From NCBI RefSeq assembly GCF_963921235.1, contig NC_086108.1, positions 86,492,001-86,556,000 on the forward strand: a stretch of DNA of 64,000 nt, read 5' to 3'. This document shows, one piece after another, positions 1-64,000 of the stretch. This DNA is from Mobula hypostoma. Its lineage: Eukaryota. Below the pieces are notes generated by a model that saw only the letters and a list, made by a program, of their open reading frames with translations, was not told the DNA's origin and did no database searches. The translations under genes and the position numbers were made by a program. Numbering within the stretch: position 1 is the first letter of the stretch; the number at the start of each line of letters is the position of its first letter.

Positions 1-189
1 TTATAATGAAACAGCAAAGATTTCAGAAAATATCATTGATTAACAACTGGATGAACAACTCAGATATTGAGATACAAACAGTTCTATAAAATACATACAT
101 AAACTCAATCAAGGTCCATTTAAATAATTAAGTAAAAGTGTAGGATGCTAAATTGGGCCAAATGGTACTCACAGTATGAACTCTCAAAG

Positions 190-530
190 GTTCCAAATGG
201 AATCAAAGATCTGTGTTCACCAGTAGAGGAGTCTTAAACTAAGGGATGTAGTTGTACAGCAGCAGTCATTTAAAACAGAGGTGCATGGAAGTTTCTTTTT
301 GCAGTGGACGGGGGAGATCTCTGGAATTCCCTATTCCAGACAATTTTGGAGGCTAGATCATTGGAAGCATCTGAGTTGGAAGTAGATAAATTCGTAAAAG
401 ATCAGGGAATTGAGAGCACTGGAAAGGAGCTGAGGGCAGTGCAGTTTGGCCATGACCATTTTGAATAGCAGGTAGACTTGAGAGGCTAGATAGTCATCCT
501 GTGGTCCAATTTTCCTACGTACTTGTATGT
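190..530 (+). mobile_element. Heavily decayed CR1-type LINE 3' end
   Basis: Degenerate match to the CR1 3' ends at 2200-2545 and 28830-29180 (GAGTCT.AAACTAAGGG, CTCTGGAATTC, GTAGATAAATTC). Confidence 0.45.
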
Positions 531-1594
531 GTACACTGAGAATGAAAAAAATGCAGGGCACAACTTTGTTAAAGGGGTATTTTGCATGCCTGAGGTTACA
601 TGTTTCCAATGTGTCAGTACATAACAGTGATTTGCATGGCCCCTATATCCCCATACTTCAACCATTGTTCAATCACCAAACTGCTCACAACTTCATGAAG
701 CAATTTCAAGGTGCTATAGGAATTTTACAGTTTGATGATGGTCGTTTCTCTTCGCTGCTGGTCACATTGTGGACATATTTAACATTCAAGATGTGGCTAC
801 AAAATCAGCACTCTTCGAAGAATGACATTGTAGATCCTGAAATCATGTATGTGCTATTTAACAAGTGAAATAATTCGCTTTTAGATATGAGTGGCTCAGT
901 AGGGTTCCGCTAGAAATTGAATATGACTGAGAAACTGCAAACAAGGCAGAGAGAGGAGGGAAAGGGCGAGAAGGACCAACGGCAGTACACTCAATCTGCC
1001 AAACATTTTTCAGAAGAAATTCTTTTACCTTGATTTAAGCAGTAACTACTTCAGGAAACATGTTTGCTTCATCAATGTAGTTGTGATTGACAGTGGTTAA
1101 TTGATGCAGCTGCCATTTTCACCTAAATGCAGGGCAAAAGCAGAATTGACTGCATATGTGTCCATAATGATTATATTTTTTGCCTCTAGCTCTTTACAGT
1201 TTCCTTCTGAAGATAATAAACTACACCTTGCAGTTTATAACATTATTATTTAAGAGATGTACATTAGGCAACATGTAATCTCATTTTACAAGCAACTGAG
1301 GCAAAATCTCACTACATGCTGGCATTGACTGCATGCATGTTGCTTGGATGCATCTGATGTGAACTCTGTTTCTGCCCATCTTATGAGCAGCTGGCAATGA
1401 GCTGGGGTCAATGAATAATGCAAGTCAATGCCAATGGCTCTGACTGCAGTCATGATGCTTTCATTCTGAGACAGGCCTTTGTGTTTCCTACTGGTTGCTG
1501 CACATCAGATGTTGTCCCATCATGACCAGGTTAATGGCTCCACTCACAAATCCCCCACACTGCTCTGGAATGAACGAGGCTTGCTTCCACTGAA

Positions 1595-2545
1595 GATTGG
1601 ATAGAAGATTGGCCTTTTCTGGTTAGCTGCCAGTGACTAGTGGTGTTCCGCAGGGGTAGGTGTTGGGACCGCTACCGTTCACAGTACAATGTCAATGAAA
1701 TGGATGGCTTTGTGGCCAAGCCTGTGGCTGGCATGAAGATAGGTGGAGGGACAGATAGTGTTCAGAAAGTAGGGAGTCTGCAGAAGGACTTAGACAGATT
1801 GGGTGAATGTGCAAAAAGTGGCGGGTGGAAGATAGTGTAGAGAAGTGGCTGCTCATTGACTTTGGTAGAAGGAATAAAGGCATAGACTATTTTCTAGACT
1901 GAGAGAAGATTCAAAAATCAGAGATGCAAAAGGATGTGGGAGTCCTTATGCAAGATTCCTTAAAGATTAACTTTCAGGTTGAGTCAGTGATAAGGAAGAT
2001 GAATGGGCAGTTTTGCGCCTCTTATCAGAAAAAATATGTGCTGGCATTGGAGAGGGTCCAGAGGAGGCTCACGAGAACGATTTTGGGAATGAACGGGCTT
2101 ATGTATAAGAAGCATTGAATGGCTTTGGGACTGTGGTTACTAGAGTGTAGAAGAATAAGGGGGTATCTCATTGAAACCTATCAGATATTGAAAGGCTTAG
2201 GTACGGTGGATATGGAAAGGATGCTTCCTATAGTTGGGGAGTCTAGGACCAGAGGGCACAGCTTCAGAATAGAGGAATGTCCATTTAGAAAATAGGTGAG
2301 GAGAAATTTCTTTAACCAGAGGGTAGTGAATTTATGGAATTCATTGCCACAGATGCCTGTAAAGGCCAAGTGATTGGGTATATTTAAAGTAAAGGTCGAT
2401 ACGTTCTTGATTTGTCAGAGCATCAAAGGTTACCAGGAGAAGGCAAGAGAATGGGTTTGAGAAGTATTAAAGCAGCCACTGAGCAGACTCAGTGGGGTGA
2501 ATGGCCTAATTCTGCTCCTGTGTCTTATCTCTTATGACCTTATGA
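1595..2545 (+). mobile_element. CR1-type LINE, 5'-truncated (RT C-terminus to 3' tail), decayed
   Basis: Peptide remnants VTSGVPQG, SLQKDLDRLGE and LALERVQRRLTRTI; ends in CTTATCTCTTATGACCTTATG tail; many frameshifts. Confidence 0.85.
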
Positions 2546-5500
2546 ACATGATATGGCACAAAATTAATACTAACAGTAATACTTCACTGTCTGTCTTGTG
2601 CAGGAAGAACCCTTCTGTTCTTAGCTGAAGAGATATTGGGATTTTGATAGTGATGGTATGCAGAATATACAAAACCTGGATAAAAACAGCCTTGGCAGCA
2701 GTTGTCAGAGTCTCAGGCCAGAATACTGCCTGTCTGAGAAAGAATAAGAAGTTCCCTGACATCTAAGTGACTAACCTTCCCGCACAGTGGGGAGGGACTT
2801 GGCTGATTCAGTGAACTGTGAAGAGCAGGTTGCTCTGATGCCTCATAGAACAATGACCCCCAGGGTCGCACTGACAGGTCTGAAACAGTTCCTTACTGCA
2901 GCTTCCTTCTATTCACCATCTTCTTGTCCAAGAATGAAATGCGTGCACCGTGCTTCATTTGGCTAAACCAGTTGCATTACCTCTATGCGTGCACTGTGAA
3001 TGAAATGCAGAGAAGGTTAGGGTGTGCTGAAGCATGTGAACAGATGTACTGGTTACTGTTTATTAGATTTCAGTTTCGTGGGAATGGGGCTATTTGCATG
3101 GAGATTAATTAATTGCATAGTTGGTGGGGCATGCCATCTGAAGATTGAACTCATTGTGATAACTCATATCAAATTATAAATGTATTGGAATATATTTGTA
3201 TCCTCAGAGAAATTCTCCTGGCATTGACCTTTGCCACCTTTCCCCTTATTTTCTGCTTCCTCATAATGCCTTTTCTCTCTATGTCTTGCACCAATACTGG
3301 ATACGTCATCAAAGGACCATTGTTATGTGATCTCTCATACTTGTTAAAGTGTTAAAACACATACTCAGTGCACAGCCGATCTACACTCTAACGTAACTCA
3401 GCTGCCATTTTGCAGCCACATCCACTCACAATGTTGCCCCTTCACCTCCCAGCTTTTACACGTAGCCTGACAGCAATGGGGGGTTAGCAGTAACTGTATG
3501 CAATAATTAGCCATATCAATGTGCTGAGCCAATTTTACATGCTGCTCACTTGCAATAAATGAGCATGGCTTAATCACATAGCCTGATCCACTAACCAATT
3601 TTCAAGGGTTATACAATTTACCTCATGACTTCAGACAATTGAAAAAGCTTAATTGCCATAACTAAGTGGACTTATTCTGTGATTGAGTGGGTGATGTTTT
3701 TATGTGCTTTGTTAGCCTATCGATTTATGTATACAGTACTTAATTATTTTTAAATGCTTTAGGTTGACAGATTGCATTGCACTCTTAGGTGGGTACGTAT
3801 TTCTGAGTTTAAAAAGTCTATGAATTTTAAGTGTTTTGTGATTACTTGGATTGTGCTTTAAATAAATAAGATCTTTATTTTACATTATAACGCTTAAAAA
3901 TATGTATTGAAATATAGTTGAGTTGTAGTGTGATCACTTAAGTTGAGTGTCATGTTCTGCTCAGAGGATCTCTATTGGTGGGTCTTCAGGAGGCTGATCG
4001 GGATACAATCCTGCCCCCCTTTGCTACTTGCTGATTGCCATGGACTTAGCCTGGTTCTTCCTTTATAGAGCATGCCTGTGCATGACTTTGTTTAATGTGG
4101 GGAGGCTGATGCACGGGCTGCCACCTCATGGTCCTTGACAGATTGGAATCAGGATCCATTGGGATTGAATACATGACAACTGGGAGCCCTGTGCTGCTGC
4201 AGCCTCCCTCCAACTTCACTGCCATTGTGATGTGCCATCAGCTTTCACCAGCTCAATCCTTGAGGTCCTGGTTGTATTGCTGTCTGTCTGGAACCTCCCC
4301 CTTGATCTTACCTGCACGGGAGACAGTGAGCTAAGCGCCAGGTGGCTACACTTCAGATGGCATCACTCTTGGAATCTCCGGAACTAACAAGCCTCTCCAC
4401 CATAACACGGTGACGATCCTCAGAGAAGCAGCTGAGCTGTGTGATTGTGCACTTGTGCCATCCGGAAGAGCTGCATTTTAGTGCACAACAAATTTTCAGA
4501 CATTTTACTTTATAGAGATTAATTTTGCTGATTATTTATTTAAGTACTTCTTTTCATTTATGGAGTTTGATGAGACCAATATTTACGCTCCATCACTAAT
4601 TGTCCTGGAGAAGGTGATAGTAAGTTAACTTCTGATAATGGTATAGTCTGGTAGAGAATTAAGCAGCTTACCTTGCTGGTTTCTTGGCCTTACTTGATTA
4701 ACCAAATCAATATTTATAATATCATGGAGCATCAGTTCCTTTCTTCTGTCCCCAAATTCTTTGGTTAATTCTGCCAAATTTGTTTCATTAGACTGATACT
4801 ATTAATGACCATATTGTGAATAATTTTTTGGGAAGTGTTGTCCAGCGAACAGGTGTTGTCACTGGGGAGAAGTGGCTGGTAGATATGAAGTAGTCTCTTT
4901 ATTCAACAAAATGAGACACAGCAGGTATCATATTGAGAACCTTGCGGAGGAAGAGGCCTGTTCAATCCAACACTACATGACAGTTTTTATGCTGAAGATC
5001 AAAGGACAATTCTATATATACAAGTATCTACAATGCTTTATTTTGAATTACATATAACTTTTACACCTCCTTCTTTTCTCCCACACTACAGACACACAAA
5101 TGAATTTTGATCTTCCACTTAACAGCCTTTCACAACGTTTCGGAACTCATTATCCAGTACTGCATTTTAAATTTAACCTACAGTCCATATTCAGATCAGA
5201 ATATTGGTGACTGAAGTTAGATGCTGAAGTTATTTTCTGTATGTCCTAATCCCAAGAACTCCCTAACAGAAAGCGTGAAACCTATAAGTAAAGCTTTGCA
5301 TGGATTTAGCAGTAATCAAAAATGCTTTATAGATTTACTATCCACCTGACCAGATGACTAGTCTAAGACAAACAGGTATTAGTGGCAGTAGACAACAAAG
5401 AAAATATGATTGTGATAAAAACATTCAATGATAACAACATACATAAGAGAACATGTGAAAAGGAAAAAGTAAAGTTAACTGGTAATCTGCAATGAGGGCA

Positions 5501-6249
5501 AAAGTGCAGCTGGGTCCAGAAAGATTTGGAATTTGGAAAGACAGCACAAAGAAAGATTTAATTGGTCATTAAGCCTAAAATATTTTATTTCCGTTTCCGT
5601 TTTTCCATCTTCACTTGAGGTTACGAGCATGTGTAATATCTTGATTCAGGAAATGGAAAGACCACTTACTGATCGCCTTTGGCCAGGATTACACACAGAG
5701 AGGATTTCAATTTCACGTTGATTTCCTGGTATCTCACTGGGGGGCTCAAACAGAAGTTTGCAGAAAATTACCTTATAAATTTTGCCCATGGTTAATGACC
5801 TTTATCATAGTAAGTGGAGTGGACATTATAAAGAGGCAATGATATAAGACGCATTAAAAGAAGTTGCTACAGGGAGAAGAAAAGTAATTTTCTCATTATT
5901 ATGACCACTGGATAAAAGTATCTAAACAATTTCTCCCCTGACACAATATGAATAATTCAGGTGCGATATAGACATTATAAGGCCAGTATTTATGCTGCAA
6001 TTCCTGGATACTTGTCCCCAACAGATTTTAGATTGCAATACTGATCAATGTTTTTAGTAGCACCTAACAACGTTAGGTGACATGGCATATGACAAAGCAC
6101 AGTCATGTTGTATGTCCATTCAGTTCATCCATCACACAAAAAAAGGGTTCATTAACTGGAACAAACTTTTAGCTCTGTGTCAGCATTTAGCCAATTTAAA
6201 TTACTTACGTTATTTAACTATTAATAGGTTAATGTTAATGGATTTATAT

Positions 6250-6305
6250 CATTTCCATAGATGCTGCCTGACCTGCTGAGTTCCTCCAGCAGTTTGTGTG
6301 TATTG
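6250..6305 (+). mobile_element. Short terminal remnant of a Penelope-like element family
   Basis: TTTCCATAGATGCTGCCTGACCTGCTGAGTTCCTCCAGC also occurs at ~8070-8110, 14045-14098 and 51232-51275. At 51232 it follows a hammerhead core. Confidence 0.6.
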
Positions 6306-6491
6306 CTTTATATCTTAGGTGTTTCTAAAAGGCAGATTAAAATTTCTATGTGTAACCATTTGGACTATTCAACAACTTTTATAGGTAGAGTTGTAAAATG
6401 CCCCCATCCTCCACATACAGTGCAGATAAAAACAGTTTTGCTAATATCATAAGTACATGTCAGTGTGAAGTGTGAAGTAAATCACAGGTAT

Positions 6492-6822
6492 TTCTCACTG
6501 TTACCATCAGGTAGGAGGTACAGAAGCCAGAAGACACACACTCAGCAATTCAGAAACAACTTCTTCCCCTCTGCCATCTGATTCCTAAATGGACATTGAA
6601 CCTTTGGACACTACCTCACTTTTTTTAATAGACAGTATTTCTGTTTTTTGCATGTTTTTAATCTATTCAATATAATGCAATTGATTTACTTGCTTATTTA
6701 TTACTATTATTATTTTTATTTTATTGTTTCTCTTTTATATTATATATTGTATTGAACTGCTGCTGCTAAGTTAACAAATTTCACGTCACATGCCGATGAT
6801 AATGAACCTGATTCTGATTCTG
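6492..6822 (+). mobile_element. Rex1/Babar-type LINE 3' end
   Basis: Encodes FSLLPSGRRYRS...FRNNFFPSAI, the conserved Rex1/Babar C-terminus; tail CTGATTCTGATTCTG. The same 3' UTR recurs at 51740-51917. Confidence 0.75.
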
Positions 6823-7164
6823 CATAATTTAGTAAAGTCTGTGACAAGCATGGAAATGGGAAATGAAATATAAGTCTATAAACTTAGACTGACTTTTCTG
6901 AGATATTAGGATGGGTGGGGTGACTGCTATTTGATTAGCCTTTCAATCTAAGTGGTTTGGAGACACTTTATATTTGAGTGATTCTTCAGTATTCATAGCC
7001 AAGCAGGTTAACAGAAGGAATCATCTCACCTGATTGACCAAAATGAGTAAGCTCACAGCAGAGACAGGAGGGAAATATCAGTGCTCACTAACCTTAAGAA
7101 AATTGGAAATGAGTAAATAGTTGCATTTCATTTTTAGTTCTCAGCCTGGCGGTGTGGGAGCCAT

Positions 7165-7493
7165 ACAAGTTCAGGAATGATTATTACCCTTCAACCATTA
7201 GGCACCTGAACCAAGTGGATAACTTCACTCACCTCAACAATGAACTGATTTCACAAACTATGGACTCACTTTCAAGGACTTTGCAACTCATGTTCTCACT
7301 ATTATTTATTTACTATTTATTACTATAATTTTTTTTTGTATTGGCACAGTTTGTCTTCTTTTGTGTATTAGTTGTTTTGTGTGTAGTTTTTCATTGGTTC
7401 TTTGTTTGACGGAATGCTCTTAAGAAAATGAATCTCAGGGTACTGTACATACTTATACATATTTTGATAACAAAACTTACTTTGAACTTTGAA
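7165..7493 (+). mobile_element. Rex1/Babar-type LINE 3' end (second subfamily)
   Basis: FRNDYYPSTIRHLN remnant; the 3' UTR matches 52220-52540 and ends in ACTTTGAACTTTGA. Confidence 0.65.
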
Positions 7494-8335
7494 AACATTG
7501 ACTGTTTCATGATTCAAGAACCAACGTTGTTTAGTATCATTCTTCAGTTCCCAAGGGTAAAGGAGAATGAAATAATTGTTACTCTGGTTCTGATGCAGCA
7601 AGGAAAAAACACAATAAGCATAAGGAACACAATAAAAAAACAACAAATATAAATAAATAAGCTTTTCTCATATACATAGACTGGCTGCACGTACATAAAC
7701 TGACACCAGGTACGGGGTATCTATATAAGGTGACTCTGGCAGGAAATAATAAGATAGTAGTGGTGAAGTATGCAGTGCAGTGAGTTGATGGGTGCAGGTT
7801 TATTCCCTTCCACACTGTAGCTACTATCTGAATTGCAGAGTTACTCCTCTATTTTGTATGGATGTCTGGCATCTGCATAATCTCTTGCATTTACAAGTGC
7901 AAATATAGCTGCCTTTGTAAAATTAGCAAAGTCAAAAAAATCATGCATTAGTTACTGCGCAGAAGGTGAACATATGACGCAATGAGTGGCTCTGCTGGAG
8001 ATCAGACCAGCTAGTTCCACCTGCCTCTCCAGGGGAAGAGTCTTGACCTGAGATCACGACTATCCATTTCCTTCTACAGACGCGCCTGATTCGCTGAGTT
8101 CCTCCAGCAGCTCGTTTTCAATCTCACTCCTTTCTATCCTTTCACACACTTATGCAGCTCCTTTATGAGTGATTCTATTGACTCTGCCTGAATGTACTTT
8201 CCCTGACAGTACATCCCAGACCTTATTACTTCCTGACAAAAAATGTTTTCCACTTGCTGCTTTTAGTTGAAATTTGTGAATTAGACTCTGTAGTTCATGT
8301 TATGATATGTTTCTAGCTTCTAGTTGCTCCTTTTT

Positions 8336-9170
8336 TTAGAGTCATAGAGTCATAGAAAAGTACAACACAGAAAGAGGTCATTTAGGTCATCTAGTCTGTA
8401 CTGAACCATTTGAGCTGCCTACTCCCATTGACCTGCACCAGAACCGTAGCCCTCCATACTCATAGCATCCACATACCTGTGCAAACTCCTCTTAAATGTT
8501 GAAATCGACCTCACATCCACCACTTGTGCTGGCAGCTCTTTCCACACTCTTTTGACCCTCTGTGTAAAGAGGTTTGCCTCATTTCTGTAGACACTGTGTC
8601 CATCTCCTGAGAAAATACAAATGCAAAGAATTTATTTATGGACTTTTGGGTCCATGCATGCATTATCATTCTGGTCTTCCAGAGGATCAATTTTGTCCCT
8701 TGCAATCCTTTTGCTTTTAACATACCTGCAGAGTCCCTTAGAATTTTCTTTCATCTTGTCTGCTAAGGCAACCTTACACCTTCTTTTAGCCCTCCTGATT
8801 TCTTTCTTTAGTGTTCTCTTGCATTTCTTACATTCCCTTCTTTTCAAATCTTTTTATTATTATTGTTCAAAATTAACACAAGTACATTGAAGCAGGCAAC
8901 ATTTACAATGTCTCAAGAAAAAAAACATTGTTTTAAAGATTGAAAAAAATTGTACTCCTTATATCCCATAAGCACCTTATTTGTTCCAACCTGCTTATAC
9001 CTGCAATCCACCACCTTCTCTATACCTGCAATCCACCGCCCTCTTTTCCTTAACCAGAGCCTCAATATCTCCTGAAAACTAAAGGTCCCGACACCTGTTA
9101 TCTTTACCTTTTATTTTAACAGGCACATATAAGCTTTGTACTCTCAAAATCTCATTTTTAAAGGCCTTCC
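8336..9170 (-). mobile_element. CR1-type LINE (3' tail plus internally deleted ORF2); host of the Gypsy element
   Basis: Tail (AGAGTCAT)2 at the left end; minus-strand ORF 8632-8847 LKKEIRRAKRRCKVALADKMKENSK..YVKSKR is the CR1 endonuclease-RT linker; the sequence resumes at 16943. Confidence 0.8.
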
Positions 9171-9485
9171 TGTTACAATCCTGACCACGCCAGCTTCTGG
9201 GGTTCAAACACTCTGATTCTGCAAAACATGGACAATTGGCACAGTCCCATTAAAGGTTCAGGCCCGCCCTGCTAACTGGCGGCCATGTTTTAGCATCACA
9301 ATTTTAATATTTAAAGAGCACCTGTACAGGGGTTTGGTGCTCAGTCATCAGCTCTATTTTGGATTCTTGTCTTGCATCTAATTTAGAACCCTGTCCTTGT
9401 CTTAGTCTCATATCATGTCTTGATTCCAGTCTTGGATACTTCAGCACTTGGGTCCTTACCGTCCTCAGCTAGGTCTCAGATCACA
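9171..9485 (+). repeat. 5' LTR of the Gypsy element
   Basis: TGTTAC...TCACA; colinear with 16631-16942 (e.g. AGTCTCATATCATGTCTTGATT shared); TATTTAAA at 9308-9315. Confidence 0.88.
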
Positions 9486-12040
9486 ATATGATTGAGCCTA
9501 ACATAGGTCCAGCGAGGTATTGGAGCCTCTCATCACATGTAGCCAGCCAGAGTGAGAAAATTTTTTGACAGAGCCTAAAGATATGTGACCACTCAGTTGC
9601 CATGCACCAACTATTGCTAAAAGAAAGCCAGAGATGCTCGGATGAGGATGTTGGTCACTCTGCAGATTCATTCATTCCATCTTCTAACCCTGGGGAGATC
9701 TGGCAGTGACTCTGGTTCTTGCTGCAGATTCCTCATTCCCTGTTCATTGGTGTTTGAACTCCAGCCCACCCGGCTCCCTATGGATCTCTCTCCTGACTGG
9801 GAGAGCCCTGGCCAGGGCCACCATGCATTGGGAGCAGAGGTTGGAGATTTGCTCACATTCAGAGGAAGAAGAATTCATGAATGTCATGAAGAGGGTGTTT
9901 CAACATCCTGCTAGACCAAACAGAGCCTCGGACCGTCTGATGAAAGTTTGTTAGGGTAGTCTGTCAGCAGCTAACTACGCTATTGAATTTCGGACTTTGG
10001 TCAAGGATTGTGGTTGGAACAGGGAGTTCTTGGCCATTCTGTACTGCCACGGACTCCGAGATGAACTAAAGGATGCCCTTGACTTGGGAGAGCTAGTAGA
10101 TGACTTAAGAACTCTGATTGATTAGTCCATCCGCCTTGATAATCTTCTGCCAGAATGAAAGTGGGACTATCTCATCAGGTCGAAGAGGGCTAGCCCATGC
10201 CCAGCCTCAAAGCATCACAGTTCCACTTCCTAATATTGAACAATGACCAGCTCATCTCCTGCTCAAGATGCTGTCGAGCCAATGCAAATCGGCTGCACAA
10301 GAGTCTCTGCCAATGAGGTGTCCTGGTGTTGAAGTTGTGGTTGCTGTTATTAAAACAGGGAAGTAGGTCACCTGCGGGCTGAATGTCCGAAGCTGCAGAT
10401 GTTGGGAAACTGCCAAAACTGTCCAGTGTCAGGAGGACTGTGACAGTAGCAGCCATTATTCCTAATCCTACTGATTCTGGTGTCACGCTGAAGGCGGAGA
10501 TCTCCTGGGGAAAGAACCAGCGAGAGGTGAATGCCTTTGTGGACTCTGGGGCAGCTGGCAATTTCCTGGACTTGTGGATCACCCGTTAGCTCAACATACC
10601 TCTGTAGAAGTTGAGCGAGCTCATGCTCCCAACTGTCCCCGATGTTCGACCTCTTGGGTCTGAGCAGATCCTGCAGCAGACATTGGTTCTGCGATTGTGG
10701 ATAGAGGAACAAGTGGAAGACATTTGTTTCCATATCATTGATTCTGCTCACATACCCCTGATGCCCAGGCACCCTTGGCTGTCCAAACATAACCCTTCAT
10801 GAACTGAAAGGAAGAGACACTCACTGTACGGTCAAGTTGTTCCAAGAGGAAATGTTTTTTTTGTTTTGGTTCCGTTCTCCAGAATCTCCTCAGGCCAGTG
10901 GCTGATGAAGAGACAGACTTTTTCTCGGAGTAACCTGGAGCCTTCAGCACACCCAGTCCTGCCTCCTTGATCTGACAAGCCAGCTCCAGTCCAAAGGACC
11001 GTATCAGTCCCGACCCTGTCTAGCCTGGGTGTGCTGGAATTGTTAAAGGAGTTTCTCTAGTTCAGGAGCAAGCCAAGAGACCCGCCAAGGAGGTGCCAAG
11101 CAGTCTGGAACCCTAACAGTCAAGCCTAAGGGATCCAGTCACCAGGTCCCATCTAAGGGAAAGGCTCCCAAACAAAGACCCTTGAAACTTAGTCCCAAAA
11201 GCACAAAGATCATTTGTAGTGCTTTGTTGTCATCACCTGAGGATATGGATAAGGACTTGGACTCTGATTTGGTCTCTGTTTCAACAAAAGGCTCTAGTAA
11301 ACTTACGGAAGAGACTCTGAGGTCTGCCAGGTCACCCCTGCTACCTAAGTAGTCTCAGGACTCATCCATGGAGGGTTGTTTTGGGGTAGTTGTAACACCC
11401 AAGCCAGTTGAAATCCCTTCTCTCTACAGGGATTTAGAAGAGGTCTTCAGCAAGGAAAAGGCTTTGATTCTTCCACCACACTGACCCTACGACTGTGCAA
11501 TAGATCTACTGCCTGGTACGACCTTAGCAGGGTGGATTATATGCACTCTCGGGCCCAGAGAGAAGCATTGTGGAAGAGTAAATAACAGAGGCTCTTCCTT
11601 TGGGGTTCATTCGGTCCTCCATCTCGGTGCAGGCTTCTCCTTCGTACAGAAAAAGGACAGGAGCCGGCAGCCATGCGTTGATTATAGAGAGCTGAATCGC
11701 ATAGCAATCAAGAATTGTTAACCCCTTCTACACATAAACACTATCTTCAAGATTCTCCAAGAGGCAAGAGAATTTTTGAAGCTAGTCTTGTGCACTGCGT
11801 ACAACCTGGTTTGCATAAAGGAGGGAGATGAGTGGAAGACGACATTCAACACCTCGGCAGGGCACTATGACTTTGGCATCGTGAATGCACCAGCTATTTC
11901 CCAGGCCTTTATAAACAATGTACTCCTGGATGCTCTCCATAAGAACGTTGTCTACTTCGATGACATCCTAATTTTCTCGAAGTCCATACAGAGGTATCCC
12001 ACTCATGTCAGAGATATCTTAAGGATGCTTCTAGATAATG

Positions 12041-12339
12041 TGTGGCATGTAGCCAAGTGGTTAGGGTGTTGGACTAGCAATCTGAAGGTTGTGGGTTTGA
12101 GCTTCGGTCGAGGCAGCGTGTTGTGTCCTTGAGCAAGGCACTTAACCACACAATGCTCCAGTCTACCAGCTGAGAATGGGTACCAGCAAAAAATGCTGGA
12201 GATTAACCTCACGATGGACTGGCGTCCTATCCGGGAGGGGGGTGGGGGGAGTCTCATACTCCCAGTCGTTTCACACCACGGAAACCAGCATAAGCACCGG
12301 CCTGATGGTCTGAAGCACAAGGCTTGTGACAGAGTTTAA
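12041..12339 (+). mobile_element. tRNA-derived SINE inserted in the Gypsy RT
   Basis: A-box-like TAGCCAAGTGG and B-box-like GGTTTGAGC; CORE-like TGTGTCCTTGAGCAAGGCACTTAACC; TSD TCTAGATAATG/TCTAGATGATG. Removing it restores LLDNGLYVKLEK. Confidence 0.85.
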
Positions 12340-13023
12340 TCTAGATGATGGACTTTATGTCAAGCTGGAGAAATCTGAATTTCACGCAGCTGTCATTTCA
12401 TTTTTGCATTTTATCATCTCCAATGGCAATCTCAAGATGAACCCTACTAAGAACCAGGCAGTTAGAGATTGGCTACAACCATCCAATGTGAAATAAGTCC
12501 AACAGTTCTTGGGATTTGTGAACTTTTACAGAAAGTTCATCTGGAATGTTAGCTCTGTGGTGGCTCTGCTGACAGCATTGACTAAAAGATCCATAGGCCC
12601 TTTTGTTTGGACTACCGAAGTGGATGCTGCTTTTGCACAACTCAAACAGGTGATTACAACAGCTCCCATTTTGGTTTCATCTAACCAGGACCTTTCTTTC
12701 ATCATGGAGATAGACGCCTCGGAAGTCAGAATGGATGCAATGTTGTCTCAATGGACATCTTTGGACAATAAACTGCACCCTTGTGCATTCTTCCACAGGT
12801 GGCTATCTACAGTAGAGGTGAACTGTGACATCGGAAATAGAGAGCTGCTCACAGACAAGTTGGCATTGGAGGAATAGCATCACTTGCTTGAGGGAATCAA
12901 CAACCCTTTTAATGTATGGACAGACCACAAAAACCTGGCTTATATTCAGGAGGCCCAAAGATTGAATTCTAGGAATGCCAGCTGGTCTTTTTTCTTTAAC
13001 CAGTTCAATTTTGTTCTGACCTG

Positions 13024-13893
13024 TGTTATATGCTCAAGGAGATTGGTGATTTTTTTTTGTGAGAATGATGTAATGGTCTTTTGGAGGTCACCTGATGTAA
13101 TTTTCCTGCCGATGTGAGGTCGCGTGATGACATGTGCACCATGGGTATATAAGGGTAGACCCCAGATGACGCAGTTAGTATTTAGTTTATAGATTTCCAG
13201 GTAGAACGTGTTGTGTCTCCATTTCTGTTGCGTGTTTGTTTTTGTGACGCAGTTTCATTTTTGAAACAGTTGTGCATTCTGTTGCAAGATACAATATTGT
13301 TGGACTGGAAGTTTTTGGCTAGATGTGCTGATTTACCCAATTCCAGCAGTAGAAGGGAGAGTGAAGACCTTATCGAAGTACAGGATCGAAGGATTGAGAG
13401 GAGTCGGCATTGTTTGGCAGTTTAACAAAGGATCGACCTTATTGAGTCTTCATTGAAGGAGTAGCTCTTGCCAAAGGAGCAAAGTATTCATGCAAAGGTT
13501 TGCTCTCTCTAAAAGGAAATTAAGGTCAGTTGTTTTAAACTGTATATTTACTGCATCGTGAATCCTTTGGACAGAACCAGCAGGAAAGTCGCATCTATGA
13601 AGACATCCTTTTCCAGAGAAGTCTCTCCCAATTGAACGTATAAATCTGTTGGACTTACGAATTTACCATTTTAAGAACTATATCTGACTTTATCGCTTTA
13701 AGAATTGTTTTAGCATTTAACGCATTAAGAGCCAGTGCCGAGTGACGATTTTTTTTGAACGGCTGCACGACGGTTAACTTCCGGTTAAAGTTTCCGTTTG
13801 TTTTTTTTTATCACTTATCCGTGTTTAATAAATGTTTGGTGGTTTTTATATAACCTGTCTTGATTGATATTCATTGTTGCCGGTAACGTAACA
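13024..13893 (+). mobile_element. 870-bp solo LTR nested in the Gypsy pol
   Basis: TGTTA...TAACA termini; 4-bp TSD CCTG; TATATAA near 13147 and AATAAA near 13827. Removing it restores FVLTCQWGSKNPKLDALS. Confidence 0.88.
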
Positions 13894-13938
13894 CCTGTCA
13901 ATGGGGGTCAAAGAATCCAAAACTGGATGCCTTGTCTC

Positions 13939-14098
13939 GACACAAACACACAAACAAAAAAAAATCTGCAGATGCTGGAAGTCCAAACAACACACACAAA
14001 GTGCTTGAGGGACTCAGCAGGCCAAGCAGCCTCTATTTACTCTTTTCCATAGATGCTGGCTGGCCTGCTGAGTTCCTCCAGCACTTTGTGTGTGTTGT
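13939..14098. mobile_element. Inverted pair of Penelope-like termini
   Basis: ~50-bp inverted arms (~13987-14036 and ~14049-14098); flanked by CTTGTCTC at 13931-13938 and 14099-14106. Confidence 0.75.
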
Positions 14099-15118
14099 CT
14101 TGTCTCATCAGTTCAGTAAGCCCAAAAGAGAGGAGCAGCCTACCACCATTTTGCCCCACTATAACGTGGCAGCGCCTATTCATTGGGGAATCAATGCACT
14201 TGTTCGCAAGGCCCAGGTGCAAAGGGAGGTTACTGAGAACTCTCCTCCAGGTCATCTAACTGTCCCAGATTTGGTCAGGACTAAGGTACTTCAATGGGGA
14301 CACTCATTTAGAATGCCCTCTCACCCAGGGGTTGCCAGGACCTTCAAGTTCTTTAAGAGAAGATGCTGGCGGCCTGGAATAGCTAAAGAGGTCTGACAAT
14401 ACATGCCGGCATGTGAGGTGTGATACCGGAACAAGGAGCCCTGCACCCTACCACAAAGGCTCCTTCACTCTCTATTTGTTAAGGACAGACTAAGGCTGCC
14501 ATCTCCGTGGACATTGTTGTGCATCTTCCACCTTCCAAGGGGAAGGCTATCATCTTGATAATAGTTGATCATTTTTTGAAAGCCTGCAAATTCATTGTGC
14601 TGGACAAACAACCTTCAGAGGCAGAGACGGCTGAGATTGCCCTGCATCAAGTCTTCAGGATCCATGGATTTCCAGCGGACATTGTGTCAGATTGGGGTCC
14701 GCAGTACGCGTCATGTTTTTGGAGGGTATCCTGTATGCCGATCAGAGCTACAGTGGGCTAGACAGAGTGGGTGAACCAGGATATGGAGTGAACCCTGAGA
14801 TGCCTGGCTTCAGACAAGTGGTGAGACTATTCTGTACACAGAATGTCCCCCATTTGTATGTCAGTTTGGGTATTCTCCAGCACTGTTCTTTGAGCAGGAA
14901 GCTGAGGTTGGGGTTCCTGTGCTTGAAGTTCTCATCCGACGCTGCAAGGAAAAATGTACTGGGGCATGGGAGATTTTGTTGGCCTCTATCCGGAAGACTG
15001 AAATGAAGGCTAACCACAAGAGAAGATAGGGACCAACTTTGCAGCCCGGGCAACAGGTCTGGCTATCTATTCAGGACTTGCCACTCTGGGTGCAGTCTAG
15101 GAAATTGGTGCCCAAGTT

Positions 15119-16264
15119 CAGGGGTCCCCAACCGTTTTTGCAGTGCGGACCGGTTTCATGTTTACAATATTCTTGCGGACCGGCGGACCGGCCGACCGAG
15201 GGGGTGGGGGCGGGATGGTTGCCAACGGACAAGAATAGCAGTCAAATACGTTGCGTTCACCCAGAGAAAGACTACAATGACCATGAAGCCTTGCGCGGGC
15301 ACCAGTGCGCATGCGCGCTCGTGTCGATTATTTTTCTACAAATCGTTTTTGGCGATTTTGTTCAGGGGGGGAGTGTTAATCACGACCGGAATATCGGTGA
15401 TAAGTGGCTAATACACTCAATTTCGTTTCTAAAATGCTTTATCTAACGAATTTAATATTAAACACACAGCGCATTTTCCTCGCATGAATATAGCGATAAG
15501 TCAATTATCAGGGGAGGAGAGGGGAGCTTGAAGTAAGGATTGAACAAACTTCCAGTAGAAGTGTCAGAAGCAGGTTCGATATTATCATTTAAAGTTAAAT
15601 TGAATAGGTATATGGACAGGAAAGTAATGGATAGTTATGGGCTGAGTGCAGGTCGGTGGGACAAGGTGAGAGTAGCGTTTGGCACGGACTAGAAGGGCAG
15701 AGATCGCCTGTTTCCGTGCTGTAATTGTTATATGGTTATATAAGTCAATAGCATCATAACATTTTAAGTAACGTTTGGATATTAAACACAGTGCATATTT
15801 TTCCCGTATGAACTTATAAAATCATTGCAACGCACCAATATCGCTGAATCAGTGGGAGCCCTGGGCTTGCTTTCCTGCAACAAGACGGTCCTATCGAGGG
15901 GTGATGGGGGACAGTGATACTCGAACGGGGTTCCTTATGTCCAGTCTAATCCGCAATTTAGTCTTTGTTACATTCATCACAGAGATATGTTGGAAATGGA
16001 AGCAACGTTTTCGGTGCTTCCGTGGCTATCTCAGGATATTGAGCCTTGACTTTGATCCAGAATGCCGGCAGAGATGTTATGTCAAACAGACTTTTCAGCC
16101 CGCCGTCATTTGCAAGCTCAAAGAGTTGATCTCCTTCCCGTGCTGACATGGATGACGCACGGGTAATGGCTCAACAGTGCGTGACAGGGAATGAGGAAAG
16201 GTGCAGCTAACTCATATCGCAAAATCATATCGTTTCCTCACGGCCCGGTGGTTGGGGACCGCTG
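15119..16264 (-). mobile_element. Non-autonomous hAT DNA transposon (Charlie/Buster-like)
   Basis: 15-bp terminal inverted repeats (TIRs) CAGGGGTCCCCAACC / GGTTGGGGACCGCTG (1 mismatch); perfect 8-bp TSD CCCAAGTT; minus-strand transposase C-terminal remnant FWIKVKAQYPEIA..LLPFPTYLC...KQAQGSH. Confidence 0.92.
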
Positions 16265-16630
16265 CCCAAGTTCATTGGATCCTTTAAGGTTCTCAAGAAT
16301 GTAAACCTAGTGGCTTACGCCTTGCAGATCCTCAAGATCAATCCCACTTTCTACATTTCCAAATTAAAACCTTTAGCTTCTCCACCATCCGGGTCTGCTG
16401 CCACCCTCGTTTGTCGATGGGGAACAAGTCTTCACCATAAAAAGAATTAGCGATTCATGAACTGTTCGGGATGTTCAGCAGTTCTTCATGGATTGGGAAG
16501 GATTCAGAACCGAGGAACTGTGCTGGGTTCTGGAAGGGGATACCTTGGATCTGGCACTCATCCTTGGCTACCATCATCATCTCTCCAAGTAGCCAAAACC
16601 GTCAGGAGTTGGCTATAGGTTAGGGCCTCC

Positions 16631-16942
16631 AGTTATGATATGCACAGGACCTCACCAGCTTCCAGGGTTTAGATATTCTGAAATATGGATAGCTGGTGTG
16701 GCTCCTTTAAAGATTCAGGCCTGCCCTGCTAATTGGTGTCCATATTTTGGCACTAGGATTTTAATGTTTAAATAGCACCTGAACTGAGGTTTGGTGCTCA
16801 ATCATCAGCTCTACTGTGGATTCTCGTCTGATGTCTAGTTTAGAAACCTGTCCTTATCTCAGTCTCATATCATGTCTTGATTCTAGTCTCAGATACTCAA
16901 GCACTTGGCTCCTTACAATCCTTGACTTGGTCTCTTGTGACA
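16631..16942 (+). repeat. 3' LTR of the Gypsy element
   Basis: Colinear with 9171-9485; ends GTGACA followed by TSD CTCCC; 5' TG decayed. Confidence 0.85.
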
Positions 16943-17170
16943 CTCCCACTTAACGAGCACACCTTTGCCAGAAAACAGCCTGTCCCAATCCACACTTGCC
17001 TGATGCTTTCTGATACCATCAAAATTGGCCTTACTCCAATTTAGAACCTCAATACACAAAGCAGACCTTTCTTTTTGACTATGTATTTTGAAACTAATGG
17101 CATTGTGATCACTGGGTGAAAAGTGTTCCCCTACACAAACATCTGTCGCCTACCCTGTCTCATTCCCTAA

Positions 17171-17855
17171 GGTGGGAGAAGAAGATGGCAGCGCGACGCA
17201 GCGCGCGTGGCCTCTCCGGTGAAATGATATCGTATTTGTTAAATAGGGGGTCGTGCGCAATTCTGATTTGATGGAGACAGATGTGAGAGGCGCAGAGGAA
17301 CATCTGGAGAAAATTCTGAAATGCCCGGTTCGCTGCCGCTGCTACTGTGCAATTGCGAATCTCCAGAGGGTAGGCCCCAAATCCTCGGCTTTGCCTGTTG
17401 CTGGTGGCCAGGGATGGGGTCGAAGTGCTCGGCAGAGATGGTGCTCGGTGCTCGGTGTCGGAGGGCTGGTCGAAAGCCCGAAGTTTTCGGACGACTCGGA
17501 GTAGGACTGTGGTCGGGTGCTTCCAGGATGCTGCATCAGCAATTTTGCGGTGCTGGAAGCATGGCAGGGAGAGTTTTCTTCCTTCTCCCGTCTACGTGAG
17601 ATCATGGGACTTTCGAGAGACTCTGAACTTTTTTTTTTACCGTGCCCATGGCCTGTTCTTCATCAAGTTACAGTATTGCTTGCACGGTTGTAACTATACA
17701 TTATAATTATGTGGTTTTTGTCAGCTTTTCAGTCGTGGTCTGTCTTGTGTTTCTGTGATATCACACCGGAGGAACATTGTATTATTTCTTAATGCATGCA
17801 TTACTAGATGACAATAAAAGAGGACTGCATGTCCTCATAATCTAATAATCTAATC
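17171..17855 (+). mobile_element. CpG-rich non-autonomous retroposon with (TAATC)n tail
   Basis: Starts GGTGGGAGAAGAAGATGGCAGCGCGACG; ends GACAATAAAAG...TAATCTAATAATCTAATC; interrupts the CR1; no recognisable coding capacity. Confidence 0.7.
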
Positions 17856-17939
17856 TAATAGCAGATCAAGGATTTCACAATCTTTTGTTGGATTTCCATG
17901 TATTGATTTGGAAAACTTTTCTGATCACATTTGGCAAAC

Positions 17940-19043
17940 TGTCATGGTCCGGTCCATGACGTCCACATTCCGGTTCATAGTTTGGTCCATCGTTCCTTAT
18001 TCCAGGTTTTCCAGTTTTCCCTTGTCCGGTTGTGTGCCTAAATTGAAGCACATGATTCTCATTTTGGGCTGGCTACATGAACAGCTCCTTGGTTCAGGTT
18101 CAGTTACTGGACTGTTCCCTCCTCTTCCTCTTCCTTTTGAAGCCTCGCCTGCTACCTTTTGCCAGATGCCTTGCCTGTGTCCTCGCCTATTCTCGCTGTC
18201 ATGTTCTACCACTGGAGCAAGACTGGAGCCTTGCTGTGTCTAGATAAGGAACTTTCTTTCATTGTTTGAAATTGTCTCTATGTCCACACTTTCGCTAGGT
18301 AGGTCTGGCTGTTTGTTGCTACCTTGTGTTGAGAACTGTCTCTGTGCCCACACCTTCACTAGATAGGTCCAGCCATTTGCCGCTCCCTTGCGGTGGGAAC
18401 CATCTCGTCATGTTCAGCATTCTGTGTATGAGTCCCGGTTCTACATCCTGTTCCCAAGGAGGGGTCCCAGCTCTGTGTTCTGTGTATGAGTCCCGGTCCT
18501 ACATCCTGTTCCCAAGGAGGGGTCCCGGCTCTGTGTTCCATGTTCCTGTTTCACAAGACCAAGGCTCTGTGTTCTGCGTTCCTGTTCTCCCTTGGCCAAG
18601 GCTCTGCATTTCTGTTCTCCCTCGAACAAGTCAAGGCTTCGTGTTCTTGTCCTCTCCATGTGCCTCGCCCAGCCCGGTGCTGGGGTTCCCTCATCCTGTC
18701 CAGGAGTCTCATGTCCAGTCCTGTTGCCACTCCTCATCCTGTAGCCACATCCTGTCCTCACCTAGATCTGGGGTCCGAGCCTGAGTCAAGGCCCAGGTTC
18801 CGGGTCCCTGTCCAGTCTCTGGCTCAGAGTCCTTGTCCAGGTTCCAAGTTCCTAGTTCCTCGTCTAAGTCCCGCTTTCCTAGTCTAGTCCAAGCCCAGGC
18901 TCTGTATCCTAGCCTCGTCCAGGGCCTGTCCAGCATCATTTCTTTCCCACTTCCCTTGCTTTCTTGTCACACCTAGTCCTGTTCCTAGTACTTCAGTGTC
19001 TGTGTCTTGCACTTGGGTCTGCTACTAGAGCCCCCATATGACA
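17940..19043 (+). mobile_element. 1104-bp solo LTR (same family as 29185-47029)
   Basis: TGTCAT...ATGACA inverted termini; perfect 5-bp TSD CAAAC; internal 58-bp tandem duplication at 18421-18536. Confidence 0.92.
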
Positions 19044-22000
19044 CAAACTCTATCCTATCGAATCCTTTAACAGATTGGGTATCCCAGTCAATATATGGAA
19101 AGTTAAAATTACCTACCAGAACCTTATTTTTCTTGTACCAGTCTGTGTCTTCTCTAAAGATTTAATACTCTAAATGTTTTTGATTGCTGGGTGGTGTGTA
19201 ATTGTTATTTTGCGTGATTTTGATTAAGGCGGCCTGCAGTTAACAAATGACACAAAGCTAGTTTGAAATGAACTGAGCTGAACTGAATATGCCTGAACTA
19301 TTTTAATGACTTCATGGCTTGGCGCTTTATACTCTGTGTTTTTCACTCTTTTTATTTGCCATTTGCACTATTTGTTTTTTGCTCTTTGGAAGTTTGATGT
19401 CTTTCTCTGAACTGTTTCCATGGGTTTTGTTGTTTCATGGCTGTCTGTGGAAACATAAATTTCAGAGTTGTGTACTGCAGACACGCTTTGATAGCAAATG
19501 GACTTCGAACCTTGAATCTTTAAATCTTTCTTATCTGCATCGAAATAAATAAAGGAGCTGGAGATATAAATAAAATAATATAATTTTAAGTGCACAAGAC
19601 AAGTAAATAATTCTTATTTCCATAGACATGCTTGTATTATCTCTAAGTATTTATATATTTAAATAAATCTGTTAATTAAATATTGAAATATTATTACATA
19701 ATATAAATCTTGATATACAGTATGTTATTTATACCGTGTACATGCATTAAGGATGCATGACAGTGTTCAGGCATGGGTGTCTGTGTACAAGGAATGGTGT
19801 ATGTGCTAGTATTAGCTCTAAGTATACTGTCCGCAGAAGTAGAAGGTTAGAGAAAGGTGAAGGAGTTGAATAAAAATGTAAAATGAGCCCACTTACTACA
19901 GGAAGTAACTAAAGGAACTAATTTATTTTTTATCAAATTTATTGTTCCCATCATAGTCCTGCAGGCACCTGCCATATAGGCAGTGAAACCCCATTCATTT
20001 ATTGATAGCATGAAACTTTTGCTGTATTATAAAGTCAAATGTTTCAGAAGAATCAGGAGAAAGCAATAGTTAAACAGCATTACATACGAGGAAAGATGAT
20101 AAATACGTACCTGTATTCTGTACCTCAGGGAGATGAGAGGCTTTGCACAGGAGAATGTGGCAGTACATTGATAGGGTTATGACTTCAGTGGTTGGGGGAT
20201 TATGTATTTCAAGCTGTGGCAGTATATTTGAGGATTTGTGCCTGTGAAGCAGATGTGCGGAAATTACTCCAGCACATCCAATTCATACACTGGTATTGAC
20301 AAATGCAGAGAAAAAGTACTTCTTAATTAAGTGATTTGTTTTTCTTACACTAAAGCCAGAAAAGAAATTGGAAGGCATGAAGCATCTTTTAGAGATAAGT
20401 AACTGTTCATCATGGTACTTCTCTTTTAGAGTAAACAAAATAGTTTTCTCTGCATACATCAAGATCCACTGTTTGTGGTTGGTTTCTCTTATGCTGTCAG
20501 CCATTCACTGAAAATGGATTATGTTGCTGTTAATTCCAAGACAATTACAAATAACTCCATTGAAAATAGGGACTCGTGTTGAATCTTCTGTTTATAACAA
20601 TAAAGCTCGTCACATAATTTAGCTTTGTGTGTTAATATGATGTCAAGGTGATGCAGTCAAAAGCAATTATCCTGGTCAGTCATTTACATTCCAAGAGTGA
20701 TGAGCATCTTCTACACATAATGTAGACTATTCTGCTGTTCTGCACTTTACCACTGTAATTTATAATTAAAACATGGTTTATAAGACAATAACAAGGTCAT
20801 TTAAATAATGTGATGATTCTGTCAAATGCCTCATTACAAATGATCAGCTCCAAGAAAAGGTATTTTCTCGGAGTGAAAGCTATCATCAAAAGAGGAATGT
20901 TTGTTCAAACAAGTACAGCACAAAATTATGGCAGGAAGGAATGAGAGACGATAGATTGCAACTGGTGGAGACAGATGACCCTTGAATGATCTGAAAAGAA
21001 GCTGCAGCAACAAAATAGTAAAGGTCAAAAAGAATATGACAAACTGATATAGAAATGCCCTGTATTGGCCCTCACAGGAGAAGACAATGAAAGCATTCCA
21101 AAGTTAATAGGCTAGCAAGGAATTAAAGAGAATGGAAAGAGAACATTGCCAAATTAATGGGATTAAGAACTGATCTGATAATCCTCATTCATGGAATTTA
21201 AAAGAAGTGGCTTCAGGAGATCAAATAGGGAAAAAAGAAACCTGGAATGCATGTAAGTGAGACACCAGGGCAAAAAAGAGAATGGGCCAGGCTATGACAG
21301 AAAGCAAGTGCGACAGAGAGCAATATCATAGGCAGAGAATGTTACGGACATTGGAGAAAACTAGGATATGGGAGAGTGATGGGGATGAAGTGAACAGTGA
21401 ATGATGAATTTAACAAATAAACATATAAAATGAAGGACAGAGAGAATGAAAAATTATATCAGAAAAGAATGATTATGGAAATAATGGATATCAGCAGGGG
21501 AGTGGGAGGAACTGTGGGAGTGAGAGAAATAGTAATGGCAATGTAAGATAGTTAAGAGAAAATTCATGAAAATTTTGAGACCGAGAGAGGCAAAAATCCA
21601 CAAAGGAAACAAAAGAAGGACAGAGCAAGTACAGATGATAAAGAGGAATTATTGCTATTTGATTGCATGGAGAATGAACATTCCTCCATTGCACTATTGA
21701 GCAGCAAACATTTAAGAAAAAATACTTTGCATTAGCAGAATGTCCACATTTTTAACTGTAATTATCAATTGCATTTTGATAAATCAGATAAGAACAATGA
21801 AATTGTTTCCCTCCAGTTATATCATAGTTTGCAGTATGGGTAAAATATATGCTCTAAGAAAAAGTGCTATATATCCTGCTGTGCTTTTCTTATTAAATCA
21901 AAGAGAAAAGTACATTCCTGTCTTGTGCTGATTGGTACACTACTTCAAGACTGCAGGAACCACAGAAAATTCTTATTACAGTAAAAAAAAAGTGCATGTC

Positions 22001-23074
22001 TTTAATCAAGCAATTCATGTCAAGTTCACCACTTCAATGCATGTCAAATTGAAATTGTAAATCATAATTTTATTCCTGAATCAGGTAAAATAGTTCAGGT
22101 TATTAAAATAAAAATCTTGCTGTTGGTTGTTAATTATAAATAAAAACGGTAAGTTTTTTTAGCATTGTCACATTTGTCTTGGTATGTTTTAAATCAAATA
22201 TGTAAAGGTTACATTTATGACTATATTTACAAGATACGAAATCTATTGCTTTGCTTTCAACAGTTGGAGTGCTTTCAAATTTATAGACATTCAGAAACAA
22301 TATAATTTCTATATAATCCAATTAACATTAAATCAGGAGAATAAATTACAATGGGAGATGGAAAAGACCTGTAAAAAGGACACTGTTTTGAGGGTTAAGG
22401 GAGATTTAATTATGTTTGTAGATTGGGAAAATAAACTTAGTGCTGGATCCCAAGAGAAAGAATTTGTAGGAGGTATACAAGCAACTATATAGGGCAGTGT
22501 GTGGTTGAGCCCAATGGGCAAAAGGCAATTCTGGATTGGGTGTTGTGTAATGAATTAGATTTGATTAGGGAGCTTAAGGTAAAGGAACCCTTAGGAAACA
22601 GTGATCATAATATTATAGAATTCACCCAGCAGTTTGAGAGGGAGAAGCTAAGGTTAGATATATTGGTATAGCAGTTGAGTAAAGAGGCATGAGAGAGGAG
22701 ATGACCAAAGTTGATTGGAAGGTGACACAAGTAGGATTTGCAGTAGAGCACCAATGGCTGGAGTTTCTGGCAGTCTTTTGGAAGATTCAGGATTGGTGCA
22801 TCCTAAAGAAGAAACATTCTAAGGGGAGAATGAGACAACCGTAGCTGGCAAAGGAAGTCAAAGGCAGCATAATAGTTGGCAGCTAGGGGATTGAGATGTT
22901 AAAAAAAAACACCAGAAAGCAACTAAAAAAAGCAATAAACAAATAAAATGAGATATCAAGCTAAGAAAACCAATAACATAAGAGGATACCAAGAGATTTC
23001 TCAGGTATGAAGTATAAGGAGTAAAAGAGAGGCAAGAGTGGACAACGGATCACTGAAAAAATGATGTTGGAGCA

Positions 23075-23770
23075 GTTCAAAGTTCAAATTAAATTTATTA
23101 TCAAAGTATGTATACCATATACAACCCAGAGATTCATCTTCTTGTAGGCAGCCACAGAACAAACAAAATAGAATGCATGAAAAACCACACACAGCAAAGA
23201 CCAACCAATGTGTGAAAAAAGAACAAATCATGCAAACAATAAAAAAGTAATCAAATAATACTTAGAACATGAACTGCAGAGTCCTCAGAATTGAGTCCAC
23301 AGCTACAGAGTTAGTTTAGCACTGCGGTGAGATTCAGCTGGTCCAGGAGTCAGATAGCTGCAGGGCAACAACTTCTCCCAAACCTGGAGACTCCCGACTC
23401 CTGCATAACCAACCCAATTGTAGCTGTGAGAAGTGAGGTCAAACTCAGGCAGGCTGGATAGGCTCAGATGGGAGATCTTGGCTGATATGGAGAGGTGAGC
23501 TGAACACTGATTCATTTTCCACTATCGGGCTTTGACGTTTTAATCTGGCCGGGTCCACCCCAGCAATGACCAATGTGGTGATGGCTGTAACTATATTCTC
23601 AAGAGTCCCGTTCACCGAAGCTTTCAGGAGATCGCAAAGGTGCCAGATCATTTAGATGGCTCAAAAGTACATTAAATAAAGGAAAATTGCAGGATGCACA
23701 CAGTCCAGAAAAAATATATTTAGTAGAATAGCTAATAGCTTTGTGAGCAGCCCGTGGAATGTCATCATAT
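23075..23770 (-). mobile_element. Non-autonomous retroposon with Rex1/Babar-like tail, nested in CR1
   Basis: Left end GTTCAAAGTTCAAA..TTTATTATCAAA is the reverse complement of the tail at 7460-7493; the right boundary is uncertain. Confidence 0.5.
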
Positions 23771-23904
23771 ATGATGTTAAAAAAACAACAGAAAGTAACT
23801 AAAAAAGCAATAAGCAAATAAAATGAGATATCAAGCTAAGAAAACCAATAACATAAGAGGATACCAAGAGATTTTTTTCAGATATGAAGTATAAAGAGTA
23901 TAAG

Positions 23905-24215
23905 CTGTTTGGGAACAGTTTCTTTCCAACTGTGATAAGACTGCTGAACAGATCCTGACCCAGATCTGGGCCGTACCCTCCAAATATCCGGACCTGCCTC
24001 TCGCTTTTTTTGCACTGCCTTACTTCCTATTTTTCTATTTTCTATTTATGATTCATAATTTAAATTTTTAATATTTACTAATTTTAATTATTTTTAATAT
24101 TTAGTATTTGTAATCCAAAGAGTGTGAAGCGCAGAATCAAATATTGCTGTGATGATTGTACGTTCTAGTACCAATTGTTTGGCGACAATGAAGTATTAAG
24201 TATATAAGTATATAT
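23905..24215 (+). mobile_element. Rex1/Babar-type LINE 3' end
   Basis: FGNSFFPTVIRLLN remnant followed by an AT-rich 3' UTR and an AAGTAT-type tail. Confidence 0.65.
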
Positions 24216-25870
24216 ATTGCAGTGCCTTCTTGGGAATGGGTATTAATGGGGAACAAAAATGGCTGAATAAGTATTTTGTGACTGTCTTCCAGATTGTATG
24301 CCAGAAATTTGAGAGCATAGTCACAATTACTAAGGAGAAGGTGCATGAAAAGCGGAAAGGTCTGAAAGTAGATAAGTTACCTGATGACTACACTTTGAGA
24401 TTCTAAATGTGGTAGCTGAAGAGATTGTGAAGGCATTAGCAATGATCTTTCAAGAATCACTAGATGCTGGAAAGGTTTTGGAGGAGTGGAAAATCGCAGA
24501 TGTTACTCCACTTTTTAAGAAGGGAGGAAGCCAAAAGAAAGGAGCCAGTTAGCTTGACTTCAGTGGTTGGGAAGATGTTAGAGTCCATTATTAAGGTTGA
24601 GGTTTCAGGGTATTTGGAGGCACATGATAAAATAGGGCAAAACCAGCATGGTTTCCTTAAGGAGAAATCATGCCTGACGAATCTGTTAGAACTTTTTGAA
24701 GAAATAACTGGCTTGATAGAAAAAGAAAATTTAGTGAATGATGCTAACCTGGATTTTGAGAAGGCCTTTGACAATGTGCACTAATGAGGCTGCTAAATAA
24801 GATAATAGCTAATGGTATTACAGGAAGGATACTAGCATGGACAGAAGATTGGCTGATTGGTAGGAGGCAAAGAGTGGGAATAAAGGGGACCTTCTCTGGT
24901 TGGCTGCTGATGACTAGTGGTGTTCCACAGGGGTTGGAGTTGGAACTACTTCTTTTCACTTTATATGTCAATGATTTGGATGATGGAATTGATAGCTTTG
25001 TGGCTAGATATGAAGCTAGTTGGAGGATGCTGGGAATCTGCAGAAGGACTTAGATAGATTGACAGAATGAGCAAAGAAGTGGCATATGGAATATGGTATA
25101 GGGAAGTATATGGCCATGCACTTTGGTAGAAGGAATAAAGTCCATTTTCTAAAAAGGGACCATATTATCATATCTGAAGTACAAAATGTCTTGGGATTCC
25201 TAGTGCAGGATTCCCCAAAGGTTAACTTGCAAATTACAGAGTGAAGAAGGAAAATGCAATGTTAGCATTGATTTCAAGAGAACTAGAATACAAAAACAAA
25301 GATATGTTGTTGAGCCTTCATAATGTTTTGGTCAGCCACATTTTGGTTACAATGAACAGTTTTGGGCCTCATTGGAGAGGGTCAGGAGGGGAGTTATGAG
25401 CATGTTTTCCGGAAAAAAGGGTTAATGCTATGAGGAGTGTTTGATGGAGCAATCATTGGGTTTATTTATGAGAAATCATTGGGATAACTGATAGGTTCTT
25501 GATTAGTAATTTTGTCGAAGATTATAGTGAGAGCGCAGAAGAATGGGGTTGAGAAGGAAAATAAATCAGCCATGATCAAATGGTGGGACAGACTCAACAG
25601 GCAGAATGGCCAAATTCTGCTCCTATGACTTATGGTCTTAGTGTGTTAAATCTCCACAAGGCTGGATGCCAACAAACATATTTCTGATATTTAAATAACG
25701 TGCTGATGCGAAAAGCAGCATAATTTTATAATGTGCCTCTTAGAACAGAGCTTACAATTAAAGATACTGTTAATATCATACGTTCAAGAGTTAATACTTA
25801 TAGGTTTCAACAAAATCATTTTATGTTTTGGTGAGGGAGAATTAGTTGATATATATTAGCTTCTTACATA

Positions 25871-26550
25871 TGCTAAATGCTAAAAAGACAGATTATATGG
25901 TGTTTAACTGCGACGAAGGTACTCTCAAGACCGTAAAGAATGATACCATCAAGAAAGTCTTTGACTACAAGTACCTTGGGTCAAGAATGATGAGTTTGGA
26001 GAAGGACATAAAGATACAGAAGGCGCTGGCGTGGAGGGCTATGAATGACATGAAGGAAATCTGGAAATCGAACCTGACCAGAGGGCTGAAAAAGAGCATT
26101 TTCATAGCAGTCATAGAGTCACTTCTCACATACGGATGTGAGACGTGGACACTCACCAAGACTATGCAAAAGTCTCTAGATGGTTGCTATACACGAATGC
26201 TCCGGATGGCTCTTGACATGAGTTGGCAACAGCGCATGATGAACGTTGAGCTCTATAACGACCTACCGATGCTCACCACTAAAATCGAGGCATGAGGACT
26301 GCAACTCGCGGGGCACTGTCTATGCCACCCCGAGCTACCTGCCAGCCTAGTCATCATATGGGAGCCCAAGCACGGGAGGATGAACCCTGGGCGCCCTCCC
26401 AAGACTATGGTCAACGCGTTCCTAGAAGACAGTGGTGCGGCTAATGTAGATGAACTGAACACACTGATGAGGGAGAGGGAGAAGTGGAGAGTCCGTCATC
26501 GTGCCCGACGCCGGCCCCCTTGGCCTCAGTCGACGTAGTAGTAGTAGTCA
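25871..26550 (+). mobile_element. 5'-truncated RTE-like (possibly RTE-X) LINE
   Basis: LNAKKT, YKYLGS, LTYGCETWTLTK, RMLRMAL, LAGHC, GRPPKT; (GTA)n tail; candidate TSD TTACATA at 25864-25870 and 26551-26557. Confidence 0.8.
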
Positions 26551-26679
26551 TTACATACTTAGCTATCAGTGTACAGTTGTACCTATTCAAAAATATCAAC
26601 AAATGTTGATTCCATAAACTAATACTGAAAAGAGTTGTGAGGTGCAGCCTGGAACTAACTCGATATTGCAACACTTATA

Positions 26680-28799
26680 CACGTGATTCCAGTTCATTGG
26701 GACATATTGGGACCAGCGCAATTTAGCACAATTAAGCGGGTGCCCCATTTAGCCAAAGTTTCATGGAAATAGATAAAAGGTTTAAAAAAACAAGTTACAG
26801 TTTAACTAAATTACAAATTATGTTTTAAATGAAATACAGAACAAATTAGAACACTACAATACTACTACAGTACAAAAAAACTGTACACTAATTTCTAATA
26901 GTTAACAATGGAGGAATTCACTCAGTGTACATTGATGTGTTCTTTTGATAGACTGTAAATGAACAAAATCAACACAGGCATCTAATGCAGATAGTGGACT
27001 GCCTTTAAACAGTGCCTTTGGCAACTGGATCCTCCAAACTGATTGTAACATTCAAGATGATTGTCAATTACTTCAAATTCTTCATGGTATCTAACTTGTT
27101 GAAGTTGTGAAATCATTTCATTTTCATTCCTGGCCATTTCTGACAACACACACAACTGAGCTAATTTTAAAACCTATTCGCTCTGAGCATGGTGTAGTGT
27201 CTAACAGCCACATAATCAGCTTGCGACCGATGCCAGTTAGGAAATGTTCAGCAGCAGTCTCCTGCCCCAATTAAGTACCACATCGTCCCAAATAAATGAA
27301 GGGAATCCCTACTATTTTCTGGATTTGTTCTTGTTCTTTAGATGTTGTCCCAAATAAGTTGCTGCCAAGGTTTGGAGTTTGTTGATTAGAACTGAGGGTA
27401 TGATTGTGCTGAGCGCTGAGCTGTAATGAATATGCAGCAGGTGATACAAGGCCAAATGGACAGATTGCATCTGCTGTCCACCTATTGTGGCCATAGACAA
27501 ATTGCAGTGGATCCAGATCCTTGCTTAGGCAGGAGCTGTTTCTAGCCATGACCAACCTCTCAAAGCACTTCATCACAGTAGATGTGAGTGCCACTGGGCG
27601 ATAGTTATTAAGGAGGTTAATCCTACTCTTCTTGGGCACTGATATGATTGTTGACTTTTTGAAGCAGATGGGAACATCAGATTGCAGCAGTGAAAGACTG
27701 AAGATATCTTTGAACAATCCCACCAGTTAGTCGGCACAGGTTATCAGATCCCAACCAGGTACACATTCAAGGTCAGACACCTTGCAAGGTTTCACTCGCC
27801 TGAAAGATGTTCTGACAGAGATCAGTGTCACTGGATGCTGCAGGGATTCGCATAGCTGTAGTTTTATTCTCTCTTTCAAAGTATGCATAAAAGATGTTGA
27901 GCTCCTCTGGGAGTGAAACATAACTGCCATTCATGATATTAGAGTTTTCTTTGTAGTGAGTGAAACCTTGCATTGACCATGAATGTTGCATGCCAACAAT
28001 CCACGTGATTCACAAACCAGTATGTAAGCCTGGGTATGATATGGGGAACAAGCTGTTGCCTATGTGGCAGCCTCTCCCTCTCCATGCAACTGATGTAACC
28101 AAAGGAACCAGCAGAAACCGATACAGTTTGGCACTAATGACATTGCAGGAGTTGCTCGTCAGCGTTGGACTCAACGTAGAACTGACTTAGGCATTTCTTT
28201 GAGAAGTATTGGCTTGAAAACCCTGCCAGAGCTGATGTGCATCTGATTATGTCCCTCACTTCAATGAAAATTGTTTTTTCTCCCTTTATGTAACCTTCAG
28301 TAGGTCCTATCTTGTCTTCTTGTATAATACTGGATCACTAGTCTTGAATGCCATAGATCAAGTCCTCAGTAGACTACAAATCTTGTGATTCATCCAAGCT
28401 TTTCCTTCATAAGTTATCCTGTGTTATGTGTGGTGTGTACTACTGTGCTTTACACCCTAATTTGGACAAATGTTGCCTTGAATCTGTATACATTGGAATC
28501 TGTATACATTGTATGGTTATATAGTTTATATATATGTATATAATTAAATGACAATAAACTTGACTTGACTTTTGATTTGGGAATGTCTGTTCTGATTTGT
28601 CTCAGTATTTATCACTCGCCAACCATCAGTGACAAAAATCATTGCTTTTTCAACCCAAACATGCAAGTGATGCAATTTAAAAACTATTTGCTCTAAGCAT
28701 GGTGCAATTTTCTTGTTTTTTTTCTTGTTCTTTAAGAGTTGTCTTAAATAACTGGCTGCTCCAATTAATTAATGGCCCAATTAAGTAGAATCCAATCTG
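26680..28799. mobile_element. Decayed Tigger/pogo-like MITE pieces (26680-27367 and ~28620-28799) with other inserts between them
   Basis: The left end GATTCCAGTTCATTGGG is an imperfect inverted match of the right end CCCAATTAAGTAGAATC; segment 27165-27365 is partly repeated at 28675-28760. Confidence 0.5.
27368..27960 (-). mobile_element. Rex1/Babar-type RT fragment
   Basis: [53 protein letters not shown]. Confidence 0.85.
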
Positions 28800-28829
28800 T
28801 TTCCTATTCTCCAACATTTAGACATGCCA

Positions 28830-29179
28830 CAAGACCATTAAACTCAAAGATACAGGAGCAGAATTAAGCTATTTGGCCCATCAAGTCTGCTCCAACATTT
28901 CATCATGGCTCATCCAATTTTCCTCTCAGCCCCAATCTCCTGCCTTCTCCCTGTATCCCTTCATGCCCTGACCAATCAAGAATCTATCAACCTGTGCCTT
29001 AAATATACGTAAAGACTTGGCCTCCACAGCTAGCAGTGGCAATGAATTCCACAGATTCACCACTCTCTGGCTAAAGAAATTCCTCCTCCTCTCCATTCTA
29101 AAAGAACACCCCTCTATTCTTAGGAGGTGTCCTCTGGTCTTAGACTCTCCCACCATACAAAACAGCCTCTCCACATCCA
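28830..29179 (-). mobile_element. CR1-type LINE 3' end; host of the satellite-bearing LTR (resumes at ~47035)
   Basis: Minus-strand ORF RRNFFSQRVVNLWNSLP...FKAQVDRFL; the empty site reads ACATCCA-CTCTA-TCAAGGCCTTTC. Confidence 0.85.
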
Positions 29180-30232
29180 CTCTATGTCATGGTCTGGTCC
29201 ATAAAGTCCGCGTTCCGGTTCATGGTCCAGTCTGTGAACTCCGGACTCCGGGTCTTCCAGCTGTCCCTTGTTTCAGATGGGCTTAATCATAGGCACCTGA
29301 TGCTTGTCTTGGGGTTGGGAATCTACGTGGCCCTGGGTTCAAGTGTGGTTGGTGGTTTGTCTCGTTGGTATCCTGTCCTTGCCTCTGTGGAGTAAGTCAG
29401 GCTGTCTTTGCCATTACCCTGCAGTTGGATCTGTCCCTTCCTGTCCTTCCCTCCGTTGGGTAAGCTAGGCCATCTTTGCCATTACCCTGACGCTGGACTG
29501 TTTCCTTCCCTTCACCTTCTGCCTGAAGCCTTGCCTGCAACCTCGCCTGAAGCCTTGGCCTGAAGACTTGCCTGCAATCTCACCTGTATTGCTGTCAAGT
29601 TCTACTGCCAGAGCAAGACCGCAGTCTTGCTGTGCCTAGATAAGGAGCTGTCTTTTGTTGTTAGGAACTGTCTCTGTGTCCACGCTTTCGCTAAGTAGCT
29701 CTGGCTATTTGCCGCTACCTTGAGTTGGGAACCATCTCTGCGTCCACGCCTTCGCTAGGTAGGTCCTGCGGTTTGCTGCTACCTAGTGTTGGGAACTGTC
29801 TTGTGTTCAGCATTCTGTGTATGAGTCCCGGCCCTATGTCCCATTCCCAAGGAGGGGAACCAGCTCTGTATTGCATGTTCCTGTCTCCCTCGACCACGGC
29901 TCTGCATTCCTATCTCCCTCAACTAAGTCTAGGCTTTGTGTTCTCATCCTGTCCATGTGCCTCGCCCAGCTCAGGAGTACCTTGCCCAGCCTGGTGCTGG
30001 GGTTCCCTCATCCTGTTCAGGAGTGTCTCGTCCTGTCCAAGCCGCGCCCAGGAGTCTCTCATTCTGTCCAAGCACCTCGGCCTATGCAGGACTTCCACGT
30101 CCAGTCCTGTTGCCACTCCTCATACTGTAGCCACGTCCTGTCCTTGCCAAGATCCTAGTCCCGAGACCTAGCCTTCACCCAGGTTCCGGTTCCAAGTAAA
30201 GACCCAGGTTCCAAGTCCCAACCAAGTCCCAG

Positions 30233-33200
30233 GTTCTGTGTCCCTGTCCAGGCCCTGGTTCCGGAGTTCCGTGTCACTAGTCCAGGCCCTGGTTCCGGAG
30301 TTCTGTGTCACTGTCCAGGCTCTGGTTCCGGAGTTCTGTATCACTAGTCCAGGCTCTGGTTCCGGAGTTCTGTGTCACTAGACCAGGCTCCGGTTCCGGA
30401 GTTCTGTGTCCCTGTCCAGGCTCTGGTTCCGGAGTTCTATGTCACTAGTCCAGGCTCTGGTTCCGGAGTTCCGTGTCACTAGTCCAGGCTCTGGTTCTGG
30501 AGTTTGGTGTCCCTGTCCAGGCGCTGGTTCCGGAGTTCCGTGTCCCTGTCCAGGCTCTGGTTCTGGAGTACAGTGTCACTAGTCCAGTCTCTGGTTCCGG
30601 AGTTCCGTGTCCCAGTCTAGGCTCTGGTTCCGGAATTCCGTGTCCCTGTCTAGCCTCTGGTTCCGGAGTTCTGTGTCCCTGTCCAGGCTCTGGTTCCGGA
30701 GTTCCGTGTCACTAGTCCAGGCTCTGGTTCCGGAGTTCTGTGTCCCTGTCCAGGCTCTGGTTCCAGAGTTCTGTGTCACTACACCAGGCTCTGGTTCCGG
30801 AGTTCCGTGTCCCTGTCCAGGCTCTGGTTCCGGAATTCCGTGTCCCTGGCTAGGCTCTGGTTCCGGAGTTCTGTGTCCCTGTCCAGGCTCTGGTTCCGGA
30901 GTTCGGTGTCACTAGTCCAGGCTCTGGTTACGGAGTTCTGTGTCCCTGTCCAGGCTCTGGTTCCAGAGTTCTGTGTCACTACACCAGGCTCTGCTTCCGG
31001 AGTTCCGTGTCCCTGTCCAGGCTCTGGTTCCGGAGTTCCGTGTCACTAGTCCAGGCTCTGGTTCCGGAGTTCTGTGTCACTAATCCAGGCCCTGGTTCCG
31101 GAGTTCTGTGTCCCTATCCAGGCCCTGGTTCCAGAGTTCTATGTCCCTGTCCAGGCTCTGGTTCCGGAGTTCCATGTCACTAGTCCAGGCTCTGGTTCCG
31201 GAGTTCTGTGTTCCTGTCCAGGCTCTGATTCTGGAGTTCCATGTCACTAGTCCAGGTCTGGTTCTGGAGTTCTGTGTCACTAGTCCAGGCTCTGGTTCCG
31301 GAGTTCTGTGTCGCTGTCCAGGCTCTGGTTCCGGAGTTCCGTGTCCCTGTCCAGGCTCTGGTTCCGGAGTTCTGTGTCACTAGTCCAGGCTCTGGTTCCG
31401 GAGTTCTGTGTCACTAGTCCAGGCTCTGGTTCCAGAGTTCTGTGTCAATAATCCAGGCCCTGGTTCCGGAGTTCCGTGTCCCTGTCCAGGCTCTGGTTCC
31501 GGAGTTCTGTGTCACTAGTCCAGGCTCTGGTTCCGGAATTCCGTGTCCCTGTCTAGGCTCTGGTTCCGGAGTTCTGTGTCACTAGTCTAGGCTCTGGTTC
31601 CGGAGTTCTGTGTCAATAGTTCAGGCTCTGGTTCCAGAGTTCCGTGTCACTAGTCCAGGCTCTGGTTCCAGAGTTCTGTGTCACTAGTCCAGGCTCTGGT
31701 TCCGGAGTTCTGTGTCCCTGTCTAGGCTCTGTTCCGGAGTTCTGTGTCATAGTCCAGGCTCTGCTTCCGGAGTTCCGTGTCCCTGTCCAGGCTCTGGTTC
31801 CGGAGTTCTGTGTCCCTGTCCAGGCTCTGGTTCCGGAGTTCCGTGTCCCTGTCTAGGCTCTGGTTCCGGAGTTCTGTGTCCCTGTCCAGGCTCTGTTTCC
31901 GGAGTTCCTGGTCACTAGTCCAGGCTCTGGTTCCGGAGTACTGTGTCCCTCTCAAGGCTCTGGTTCCGGAGTTCCGTGTCGCTAATCCAGGCCCTGGTTC
32001 CGGAGTTCTGTGTCCCTGTCCAGGCTCTGGTTCCGGAGTTCCGTGTCACTAGTCCAGGCACTGGTTCCGGAGTTCCGTGTCACTAGTCCAGGCTCTGCTT
32101 CCGGAGTTCCGTGTCCCTGTCCAGGCTCTGGTTCCGGAGTTCCGTGTCACTAGTCCAGGCTCTGGTTCCGGAGTTCTGTGTCACTAATCCAGGCCCTGGT
32201 TCCGGAGTTCTGTGTCCCTATCCAGGCCCTGGTTCCAGAGTTCTATGTCCCTGTCCAGGCTCTGGTTCCGGAGTTCCGTGTCACTAGTCCAGGCTCTGGT
32301 TCCGAAGTTCTGTGTTCCTGTCCAGGCTCTGATTCTGGAGTTCCATGTCACTAGTCCAGGTCTGGTTCTGGAGTTCTGTGTCACTAGTCCAGGCTCTGGT
32401 TCCGGAGTTCCGTGTCCCTGTCCAGGCCCCGGTTCCGGAGTTCCGTGTCCCTGTCCAGGCTCTGGTTCCGGAGTTCTGTGTCACTAGTCCAGGCTCTGGT
32501 TCCGGAGTTCTGTGTCACTCGTCCAGGCTCTGGTTCCGGAGTTCCATGTCCCTGTCCAGGCTCTGGTTCCGGAGTTCTGTGTCACTAGTCCAGGCTCTGG
32601 TTCCGGAGTTCCGTGTCACTAGTCCAGGCTCTGGTTCCGGAGTTCTGTGTCACTAATCCAGGCCCTGGTTCCGGAGTTCCGTGTCCCTGTCCAGGCTCTG
32701 GTTCCGGAGTTCTGTGTCACTAGTCCAGGCTCTGGTTCCGGAATTCCGTGTCACTGTCTAGGCTCTGGTTCCGGAGTTCTGTGTCACTAGTCTAGGCTCT
32801 GGTTCCAGAGTTCTGTGTCACTAGTTCAGGCTCTGGTTCCAGAGTTCCGTGTCACTAGTCCAGGTTCTGGTTCCAGAGTTCTGTGTCACTAGTCCAGGCT
32901 CTGGTTCCGGAGTTCTGTGTCCCTGTCTAGGCTCTGTTCCGGAGTTCTGTGTCACTAGTCCAGGCTCTGCTTCCGGAGTTCCGTGTCCCTGTCCAGGCTC
33001 TGGTTCCGGAGTTCTGTGTCACTAGTCCAGGCTCTGGTTCCGGAGTTCTGTGTCCCTGTCCAGGCTCTGGTTCCGGAGTTCCTGGTCACTAGTCCAGGCT
33101 CTGGTTCCGGAGTACTGTGTCCCTCTCAAGGCTCTGGTTCCGGAGTTCCGTGTCGCTAATCCAGGCCCTGGTTCCGGTGTTCCGTGTCACTAGTCCAGGC

Positions 33201-36200
33201 ACTGGTTCCGGAGTTCCGTGTTACATAGTCCAGGCTATGGTTCCGGAGTTCTGTGTCCCTGTCCAGGCTCTGGTTCCGGAGTTCCATGTCACTAGTCCAG
33301 GCTCTGGTTCTGGAGTTCTGTGTCACTAGTCCAGGCCCTGGTTCCGGAGTTCCATGTCGCTGTCCAGGCTCTGGTTCCGGAGTTCTGTGTCACTAGTCCA
33401 GGCTCTGGTTCTGGAGTTCTGTGTCCCTGTCCAGGCTCTGGTTCCGGAGTTCCCTGTCACTAGTCCAGGCTCTAGTTCCGGAGTTCTGTGTCCCTGTCCA
33501 GGCCCTGGTTCTGGAGTTCTGTGTCCCTGTCCAGGCTCTGGTTCCGCAGTTCCTGGTCACTAGTCCAGGCTCTGGTTCCGGAGTACTGTGTCCCTCTCAA
33601 GGCTCTGGTTCCGGAGTTCCGTGTCGCTAATCCAGGCCCTGGTTCCGGAGTTCTGTGTCCCTGTCCAGGCTCTGGTTCCGGAGTTCCGTGTCACTAGTCC
33701 AGGCACTGGTTCCGGAGTTCCGTGTTACATAGTCCAGGCTATGGTTCCGGAGTTCTGTGTCCCTGTCCAGGCTCTGGTTCCGGAGTTCCATGTCACTAGT
33801 CCAGGCTCTGGTTCCGGAGTTCTGTGTCACTAGTCCAGGCCCTGGTTCCGGAGTTCCGTGTCGCTGTCCAGGCTCTGGTTCCGGAGTTCCGTGTCACTAG
33901 TCCAGGCTCTGGTTCCGGAGTTCTGTGTCACTAGTCTAGGCTCTGGTTCCAGAGTTCTGTGTCACTAGTTCCAGGCTCTGGTTCCAGAGTTCCGTGTCAC
34001 TAGTCCAGGCTCTGGTTCCAGAGTTCCGTGTCACTAGTACAGGCTCTGGTTCCAGAGTTCTGTGTCACTAGTCCAGGCTCTGGTTCCGGAGTTCTGTGTC
34101 CCTGTCTAGGCTCTGTTCCGGAGTTCTGTGTCACTAGTCCAGGCTCTGCTTCCGGAGTTCCGTGTCACTAGTCCAGGCTCTGGTTCCGGAGTTCTGTGTC
34201 ACTAATCCAGGCCCTGGTTCCGGAGTTCCGTGTCGCTGTCCAGGCTCTGGTTCCGGAGTTCTGTGTCACTAGTCCAGGCTCTGGTTCCGGAGTTCTGTGT
34301 CACTAGTCTAGGCTCTGGTTCCAGAGTTCTGTGTCACTAGTTCAGGCTCTGGTTCCAGAGTTCCGTGTCACTAGTCCAGGCTCTGGTTCCAGAGTTCCGT
34401 GTCACTAGTCCAGGCTCTGGTTCCAGAGTTCTGTGTCACTAGTCCAGGCTCTGGTTCCGGAGTTCTGTGTCCCTGTCTAGGCTCTGTTCCGGAGTTCTGT
34501 GTCACTAGTCCAGGCTCTGCTTCCGGAGTTCCGTGTCCCTGTCCAGGCTCTGGTTCCGGAGTTCTGTGTCACTAGTCCAGGCTCTGGTTCCGGAGTTCTG
34601 TGTCCCTGTCCAGGCTCTGGTTCCGGAGTTCCTGGTCACTAGTCCAGGCTCTGGTTCCGGAGTACTGTGTCCCTCTCAAGGCTCTGGTTCCGGAGTTCCG
34701 TGTCGCTAATCCAGGCCCTGGTTCCGGTGTTCCGTGTCACTAGTCCAGGCACTGGTTCCGGAGTTCCGTGTTACATAGTCCAGGCTATGGTTCCGGAGTT
34801 CTGTGTCCCTGTCCAGGCTCTGGTTCCGGAGTTCCATGTCACTAGTCCAGGCTCTGGTTCTGGAGTTCTGTGTCACTAGTCCAGGCCCTGGTTCCGGAGT
34901 TCCATGTCGCTGTCTAGGCTCTGGTTCCGGAGTTCTGTGTCACTAGTCCAGGCTCTGGTTCTGGAGTTCTGTGTCCCTGTCCAGGCTCTGGTTCCAGAGT
35001 TCCCTGTCACTAGTCCAGGCTCTAGTTCCGGAGTTCTGTGTCCCTGTCCAGGCTCTGGTTCTGGAGTTCTGTGTCCCTGTCCAGGCTCTGGTTCCGCAGT
35101 TCCTGGTCACTAGTCCAGGCTCTGGTTCCGGAGTACTGTGTCCCTCTCAAGGCTCTGGTTCCGGAGTTCCGTGTCGCTAATCCAGGCCCTGGTTCCGGAG
35201 TTCTGTGTCCCTGTCCAGGCTCTGGTTCCGGAGTTCCGTGTCACTAGTCCAGGCACTGGTTCCGGAGTTCCGTGTTACATAGTCCAGGCTATGGTTCCGG
35301 AGTTCTGTGTCCCTGTCCAGGCTCTGGTTCCGGAGTTCCTTGTCACTAGTCCAGGCTCTGGTTCTGGAGTTCTGTGTCACTAGTCCAGGCCCTGGTTCCG
35401 GAGTTCGGTGTCGCTGTCCAGGCTCTGGTTCCGGAGTTCTGTGTCACTAGTCCAGGCTCTGGTTCTGGAGTTCTGTGTCCCTGTCCAGGCTCTGGTTCCG
35501 GAGTTCCCTCTCACTAGTCCAGGCTCTAGTTCCGGAGTTCTGTGTCCCTGTCCAGGCCCTGGTTCTGGAGTACTGTGTCCCTGTCCAGGCTATGGTTCCG
35601 GAGTTCTGTGTCCCTGTCCAGGCTCTGGTTCCGGAGTTCCATGTCACTAGTCCAGGCTCTGGTTCTGGAGTTCTGTGTCACTAGTCCAGGCCCTGGTTCC
35701 GGAGTTCCGTGTCGCTGTCCAGGCTCTGGTTCCGGAGTTCTGTGTCACTAGTCCAGGCTCTGGTTCTGGAGTTCTGTGTCCCTGTCCAGGCTCTGGTTCC
35801 GGAGTTCCCTCTCACTAGTCCAGGCTCTAGTGCCAGAGTTCTGTGTCCCTGTCCAGGCCCTGGTTCTGGAGTTCTGTGTCCCTGTCCAGGCTCTGGTTCA
35901 GGAGTTCCGTGTCACTAGTCCAGGCACTGGTTCCGGAGTTCCGTGTTACATAGTCCAGGCTATGGTTCCGGAGTTTGGTGTCCCTGTCCAGGCGCTGGTT
36001 CCGGAGTTCCGTGTCCCTGTCCAGGCTCTGGTTCTGGAGTACAGTGTCACTAGTCCAGTCTCTGGTTCCGGAGTTCCGTGTCCCAGTCTAGGCTCTGGTT
36101 CCGGAATTCCGTGTCCCTGTCTAGCCTCTGGTTCCGGAGTTCTGTGTCCCTGTCCAGGCTCTGGTTCCGGAGTTCCGTGTCACTAGTCCAGGCTCTGGTT

Positions 36201-39200
36201 CCGGAGTTCTGTGTCCCTGTCCAGGCTCTGGTTCCAGAGTTCTGTGTCACTACACCAGGCTCTGGTTCCGGAGTTCCGTGTCCCTGTCTAGGCTCTGGTT
36301 CCGGAATTCCGTGTCCCTGGCTAGGCTCTGGTTCCGGAGTTCTGTGTCCCTGTCCAGGCTCTGGTTCCGGAGTTCGGTGTCACTAGTCCAGGCTCTGGTT
36401 CCGGAGTTCTGTGTCCCTGTCCAGGCTCTGGTTCCGGAATTCCGTGTCCCTGGCTAGGCTCTGGTTCCGGAGTTCTGTGTCCCTGTCCAGGCTCTGGTTC
36501 CGGAGTTCGGTGTCACTAGTCCAGGCTCTGGTTCCGGAGTTCTGTGTCCCTGTCCAGGCTCTGGTTCCAGAGTTCTGTGTCACTACACCAGGCTCTGCTT
36601 CCGGAGTTCCGTGTCCCTGTCCAGCCTCTGGTTCCGGAGTTCCGTGTCACTAGTCCAGGCTCTGGTTCCGGAGTTCTGTGTCACTAATCCAGGCCCTGGT
36701 TCCGGAGTTCTGTGTCCCTATCCAGGCCCTGGTTCCAGAGTTCTATGTCCCTGTCCAGGCTCTGGTTCCGGAGTTCCATGTCACTAGTCCAGGCTCTGGT
36801 TCCGGAGTTCTGTGTTCCTGTCCAGGCTCTGATTCTGGAGTTCCATGTCACTAGTCCAGGTCTGGTTCTGGAGTTCTGTGTCACTAGTCCAGGCTCTGGT
36901 TCCGGAGTTCTGTGTCGCTGTCCAGGCTCTGGTTCCGGAGTTCCGTGTCCCTGTCCAGTCTCTGGTTCCGGAGTTCTGTGTCACTAGTCCAGGCTCTGGT
37001 TCCGGAGTTCTGTGTCACTAGTCCAGGCTCTGGTTCCGGAGTTCTGTGTCACTAATCCAGGCCCTGGTTCCGGAGTTCCGTGTCCCTGTCCAGGCTCTGG
37101 TTCCGGAGTTCTGTGTCACTAGTCCAGGCTCTGGTTCCGGAATTCCGTGTCCCTGTCTAGGCTCTGGTTCCGGAGTTCTGTGTCACTAGTCTAGGCTCTG
37201 GTTCCGGAGTTCTGTGTCAATAGTTCAGGCTCTGGTTCCAGAGTTCCGTGTCACTAGTCCAGGCTCTGGTTCTAGAGTTCTGTGTCACTAGTCCAGGCTC
37301 TGGTTCCGGAGTTCTGTGTCCCTGTCTAGGCTCTGTTCCGGAGTTCTGTGTCATAGTCCAGGCTCTGCTTCCGGAGTTCCGTGTCCCTGTCCAGGCTCTG
37401 GTTCCGGAGTTCTGTGTCCCTGTCCAGGCTCTGGTTCCGGAGTTCCGTGTCCCTGTCTAGGCTCTGGTTCCGGAGTTCTGTGTCCCTGTCCAGGCTCTGG
37501 TTCCGGAGTTCCTGGTCACTAGTCCAGGCTCTGGTTCCGGAGTACTGTGTCCCTCTCAAGGCTCTGGTTCCGGAGTTCTGTGTCCCTGTCCAGGCTCTGG
37601 TTCCGGAGTTCCATGTCACTAGTCCAGGCACTGGTTCCGGAGTTCCGTGTCACTAGTCCAGGCTCTGCTTCCGGAGTTCCGTGTCCCTGTCCAGGCTCTG
37701 GTTCCGGAGTTCTGTGTCACTAGTCCAGGCTCTGGTTCCGGAGTTCCGTGTCCCTGTCCAGGCCCCGGTTCCGGAGTTCCGTGTCCCTGTCCAGGCTCTG
37801 GTTCCGGAGTTCTGTGTCACTAGTCCAGGCTCTGGTTCCGGAGTTCTGTGTCACTCGTCCAGGCTCTGGTTCCGGAGTTCCATGTCCCTGTCCAGGCTCT
37901 GGTTCCGGAGTTCTGTGTCACTAGTCCAGGCTCTGGTTCCGGAGTTCCGTGTCACTAGTCCAGGCTCTGGTTCCGGAGTTCTGTGTCACTAATCCAGGCC
38001 CTGGTTCCGGAGTTCCGTGTCCCTGTCCAGGCTCTGGTTCCGGAGTTCTGTGTCACTAGTCCAGGCTCTGGTTCCGGAATTCCGTGTCACTGTCTAGGCT
38101 CTGGTTCCGGAGTTCTGTGTCACTAGTCTAGGCTCTGGTTCCAGAGTTCTGTGTCACTAGTTCAGGCTCTGGTTCCAGAGTTCCGTGTCACTAGTCCAGT
38201 CTCTGGTTCCAGAGTTCTGTGTCACTAGTCCAGGCTCTGGTTCCGGAGTTCTGTGTCCCTGTCTAGGCTCTGTTCCGGAGTTCTGTGTCACTAGTCCAGG
38301 CTCTGCTTCCGGAGTTCCGTGTCCCTGTCCAGGCTCTGGTTCCGGAGTTCTGTGTCACTAGTCCAGGCTCTGGTTCCGGAGTTCTGTGTCCCTGTCCAGG
38401 CTCTGGTTCCGGAGTTCCTGGTCACTAGTCCAGGCTCTGGTTCCGGAGTACTGTGTCCCTCTCAAGGCTCTGGTTCCGGAGTTCCGTGTCGCTAATCCAG
38501 GCCCTGGTTCCGGTGTTCCGTGTCACTAGTCCAGGCACTCGTTCCGGAGTTCCGTGTTACATAGTCCAGGCTATGGTTCCGGAGTTCTGTGTCCCTGTCC
38601 AGGCTCTGGTTCCGGAGTTCCATGTCACTAGTCCAGGCTCTGGTTCTGGAGTTCTGTGTCACTAGTCCAGGCCCTGGTTCCGGAGTTCCATGTCGCTGTC
38701 TAGGCTCTGGTTCCGGAGTTCTGTGTCACTAGTCCAGGCTCTGGTTCTGGAGTTCTGTGTCCCTGTCCAGGCTCTGGTTCCAGAGTTCCCTGTCACTAGT
38801 CCAGGCTCTAGTTCCGGAGTTCTGTGTCCCTGTCCAGGCCCTGGTTCTGGAGTTCTGTGTCCCTGTCCAGGCTCTGGTTCCGCAGTTCCTGGTCACTAGT
38901 CCAGGCTCTGGTTCCGGAGTACTGTGTCCCTCTCAAGGCTCTGGTTCCGGAGTTCCGTGTCGCTAATCCAGGCCCTGGTTCCGGAGTTCTGTGTCCCTGT
39001 CCAGGCTCTGGTTCCGGAGTTCCGTGTCACTAGTCCAGGCACTGGTTCCGGAGTTCCGTGTTACATAGTCCAGGCTATGGTTCCGGAGTTCTGTGTCCCT
39101 GTCCAGGCTCTGGTTCCGGAGTTCCATGTCACTAGTCCAGGCTCTGGTTCTGGAGTTCTGTGTCACTAGTCCAGGCCCTGGTTCCGGAGTTCCGTGTCGC

Positions 39201-42200
39201 TGTCCAGGCTCTGGTTCCGGAGTTCTGTGTCACTAGTCCAGGCTCTGGTTCTGGAGTTCTGTGTCCCTGTCCAGGCTCTGGTTCCGGAGTTCCCTCTCAC
39301 TAGTCCAGGCTCTAGTTCCGGAGTTCTGTGTCCCTGTCCAGGCCCTGGTTCTGGAGTACTGTGTCCCTGTCCAGGCTATGGTTCCGGAGTTCTGTGTCCC
39401 TGTCCAGGCTCTGGTTCCGGAGTTCCATGTCACTAGTCCAGGCTCTGGTTCTGGAGTTCTGTGTCACTAGTCCAGGCCCTGGTTCCGGAGTTCCGTGTCG
39501 CTGTCCAGGCTCTGGTTCCGGAGTTCTGTGTCACTAGTCCAGGCTCTGGTTCTGGAGTTCTGTGTCCCTGTCCAGGCTCTGGTTCCGGAGTTCCTCTCAC
39601 TAGTCCAGGCTCTAGTTACAGAGTTCTGTGTCCCTGTCCAGGCCCTGGTTCTGGAGTTCTGTGTCCCTGTCCAGGCTCTGGTTCAGGAGTTCCGTGTCAC
39701 TAGTCCAGGCACTGGTTCCGGAGTTCCGTGTTACATAGTCCAGGCTATGGTTCCGGAGTTCTGTGTCCCTGTCCAGGCGCTGGTTCCGGAGTTCCGTGTC
39801 CCTGTCCAGGCTCTGGTTCTGGAGTACAGTGTCACTAGTCCAGTCTCTGGTTCCGGAGTTCCGTGTCCCAGTCTAGGCTCTGGTTCCGGAATTCCGTGTC
39901 CCTGTCTAGCCTCTGGTTCCGGAGTTCTGTGTCCCTGTCCAGGCTCTGGTTCCGGAGTTCCGTGTCACTAGTCCAGGCTCTGGTTCCGGAGTTCTGTGTC
40001 CCTGTCCAGGCTCTGGTTCCAGAGTTCTGTGTCACTACACCAGGCTCTGGTTCCGGAGTTCCGTGTCCCTGTCTAGGCTCTGGTTCCGGAATTCCGTGTC
40101 CCTGGCTAGGCTCTGGTTCCGGAGTTCTGTGTCCCTGTCCAGGCTCTGGTTCCGGAGTTCTGTGTCACTAGTCCAGGCTCTGGTTCCGGAGTTCTGTGTC
40201 ACTCGTCCAGGCTCTGGTTCCGGAGTTCCGTGTCACTAGTCCAGGCTCTGGTTCCGGAGTTCTGTGTCCCTGTCCAGGCTCTGGTTCCGGAGTTCGGTGT
40301 CACTAGTCCAGGCTCTGGTTCCGGAGTTCTGTGTCCCTGTCCAGGCTCTGGTTCCAGAGTTCTGTGTCACTACACCAGGCTCTGCTTCCGGAGTTCCGTG
40401 TCCCTGTCCAGCCTCTGGTTCCGGAGTTCCGTGTCACTAGTCCAGGCTCTGGTTCCGGAGTTCCCTGTCACTAGTCCAGGCTCTAGTTCCGGAGTTCTGT
40501 GTCCCTATCCAGGCCCTGGTTCCAGAGTTCTATGTCCCTGTCCAGGCTCTGGTTCCGGAGTTCCATGTCACTAGTCCAGGCTCTGGTTCCGGAGTTCTGT
40601 GTTCCTGTCCAGGCTCTGATTCTGGAGTTCCATGTCACTAGTCCAGGCTCTGGTTCTGGAGTTCTGTGTCACTAGTCCAGGCTCTGGTTCCGGAGTTCTG
40701 TGTCGCTGTCCAGGCTCTGGTTCCGGAGTTCCGTGTCCCTGTCCAGGCTCTGGTTCCGGAGTTCTGTGTCACTAGTCCAGGCTCTGGTTCCGGAGTTCTG
40801 TGTCACTAGTCCAGGCTCTGGTTCCGGAGTTCTGTGTCACTAATCCAGGCCCTGGTTCCGGAGTTCCGTGTCCCTGTCCAGGCTCTGGTTCCGGAGTTCT
40901 GTGTCACTAGTCCAGGCTCTGGTTCCGGAATTCCGTGTCCCTCTCTAGGCTCTGGTTCCGGAGTTCTGTGTCACTAGTCTAGGCTCTGGTTCCGGAGTTC
41001 TGTGTCAANNNNNNNNNNNNNNNNNNNNNNNNNNNNNNNNNNNNNNNNNNNNNNNNNNNNNNNNNNNNNNNNNNNNNNNNNNNNNNNNNNNNNNNNNNNN
41101 NNNNNNNNNNNNNNNNNNNNNNNNNNNNNNNNNNNNNNNNNNNNNNNNNNNNNNNNNNNNNNNNNNNNNNNNNNNNNNNNNNNNNNNNNNNNNNNNNNNN
41201 NNNNNNNNTGTTCCGTGTCACTAGTCCAGGCACTGGTTCCGGAGTTCCGTGTTACATAGTCCAGGCTATGGTTCCGGAGTTCTGTGTCCCTGTCCAGGCT
41301 CTGGTTCCGGAGTTCCATGTCACTAGTCCAGGCTCTGGTTCTGGAGTTCTGTGTCACTAGTCCAGGCCCTGGTTCCGGAGTTCCATGTCGCTGTCCAGGC
41401 TCTGGTTCCGGAGTTCTGTGTCACTAGTCCAGGCTCTGGTTCTGGAGTTCTGTGTCCCTGTCCAGGCTCTGGTTCCGGAGTTCCCTGTCACTAGTCCAGG
41501 CTCTAGTTCCGGAGTTCTGTGTCCCTGTCCAGGCCCTGGTTCTGGAGTTCTGTGTCCCTGTCCAGGCTCTGGTTCCGCAGTTCCTGGTCACTAGTCCAGG
41601 CTCTGGTTCCGGAGTACTGTGTCCCTCTCAAGGCTCTGGTTCCGGAGTTCCGTGTCGCTAATCCAGGCCCTGGTTCCGGAGTTCTGTGTCCCTGTCCAGG
41701 CTCTGGTTCCGGAGTTCCGTGTCACTAGTCCAGGCACTGGTTCCGGAGTTCCGTGTTACATAGTCCAGGCTATGGTTCCGGAGTTCTGTGTCCCTGTCCA
41801 GGCTCTGGTTCCGGAGTTCCATGTCACTAGTCCAGGCTCTGGTTCTGGAGTTCTGTGTCACTAGTCCAGGCCCTGGTTCCGGAGTTCCGTGTCGCTGTCC
41901 AGGCTCTGGTTCCGGAGTTCTGTGTCACTAGTCCAGGCTCTGGTTCTGGAGTTCTGTGTCCCTGTCCAGGCTCTGGTTCCGGAGTTCCCTCTCACTAGTC
42001 CAGGCTCTGGTTCCGGAATTCCGTGTCCCTGTCCAGGCCCCGGTTCCGGAGTTCCGTGTCCCTGTCCAGGCTCTGGTTCCGGAGTTCTGTGTCACTAGTC
42101 CAGGCTCTGGTTCCGGAGTTCTGTGTCACTCGTCCAGGCTCTGGTTCCGGAGTTCCATGTCCCTGTCCAGGCTCTGGTTCCGGAGTTCTGTGTCACTAGT

Positions 42201-45200
42201 CCAGGCTCTGGGTCCGGAGTTCCGTGTCACTAGTCCAGGCTCTGGTCCCGGAGTTCTGTGTCACTAATCCAGGCCCTGGTTCCGGAGTTCCGTGTCGCTG
42301 TCCAGGCTCTGGTTCCGGAGTTCTGTGTCACTAGTCCAGGCTCTGGTTCCGGAGTTCTGTGTCACTAGTCTAGGCTCTGGTTCCAGAGTTCTGTGTCACT
42401 AGTTCAGGCTCTGGTTCCAGAGTTCCGTGTCACTAGTCCAGGCTCTGGTTCCAGAGTTCCGTGTCACTAGTCCAGGCTCTGGTTCCAGAGTTCTGTGTCA
42501 CTAGTCCAGGCTTTGGTTCCGGAGTTCTGTGTCCCTGTCTAGGCTCTGTTCCGGAGTTCTGTGTCACTAGTCCAGGCTCTGCTTCCGGAGTTCCGTGTCC
42601 CTGTCCAGGCTCTGGTTCCGGAGTTCTGTGTCACTAGTCCAGGCTCTGGTTCCGGAGTTCTGTGTCCCTGTCCAGGCTCTGGTTCCGGAGTTCCTGGTCA
42701 CTAGTCCAGGCTCTGGTTCCGGAGTACTGTGTCCCTCTCAAGGCTCTGGTTCCGGAGTTCCGTGTCGCTAATCCAGGCCCTGGTTCCGGTGTTCCGTGTC
42801 ACTAGTCCAGGCACTGGTTCCGGAGTTCCGTGTTACATAGTCCAGGCTATGGTTCCGGAGTTCTGTGTCCCTGTCCAGGCTCTGGTTCCGGAGTTCCATG
42901 TCACTAGTCCAGGCTCTGGTTCTGGAGTTCTGTGTCACTAGTCCAGGCCCTGGTTCCGGAGTTCCGTGTCGCTGTCTAGGCTCTGGTTCCGGAGTTCTGT
43001 GTCACTAGTCCAGGCTCTGGTTCTGGAGTTCTGTGTCCCTGTCCAGGCTCTGGTTCCGGAGTTCCCTGTCACTAGTCCAGGCTCTAGTTCCGGAGTTCTG
43101 TGTCCCTGTCCAGGCCCTGGTTCTGGAGTTCTGTGTCCCTGTCCAGGCTCTGGTTCCGCAGTTCCTGGTCACTAGTCCAGGCTCTGGTTCCGGAGTACTG
43201 TGTCCCTCTCAAGGCTCTGGTTCCGGAGTTCCGTGTCGCTAATCCAGGCCCTGGTTCCGGAGTTCTGTGTCCCTGTCCAGGCTCTGGTTCCGGAGTTCCG
43301 TGTCACTAGTCCAGGCACTGGTTCCGGAGTTCCGTGTTACATAGTCCAGGCTATGGTTCCGGAGTTCTGTGTCCCTGTCCAGGCTCTGGTTCCGGAGTTC
43401 CATGTCACTAGTCCAGGCTCTGGTTCTGGAGTTCTGTGTCACTAGTCCAGGACCTGGTTCCGGTGTTCCGTGTCGCTGTCCAGGCTCTGGTTCCGGAGTT
43501 CTGTGTCACTAGTCCAGGCTCTGGTTCTGGAGTTCTGTGTCCCTGTCCAGGCTCTGGTTCCGGAGTTCCCTCTCACTAGTCCAGGCTCTAGTTCCGGAGT
43601 TCTGTGTCCCTGTCCAGGCCCTGGTTCTGGAGTTCTGTGTCCCTGTCCAGGCTATGGTTCCGGAGTTCTGTGTCCCTGTCCAGGCTCTGGTTCCGGAGTT
43701 CCATGTCACTAGTCCACGCTCTGGTTCTGGAGTTCTGTGTCACTAGTCCAGGCCCTGGTTCCGGAGTTCCGTGTCGCTGTCCAGGCTCTGGTTCCGGAGT
43801 TCTGTGTCACTAGTCCAGGCTCTGGTTCTGGAGTTCTGTGTCCCTGTCCAGGCTCTGGTTCCGGAGTTCCCTCTCACTAGTCCAGGCTCTAGTTCCAGAG
43901 TTCTGTGTCCCTGTCCAGGCCCTGGTTCTGGAGTTCTGTGTCCCTGTCCAGGCTCTGGTTCAGGAGTTCCGTTTCACTAGTCCAGGCACTGGTTCCGGAG
44001 TTCCGTGTTACATAGTCCAGGCTCTGGTTCCGGAGTTCTGTGTCCCTGTCCAGGCTCTGGTTCCGGAGTTCCATGTCACTAGTCCAGGCTCTGGTTCTGG
44101 AGTTCTGTGTCACTAGTCCAGGCCCTGGTTCCGGAGTTCCATGTCGCTGTCCAGGCTCTGGTTCCGGAGTTCTGTGTCACTAGTCCAGGCTCTGGTTCTG
44201 GAGTTCTGTGTCCCTGTCCAGGCTCTGGTTCCGGAGTTCCCTGTCACTAGTCCAGGCTCTAGTTCCGGAGTTCTGTGTCCCTGTCCAGGCCCTGGTTCCG
44301 GAGTTCCGTGTCCCTGTCCAGGCTCTGGTTCCGCAGTTCCTGGTCACTAGTCCAGGCTCTGGTTCCGGAGTACTGTGTCCCTCTCAAGGCTCTGGTTCCG
44401 GAGTTCCGTGTCGCTAATCCAGGCCCTGGTTCCGGAGTTCTGTGTCCCTGTCCAGGCTCTGGTTCCAGAGTTCCGTGTCACTAGTCCAGGCACTGGTTCC
44501 GGAGTTCCGTGTTACATAGTCCAGGCTATGGTTCCGGAGTTCTGTGTCCCTGTCCAGGCTCTGGTTCCGGAGTTCCATGTCACTAGTCCAGGCTCTGGTT
44601 CTGGAGTTCTGTGTCACTAGTCCAGGCCCTGGTTCCGGAGTTCCGTGTCGCTGTCCAGGCTCTGGTTCCGGAGTTCTGTGTCAGTAGTCCAGGCTCTGGT
44701 TCTAGAGTTCTGTGTCCCTGTCCAGGCTCTGGTTCCGGAGTTCCCTCTCACTAGTCCAGGCTCTAGTTCCGGAGTTCTGTGTCCCTGTCCAGGCCCTGGT
44801 TCTGGAGTTCTGCGTCCCTGTCCAGGCTCTGGTTCCGCAGTTCTGTGTCCCTGTCCAGGCTCTGGTTCCGGAGTTCCATGTCACTAGTCCAGGCTCTGGT
44901 TCTGGAGTTCTGTGTCACTAGTCCAGGCTCTGGTTCCAGAGTTCTGTGTCCCTCTCCAGGCTCTGGTTCCGGAGTTCCGTGTCACTAGTCCAGGCTCTGG
45001 TTCCGGAGTTCCGAGTCACTAGTCCAGGCTCTGGTTCCGGAGTTCCATGTCACTAGTCCAGGCTCTGGTTCCGGAGTTCCGTGTCGCTGTCCAGGCTCTG
45101 GTTCCGGAGTTCTGTGTCACTAGTCCAGGCTCTGGTTCCGGAGTTCCGTGTCCCTGTCTAGGCTCTGGTTCCGGAATTCCGTGTCCCTGTCTAGGCTCTG

Positions 45201-46872
45201 GTTCCGGAGTTCTGTGTCCCTGTACAGGCTCTGGTTCCGGAGTTCGGTGTCACTAGTCCAGGCTCTGGTTCCGGAGTTCTGTGTCCCTGTCCAGGCTCTG
45301 GTTCCAGAGTTCTGTGTCACTACACCAGGCTCTGCTTCCGGAGTTCCGTGTCCCTGTCCAGGCTCTGGTTCCGGAGTTCCATGTCACTAGTCTAGGTCTG
45401 GTTCTGGAGTTCTGTGTCACTAGTCCAGGCTCTGGTTCCGGAGTTCTGTGTCCCTGTCCAGGCTCTGGTTCCAGAGTTCTGTGTCACTACACCAGGCTCT
45501 GCTTCCGGAGTTCTGTGTTCCTGTCCAGGCTCTGATTCTGGAGTTCCATGTCACTAGTCTAGGTCTGGTTCTGGAGTTCTGTGTCACTAGTCCAGGCTCT
45601 GGTTCCGGAGTTCTGTGTCGCTGTCCAGGCTCTGGTTCCGGAGTTCTGTGTCACTAGTCCAGGCTCTGGTTCCGTAGTTCCATGTCCCTGTCCAGGCCCC
45701 GGTTCCGGAGTTCTGTGTTCCTGTCCAGGCTCTGGTTCCGGAGTTCTGTGTCACTAGTCCAGGCTCTGGTTCCGGAGTTCTGTGTCACTCGTCCAGGCTC
45801 TGGTTCCGGAGTTCCATGTCCCTGTCCAGGCTCTGGTTCCGGAGTTCTGTGTCACTAGTCCAGGCTCTGGTTCCGGAGTTCCGTGTCACTAGTCCAGGCT
45901 CTGGTTCCGGAGTTCTGTGTCACTAATCCAGGCCCTGGTTCCGGAATTCCGTGTCCCTGTCCAGGCTCTGGTTCCGGAGTTCTGTGTCACTAGTCCAGGC
46001 TCTGGTTCCGGAGTTCTGTGTCCCTGTCCAGGCTCTGGTTCCGGAGTTCCGTGTCCCTGTCTAGGCTCTGGTTCCGGAGTTCCATGTCGCTAATCCAGGC
46101 CCTGGTTCCGGAGTTCTGTGTCCCTGTCCAGGCTCTGGTTCCGGAGTTCCATGTCACTAGTCCAGGCTCTGGTTCTGGAGTTCTGTGTCACTAGTCCAGG
46201 CCCTGGTTCCGGAGTTCCGTGTCGCTGTCCAGGCTCTGGTTCCGGAGTTCTGTGTCACTAGTCCAGGCTCTGGTTCTGGAGTTCTGTGTCCCTGTCCAGG
46301 CTCTGGTTCCGGAGTTCCCTGTCACTAGTCCAGGCTCTAGTTCCGGAGTTCTGTGTCCCTGTCCAGGCCCTGGTTCTGGAGTTCTGTGTCCCTGTCCAGG
46401 CTCTGGTTCCGCAGTTCTGTGTCCCTGTCCAGGCTCTGGTTCCGGAGTTCCATGTCACTAGTCCAGGCTCTGGTTCTGGAGTTCTGTGTCACTAGTCCAG
46501 GCTCTGTTTCCAGAGTTCTGTGTCCCTCTCCAGGCTCTGGTTCCAGAGTTCCGTGTCACTAGTCCAGGCTCTGGTTCCGGAGTTCCGAGTCACTAGTCCA
46601 GGCTCTGGTTCCGGAGTTCCATGTCACTAGTCCAGGCTCTGGTTCCGGAGTTCTGTGTCCCTGTCTAGGCTCTAGTTCCGGAGTTCTGTGTCCCTGTTCA
46701 GGCTCTGGTTCCGGAGTTCTGTGCCACTAGTCCAGGCTCTGGTTCCGGAGTTCTGTGTCCCTGTCTAGGTTCTAGTTCCAGAGTTCCGTGTCACTAGTCC
46801 AGGCTCTAGTTCCGGAGTTCTGGGTCCTTGTCCAGGCTCTGGTTCCAGAGTTCCGTGTCACTAGTCCAGGCT
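30233..46872. repeat. 33/34-bp tandem satellite, roughly 490 units, with higher-order repeats
   Basis: Monomer GTCCAGGCTCTGGTTCCGGAGTTC(T/C)GTGTC followed by CCT (33 bp) or ACTA (34 bp). The unit count is estimated as length divided by 33.5. Confidence 0.98.
41009..41208. other. Assembly gap (200 N) within the satellite
   Basis: Run of exactly 200 N, most likely a placeholder size. Confidence 0.98.
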
Positions 46873-48176
46873 CCTTGTTCCCAGTTCCTTGTCCTGGTCC
46901 CGCTTGCCAAGCCAATGTCCTAGCCCAAGTCTGTGTTCTTGTCCCAGCTCTCTAGTCAGGTCCTGTTCCTATTACTTCAGTGTCTGTGTCTTGCATTTGG
47001 GTCCGCCCCCAGTGCCCCCCGTTACGACACTCTATCAAGGCCTTTCTCCATTCTATAGGTTATATAGAATGCCTATTGACATTCAACAGCATTTTACTTC
47101 AATGTAAGTAAATTCTCACCATCTTCAATCTGTGGGCCTCTTTCATTAGGTGGTGTCAGCTCTGTTTAATGAAGATTGAGGGAGATGGGAAGATGCGATC
47201 TGCAATTCATGACATAATTTTATTTGTATTTTCAAATGATTAAAGGGCTGCAGTAGAAACACAGCAAAGAAGCAATGGGCCAGATGGCTCCTTTTATTCA
47301 GTGTTTAAAACATACTACAAACGTGTATTAGCGTAGGTCAGATTTTCATATCTGATAATATATTGATCTTTGGCTTGCAGTGCGAATGGTGTAAGCAGAA
47401 CAAACATAATCAGACCCATTCGAGTACCATCCACCAACTCCCTTCATTTGGTTGGCAAGAAGCATTAATTACTTTGATGTTAAGGTTTCATTTACATTCA
47501 AGTGACATCGGTTTAAGTGCAAATAGGTAGCTCTGAAATTGGGAGGTTTAAAAATATGGGAGCCATAACAGGTACTAAACTTAAGCTCTTAAGGGAAGCA
47601 TTGGCTGTTAGTGATTTTTTTTTAATGATGCCTCTATTGATTGATTGATATGCAAGTCAGCTTGTTAACAAACTGCCAGAATCCCATTGAATCCTAGCAA
47701 CAATCTTAGACATGGTTTGTAACAATTGGTGATGAGAGAAGACAGATGAACGCTGAAATAGAACATAGAACAGTACAGCACAGGAACAGGACCTTTGACC
47801 CACAATGTTGTCCTGAGTCAATTAAATTGGTAATTAAATGGCCAACAAGAAGCAGTGTAAGAAATGATGAAGGTATCATATACACACAGAGAACATTCTG
47901 GTGCTCAAGTATGAACACTGGAGGGGTTGTCTGTGTGTTCGTGAAGCAGGCAAGCTGGTATGCCAGCTTATATGTGAACAGCACAGGATTCCCTGTAGGT
48001 GAGAGAGTTAATGCTTCCACAGGGAGCAACTACCCACAAGGTTATTGAGAAACTGATTGTTACTTAACTTGCCTGCAAAGGCTCACTGGATTTTATTCCT
48101 GTAGTGTCCTCTCCTAACAGCAACCTACTAATTGGGAGTAAACTAGCAGTTGCTGAAGCTGTTGATGGTTGCTGAC

Positions 48177-49280
48177 TGTTATGTACCCCTGGGGTTCCTT
48201 TTTGCTGTGGATTGTCATTTTAAGGCACAAGAAAAAACTGAGACTAACTTTTGGATTTCTGTAGGGGGGGGTCGCAAAGTCCGCCTTTCAGCTCATGTTT
48301 ACACTTTTACAAGGACACTGACTACTGCTGTTAGCTTTTGGGTTGCCATGAAAACAGAGTTGTTCAACACAGGCACCTTGTTGAAAAGAGAGAGAAAGAA
48401 GGAGAGAAGGGCAAAGACTGCTCACAGTTGGTTTATACTTTCTACAAGGACACTGGCAGCTTCCAAGTTCTTACAGAGAGAGAAGGGAGGAGCTGCTTGA
48501 TGGACAGCTAGTATTCAGCACGGTGAGATAAACAGAAGGTCAGCTGTTACACCTACAGACACATGGTTTTGGACACTGAATGTGCTTTGTTGTGCCCACA
48601 GAAAAGGTGGGTGTTGGAGGATTGATCGGGTGGATCGATAAGTGGCTCTTGCGGTGTGAAAAGGGTGTGACGGGTGGGGAGTTATTCGTGTGTCCGACCC
48701 TCGCCTGGGTTGATAATTCCACCACAGAAGAACAGTCCCCTTTGTTGTGGTCACAGTCGGTGACTTCTGAAGAATTTTGAGGATTTTGGAGGACAATGGG
48801 AAGATTGACAGTGTCAGCTCACCTGAGGACTCCAATCTCTCCCTTTCTCTCCCTCTCCATCACTATTCAACTCAATACGACGAACCGAACTGAATTTTAC
48901 TCATCATCGTAAGACTATCTATTTACCCCTAGACATGAAGGGGCTTGGTTTTCATATATTTCCACACTTGTATATAATCATTGCTAACCTGTTTGATATA
49001 TCTACATTTATATTACTGTATTGCGTAGTTACTAATAAATCGTATTAGTTGATAGCAATACCAGACTCCAAAGTGTTTTCCATTTCTGCTGGATCTTTAA
49101 CCCGTCCCGGGTCCCTATCAAAATTGGGGCCTGCGTCCGGGATATGAACAAATTGGTGGGAGCCATTCTAAAAATTGTGTGGGGACTTGTTTGAATTGAT
49201 TGGGGGAAAATCCCTCTTGATTTGATTGTGTGGAAAAACAGCAGAAATGGACGTTAGTGTTGAGAGGCTTCTGTTGTATA
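48177..49280 (+). mobile_element. 5' LTR (48177-49120) with tRNA-Pro-like PBS and a truncated leader of an LTR element
   Basis: Starts TGTTAT; AATAAA near 49034; ends ..TATCA; followed by TGGGGCCTGCGTCCGGGAT (49125-49143), close to the tRNA-Pro PBS TGGGGGCTCGTCCGGGAT. Confidence 0.7.
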
Positions 49281-49569
49281 GTCGACGGTTCAAGAATTTA
49301 GATACAGGTATTACGTGCATGGCTTTGTTTTCTAATGTTTTGTAGCAGCCAGAGGTAAAAATAGTTCACAAGTTAATAACAAACCTAAATACTTCTATGT
49401 ATATGATAAAAGAGACAAGGATAAAATACAGCAAAATGTTAAAAATGCCTAGTTTATTACTGATCATTTTAATCATGTTGGAATTGGATGGAAAAAACGA
49501 AGGCTATCAAATGAGTTTGAGCTGGACTTAACACACCAAGTACTTAAGAAAAGATTTTTTTTACACAAG

Positions 49570-49880
49570 AAACCATAAAATTAGAAGCAGAGTAGTCTAC
49601 CAGGCCCCTTGATTCTGCCCCACATTTCAATATGTTACCTCAAAACGTTTTCTATGCTAGTTTCTCCTACCTCTCTCAATTCCCCCAGCTTTCAAATATT
49701 AATCTGCCTCCATCTTAAACATGTTGAACAACCCAGCTTTCCCCATCCTCAGGGCAGAGAATTCCAGAGGTTCATTACCCTTTCAGAGAAAAATAATTCT
49801 GCACAGCTCAATTTTAAATAACTAGCCCTTTATTTTGTACCTATGTTCATCTCCTTGTTCATGTCTCTCCCAAGAGTAGA
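49570..49880 (-). mobile_element. Decayed CR1-type 3' end
   Basis: GGCAGAGAATTCCAGAGGTTCATTACCC matches the CR1 3' region at 29037-29070. Confidence 0.55.
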
Positions 49881-50429
49881 AACAAAGTCCCTGAGTCTTT
49901 AGGCATAATGTTCGTATGGGCATATTGGTTTCTGATTGTACTCACCTCCTGATGTCTGGTTCCATTGATTTCACTTACATTAAAGTGCCTCTTTCCATGA
50001 AGATTTTTTCCTGCTTTAATTTTTACCTTGAAGCAAATTATCTTGCAACATAAGCCAAAAAGAGAGCAGTTATGCCTACTATCAGTGGCCCTGTAGTATG
50101 TAGAGAATGATTAAGACTCTGATTATTTCGAATCAGGCTGCAGAAGTTAGACAAGATGATCAGACTGCCACCGGCACTGATTTGTTGGACCCTGGCAAAT
50201 TAAGCCAGAAAGTATTTCCTATTTATGGTAAAACTGAGGAATTCATCTTAAAGATCCAGCTTTGACTGTTGTAATTTCTTTATAATCCATACTGCTAATC
50301 ATGGACCTAGTGCCTAAAGCTGGGATTACTTGGGCAGCTTTTAAAGACAAGCACATATGTACTGAGCCAACAGGTCACAAACTATTGAAGCATCGAGATA
50401 TACAGCCTGAAGGCTGCACTGACCATTAA

Positions 50430-50690
50430 CCACTCATTTACACTAATCCTATGTTAATCTGCTTTTGATTCCGACATCCTCATCCATTTCTCCTTGGCTT
50501 CTATCGCTCTTCTTATACACTAGAAGCAACTTACAGTGACCAAATAACCAACCAACCTTGCATGTCTTTGGGTATGGGAGAAAACTTGGCACCCAACGGA
50601 AACCCACAGGGAGCACATACAAACACCACACAGATAGGTCCGAAGTCAGGACAGACGCAAGGGGTAGTGACACTACTAGCTGTGCCTCCA
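50430..50690 (-). mobile_element. V-SINE-like element, decayed
   Basis: CATGTCTTTGGGTATGGGAGAAAAC..GCACCC..GGAAACCCAC is the reverse complement of a V-domain-like core. Confidence 0.6.
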
Positions 50691-50959
50691 TACCTCTGTT
50701 TATCACTATTTTATGATTCCTATGAACTTACTCTATTTTTATTGTAAAACATCCCAGGGTGCTCCACCAAAGTGTTAACAAGTGAAACGTGGCTTAGAGT
50801 ACTACGGGGAGACGTTGGAACAGGTTGGTCAAAAGCTAAGTTTTCTGGAGTATCCTGGTGGAAAGAAAGGGTTGAGAGCCAGGAATGTTTGAAGGGGTGG
50901 TTTCCAAATCCTGTAGCACAGCCACCAATGGTGAAGCAAATAGTACTCCCTCTGTGAAT

Positions 50960-51280
50960 CTTCCCTTCGATGGGAGTTCACTGAAACCCTCTGTCATTTC
51001 TCCTCCTCTGTGATCTCTGCTGCATTCTGACTCTTCAACCATGTGCTCACCCAGACCCGCTACCACGGTCACATAACTCTTTACTTCACACACTCCACAT
51101 CTCCCGGTTTCACCTATACCTACTACCTTGTACTTCTTCCTCTCCTCCCCCGACCTCCTTACTCTGATTTCTAATCTCTTTTTTCCAGTCCTGATGAAAG
51201 GTCTCAGCCTGAAATGTCGACTGTTTACTGTTTTTCATAGATGCTGTCTGGACTACTGAGTTCCTCTAGCATTTTGAGTG
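50960..51280 (+). mobile_element. Penelope-like element terminal fragment
   Basis: Pyrimidine-rich stretch leading to a minimal hammerhead motif and the family terminus seen at 6250, 8070 and 14045; the left boundary is approximate. Confidence 0.6.
51186..51223 (+). ncRNA. Minimal type I hammerhead ribozyme relic
   Basis: CAGTC-CTGATGA-A-AGG(TCTCAG)CCT-GAAA-TGTC-GACTG: stem I CAGTC/GACTG, core CUGAUGA, stem II AGG/CCT, GAAA, and a GUC cleavage triplet. Confidence 0.7.
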
Positions 51281-51917
51281 AAACAAGTAGGATGGGGGCT
51301 GCTCATAACTTGAAAATTGGAGTAGTTGATGTTGCACAGGTTACCAAGGAATTTAAAAACAAGTATGAGAACCAAGAACAAGTGTAGGTTAGTGAGTACT
51401 GTAGGATGGGTGAACAGGATTAGGCGTAATTTAGGGCAGAGATAGAAAAGTAATGGAAAGTCTGGAAATACCAAGGACAAGTTTCAGCACCAGAGAGGCT
51501 GAGCAGGATGCAAATTGGACAATATTCTCTCAGTGCTCAGAATTATATATTTCACCATATAGATATTTGCAGAGGGCATTGTTTCTTTGCCTGTTAACTT
51601 AGAATAACAAGGCACTTATTTGTTTGTTCAAATTCAGGTTTCAGATTTAGATTTATTTATCGCATGTATTTGGAAACATAAAGTAAAATGCATAATTTGC
51701 ATTAACAATCAGCACACCTAAGAATGTGCTGGGGGCATGGAACCCTTGAACACTTTTTAAAAATATATTATTTCTGTTTTTACACGATTTTTAATCCATT
51801 CAATATACGTATACTGTTATTTATTTATTTATTTTCTATATTATGTATGGTATTGAACTGCTACTGCTAAGTTAACAAATTTCATGACACACGCTGGTGA
51901 TAGTAAACCTGATTCTG

Positions 51918-52540
51918 AAAACTTTGACAAACATCTATAGCTGTGTGGTGGAGAGTATATTGACTGGTTGCATTGCAGCTTAGTAATAGAAACACCAATG
52001 CCCTTGAACAGAAAATCCTACAAAAGGTTCTCGTTGCAGCCTAGTCCATCATGAGTAATGCTCTCCCCTCCATTGAGCACTCTACATGGAGCACCGTTGC
52101 AGGAAATCAGCATCCATCATCAGCGACCTCCACAGCCCAGATCATGCTCTCCTCTCGCTGCTGCCATGAGGAGGTAGGTACACGAGTCTCAGGACTCGCA
52201 CTACCAGGTTGAGGAGTATTTACTACCCCTCAACCGCCAGGCTCTTGGACCAGTGGGGATAACTTCACTTGCCCCATCACTGAACTGTTTCCACTACCTG
52301 TGGACTCGCTTTCAAGGACTTCTCATCTCATTTTCTCAATATTTATTGCTTATTTGATTATTATTATTTTACTCTGTTGTATTTGCACAGTTTATTGTCT
52401 TCTGCAGATTGGTTGTTGGTCTGTCATGGATTGTATAATGGCTCTTGGATTTACTGAGTATACCCTCAAGAAAATAAATTTCTGGGTTGCATATGGTGAC
52501 GCTTACATACTTTGATAATCAATTTACTTTGAACTTTGAG
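51918..52540 (+). mobile_element. Rex1/Babar-type LINE 3' part
   Basis: YSCVVESILTGCI, LSLLP*GGRY..LRTRTTRLRSIYYPSTARLL remnants; tail ACTTTGAACTTTGA. Confidence 0.8.
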
Positions 52541-53217
52541 CAACGCAGATAGAAAAACTTAAGAAACCTGATGAAAGTTGAAAAAAGATATCATTAAGGG
52601 AATCTGATTGCTCAAGTCAATGTTCTAGTAGTGACAAGAGTAACAGAACTCCAGCGGATTAAACACGTGAGAAAAATGGAGGGCTCTGGGGAGGGAAGGG
52701 TGAGATTGATCTTGGAATAGGTGAAAAGGTCAGCACAGTGCCGTAGCCTGCAGGGCCTATACTGGTGTATGTTCTATATCATGGAGCTAACAACCAAGCA
52801 AATTATAAACATAATCTGAATGATGTCTCCCAAATTTATGATTGCTGCCACAGTAATGGTTAGTTTAACCTTGTTTAACCTCATGGAGGTCTGCTAATTT
52901 TACATATCACATTGATTAACTTTCTGCTAATTTGAATGGAACGGAATTCAAATCGATTGTAAAAGACTTGTACATTTATCACCATGCATGCTTCAGTTGA
53001 AAACCCCAAATATTTCAATTCAGCTGAGACTGGAAATTTCTCCCTGAACTTTTCCTATTTATTTGTTGAACCATGAAATAAAATCCAAAACATGAACATC
53101 AGAGATTCAGCAGATTAATCAGAACCAGGTTTATTATAATCAGGTTTATTATCGTTGACATAGGTCGTGAAATTTGTTGCTTTGCGGTAGCAGAACATTG
53201 CAAGACAGAAAAATTAG

Positions 53218-53497
53218 CATTCATTACAGCGGACTCTAAGACTCCTTGGAGTTAAAGGACTGCAGTGCAGAAGAGCCACCGAGAACATTCTGGAGGCTGC
53301 TGAAAAGGCCTCGCAGTGGCTGTGGATCCGGAGGGGGATCCGTGGATTAGTGCGCCGCTTGGACACAAGTCAGGGGCTGATCACCCCCGGCTGGGTCACC
53401 CGGTCGAGGTTGTCTGATGGTTAAAGACCCAAAACCCCCTGTGACCCCGGGTTCATCACTGAAGACGTGTCCAAGTAGCACCAGAAGATGTATTCTG
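53218..53497 (+). repeat. Upstream copy of the element's 3' end (pseudo-LTR)
   Basis: Aligns end to end with 56862-57140; about 29 differences counted by eye (~90% identity). Confidence 0.93.
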
Positions 53498-53728
53498 TGA
53501 CCTGTAGGAAAGTCTGGATGACGGCCATGAATAGAATGGTGACGGCTGGAGAGACAGCAGACAGCACGGAAAGACGGCAAACGGGGCAGCAAGGGCTAGC
53601 ACCCTGAACTGCAGCTCCTGTGAGGGAGCACCCAAACAAGCTACGAAGAACCCTTCTGAAACATACCCCCAGGGATGCTCGAGAGGGGGGGGGAGGATGA
53701 GCATCCCAATCGGACGGACCTATTGGCA

Positions 53729-56700
53729 ATGACTCAAGCAGGTGGACGATCGACTATGAGCGTAGTTTGTATCTGTGGCAAGGTGTGCAAATACCTGAGA
53801 GGTCTGAAGATCCACCAGACAAAGATGGCCTGCTCGAGGAGGAAACAAGTGAAGCAACGCACAGGAGCAGTAGCTAGTACTACAAGCTCTGTGGTGCTGA
53901 CTACAGAACCTGGTCAGACAGAGGAGGAGCCCAGTCGGAGTCACCCCACAGTGCCCGGAGCCTCCAAGCAACACAAGTCCGCCCAGTGAGCAGAAAGTCG
54001 GAACAGCGTCAGGCGAAGTGGCCTGCCGCTAACAAGAAGGAGTGGCTCCAGATGGATGAGGACGTAGACAAGATTCTGGAGGCGATATCGAAGGGCAATG
54101 CTGACTAGGAGCTCCAGACTATGTGCACCCTCATAATGAGCATAGGCTCAGAATGGTTTGGCGTCAAGGAAAAGCATGGAACAAGTAATCCAGCGAGACC
54201 AAACCGGCAGGAACTGAAGATCAGCCAGCTGAGACAAGACCTCAAATCTCTGAAGCACCAATTTAAGTTGGCCAAGGAGGAGGAGAAAACTGGCCTGTCA
54301 GACCTCACAGATATCATGAGGAGGAGGCTCATCACACTCAGGTGGGCTGAGTGGCACCGAAGGAAGGGCAAGGAGAGGGCCCAAAGCGCAGCGCTTTCAT
54401 TACCAATCCCTTCGGCTTCACCAAGAGGATACTAGGACAGAAGCGAAGTGGCCACCTCACTTGTTCTGTAGTGGAGATAAACCAACATCTCAGTATCACT
54501 TGCAGTGACACCTCGAAAGAGCAGGACCTCGGCCCGTGTGAGGCACTGGTGATACCTCCAGAACCGGTGACCCAATTCGACATTTCTGAACCCACCCTGA
54601 AGGAGGTCAAAGAAGCAGTCGAAGCAGCAAGAGCAAGTTCCACCCCTAGCCCCAGTGGAGTGCCTTACAAAGACTACAAGCAGTGCCCAAGGCTCCTTGT
54701 GCGACTCTGGAAGATCTTAAAGGTGATCTGGCAGAGAGGAAAGGTCGCTGCTCAGTGGAGGCACGCGGAGGGTGTCTGGATACCAAAAGAGGAGGATTCA
54801 AGCAACATCGAGCAGTTTTATATTATCTCGCTGCTCAGCGTTGAAGGGAAGATCTTCAAGATTGTGGCCCAATGTTTAACTGAGTTCCTCTTGAAGAATG
54901 GATACATAGACACCTCAGTACAGAAGGGGGGAGTCCCAGGAGTACCTGGATGCCTGGGGCACACAGGAGTGGTGGTCCAGCTGATCCGGGAGGCAAGGGA
55001 GAACAGAGGAGACCTTGCAGCACTCTGGTTAGGCCTAACCAATGCCTATGGATCCATCCCACACAAACTCATTGAAACAGCACTGACAAGACATCACGTT
55101 CCAGAGATGATCCGAAACCTCATTCTGGATTATTACAGCGACTTCAGGTTGAGAGTGTCCTCAGGGTCAGTAACATCCGCCTGGCATCGGCTGGAGAAGG
55201 GCACAATCACTGGCTGCACAATCTCGGTGCCACTCTTCTGATTGGCCATGAACCTGATTGTCAAGTCAGCGGAGGTGGGATGTAGAGGCCCCACGTCTAG
55301 ATCTGGTACTCGGCAGCCCCCATAAGAGCATTCATGGATGACCTGGTGGTGATGGCAACATCCGTCCCTGGGTGCAGATGGCTCCTTCCAGGGCTGGAAT
55401 GGCTCATCTCATGGGCAAGGATGAGCTTTAAACCAGCCAAGTCCAGGTCTCTGGTCCTGAAGAAGGGAAGAGTGGCCGACTGGTTCCGCTTTACCCTGGG
55501 AGGGATCCAGATTCCAACGGTGACAGGAAAACCAGTCAAGGGCCTGGGCAAGATCTTTGACAGTTCCCTGAAGGACACAGCCGCACTTCAACAAACCAGG
55601 AGTGAGGAGTGACTTGATAACTTGGCTCACCGCAATTGATAAACCGGAGCTTCCAGGAAAATTCAAAACCTGGATGTACCAACACGGAGTCCTGCCAAGG
55701 CCATTCTGGCCCCTTCTAGTCTACGAGGTGCCAATGTCAACAGTGGGGGCTCTAGGGAAGACCATCAGTCAGTTTCTCCGGAGGTCACTGGGTCTCCCCC
55801 GGACCTCAAGCTGCATTGTCCTGTATGGGTGTTCCACCAAGCTGCAGCTCCCCGTCAGCGGCCTATCAGAGGAGTTCAAAATCACTCGAGCCAGGGAGGT
55901 TATGATGTACCGAGACTCCTCTGATGTTAAAGTCGCTTCAGCAGGAATCCGCGTAAAGACCGGAAGGAAGTGGCAGGCACAGGAAGCTGTCGACAGAGCG
56001 GAGGTACGGCTGCGGCTCAACATTTTGGTGGCCACTGTGGCGGTGGGGCGGGAAAGACTGGGCTGTTTTCCCAAACCACGCTACGACAAAACCCGTGGAA
56101 AGGAGAAGTATCAACTGGTTCAGGATGAGATATGAGCGGAAGTGGAGGAAGAACGATACAGCAAGATGGCCGGCATGTACAAACAAGGCGCCTGGACTAG
56201 ATGGGAGCATGTGGAACCTCGCAAGCTCACCTGGACAGAGCTCTGGAGGGCCGAACCATTGCGCATCAAGTTTCTCATCCAATCAGTCTATGATGTTCTC
56301 CCAAACCCGGCCAACCTGCACAGGTGGGGCATGGCAAACACTCCAGCATGCCAACTGTGCCAGAAGAGGGGCACCTTGGAACATATCCTAAGTTGCTGCC
56401 CAAAGGCATTGGGGGAAGGGCGAAACTGCTGGCGCCATGACCAAATCTTAAGGTCTATGGCGGATGCAATCAGCACAGCGATTCAAGACAGCAAAAATCA
56501 GCACGCTCCCAAACAGTCCATCACCTTTATTAGAGCGGGGGAGAAGGCTCAACATCGGCCTAGTTCCTTGAGAGGGCTTCTTGCCACTGCACGAGACTGG
56601 CAGCTCCAAGCAGACCTAGGGAGGCACCTCGAGTTCCCAGAGAACATCGCAGCCACTCCGCTCCGTCCGGACATGGTGTTAATATCGGAGTCTACAAAGC

Positions 56701-57060
56701 AAGTGGTCCTGCTGGAACTTACTGTCCCCTGGGAAGACTGGATTGAAGAGGCCAACGAGCACCAGGGGGCTAGATGCACAGATCTTGTTGCAGAATGCTG
56801 GAGCAATGGCTGGAGAGCTCGCTGTGAGCCAGTCGAAGTTGGGTGCCGGGGCTTTGCGGGCCATTCATTACAGCGGACTCTAAACTCCTTGGAGTTAAAG
56901 GACTGCAGTGCAGAAGAGCCACCAAGAACATTCTGGAGGCTTCTGAAAGGGCTTCATGGTGGCTGTAGATCTGGAGGGGGGCTCCATGGATTAATGCACT
57001 ACTTGGACACAAGTCAGGGGCTGATCACTTCCGGCTGGGTCGCCCAGTCGAGGATGTACG
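53729..57060 (+). pseudogene. Disrupted RT-endonuclease ORF of the HERO-like element
   Basis: CICGKVCKYLRGLKIHQTKMAC finger; ISLLSVEGKIF; WLGLTNAYGSIPH; FMDDL; CQLCQKRGTLEHILSCC; WRHDQIL; RPDMVL..LLELTVPWE; EVGCRGF. Stops at 54105, 55239 and 56133 plus several frameshifts. Confidence 0.9.
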
Positions 57061-57140
57061 ATGATTAAAGGGCCAAAACCCCCTGTGACCCCGGGTCATC
57101 ACTGAAGACGTGTCCAAGTAGCACCAGAAGGTGTATTCTG
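56862..57140 (+). repeat. 3' end of the HERO-like element (downstream repeat copy)
   Basis: Contiguous with the endonuclease coding region; matches 53218-53497. Confidence 0.93.
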
Positions 57141-57214
57141 CAAGAACATATATAAAACATCACCCTCTGAGACAGATATCACAGGGCAGCCAGATGCTGC
57201 AGACATTCGCACAG

Positions 57215-57740
57215 GTGTAGTTTTATTCTCCCTTTCAAAGCATGCTTAAAAAGCATTGAGATCATCTGGGAGTGAAGCATCACAACTAGTTATAATGTTA
57301 GTTTTGCTTAGTAGGAAGTAATGGCCTGCAAAACCTACTGTAGCTGACATGCATTCAATTCCATCTCTAACATCACTCTGAATTAATTCTTAGCTCTCAA
57401 GATCACCTTCCGTAGGTTGTACCTGGACTTCCTGTAGAGTTCTGTGTCGTCAGTCTTAAACAGATCTAGCCCACAACAGACTGCAAATCTTGTGGTTCAT
57501 CCATGGCTTCTGATTTGTCCAATAAGTTCTCGTAGGCAGGTCTTGATGAAGTTGGTGGCAGCTACCGCATATTCATTCAGAACTGAAGATGGTATTTCTG
57601 AATATAGTCCAGTCACCAATTCAAAGCAGTCCTGCAAGCACTCCTCCACATTCCTCGTCAATACCTCTACAGTCCTCACCACTGGTGCTGTTATCCTCAG
57701 TCTCTGCCTGTATGCCAGGAGTACAAGTACAACCAGCTGA
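57215..57740 (-). mobile_element. Rex1/Babar-type ORF fragment
   Basis: LLAYRQRL..APVVRTV...ECLQDCFE; also similar to 27860-27960. Confidence 0.65.
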
Positions 57741-58399
57741 CAGTTTTGCCGACTGTTCACTCATCTCCACAGATGCAGCCTGATTTATTGGATTTCTCCA
57801 GCTTTTTGTGTATGTTGGTCAAGTAAATGCGGATTCCCATTACAGCGATTCAACCCTCTCCATTAGTTTTCAAATAATTCTGTGGACTGTGTGCACAAAA
57901 TGGAAAAAACAAAGTGTGTTTTAAATTGTGAGTGACTGGGTAATGTTGATGCTTGAAGGGATTTAAATATAGTAGAATGCAAGCTATTGAACACTGAACA
58001 ATAAACACCTCAACACTGAACTGATTACACAACCTATGGACTCACTTTCAAGAGCTCGTGTTCTCAGTATTATCTATTTCTGTATTTATTTATTATTAAT
58101 ATTTTGCATTTGCACAGTTTATCTTCTGCACGTTGATTATTTGTCAGTCTTTGTTTTTGTGTGGTTTTTCATTGGTTTTGTTGTATATTGTTCTACTGCG
58201 AATGCCTGCATGAAAAGTAATCTCATGGTAGTAACGTTCTTGGATTTTGTTCTTTGAAAGCAATGTGCACGTGCAGTAAGTGATTGGGAAAGTAAGTGCT
58301 ATCCTAGCCTTTATATTTCTACAGCAGTAGAAATAACATGCTGCAAATGAATAGGTCCTTGGTGAAACATCAGCTAGTGTACTGAAAATATCAGGAAAT

Positions 58400-58635
58400 C
58401 AGCAGTTTCTGAGGTGCATAAACCACCCTGTCTGGCACTAATAGTCATTCCATAGTCAAAGTCATTTAGATCACATTTCTTCCCCCATTGTGCTGTTTGG
58501 TCTGAACAACAACTGAACCTCTTGACCATGCCTGCATGCTTTTATGCATTGAGTTGCTGCCGCATGATTGGCTGATTGCCTATTTGCATTAACAAGTAGG
58601 TGTACAGGTATACCTAACAAAGTGGCTACTGAGTG
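58400..58635. mobile_element. Tc1-like DNA transposon end
   Basis: Ends GGTATACCTAACAAAGTGGCTACTGAGTG followed by TA, resembling a Tc1-family TIR plus TA target; the other TIR is not seen. Confidence 0.55.
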
Positions 58636-60014
58636 TATAAATCCAAATGTTATTGGTAAACCAGGTGAAAATGTTAGTTTTCTATCAGTCCAGAAAAAAA
58701 TTGCCTATTTCATGGAATGTTTTTTTTTACATGGATTTACTTTGTAGATGTGGAAGATTTTATATAATTGTAGGAATAAATTCTAGTGAAAGTTTGGGAT
58801 ATGTTTTGACATGTGTTGAGCGTGAAATCTTTACAGAAGTGTCATACTGCTTATAGGAAAATATTTTGGGTGATTTGAATTCAATAATATTCAGAAAGAG
58901 TTATCAGTGTTAACATAATATATTTCCTTCTGGAGATGGTGGGCGTTATTAGTAATATATACAGAATGTGCCAATTTTTCATAACTGAGAAATAAAACTT
59001 TGTTTCCAGAGTTCAAAGTCTTTGTTGCAAATCAGTTGCTGTGATTGCAGAGTCCAATTAGTGTCCATCAATACTCCCACTTACAGGACAATGAAGATTG
59101 CCAAATATGGTAAAAGCCCCAGGCCAATAAACTTCAAATGTCAGCCCGTGTATTAGAAGTCTTATTGTAAATGTTGACTGACCAGAGAACATCTTCCTAC
59201 CTTAATTTTCTTTTATTTCCATTAGAGTTGGAGCTTTTCAGACTTTCCCTGAACCATGTCATGCCACATTTAGATTTCAGTCTCCCCAGTTTCAAGTGTG
59301 CAAATTTTCACCCCAATCATGTACCAACTAAGTAGTATTCTGCACTGTGGCAAGAATAATAGAGAAATAAAATAATATAGCAGAAACTACTATCTAAGAT
59401 ATAGTGCTGTGACATTTCCCACTTGCTTCAGATTTAGATTAAAGTATTTGATAATAATATTGCTTTAAATGTGAACTCAGATATGAGTGGATTATCTCAT
59501 AGCACTGGAATAAATTGGCAGAAAGATCACCCGCACAAACCTTTAACTTCACTTACCATGTACTGATGCAGAAATTCTGTTATTTCCAAAAGCTTCATAT
59601 ATTATGTAGGAGTCATCAGTATTCTGTATTTTACTTCTATGTTTGATTTATTTTATTCGGTTTAATTATCCACTATTCCTAAAATGACCTACATCACCAA
59701 AACACAAGACCAATTACTTGAATATTTCAATCTCTGACCCTGCAGTCAGATTCCTGCCAACTCTTGCTCTCACTTCCTGTCTTCTACCATTCCTCTCACA
59801 GATGTAAAGTTCAACCTCCTCTGCCAGTTAGAATTATCACTGAAGACTTTTGAATAACATTCCTGAGAAGGGTAAGCAGAGCTTCTTCCTGATTTGGTTG
59901 TCCACAACATGATCCAAACCATATATTCCCTCTGATGGGATGTGCTTTTAATTAAAGACATTTTGGTCTTGGTCTTAAGCTTCCAATAATGTCAATCCAG
60001 TTAATGAAGCTCTT

Positions 60015-60160
60015 TACCTGCATGTCTTCTGAATGTGAGAGGAAACCTGAGCACCCAGAGGAAACCCAGGTGGTAACAGGGAGAATAGGTAAACTCAGGA
60101 TTAAATCAGGGTCACTGGTGATGTTGGAGTGCTGTTCTCCAAGCTCCACTCCATGCTGTA
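60015..60160 (-). mobile_element. V-SINE-like fragment
   Basis: CATGTCTTCTGAATGTGAGAGGAAACCTGAGCACCCAGAGGAAACCCA; same family as 50430-50690. Confidence 0.65.
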
Positions 60161-60532
60161 TTCTCCCCTTTATATTTTGGAAGGTTATGAAAGTCATTGG
60201 TCATAGTCTAAACACAAATTATGACGAACCGTTCAAAGGATTGTAAAATCAACCAACTCCATCATGGGCACTAGTGTCCACACCATTAAGGATATCTTCA
60301 AAACTACCCTATCAACCTGTGCAGCCACTTTCAGGGAGCTATGAAACTGGACCCCAAGATCCTTTGCTCACCAACACTTTTAAGGGTCTTGCCCTTATCA
60401 GTTTAATGATAATTTATATTTGACTGACAAGGGTGGAACACTTCATATTTGGCCAGTTTAATCTCCATCAGCTATTTCTCTGCTTATATCTGCAACTGAT
60501 CTATATCCTGCTGTATTCTGTGCCAGTCTTCT

Positions 60533-61199
60533 GCTTTTAAATCTTTTTATTAAATAAGTATACAAAAGGTAAGCCATATAGGCACTAATACACTGTTAGA
60601 ATATAATAAAATTACAGAAGATATGAAAACAGAAAAGAAATGATACAAACAATGTAATTTAAACATAAAATAATAAGGTAACATAATAGTCTACTAATTT
60701 TTATATATATATCAATAGAAAAAGGAAAAAAAAAACCCAAAAAAAACCCCCCAAAAAACCCACCGTGCAACTAAACTAAATGCAAGGCAAAGCAATGGGC
60801 TAACTTGGAAACAAGTAGAGTTAAAAGACTTAAAAACACGTCCTCAAACCCGACCTCTATTAAGAACAGTAGAAAAAAAACAAGAAGGGAATATAAATAT
60901 GGAGCAAAAAGGGGAAGAAAAAAAAATTACATTAAATGAAAATATTGAATAAAAGATCTCCAGGTCTGTTCAAATTTAAGTGAGGAATCATAAAGATTGC
61001 TTCTAATTTTCTCCTAATTCAAGCATAATATCGTCTGAGAAAACCAAAAAAAGGTAGATGGAGCATTAAGCTCTTTCCAATGTTGTAAGATACATCTTTT
61101 CGCCATTAAAGTAAGAAATGCAATCATTCTACGGGCTGAAGGAGAAAGATTACTGGAAGTTTTAGGTAATCCAAAGATAGCAGTAATAGGGTGAGGAGA
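60533..61199 (-). mobile_element. 5'-truncated L1-like LINE (ORF2 C-terminus and 3' UTR)
   Basis: AIFG...AFLTLMAKRCILQHWK..APS...EKI...KFEQTW; AATAAA near the end; perfect 10-bp TSD CCAGTCTTCT (60523-60532 and 61200-61209). Confidence 0.82.
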
Positions 61200-62902
61200 C
61201 CAGTCTTCTACACTATCGATAGCACCACCAGTCTTTGTGTTATCTGCAAACTTACCAACCCACCCATCTACATTTTCATCCAGGTCATTTATATACATCA
61301 CAAACAGCAGAGGTACCAGTACAGATCCCTGTGTGTCCTCTAATCACAGACCTCCAGCTAGAATAAGTCACATCAACCACTCCTTGAGCCTTTTATCAGC
61401 AAGCCATTTCTGAGTCCAAACAGCCAGTTCACCATGGATCGCGTGCATCTTAATCTTTTGGATGAGCCTCCCATTAGGAATCGTCTCTAAGGCCTTACTA
61501 AAATTCATGTAGACAACAACCAAAACTCTACATTCATCAGTCACCTCATCACCATATCAAAAAAAAACTCAGTTAAGTTAGTTATACACAATTTGCACTG
61601 CACTAAGGCTGTTTCTATTGTAATTAGGTCATGGTTTTCCAAATGCTAATAAATCTTACCCTAAGAATTCTCCTCAGTAACTTCCCTCCAACAGATATGA
61701 GACTCACCGTTCTATAGTTTCAACAGTTATCCCTGGTTCACTTTCTGAACAGTGGAACAACATTAGCTACTCACCAGTCCTAAGGGACCTCACTAATGGC
61801 TAGAAGGGCCATGAAGATATTAGCCAAAGCTCCAACTCTCTTTTCTCTTGCCTTTCTCAATAATATAGAGTATATCCCATTAGGTCCTGGAGACTTATCC
61901 ACCTTAATGCTCTTGAAAAGACCCACAATATCTCCTCTCTAACCTCAATGCCTAAGCATATGAATACACTTGCCTCTGATCTCCCTATCCTCCACCTCCT
62001 TCTTCTCAGTGAACACAAATGTAAAATACTCATTAAGGACCTCACTCACATCCTCCACATCCAGGAAAATGCTTCTCCCCCTTTATCCTACCCACTCCCT
62101 ATTTATACTCTTGCTCTTGATATATGTGTAGAGTGTTTTGGAATTCTTTTAAATCCCCCTTGCCAAGGACTTTTCATGTCCCTTCCTGGTTTTCCTAATT
62201 TCCTTCTTGAGTTGTTTTCTCGCATATTTATAATGTTTGATTCTAGCTTCTTAAGCTTTACATAATTTTCCTTTTCCTTTTTGACTAAATTTTTCCTCTA
62301 TTCCTTTCCTCTCTTGATATACAAGCTCCTCTTACCTTGCCATCCTTTTCTTTCCTTCTGTCTGGAACATGGCTGTCCTGTACTCTGTGCATTTGGACTT
62401 TAAATACCCTCCTCACGTCAGATGTGGACTTACCCAAAAACAGCTGTTCCCAATTAACTCTCCCTACTCCCTGCCTACTGGTCTCATATTTTGCCCTGCT
62501 CCAATTTACTATACTCCTGCAAGGTCCATACTTATCCTTATCTACTAAGGACTTGTAGTCACTCTTCTCTAACTGCTCACCCACTGAAAGGCTGGCCATC
62601 TGGTCAGGCTCATTATCCAACACTAGGTTCAGTTCAGCCCCTCTTCTTTAAGAAACTTTCCTCAATCCTAACAATATTTGCCCCATCTATACCTCTTGTA
62701 TTAAGAAGGCCCCTCTTTATATTAGAGAAGTTGAAGACCCCATAAGAACACCCCTATTGTTTTTACACCTTTCCTTAATTTGCTGGTATATTTGTTCCTC
62801 AATGTGACTACTGGGGAGTCTATCATGCAATCTCATCAGAATAATTACACACTTCTTATTTTTGAGTTTTACCTGTATAAACTCGGTGGATGAGCCTTCC
62901 GT

Positions 62903-62908
<6 letters not shown>

Positions 62909-62937
<29 letters not shown>
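62909..62937. repeat. (TA)n microsatellite
   Basis: About 14 perfect TA units. Confidence 0.95.
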
Positions 62938-62939
<2 letters not shown>

Positions 62940-62989
62940 TCTGTAAAACAACGAAACCCCGGGACATTAAGCACCCATTCCTATCCCTG

Positions 62990-63835
62990 GGACAGCATTC
63001 CAGGATGCGTCCTTAAAGCTGGCTGGAGTGTTTACAGACATTTTTAATTTCTCTCTCTCCCAGTGTGTAGTGCCCTTCTGTTTCAAATCATCCATCATTG
63101 TCCCTGTACCTAAGAATACCAAGGTAGCAGGCTGATTGATTGGCGCCCTGTCGCACTCACCTCAATTATAAGCAAATGCTTTGAGAGGCTGGTTAAAGAC
63201 TACATCAGCAGCATGCTACCACCCACACTAGACCCCCTACAATTCACCTACCAACAGAACAGGTCTACTGATGACGCTATAGCCACAGCTCTATACATTG
63301 TCCTCACTCACCTGGAGAAGAGGGATTCATACGTTAGAATGCTGTTCCTGGACTACAGTTCAGCACTCAGCACCATAATTCCCTCCGGACTTGACAGGAA
63401 GCTCAGACCTCAGCCTGCACCCCACCTTGTGCAGCTGGCTTCCTATCCGATCGCTGACAGGTGGTAAGGATGGGCTCCCTCACCTCTGCCCCTCTGACAC
63501 TCAATACAGGTGCCCCCAGCATTGTGTCCTGAGTCCCCTTCTCTATTCCCTTTACACCCACAATTGCGCTGCCACACGCACGTCCAATCTACTGATCGAA
63601 TTTACAGATGACACGACTTTGATCGGCCTTATTTCTAGCCATGATAAGACAACCTGTCCTCTGTAGGCTAACGCTCTGACACAATGGTGCCAGGATAGCA
63701 ACTTCTCCCTCAATGTCCAAAAAACAAAAGAGCTGATTGTGGATTACAAGAGGAACAGGGATGGGCTCGACCCGATCAACATTTGCAGCTGAGAGGGTGA
63801 GTAGTTTCAAGTTCCTCAGTATACACATCAATGAT
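62990..63835 (+). mobile_element. Rex1/Babar-type RT fragment
   Basis: [67 protein letters not shown]. Confidence 0.88.
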
Positions 63836-63839
63836 TTCA

Positions 63840-64000
63840 CAAGACAAAGGAGCAGACGTAGGCCATTTGGCCCATCCAGTCTGCTCCGCAGCTCCCCCAT
63901 GAGCGAAACTATTCACCCATCTAGTTCCAATTTCCGGCTTTTTCCCCATATCCCTTGATACCCTGACTAATTAGATACCTATCAATCTCCTCCTTAAACA
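63840..64000 (-). mobile_element. CR1-type 3' end running off the window
   Basis: ACAAGACAAAGGAGCAGA..GGCCATTTGGCCCATC matches the tail region at 28830-28990. Confidence 0.7.

Follow-up and report, generated by a model that had tools for sequence, protein, structure and literature searches.

A giant single-locus minisatellite of 33- and 34-bp units within a solo LTR, probably grown in place from a seed motif

Results

The window, i.e., the whole 64,000-nt stretch of DNA that was analysed, contains a solo LTR on the plus strand at 29185-47029, which starts with TGTCA at 29185, ends with CGACA at 47029 and is flanked by the target-site duplication (TSD) CTCTA at 29180-29184 and 47030-47034, as identified from the sequence and by alignment. 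The TG...CA termini and a TSD within the 4-6-bp range enclose one LTR, and a long tandem array lies wholly between them, as the original prediction had it. The LTR splits a high-copy interspersed repeat, which resembles a LINE fragment. On comparison with paralogs, the left portion of this repeat occupies 28830-29184 (approximate start), and its continuation beyond the TSD lies at 47035-47061; 13 of the 14 paralogs show this continuation directly, the 14th after an internal duplication. The 5′ part of the LTR (29185-30232), analysed by a repeat scan and by matching windows to genomic copies, contains small tandem modules of 68, 12 and 64 bp and is a mosaic, with 29185 to about 29500 resembling copy set B and about 29900-30232 resembling copy set A. 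The 3′ tail (46874-47029) is, like the head, of the set-B type on copy comparison. The non-array portion amounts to 1,196 bp, and the LTRs of the family measure about 1.1-1.3 kb.

This LTR family, which bears a resemblance to Gypsy and may belong to the Ty3/Gypsy superfamily, has at least 4,117 copies. Relatives with an LTR-internal-LTR organization carry an internal region of 161-171 bp ending in a G-run, the polypurine tract before the 3′ LTR (L017, L019, L040, L055 and L056), with similar regions in four more loci; the internal regions observed were short and non-coding only. TRIMs are miniature LTR elements whose terminal repeats do not exceed a few hundred bases; assignment to this class was rejected, given that LTRs of this length are too long for it, although the internal part is TRIM-sized. 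When six of the ten ORFs of at least 150 codons in the window were searched against Pfam, only zf-RVT (56136-57065) and Integrase_H2C2 (13887-14393) were found; the LTR ORF had no Pfam match, and no host gene was recognised in the six tested ORFs.

The array (30233-46881, plus strand; TRF and unit intervals) is composed of two interspersed unit types, of 33 and 34 bp, in about 490 units. TRF on the window returned a period of 33/34 with 495.9 copies (gap included) and 87% matches, and the 488 unit intervals comprised 222 of 33 bp, 243 of 34 bp, 7 of 32 bp, 15 of 35 bp and one across the gap, in line with the predicted number of about 490. The sequenced part amounts to 16,449 bases (16.4 kb), and because an assembly gap, represented by a single run of 200 N (41009-41208), hides part of the array, its true length is equal to or greater than this value. 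Both array edges pass unbroken into LTR sequence. Among the units, 117 distinct variants and 39-55 distinct substitutions were counted; at non-CpG sites the units differ by 2.6-3.6% from their commonest form, and their pairwise divergence is 8-10%. The CpG o/e ratio was 0.42 in the array, 0.39 in the LTR and 0.33 in the remaining window, and in view of this similarity a CpG-island argument was dropped. Folding of four units (134 nt), without a shuffle control, gave weak and mixed hairpins of -13 to -15.5 kcal/mol, and therefore a structure-driven mechanism is not claimed.

Most units (413 of 488) belong to duplicated blocks of at least 10 units that differ by about 0.8%, and the 18 blocks of 15 or more units are 0.80% apart. 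The block duplications span 0.3-5.6 kb with a divergence of 0.4-0.8%, and are nested at offsets of 15, 35, 46-47, 113 and 159-167 units, with no regular higher-order repeat. The locus is interstitial (86.5 Mb of a 118-Mb contig). To call it a satellite, as was done originally, overstates the case: with one locus in the 200 contigs searched and 16.4 kb sequenced plus the gap, it falls short of the length and multi-locus distribution of a classical satellite, and is a giant minisatellite that shows no trace of having spread.

An ancestral-type seed is retained at the right edge of the array (46821-46873, plus strand; copy comparison), where the array's only TGGGTCCTT unit precedes the two copies, at 46830 and 46864, of the direct repeat GTCCAGGCTC. 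This 10-bp direct repeat, 34 bp apart, corresponds to the 34-bp unit. It is overlapped by a GTTC register with a spacing of 33 bp that matches the 33-bp unit; the latter's ancestral form persists in the rightmost unit of the array and in no other. The GTCCAGGCTC pair, at a spacing of 34-35 bp, was present in 26 of the 29 set-A loci and in 1 of the 29 set-B loci. The unit is flanked by a direct repeat in the 5-10-bp range in the parent element and lies in register in unexpanded copies. Among the loci examined the seed was single at 61 of 62 seed sites, with L038 carrying a short run, and 59 single seeds were found elsewhere in the genome of the window (genome A). Since common words were skipped, a DNA search with a 301-bp array query missed the array itself; the query was usable for paralogs only, and exact patterns were used for counting. 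The exact unit occurs 132 times genome-wide, 111 in the window and 21 outside. Abundance of the monomer outside the LTR family, which had been named in advance as counter-evidence, was not seen: the 10 outside matches inspected were each a single unit within an LTR copy, and the motifs that span unit-to-unit junctions fell in the array in 125 of 125 and 129 of 129 cases, with 0 for the controls (200 contigs searched).

A second LTR of the same broad family lies upstream on the plus strand (17940-19043, 1,104 bp), with its own TSD, CAAAC, at 17935-17939 and 19044-19048. It was aligned to both non-array parts of the array LTR, with identities of 82.4% (618 of 750 aligned columns) and 81.2% (168 of 207) and many long indels. 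Its second GTCCAGG.TC copy is found 25 bp after the first, not 34 bp. In every 80-bp window of the array LTR other copies were closer than this one, for instance at 78/80 versus 46/80 in the tail and at 71-75/80 versus 0-35/80 in the head.

We then turn to organism B, which diverges from genome A by 2.1-3.4% (about 2%) and carries the LTR at the same site: in three runs of a single sample, contigs extend across the LTR end into its flank with 7 differences in 262, and the LTR pieces are 96-98% like the array LTR versus 86-88% for the best paralogs. The ratio of unit-bin depth to single-copy depth, a measure of contig depth and not of copy number, was 460 in run X1 versus 12.7 and 12.8 in X6 and X7. 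The unit signal of organism B was 16-36 times lower, with a residue of 13x (mean) and 44x (peak) the single-copy depth. Since X5, read to 84% only, misses high-depth contigs and lacks other high-depth repeats as well, its near-zero unit depth was set aside and X6 and X7 were used. Among the matches listed, no organism B contig spanned the seed from left to right or bridged the left junction. Pieces of 46817-46890 were present at single-copy depth in X5, X6 and X7 with 3-5 differences, not identical across the three runs; they could represent either the orthologous seed or paralogs and were not used as evidence. X9 and X20 (organisms C and H; share 0.20) yielded no long single-copy locus piece among the matches listed and are uninformative on presence or absence. 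Organism B shares the insertion but apparently lacks the long array, and its orthologous LTR is probably a true unexpanded state.

Discussion

We are confident, on the evidence above, that the array belongs to a single locus within one solo LTR, and that it likely arose by slippage or unequal exchange at the seed motif, likely followed by multi-unit block duplication; no function is predicted. The comparison of sequences strongly supports a birth in place from about one LTR unit. The short direct repeats of the seed would have been the partners of the initial slippage or unequal exchange, and blocks of several units would then have been duplicated repeatedly, presumably by recombination. The original prediction of an in-place expansion from about 1 to about 490 units stands as regards this starting point, given the single seeds and the junctions unique to the array, but not as regards the before/after pair that was claimed for it.

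That pair was formed with the LTR 10 kb upstream, and the view that the latter is the direct unexpanded counterpart of the array LTR, either a local duplicate or its progenitor, is now very improbable. The two LTRs do share their orientation, lie 10 kb apart, at a proximity expected by chance in about 3-12% of cases for 4,117-20,000 randomly placed copies, and are collinear on either side of the seed. The upstream element was rightly recognized as a real LTR, with its own TSD and homology on both sides, but the claim of a sister with the same flanks does not hold at about 82% identity with long indels, when 29 other genomic copies match the tail at 92-96% and others are better in every 80-bp window. 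The TSDs differ (CAAAC versus CTCTA), and a seed spacing of 25 bp speaks against the neighbour's monomer-like seed as the pre-expansion state. It is a distant paralog of a different subfamily, one of thousands of copies, and the true unexpanded states include other copies of the seed-bearing subfamily. That the LTR took up a pre-existing satellite, older than the LTR family, by insertion or capture has no positive support, although satellite-rich unplaced sequence may be missing from the assembly; it is extremely unlikely, given that set-A LTR copies contain the unit in register, that the tandem junctions are confined to this locus and that LTR sequence continues seamlessly from both array edges. 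Nor is it credible that the gap joins two different loci. It is a 200-N placeholder, the segment before the array is of set-A type and the tail of set-B type, and an array-spanning contig was absent among the matches listed; but head and tail of the LTR are both of set B, 35 distinct unit variants, including rare ones, are common to both sides of the gap, a 637-bp exact repeat connects 33178 and 41209 across it, and contigs of run X1 are identical to both flanks and bridge the right junction. The TSD had been correctly read as support for the join, and the resumed flank repeat reinforces it.

Recruitment of the array to a function, as a nascent centromere, a heterochromatin seed or an amplified enhancer motif, would fit its size and nested block structure, and the LTR10 VNTRs are described as multiplying a transcription-factor motif (PMC466953). 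Yet we regard it as very doubtful: the locus is single and interstitial, the assembled array does not exceed tens of kb and a close relative apparently lacks it, and no host gene was recognised among the six ORFs tested in the window. The timing of growth is less clear-cut. We lean towards most of it having followed the split from organism B, the alternative being loss in B, and the 39-55 distinct substitutions are compatible with a post-split origin. The expected divergence per lineage since the split is roughly 1.1-1.7%, which is exceeded by the unit divergence of 2.6-3.6%, so that a short proto-array may predate the split. A larger departure, which concerns timing only, is that an array or proto-array of tens of units was already present and B contracted, so that an after/after pair would be compared. 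The same non-CpG divergence and the pairwise 8-10%, both above half of the A/B divergence, speak for it, and the residual signal of B could hide a short array. We nevertheless consider it rather unlikely: the block duplications that form most of the length are younger than the split, the 59 single seeds at other sites of genome A would alone yield a B-like residue, the bins at 46640-46681 (all 33-bp units) have a depth of 0-3 in X6 and 0.6-10.6 in X7 versus 976-1558 in X1, and the 'goes back' joint was found in X1 only, among the matches listed.

The units of the mouse Ms6-hm minisatellites are reportedly of 4-5 bp, much shorter than the 33/34 bp of this locus. These minisatellites lie in MaLR LTRs (Kelly 1994, as listed in PMC6947457) and are likewise expanded single-locus tandem repeats born in a vertebrate LTR, but of another LTR class. 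In the model of Haber and Louis (1998), minisatellites are born from flanking direct repeats of 5-10 bp (PMC6947457, PMC3389668). As in that model, a short direct repeat (here 10 bp, 34 bp apart) within a transposable element delimits the unit, and later amplification by slippage, conversion or unequal crossing-over is proposed; unlike in it, two overlapping registers led to two interspersed unit types, and about 490 units are present versus the roughly 100 quoted for minisatellites. Human LTR10A and LTR10F also have a tandem repeat inside vertebrate LTRs, a copy-variable VNTR of 28-30 bp with a predicted somatic expansion of >11,600 bp, but theirs is family-wide and carries an AP1 motif and enhancer activity (PMC466953), whereas nearly all copies here are single-unit and the assembled genome itself carries the expansion. 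In Lathyrus sativus a short motif of the dispersed Ogre LTR retroelements occasionally gave rise to long arrays, and the elements are common to sister species without the amplified satellite; that system differs in being from a plant, in residing in the 3′ UTR rather than the LTR, and in being multi-locus and pericentromeric (PMC7004042). The squamate SINE-derived satellites (sSat), of up to 320-950 units, similarly show alternating locus-specific unit variants and orthologous loci that differ in unit number between sister species, but they have a SINE source and thousands of loci versus one per module (PMC10702118).

A literature search that covered few subscription papers found no description in cartilaginous fish or of such a locus type. 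The origin of tandem arrays from transposon motifs is well documented, so the finding leaves models unchanged, and its value is that of an unusually complete specimen, with the exact seed, both element ends, the TSD and a duplication history that can be read, and with a close relative in which the insertion is shared but the array apparently absent. The rate of the passage from one unit to hundreds could be measured directly with long reads from two or three related species, and the same data would test whether units in a growing array mutate faster than the flanks. We tentatively suggest, as a possibility short of an expectation, that the LTR family might be a recurrent array factory, in which 5/55-, 7/24/31- and 33/34-bp modules grew independently to 1-16+ kb at different loci, and that this locus might be a datable birth, never expanded in B, from 1 to 490+ units within less than about 1% divergence and with unit diversification 2-3 times faster than that of the flanks. 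The two other arrays examined in genome A lie in a related LTR subfamily, and together with such arrays the locus lets one ask why few among thousands of copies expand.

The tandem array lies within a single LTR

A tandem array with a 33/34-bp period occupies positions 30233-46881 (495.9 copies including the gap, with 87% matches, as scored by TRF). It is interrupted by a single gap of 200 N at 41009-41208 and contains 16,449 sequenced bases, its true size depending on the gap. Splitting at a fuzzy anchor delimited 488 intervals. Most measure 34 bp (243) or 33 bp (222), with a few of 35 bp (15) or 32 bp (7) and a single interval that spans the gap; 117 distinct sequences are present among them. 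As originally predicted, the array is enclosed by one LTR, which runs from a TGTCA start at 29185 to a CGACA end at 47029 and has the TSD CTCTA on both sides. This LTR is a mosaic: its head and tail match one common set of copies (set B, 29 loci found by a search with the tail), and its middle, including the seed of the array, matches another (set A, 29 non-self loci obtained when the 200 bases adjoining the array on its left were used as the query). A comparable switch from set A to set B was observed at another copy, L073.

The scaffold join, which had been argued from the matching TSD, holds, and it is reinforced by the continuity of the flanking repeat, by the agreement of LTR head and tail in matching set B, and by unit variants shared over the gap. 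The sequence into which the LTR is inserted is a repeat of high copy number (5,112 first-look candidates). Of 14 further copies of this repeat, 13 have the left-flank sequence continuing, with nothing in between, as the 17-35 bases found after the right TSD; in the fourteenth, an internal duplication lies between the two. Among the 35 distinct unit variants common to the two sides of the gap, a rare one of 35 bp is found seven times on the left and five times on the right. At 637 bp, the array's longest exact repeat joins 33178 to the first bases after the gap. A misjoin at this position is unlikely.

Relatives of the element occur with two LTRs, between which lie 161-171 bp of non-coding sequence that end in a G-run. 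Two LTRs of 1.1-1.4 kb around ~160-180 bp of non-coding internal sequence were found at L002, L017, L019, L029, L040, L043, L054, L055, L056 and L117; these copies represent a non-autonomous form of the family. At G000:C1 78,779,015-78,793,265, the LTR tail motif is found five times, at ~3.5-kb spacing, which suggests that whole elements, or a larger unit, are arrayed there in tandem. Remnants of retroelement ORFs were also detected in the window, zf-RVT (E 1e-06) at 56136-57065, within region 54351-57068, and Integrase_H2C2 (E 1.3e-05) at 13887-14393, within region 13887-14396.

The unit derives from a motif of the LTR

Set-A loci carry one copy of the seed motif GTTC-TGGGTCCTT-GTCCAGGCTC-TGGTTCCGGAGTTC-CGTGTCACTA-GTCCAGGCTC. 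Its 10-bp direct repeat is spaced 34-35 bp in 26 of 29 set-A loci vs 1 of 29 set-B loci, and duplication at this repeat would generate the 34-bp unit; the two GTTC of the seed are 33 bp apart, matching the 33-bp unit. A unit with the ancestral TGGGTCCTT is present once in the array, as the rightmost unit, and all others have the derived form. The exact unit occurs 132 times genome-wide, 111 of them in the window; of the 21 remaining occurrences, the first 10 were inspected, and all were single units within LTR copies. A CpG-tolerant version occurs 59 times outside the window. Since the seed is single in 61 of the 62 sites examined in LTR loci (doubled in L038), and two motifs specific to the tandem context are confined to this array (125/125 and 129/129 occurrences; reversed controls, 0), the unit is LTR sequence, and the array is single-locus in the 200 contigs searched. 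Hence, the core of the original prediction, an array born in the LTR from its own motif, holds, and the label of satellite does not; a single-locus giant minisatellite fits instead.

Small independent expansions are present in other LTR copies. TRF scores the seed run of L038 as 3.3 copies of 34 bp and, in L040, finds a 25-bp unit in 5.3 copies at the position of the seed. In L060, a module farther upstream is expanded to 7.3 x 64 bp.

The upstream LTR is not the unexpanded counterpart

The LTR at 17940-19043 (TG..CA ends, own TSD CAAAC) had been proposed as the state before expansion, a pairing that fails on identity, on better-matching copies and on seed spacing. Its aligned columns are 82.4% (618/750) and 81.2% (168/207) identical to the array LTR, and the alignment contains long indels. 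A search with the array LTR's tail yields 29 non-self matches at 92-96%, other copies surpassed the neighbour in 16 of 16 tested 80-bp windows, and the GTCCAGG.TC copies of the neighbour are spaced 25 bp, not 34 bp. The closeness of the two LTRs is uncommon, yet uninformative: the assembly contains 4,117 occurrences of an exact 24-base motif of the LTR tail, and the chance of an LTR copy within ~11 kb is 3-12% for 4,117-20,000 random copies.

Growth of the array

Duplicated blocks of at least 10 units contain 413 of the 488 units, and both array ends lie mostly outside them. The 18 blocks of at least 15 units differ overall by 0.80%; 83 units make up the largest, which is 2.8 kb long and lies at an offset of 3,786 bp. 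Block members differ from the block majority by 0.40%. Single units are far more diverse than blocks (8.3-9.7% pairwise; at non-CpG sites, 2.6-3.6% relative to the most frequent form). A diversified proto-array would thus have formed first and been multiplied later by kb-scale duplications, possibly through unequal exchange or conversion.

The insertion and the array in a related organism

Six different sequencing runs, out of 23, were compared at the locus. Run X1, from the species of the window (organism A), matched both flanks in long difference-free pieces and gave a contig across the right LTR end; it is possibly the assembly source and lends no independent support. Contigs of X5, X6 and X7, from one sample of a related organism (organism B), bridged the LTR end and flank. 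Organism B differed from the window by 2.1% in the flanks (23/1073) and by 3.4% in LTR pieces (13/382), and the best paralogs of the same LTR part have 86-88% identity. Because of this bridging, and because the LTR pieces of B are closer than the best paralogs, the insertion is older than the A/B split. With an orthologous insertion, organism B is a better control than the neighbouring LTR.

In eight unit-only bins, depth relative to single-copy depth was 460 in X1 vs 12.7 in X6 and 12.8 in X7, i.e., 36-fold lower in B, or 16-26-fold once the dispersed LTR tail is used for scaling. The X5 value (0.35) was set aside, as only 84% of this run was read. No long array was detected in B from these contig depths, which are not copy numbers, and a single unit was not demonstrated, no B contig being seen to cross the seed. 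We consider a gain of the array in A the probable history. The units have diverged two to three times as far as expected per lineage, which counts against a simple birth after the split and would favour an older proto-array, lost or static in B; this we regard as the less likely history, given that the residual unit depth in B is of the size expected from dozens of single seeds and that bins of 33-bp units are almost empty there. The 39-55 distinct substitutions among units fit a birth after the split and an older history alike.

Known and further LTR-born arrays

The array locus is real, well-anchored and mechanistically legible, an instance of an already known route from transposon motif to tandem DNA. 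A model in which minisatellites are seeded by 5-10 bp direct repeats in transposable elements is described in PMC6947457 and PMC3389668, which give 7,276 human tandem repeats of such origin; Ms6-hm in MaLR is listed (Kelly 1994, cited in PMC6947457). Human LTR10 has 28-30 bp VNTRs with a predicted expansion of >11,600 bp (PMC466953), tandem repeats of Ogre became satellites in one species, sister species keeping the elements only (PMC7004042), and SINE-born arrays of up to 320-950 units alternate between variants and differ in length among orthologous loci (PMC10702118). No report of such an array in cartilaginous fish was found in the literature searched.

At G000:C50 54.618-54.627 Mb (L128:2042 to L129:1003), an LTR that belongs to a related subfamily and is 86-87% like L015 contains two internal arrays from other modules than the window array, a GCCTT/55-bp repeat of ~1.1 kb and a 7/24/31-bp repeat of ~7 kb. 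The far end of this LTR is present, with the 5-bp TSD TGATC, so that both ends and a TSD around an array are not peculiar to the window. On the minus strand at ~35.59-35.60 Mb of the same contig (L131-L132), a related LTR head (89% to L015) is followed by >9.4 kb of a 7-bp-based repeat, the same as at 54.6 Mb. Since both arrays best match the L015 subfamily, a module of this subfamily has expanded at least twice. In addition, four loci at G000:C90 5.17, 5.58 and 6.54 Mb and C154 0.225 Mb (L031-L037, L039, L135) repeat a 31-bp unit 19-29 times; the unit is 75-78% like the window array, and an AC microsatellite and a 60-bp x 3-4 repeat adjoin it. With only weak similarity to this LTR, these loci may represent a duplicated segment or another element family.

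Follow-up and report, generated by a model that had tools for sequence, protein, structure and literature searches.

A conserved, covarying fold in the repeated 3' untranslated region (UTR) of HERO-clade retrotransposons carries a hammerhead core in the order site-GAAA-CUGAnGA. We came upon it in a decayed, dead HERO-clade non-LTR retrotransposon of the restriction-like endonuclease type, located in the window (the whole 64-kb stretch of DNA that was analysed). A truncated copy of the element's own tail stands in front of its head, and this tail-before-head layout is a trait of the clade, not a quirk of the locus. Insertion from longer-than-unit templates very probably operates throughout the clade. 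The fold is likely, from its sequence, to be an active hammerhead-type ribozyme in intact members, and we give a circular RNA template an even chance. The explanation that we cautiously favour as a whole is that of a dead HERO copy made in a single insertion, from a ribozyme-made circle, by internal priming and copying of over one round.

The element and its terminal repeat

Protein comparison and domain motifs bear out the sequence-only reading of the element as a HERO-like member of the R2 superfamily. The six pieces of its open reading frame (ORF; Table 1) were reconstructed by alignment against the protein P0003, and this single ORF holds, in order, a reverse transcriptase (RT), a CCHC knuckle and a PD..D restriction-like endonuclease. 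Pfam returned zf-RVT (E 1e-6) and, below the cut-off, RVT_1 (E 0.0012), and no Pfam family of GIY-YIG endonucleases or telomerase-like RTs in the six ORF pieces. The protein is 67% identical to BAC82598.1 (1022 aligned residues), 58% to BAC82599.1 (1029) and 50% to BAC82600.1 (817), which, from their consecutive accessions and species order, would be the HERO proteins HEROFr, HEROTn and HERODr. The RT is 65-70% identical to these three and matches R2 with an E value of 3e-7. In an RT tree of 30 rows, without a named outgroup from R2, NeSL, R4 or CRE, it grouped among 10 rows with BAC82598.1 (98/95), and R2 proteins are the nearest solved structures to the window protein. Upstream of the RT, the window element and its relatives share a conserved Cys/His motif, whereas none was seen in HERO in a previous study (PMC2790886). 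No further copy of the element was found in the window. The viral contig set gave no match, whether the protein or a short motif of the 3' UTR was used, and the genome contig set gave a single 412-nt fragment, without UTRs. Among the sequencing runs listed as containing the element, none was of RNA.

Table 1. Positions in the window of the features of the element and of its two hammerhead-like domains
Feature	Position	Strand	Remarks
Upstream pseudo-LTR	53218..53497	+	last 280 nt of the element as a 5'-truncated copy
5' UTR	53498..53755	+	conserved start motif, array of hairpins with purine-rich loops
Broken single HERO ORF	53756..56989	+	six aligned pieces, changing frames, five stops
N-terminal Cys/His motif	53768	+	motif location
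RT motif FMDD	55331-42	+	motif location
CCHC knuckle	56349-99	+	motif location
Restriction-like endonuclease motifs	56664-56735	+	motif location
Downstream repeat copy	56862..57140	+	genuine 3' end of the element, without poly(A) or target-site duplication
Hammerhead-like domain, upstream copy	53358..53475	+	R1 model match (copy in training set), helix mapping
Closing helix E, upstream copy	53358-67/53466-75	+	
Hairpin P0, upstream copy	53369-91	+	
Stem II-like helix, upstream copy	53393-97/53426-30	+	
Helix C, upstream copy	53399-403/53447-51	+	
Stem III, upstream copy	53408-13/53434-39	+	
Predicted cut, upstream copy	after 53414	+	GUC
Stem I, upstream copy	53415-20/53453-58	+	
GAAA site, upstream copy	53431-34	+	first base A
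CUGAnGA, upstream copy	53459-65	+	
Hammerhead-like domain, downstream copy	57002..57118	+	R1 model match, helix mapping; predicted cut after 57058 (GUA)

The upstream repeat comprises the end of the endonuclease coding region and the 3' UTR. It aligns with the downstream repeat at 89.7% identity over 281 columns (E 2e-102, K2P 0.10), with 26 substitutions (21 transitions and 5 transversions) and 3 one-base gaps, in agreement with the earlier estimate by eye of about 90% identity and mostly transitions. The base said to be deleted downstream and kept upstream is the G at 53240, and the upstream repeat has itself lost one base near 53332-53338. The absence of a poly(A) and of a clear target-site duplication was also borne out: no poly(A) follows 57140, and the 40-nt flanks share 7-mers at the longest, which do not abut both ends.

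As 29 columns differ, the two repeats are not one sequence written twice. This argues against a local DNA duplication or an assembly artefact devoid of biological meaning, as does the presence of the layout in other organisms, in two cases preceded by unique DNA (L013 and the minus element of L011) and also in a contig of X9. In favour of such an origin, no piece of sequencing run X1 bridges 53497|53498 among the 32 pieces listed, 8477 more lying beyond the listing; we nevertheless regard it as very improbable. The exact junction of the window is absent among the matches listed. At the outer border, 53217|53218, a contig of X1, a run that may be that of the source sample, bridges flank and repeat with 0 differences.

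Polarised with outgroups, the changes between the repeats comprise 12 derived upstream, 16 derived downstream and 2 undecided. Because the differences are split in this way, a single insertion from a longer-than-unit template, as proposed in the sequence-only reading, is supported. The same counts led us to drop the idea that the upstream repeat is the younger, which was based on CpG retention (8/10 CpG transitions). They also speak against a history of two events, in which a 5'-truncated copy would have landed at the 5' end of an older, full-length one through an endonuclease preferring the element's own start. Two events would fit a divergence of 10%, located mostly in 53299-53428 and matching that between unrelated family copies, and a junction unlike that of the relatives. 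Of the 3431 X1 contigs placed, 2693 are less than 90% alike, flank repeats included. However, the same alleles, uncommon in X1, are found in both repeats at 53436, 53441 and 53372 (where the family letter reaches 97, 93 and 88%, respectively), the repeats of L002 are 99% identical to each other, and HERO elements are reported to lack target specificity (PMC3636483). Moreover, less than 2% of the 3'-end depth in X1 runs on into the 5' UTR, depth being a rough guide. We thus consider two events quite improbable. As the depth in X1, 2613 at 53488, is down to 47 by 53504, the related suggestion that the element targets its own 3' end is likewise disfavoured. Four high-depth variant rows at 53384-53405, probably from another repeat, were set aside. 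Most substitutions (24/26) fall inside 53299-53428, a clustering with P ~2e-4 for a statistic picked after the data were seen; given this clustering, gene conversion may have made the rare alleles shared by the two repeats.

The tail-to-head junction in related elements

Eight homologous element starts have a recognisable 5' motif, and the tail-before-head layout is present in six of them (L002, L005, L007, L009, the minus element of L011, and L013). No 3' end was found upstream of the other two, L010 and the plus element of L011. L007 and L009 are wrapped contigs, which assembly collapse could produce, and L009 was counted by protein order only. Measured back from the 5' motif, the upstream piece extends over 70, 94, at least 104 and at least 126 nt in relatives and over 280 nt in the window; thus, the layout recurs with variable upstream length, as anticipated. 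No recurrence of the exact junction was seen, the relatives carrying 10 to ~27 more nt. Similarly, the claim that no spacer separates tail from head is right for the window copy and wrong for its relatives, in which a short CTGG-loop-CCAG hairpin precedes the conserved 5' motif. The window junction differs from that of the family in that the first of the 5' UTR hairpins, a conserved one, is ~10 nt short.

In the 5' UTR hairpins themselves, 22 of 43 predicted pairs change on both sides in eight sequences. The tail-head junction is bridged by a contig of organism C and, with 10 more letters, by record 28 of X9, a contig of another organism; in loose ends of X9 the element body extends beyond 53218. 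Across different families the junction sits at one place, before one hairpin. The flanks of the relative loci differ by eye.

A hammerhead-like fold in the repeated 3' UTR

All three blocks of the hammerhead core, CUGAnGA, GAAA and an NUH site, are found in the repeated 3' UTR, in a non-circular order, site-GAAA-CUGAnGA. The sequence-only reading had supposed that the upstream repeat could supply a processing signal, for which this predicted core is a concrete candidate. In both window repeats G12 is changed to A and stem III has two mismatches, and more helices are damaged in the downstream domain than in the upstream one.

A descriptor of the fold was run on both strands of 31 loci and the window. 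It had been composed after the sequences, L021 included, had been seen, so the scan has no held-out set. It gave eight strict matches (scores 29-35), all in HERO 3' UTRs, which 11 of the loci possess; shuffled controls gave two (scores 25 and 26) in 20 sets of 95,465 nt. It missed L009, L016, L027 and both window copies, and these are the sequences in which the full core CUGAnGA/GAAA/NUH (H being not G) is incomplete, with G12 changed in the window copies, L016 and L027. When 11 sequences were aligned by sequence alone, the six helices had 88.2% of their cells paired, and both sides change in 20 of the 38 pairs. This level of pairing and covariation was reached in 0/500 shuffles, with the caveat that related sequences can exceed column shuffles without structure, and slid controls gave 30-48%. 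Stem I is 93% paired, with 4/6 pairs changing on both sides, and stem III 87%, with 2/6.

As for the core, U4, G5, A6, A9, A13, A14, A15.1, C15.2 and the G-C pair beside GAAA are invariant in 11/11 rows, C3 and G8 are kept in 10/11 and G12 in 7/11. Position 7 takes all four bases, and the 10/10 rows with a letter at the cleavage base have C or A there. The predicted cut falls directly 3' of the NUH base at 3496 in L001, 3255 in L007 and 2547 in L021. The loop TGATCA, which lies outside the core, is just as invariant in the 11 aligned rows. In L021, whose protein is 47% identical, the layout of the fold is kept with different letters.

Canonical stem II, with its 5' strand directly after A9, was rejected: 65.5% of its cells pair, 238/500 shuffles are as high, and no pair changes on both sides. 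The stem II-like helix formed with an upstream strand is 87% paired and has one invariant G-C. Because canonical pairing is at shuffle level and the upstream strand pairs instead, the fold lies outside the described hammerhead types; it resembles a hammerhead and, as far as its sequence tells, probably works as one.

Beyond its training set, covariance model R1 found only the upstream fragments of L002, L005 and L013 and the fragment of the L011 minus element, and it missed L021 and L009. Minimum free energy folding recovered the nested helices, not the pseudoknots, with z from -1.4 to -4.8 in six sequences (-1.7 for the upstream window copy). Rfam returned no ribozyme family in 6 matches at E<=10 for the window region, nor in 10 matches at E<=5, in 12/31 loci.

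Proposed replication mechanism

We propose that such a fold could rebuild the terminal repeat as follows. A transcript running through both repeats would cleave itself at both NUH sites, and the freed RNA, of unit length (3644 nt here), would be ligated into a circle. The RT would then prime internally, ~83 nt past the cut and just before the 5' UTR hairpins, copy one full round and carry on until it falls off the template, so that a second, truncated 3' end would stand in front. To serve as a parent again, a copy would need the ribozyme in its upstream piece. In the window, the predicted cut is followed by 83 nt up to the 3' end, and the upstream repeat extends to 197 nt above the cut; as a consequence, a linear, doubly cut RNA cannot template the repeat without a jump. 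If the damage to the core came from the template, the window insertion was made from RNA with a damaged ribozyme.

Alternatively, longer-than-unit copying might do without a circle. The RT would copy an uncut tandem or read-through transcript, or jump from the RNA 5' end to the 3' end, and the fold would be a protein-binding site or a slow or regulated ribozyme. R2-like template jumping and the redundant ends of TART/HeT-A-like elements are precedents. This, too, accounts for the layout and its variable lengths. The damaged core common to both window repeats, the tail-to-head join of L009, a locus without a descriptor match, and a split stem II without precedent in the parts of the hammerhead literature examined are further points in its favour. 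However, a plain binding site gives no reason for three core blocks, a free position 7 and a cut site that is never G, and in different families the junction lies at one place, before one and the same hairpin. Uncut tandem templates would also shorten upstream at each generation unless rebuilt. We therefore judge copying without a circle rather unlikely, though less so than two events.

If the fold cleaves, animal genomes would hold a natural hammerhead topology that Rfam misses and that runs counter to an assumption of the published permutation scheme. The fold would also provide a testable mechanism for the rebuilding of terminal repeats by a non-LTR element, a question shared with Penelope-like elements and the tandem elements of pufferfish, and two unrelated retroelement classes would have converged on a ribozyme, a circle and internal priming. 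Since R2-group proteins are under development for gene insertion, a member of the group priming within circular RNA would be of interest for applications.

Comparison with known systems

The passages of the HERO literature examined mention neither terminal repeats nor a ribozyme, and our search, largely of open-access papers and hence no proof of novelty, found no HERO hammerhead. The title of a 2003 paper (Bouneau et al. 2003, Genome Res 13:1686) announces a tandemly structured non-LTR element in Tetraodon. The tail-before-head layout was probably described there for a pufferfish relative, and the pseudo-LTR alone is thus probably already known. The Tetraodon polyprotein AAN12398.1, presumably Zebulon, is 57% identical to the window element and clusters with BAC82599.1. 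Zebulon, reportedly the element of the 2003 paper, is said to have a restriction-like endonuclease and to form partial tandem arrays; that paper is not known to describe a ribozyme. Partial tandem elements of this type carry their own 3' end, of variable length, head-to-tail before their 5' end, as do the window element and the six starts listed above. One passing mention of Zebulon was found in the literature search, which covered largely open-access papers.

Among hammerheads, the closest are those of type SGC, whose site-GAAA-CUGAnGA order cleaves in vitro and which have in common with the HERO fold the S-G-C block order, a short linker from stem I to stem II and the conserved core (PMC10085705). 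In type SGC, the strand after CUGAnGA pairs with the strand before GAAA to form stem II, whereas in the HERO fold the partner of the latter lies upstream, and another helix is closed by the post-core strand. The HERO fold further differs by an extra hairpin and a bulge with conserved bases, which we take to be a kink-turn-like motif. The uninterrupted block C of type SGC (CUGAnGA with both adjacent stem strands) is absent from it, and A9 is not continuous with the 5' strand of stem II, unlike what the published permutation scheme assumes (PMC10085705). The main text of that paper and one supplement file name retrotransposons only in the references; the main text makes no mention of fish, nor the supplement file of Danio. 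It was the only paper on type-SGC hammerheads found in the search of largely open-access papers.

R2 elements, of the same retrotransposon group as HERO, have a ribozyme that frees their RNA from a longer transcript; it is of another class (HDV-like) and lies at the 5' end, and R2 inserts site-specifically into rDNA and has no pseudo-LTR (PMC6765202). Penelope-like elements resemble the HERO elements in their partial tandem insertion and in the hammerhead, here predicted, within the repeat; a circular template has been proposed for them, and internal priming was shown in vitro for one element (PMC4209133, PMC11167929). A model with a ribozyme-made circle was put forward for the Penelope repeats (PMC4209133). 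Unlike the R2-group RT of the window element, the RT of Penelope-like elements is telomerase-like, and their nuclease is of the GIY-YIG type; their hammerheads are of type I or minimal, whereas the block order of the HERO fold is pseudoknotted. As a tentative and more far-reaching view, HERO elements may be autonomous R2-group elements that replicate via ribozyme-made circular RNA, their 3' UTR being an active four-block-permuted hammerhead (stem II strand, site, GAAA, CUGAnGA), possibly dimeric through its palindromic loop. Their pseudo-LTR would then have arisen independently of that of Penelope, by the same logic.

Identity of the element

Both the element and the pseudo-LTR in front of it are genuine (see table for coordinates). 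Between the two repeats lies a single broken ORF with reverse transcriptase (RT), CCHC knuckle and restriction-like endonuclease motifs. The RT piece has 439 longer relatives at E<=1e-20, and those with named taxa among the 120 matches listed come from fishes and amphioxus. They include BAC82598.1 (Takifugu), BAC82599.1 (Tetraodon) and BAC82600.1 (Danio), which we equate with HEROFr, HEROTn and HERODr, entries whose accessions are consecutive and whose species order matches. Together with the motifs, identities of 67, 58 and 50% to these proteins over the aligned ORF support the assignment to a HERO-like element of the R2 superfamily made in the sequence-only reading. In a tree of 30 rows, none of them a named outgroup, the window RT groups with BAC82598.1 in a well-supported set. 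The R2 proteins of solved structure are only distantly similar. An N-terminal Cys/His motif is conserved in 32 aligned relatives, although PMC2790886 describes HERO elements as having none ahead of the RT. A bacterial genome record includes a scaffold of 412 nt (L032:1-412) with an RT fragment that is 75% identical, probably eukaryotic contamination.

Features of the window
Feature	Position	Remark
Element with upstream repeat	53218-57140	only copy in the window
Upstream repeat	53218-53497
Substitution-free tract	53218-53280	63 nt
Substitution-free tract	53429-53487	59 nt
TGATCA loops of hairpin P0	53378-53383, 57022-57027
Predicted cuts	after 53414, after 57058	unit of 3644 nt
5' UTR hairpin array	53498-53700	TGAC before each hairpin, purine-rich loops
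Broken ORF	53756-56989	six pieces, five stops
N-terminal Cys/His motif	53768-53830
Downstream repeat	56862-57140
Left-flank repeat end	53138-53207	X1 depth up to about 46,000
Left-flank look-alikes	6757-6813, 51858-51914
34-bp tandem array	30233-46881	about 496 copies, strong AT skew
200-N gap in the array	41009-41208
Segment resembling the array flanks	18107-19035

The repeat pair and its origin

The repeats are 89.7% identical over 281 columns (21 transitions, 5 transversions, 3 one-base gaps; K2P 0.10), in agreement with the head-to-tail repeat of about 90% identity and mostly transitions first described. The base said to be deleted downstream and kept upstream is so, and the reverse loss is present too. 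As also noted at first sight, neither a poly(A) at the 3' end of the element nor a target-site duplication was found in its flanks. A contig of sequencing run X1, possibly the source sample itself, crosses the left junction with 0 differences. Among the pieces listed, the exact window junction was not met again: a contig of run X9 (record 28) spans the tail-to-head junction (53453-53619) with 10 additional letters, placed left of 53504 by the distance-to-end figures, and the relatives start with a CTGG-loop-CCAG hairpin of which the window retains the first three bases only. The exact junction first described thus reflects a loss at this locus.

To its left, the element abuts the end of another repeat, one of very high copy number with look-alikes elsewhere in the window. 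The 34-bp tandem array may have expanded within a repeat of another kind, since its flanks resemble a further segment of the window.

Judged by outgroups, 12 differences are derived in the upstream copy and 16 in the downstream copy, with 2 unresolved, and at 53436, 53441 and 53372 the two repeats agree in letters that are rare in X1 depth. This fits the proposal of one insertion off a longer-than-unit template. However, the substitutions between the repeats are clustered (P about 2e-4, for a statistic picked after seeing the data), with two clean tracts outside which the repeats differ by about 18%, and the shared rare letters may thus be a product of gene conversion. The alternative that the element targets its own 3' end is disfavoured: X1 depth, a rough guide only, is 2613 at 53488 and drops to 47 by 53504, which suggests that most 3' ends have no 5' UTR after them and argues against self-targeting. 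The most likely explanation, short of proof, is one insertion from a longer-than-unit template.

Tail-before-head layout across the clade

A metagenome scan yielded 31 homologous loci, in which six of the eight element starts with a recognisable 5' motif have a 3' end directly upstream. The layout thus recurs with variable upstream length. In L002 and L005, the upstream 3' end is 99 and 92% identical to the locus's own end, respectively, and extends to the contig start. In L013 and the minus-strand element of L011, a short piece starts 94 and 70 nt before the 5' motif, preceded by unique DNA. The wrapped contigs L007 and L009, the latter counted on protein order only, may represent tandems, circles or a collapse in assembly. 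The upstream 3' end is absent at the L010 and L011 plus-strand starts. Judging from these assemblies, the layout is a clade trait.

L011:1-7504 harbours two distinct HERO elements, one on each strand and back to back, their 5' starts about 470 nt apart. In the distant relative L009:1-3824 (44% protein identity), a 25-nt terminal overlap in the assembly joins tail to head. Among the relatives listed, 14 of 31 Logan- or ENA-only ones sit on 3.6-4.1 kb contigs, near unit length, as expected from collapsed repeats or circles but also from choosing long ORFs.

A hammerhead-like domain in the repeated 3' UTR

That the repeat contains a permuted hammerhead-like domain of conserved structure is well supported; its role as a catalyst is unproven. 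An alignment of 11 3' UTRs, both window copies among them, shows all three blocks of a hammerhead core: first the cleavage site, then GAAA, then CUGAnGA. Every row has U4, G5, A6, A9, A13, A14, A15.1 and C15.2, and 10/11 rows keep C3 and likewise G8; any of the four bases occurs at position 7, and C or A at the cleavage base. Over six helices, 88.2% of cells are paired and both partners change in 20 of 38 pairs; none of 500 shuffles scored as high, and slid controls gave 30-48%. Stem II is unusual: the partner of the strand ahead of GAAA lies upstream, the two sharing an invariant G-C pair, while the strand that follows CUGAnGA closes a long helix of its own. The canonical stem II pairing scores at shuffle level.

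A descriptor, composed after the sequences had been seen and hence without a held-out test, matches 8 of the 11 loci that include a 3' UTR; elsewhere in the 31 loci and in the window it finds nothing (background: 2 weaker matches in 20 shuffled sets). L009 retains the 5' motif but has no descriptor match, and its 3' UTR may carry another structure. L021, at 47% protein identity, has the same helix layout in different letters; the covariance model did not recover it. An Rfam search found no ribozyme. The TGATCA palindrome, invariant in 11/11 rows and absent in L021, is a possible kissing-loop dimerisation site; the domain may fold either as a monomer or as a strand-swapped dimer.

G12 is conserved in 7/11 rows; the exceptions, both window copies, L016 and L027, all come from elements with broken ORFs. 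In the window, each repeat carries an A in place of G12 together with two mismatches in stem III. The G12 change, present in 37% of X1 depth, can reflect parallel CpG decay or conversion in the window repeats; if it was already in the template, the window element was inserted without need of an efficient ribozyme.

A possible route to the repeat

A transcript that spans the two repeats would be cut in each, and the released unit ligated into a circle on which the RT would prime internally and copy beyond one unit. The inserted 3' end lies 83 nt beyond the predicted cut, and the upstream repeat extends 197 nt above it. Given this reach on both sides, a linear RNA cut at both sites would need a jump, whereas a circle with internal priming would not. 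The 5' UTR hairpin array, just beyond the priming site, could hold the RT there. It is shared by homologous 5' UTRs, with 22 of 43 predicted pairs changing on both sides (8 sequences) and no match in Rfam, and is a candidate protein-binding array.

Relation to known systems

The pseudo-LTR is probably already known for the HERO clade, since a 2003 paper on Zebulon in Tetraodon reportedly presents a restriction-like element moving as partial tandems. AAN12398.1, presumably linked to Zebulon, groups with BAC82599.1. The available portions of HERO accounts (PMC7650587, PMC3636483, PMC2790886, PMC13580325) do not mention a pseudo-LTR. The permuted domain inside the repeat appears to be undescribed, and its novelty is likely. 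Literature searches, of incomplete coverage, returned no paper combining hammerhead, Hero, retrotransposon and ribozyme, and SGC terms only in the discovery paper (PMC10085705); 'hero' is absent from the accessible parts of a ribozyme review and a 2026 retrozyme preprint.

The HERO domain has the block order of type-SGC hammerheads, which cleave in vitro and for which the published scheme assumes CUGAnGA to be joined to both stems (PMC10085705). In contrast, CUGAnGA is not joined to both stems in the HERO domain, which thus fails one defining feature as set out there. By analogy, it nevertheless probably works like a type-SGC hammerhead. As for the cleavage, circle and internal-priming steps, which we infer for the HERO element, the route is the ribozyme-circle model proposed for Penelope repeats (PMC4209133, PMC6765202), internal priming being demonstrated for one Penelope protein (PMC11167929).
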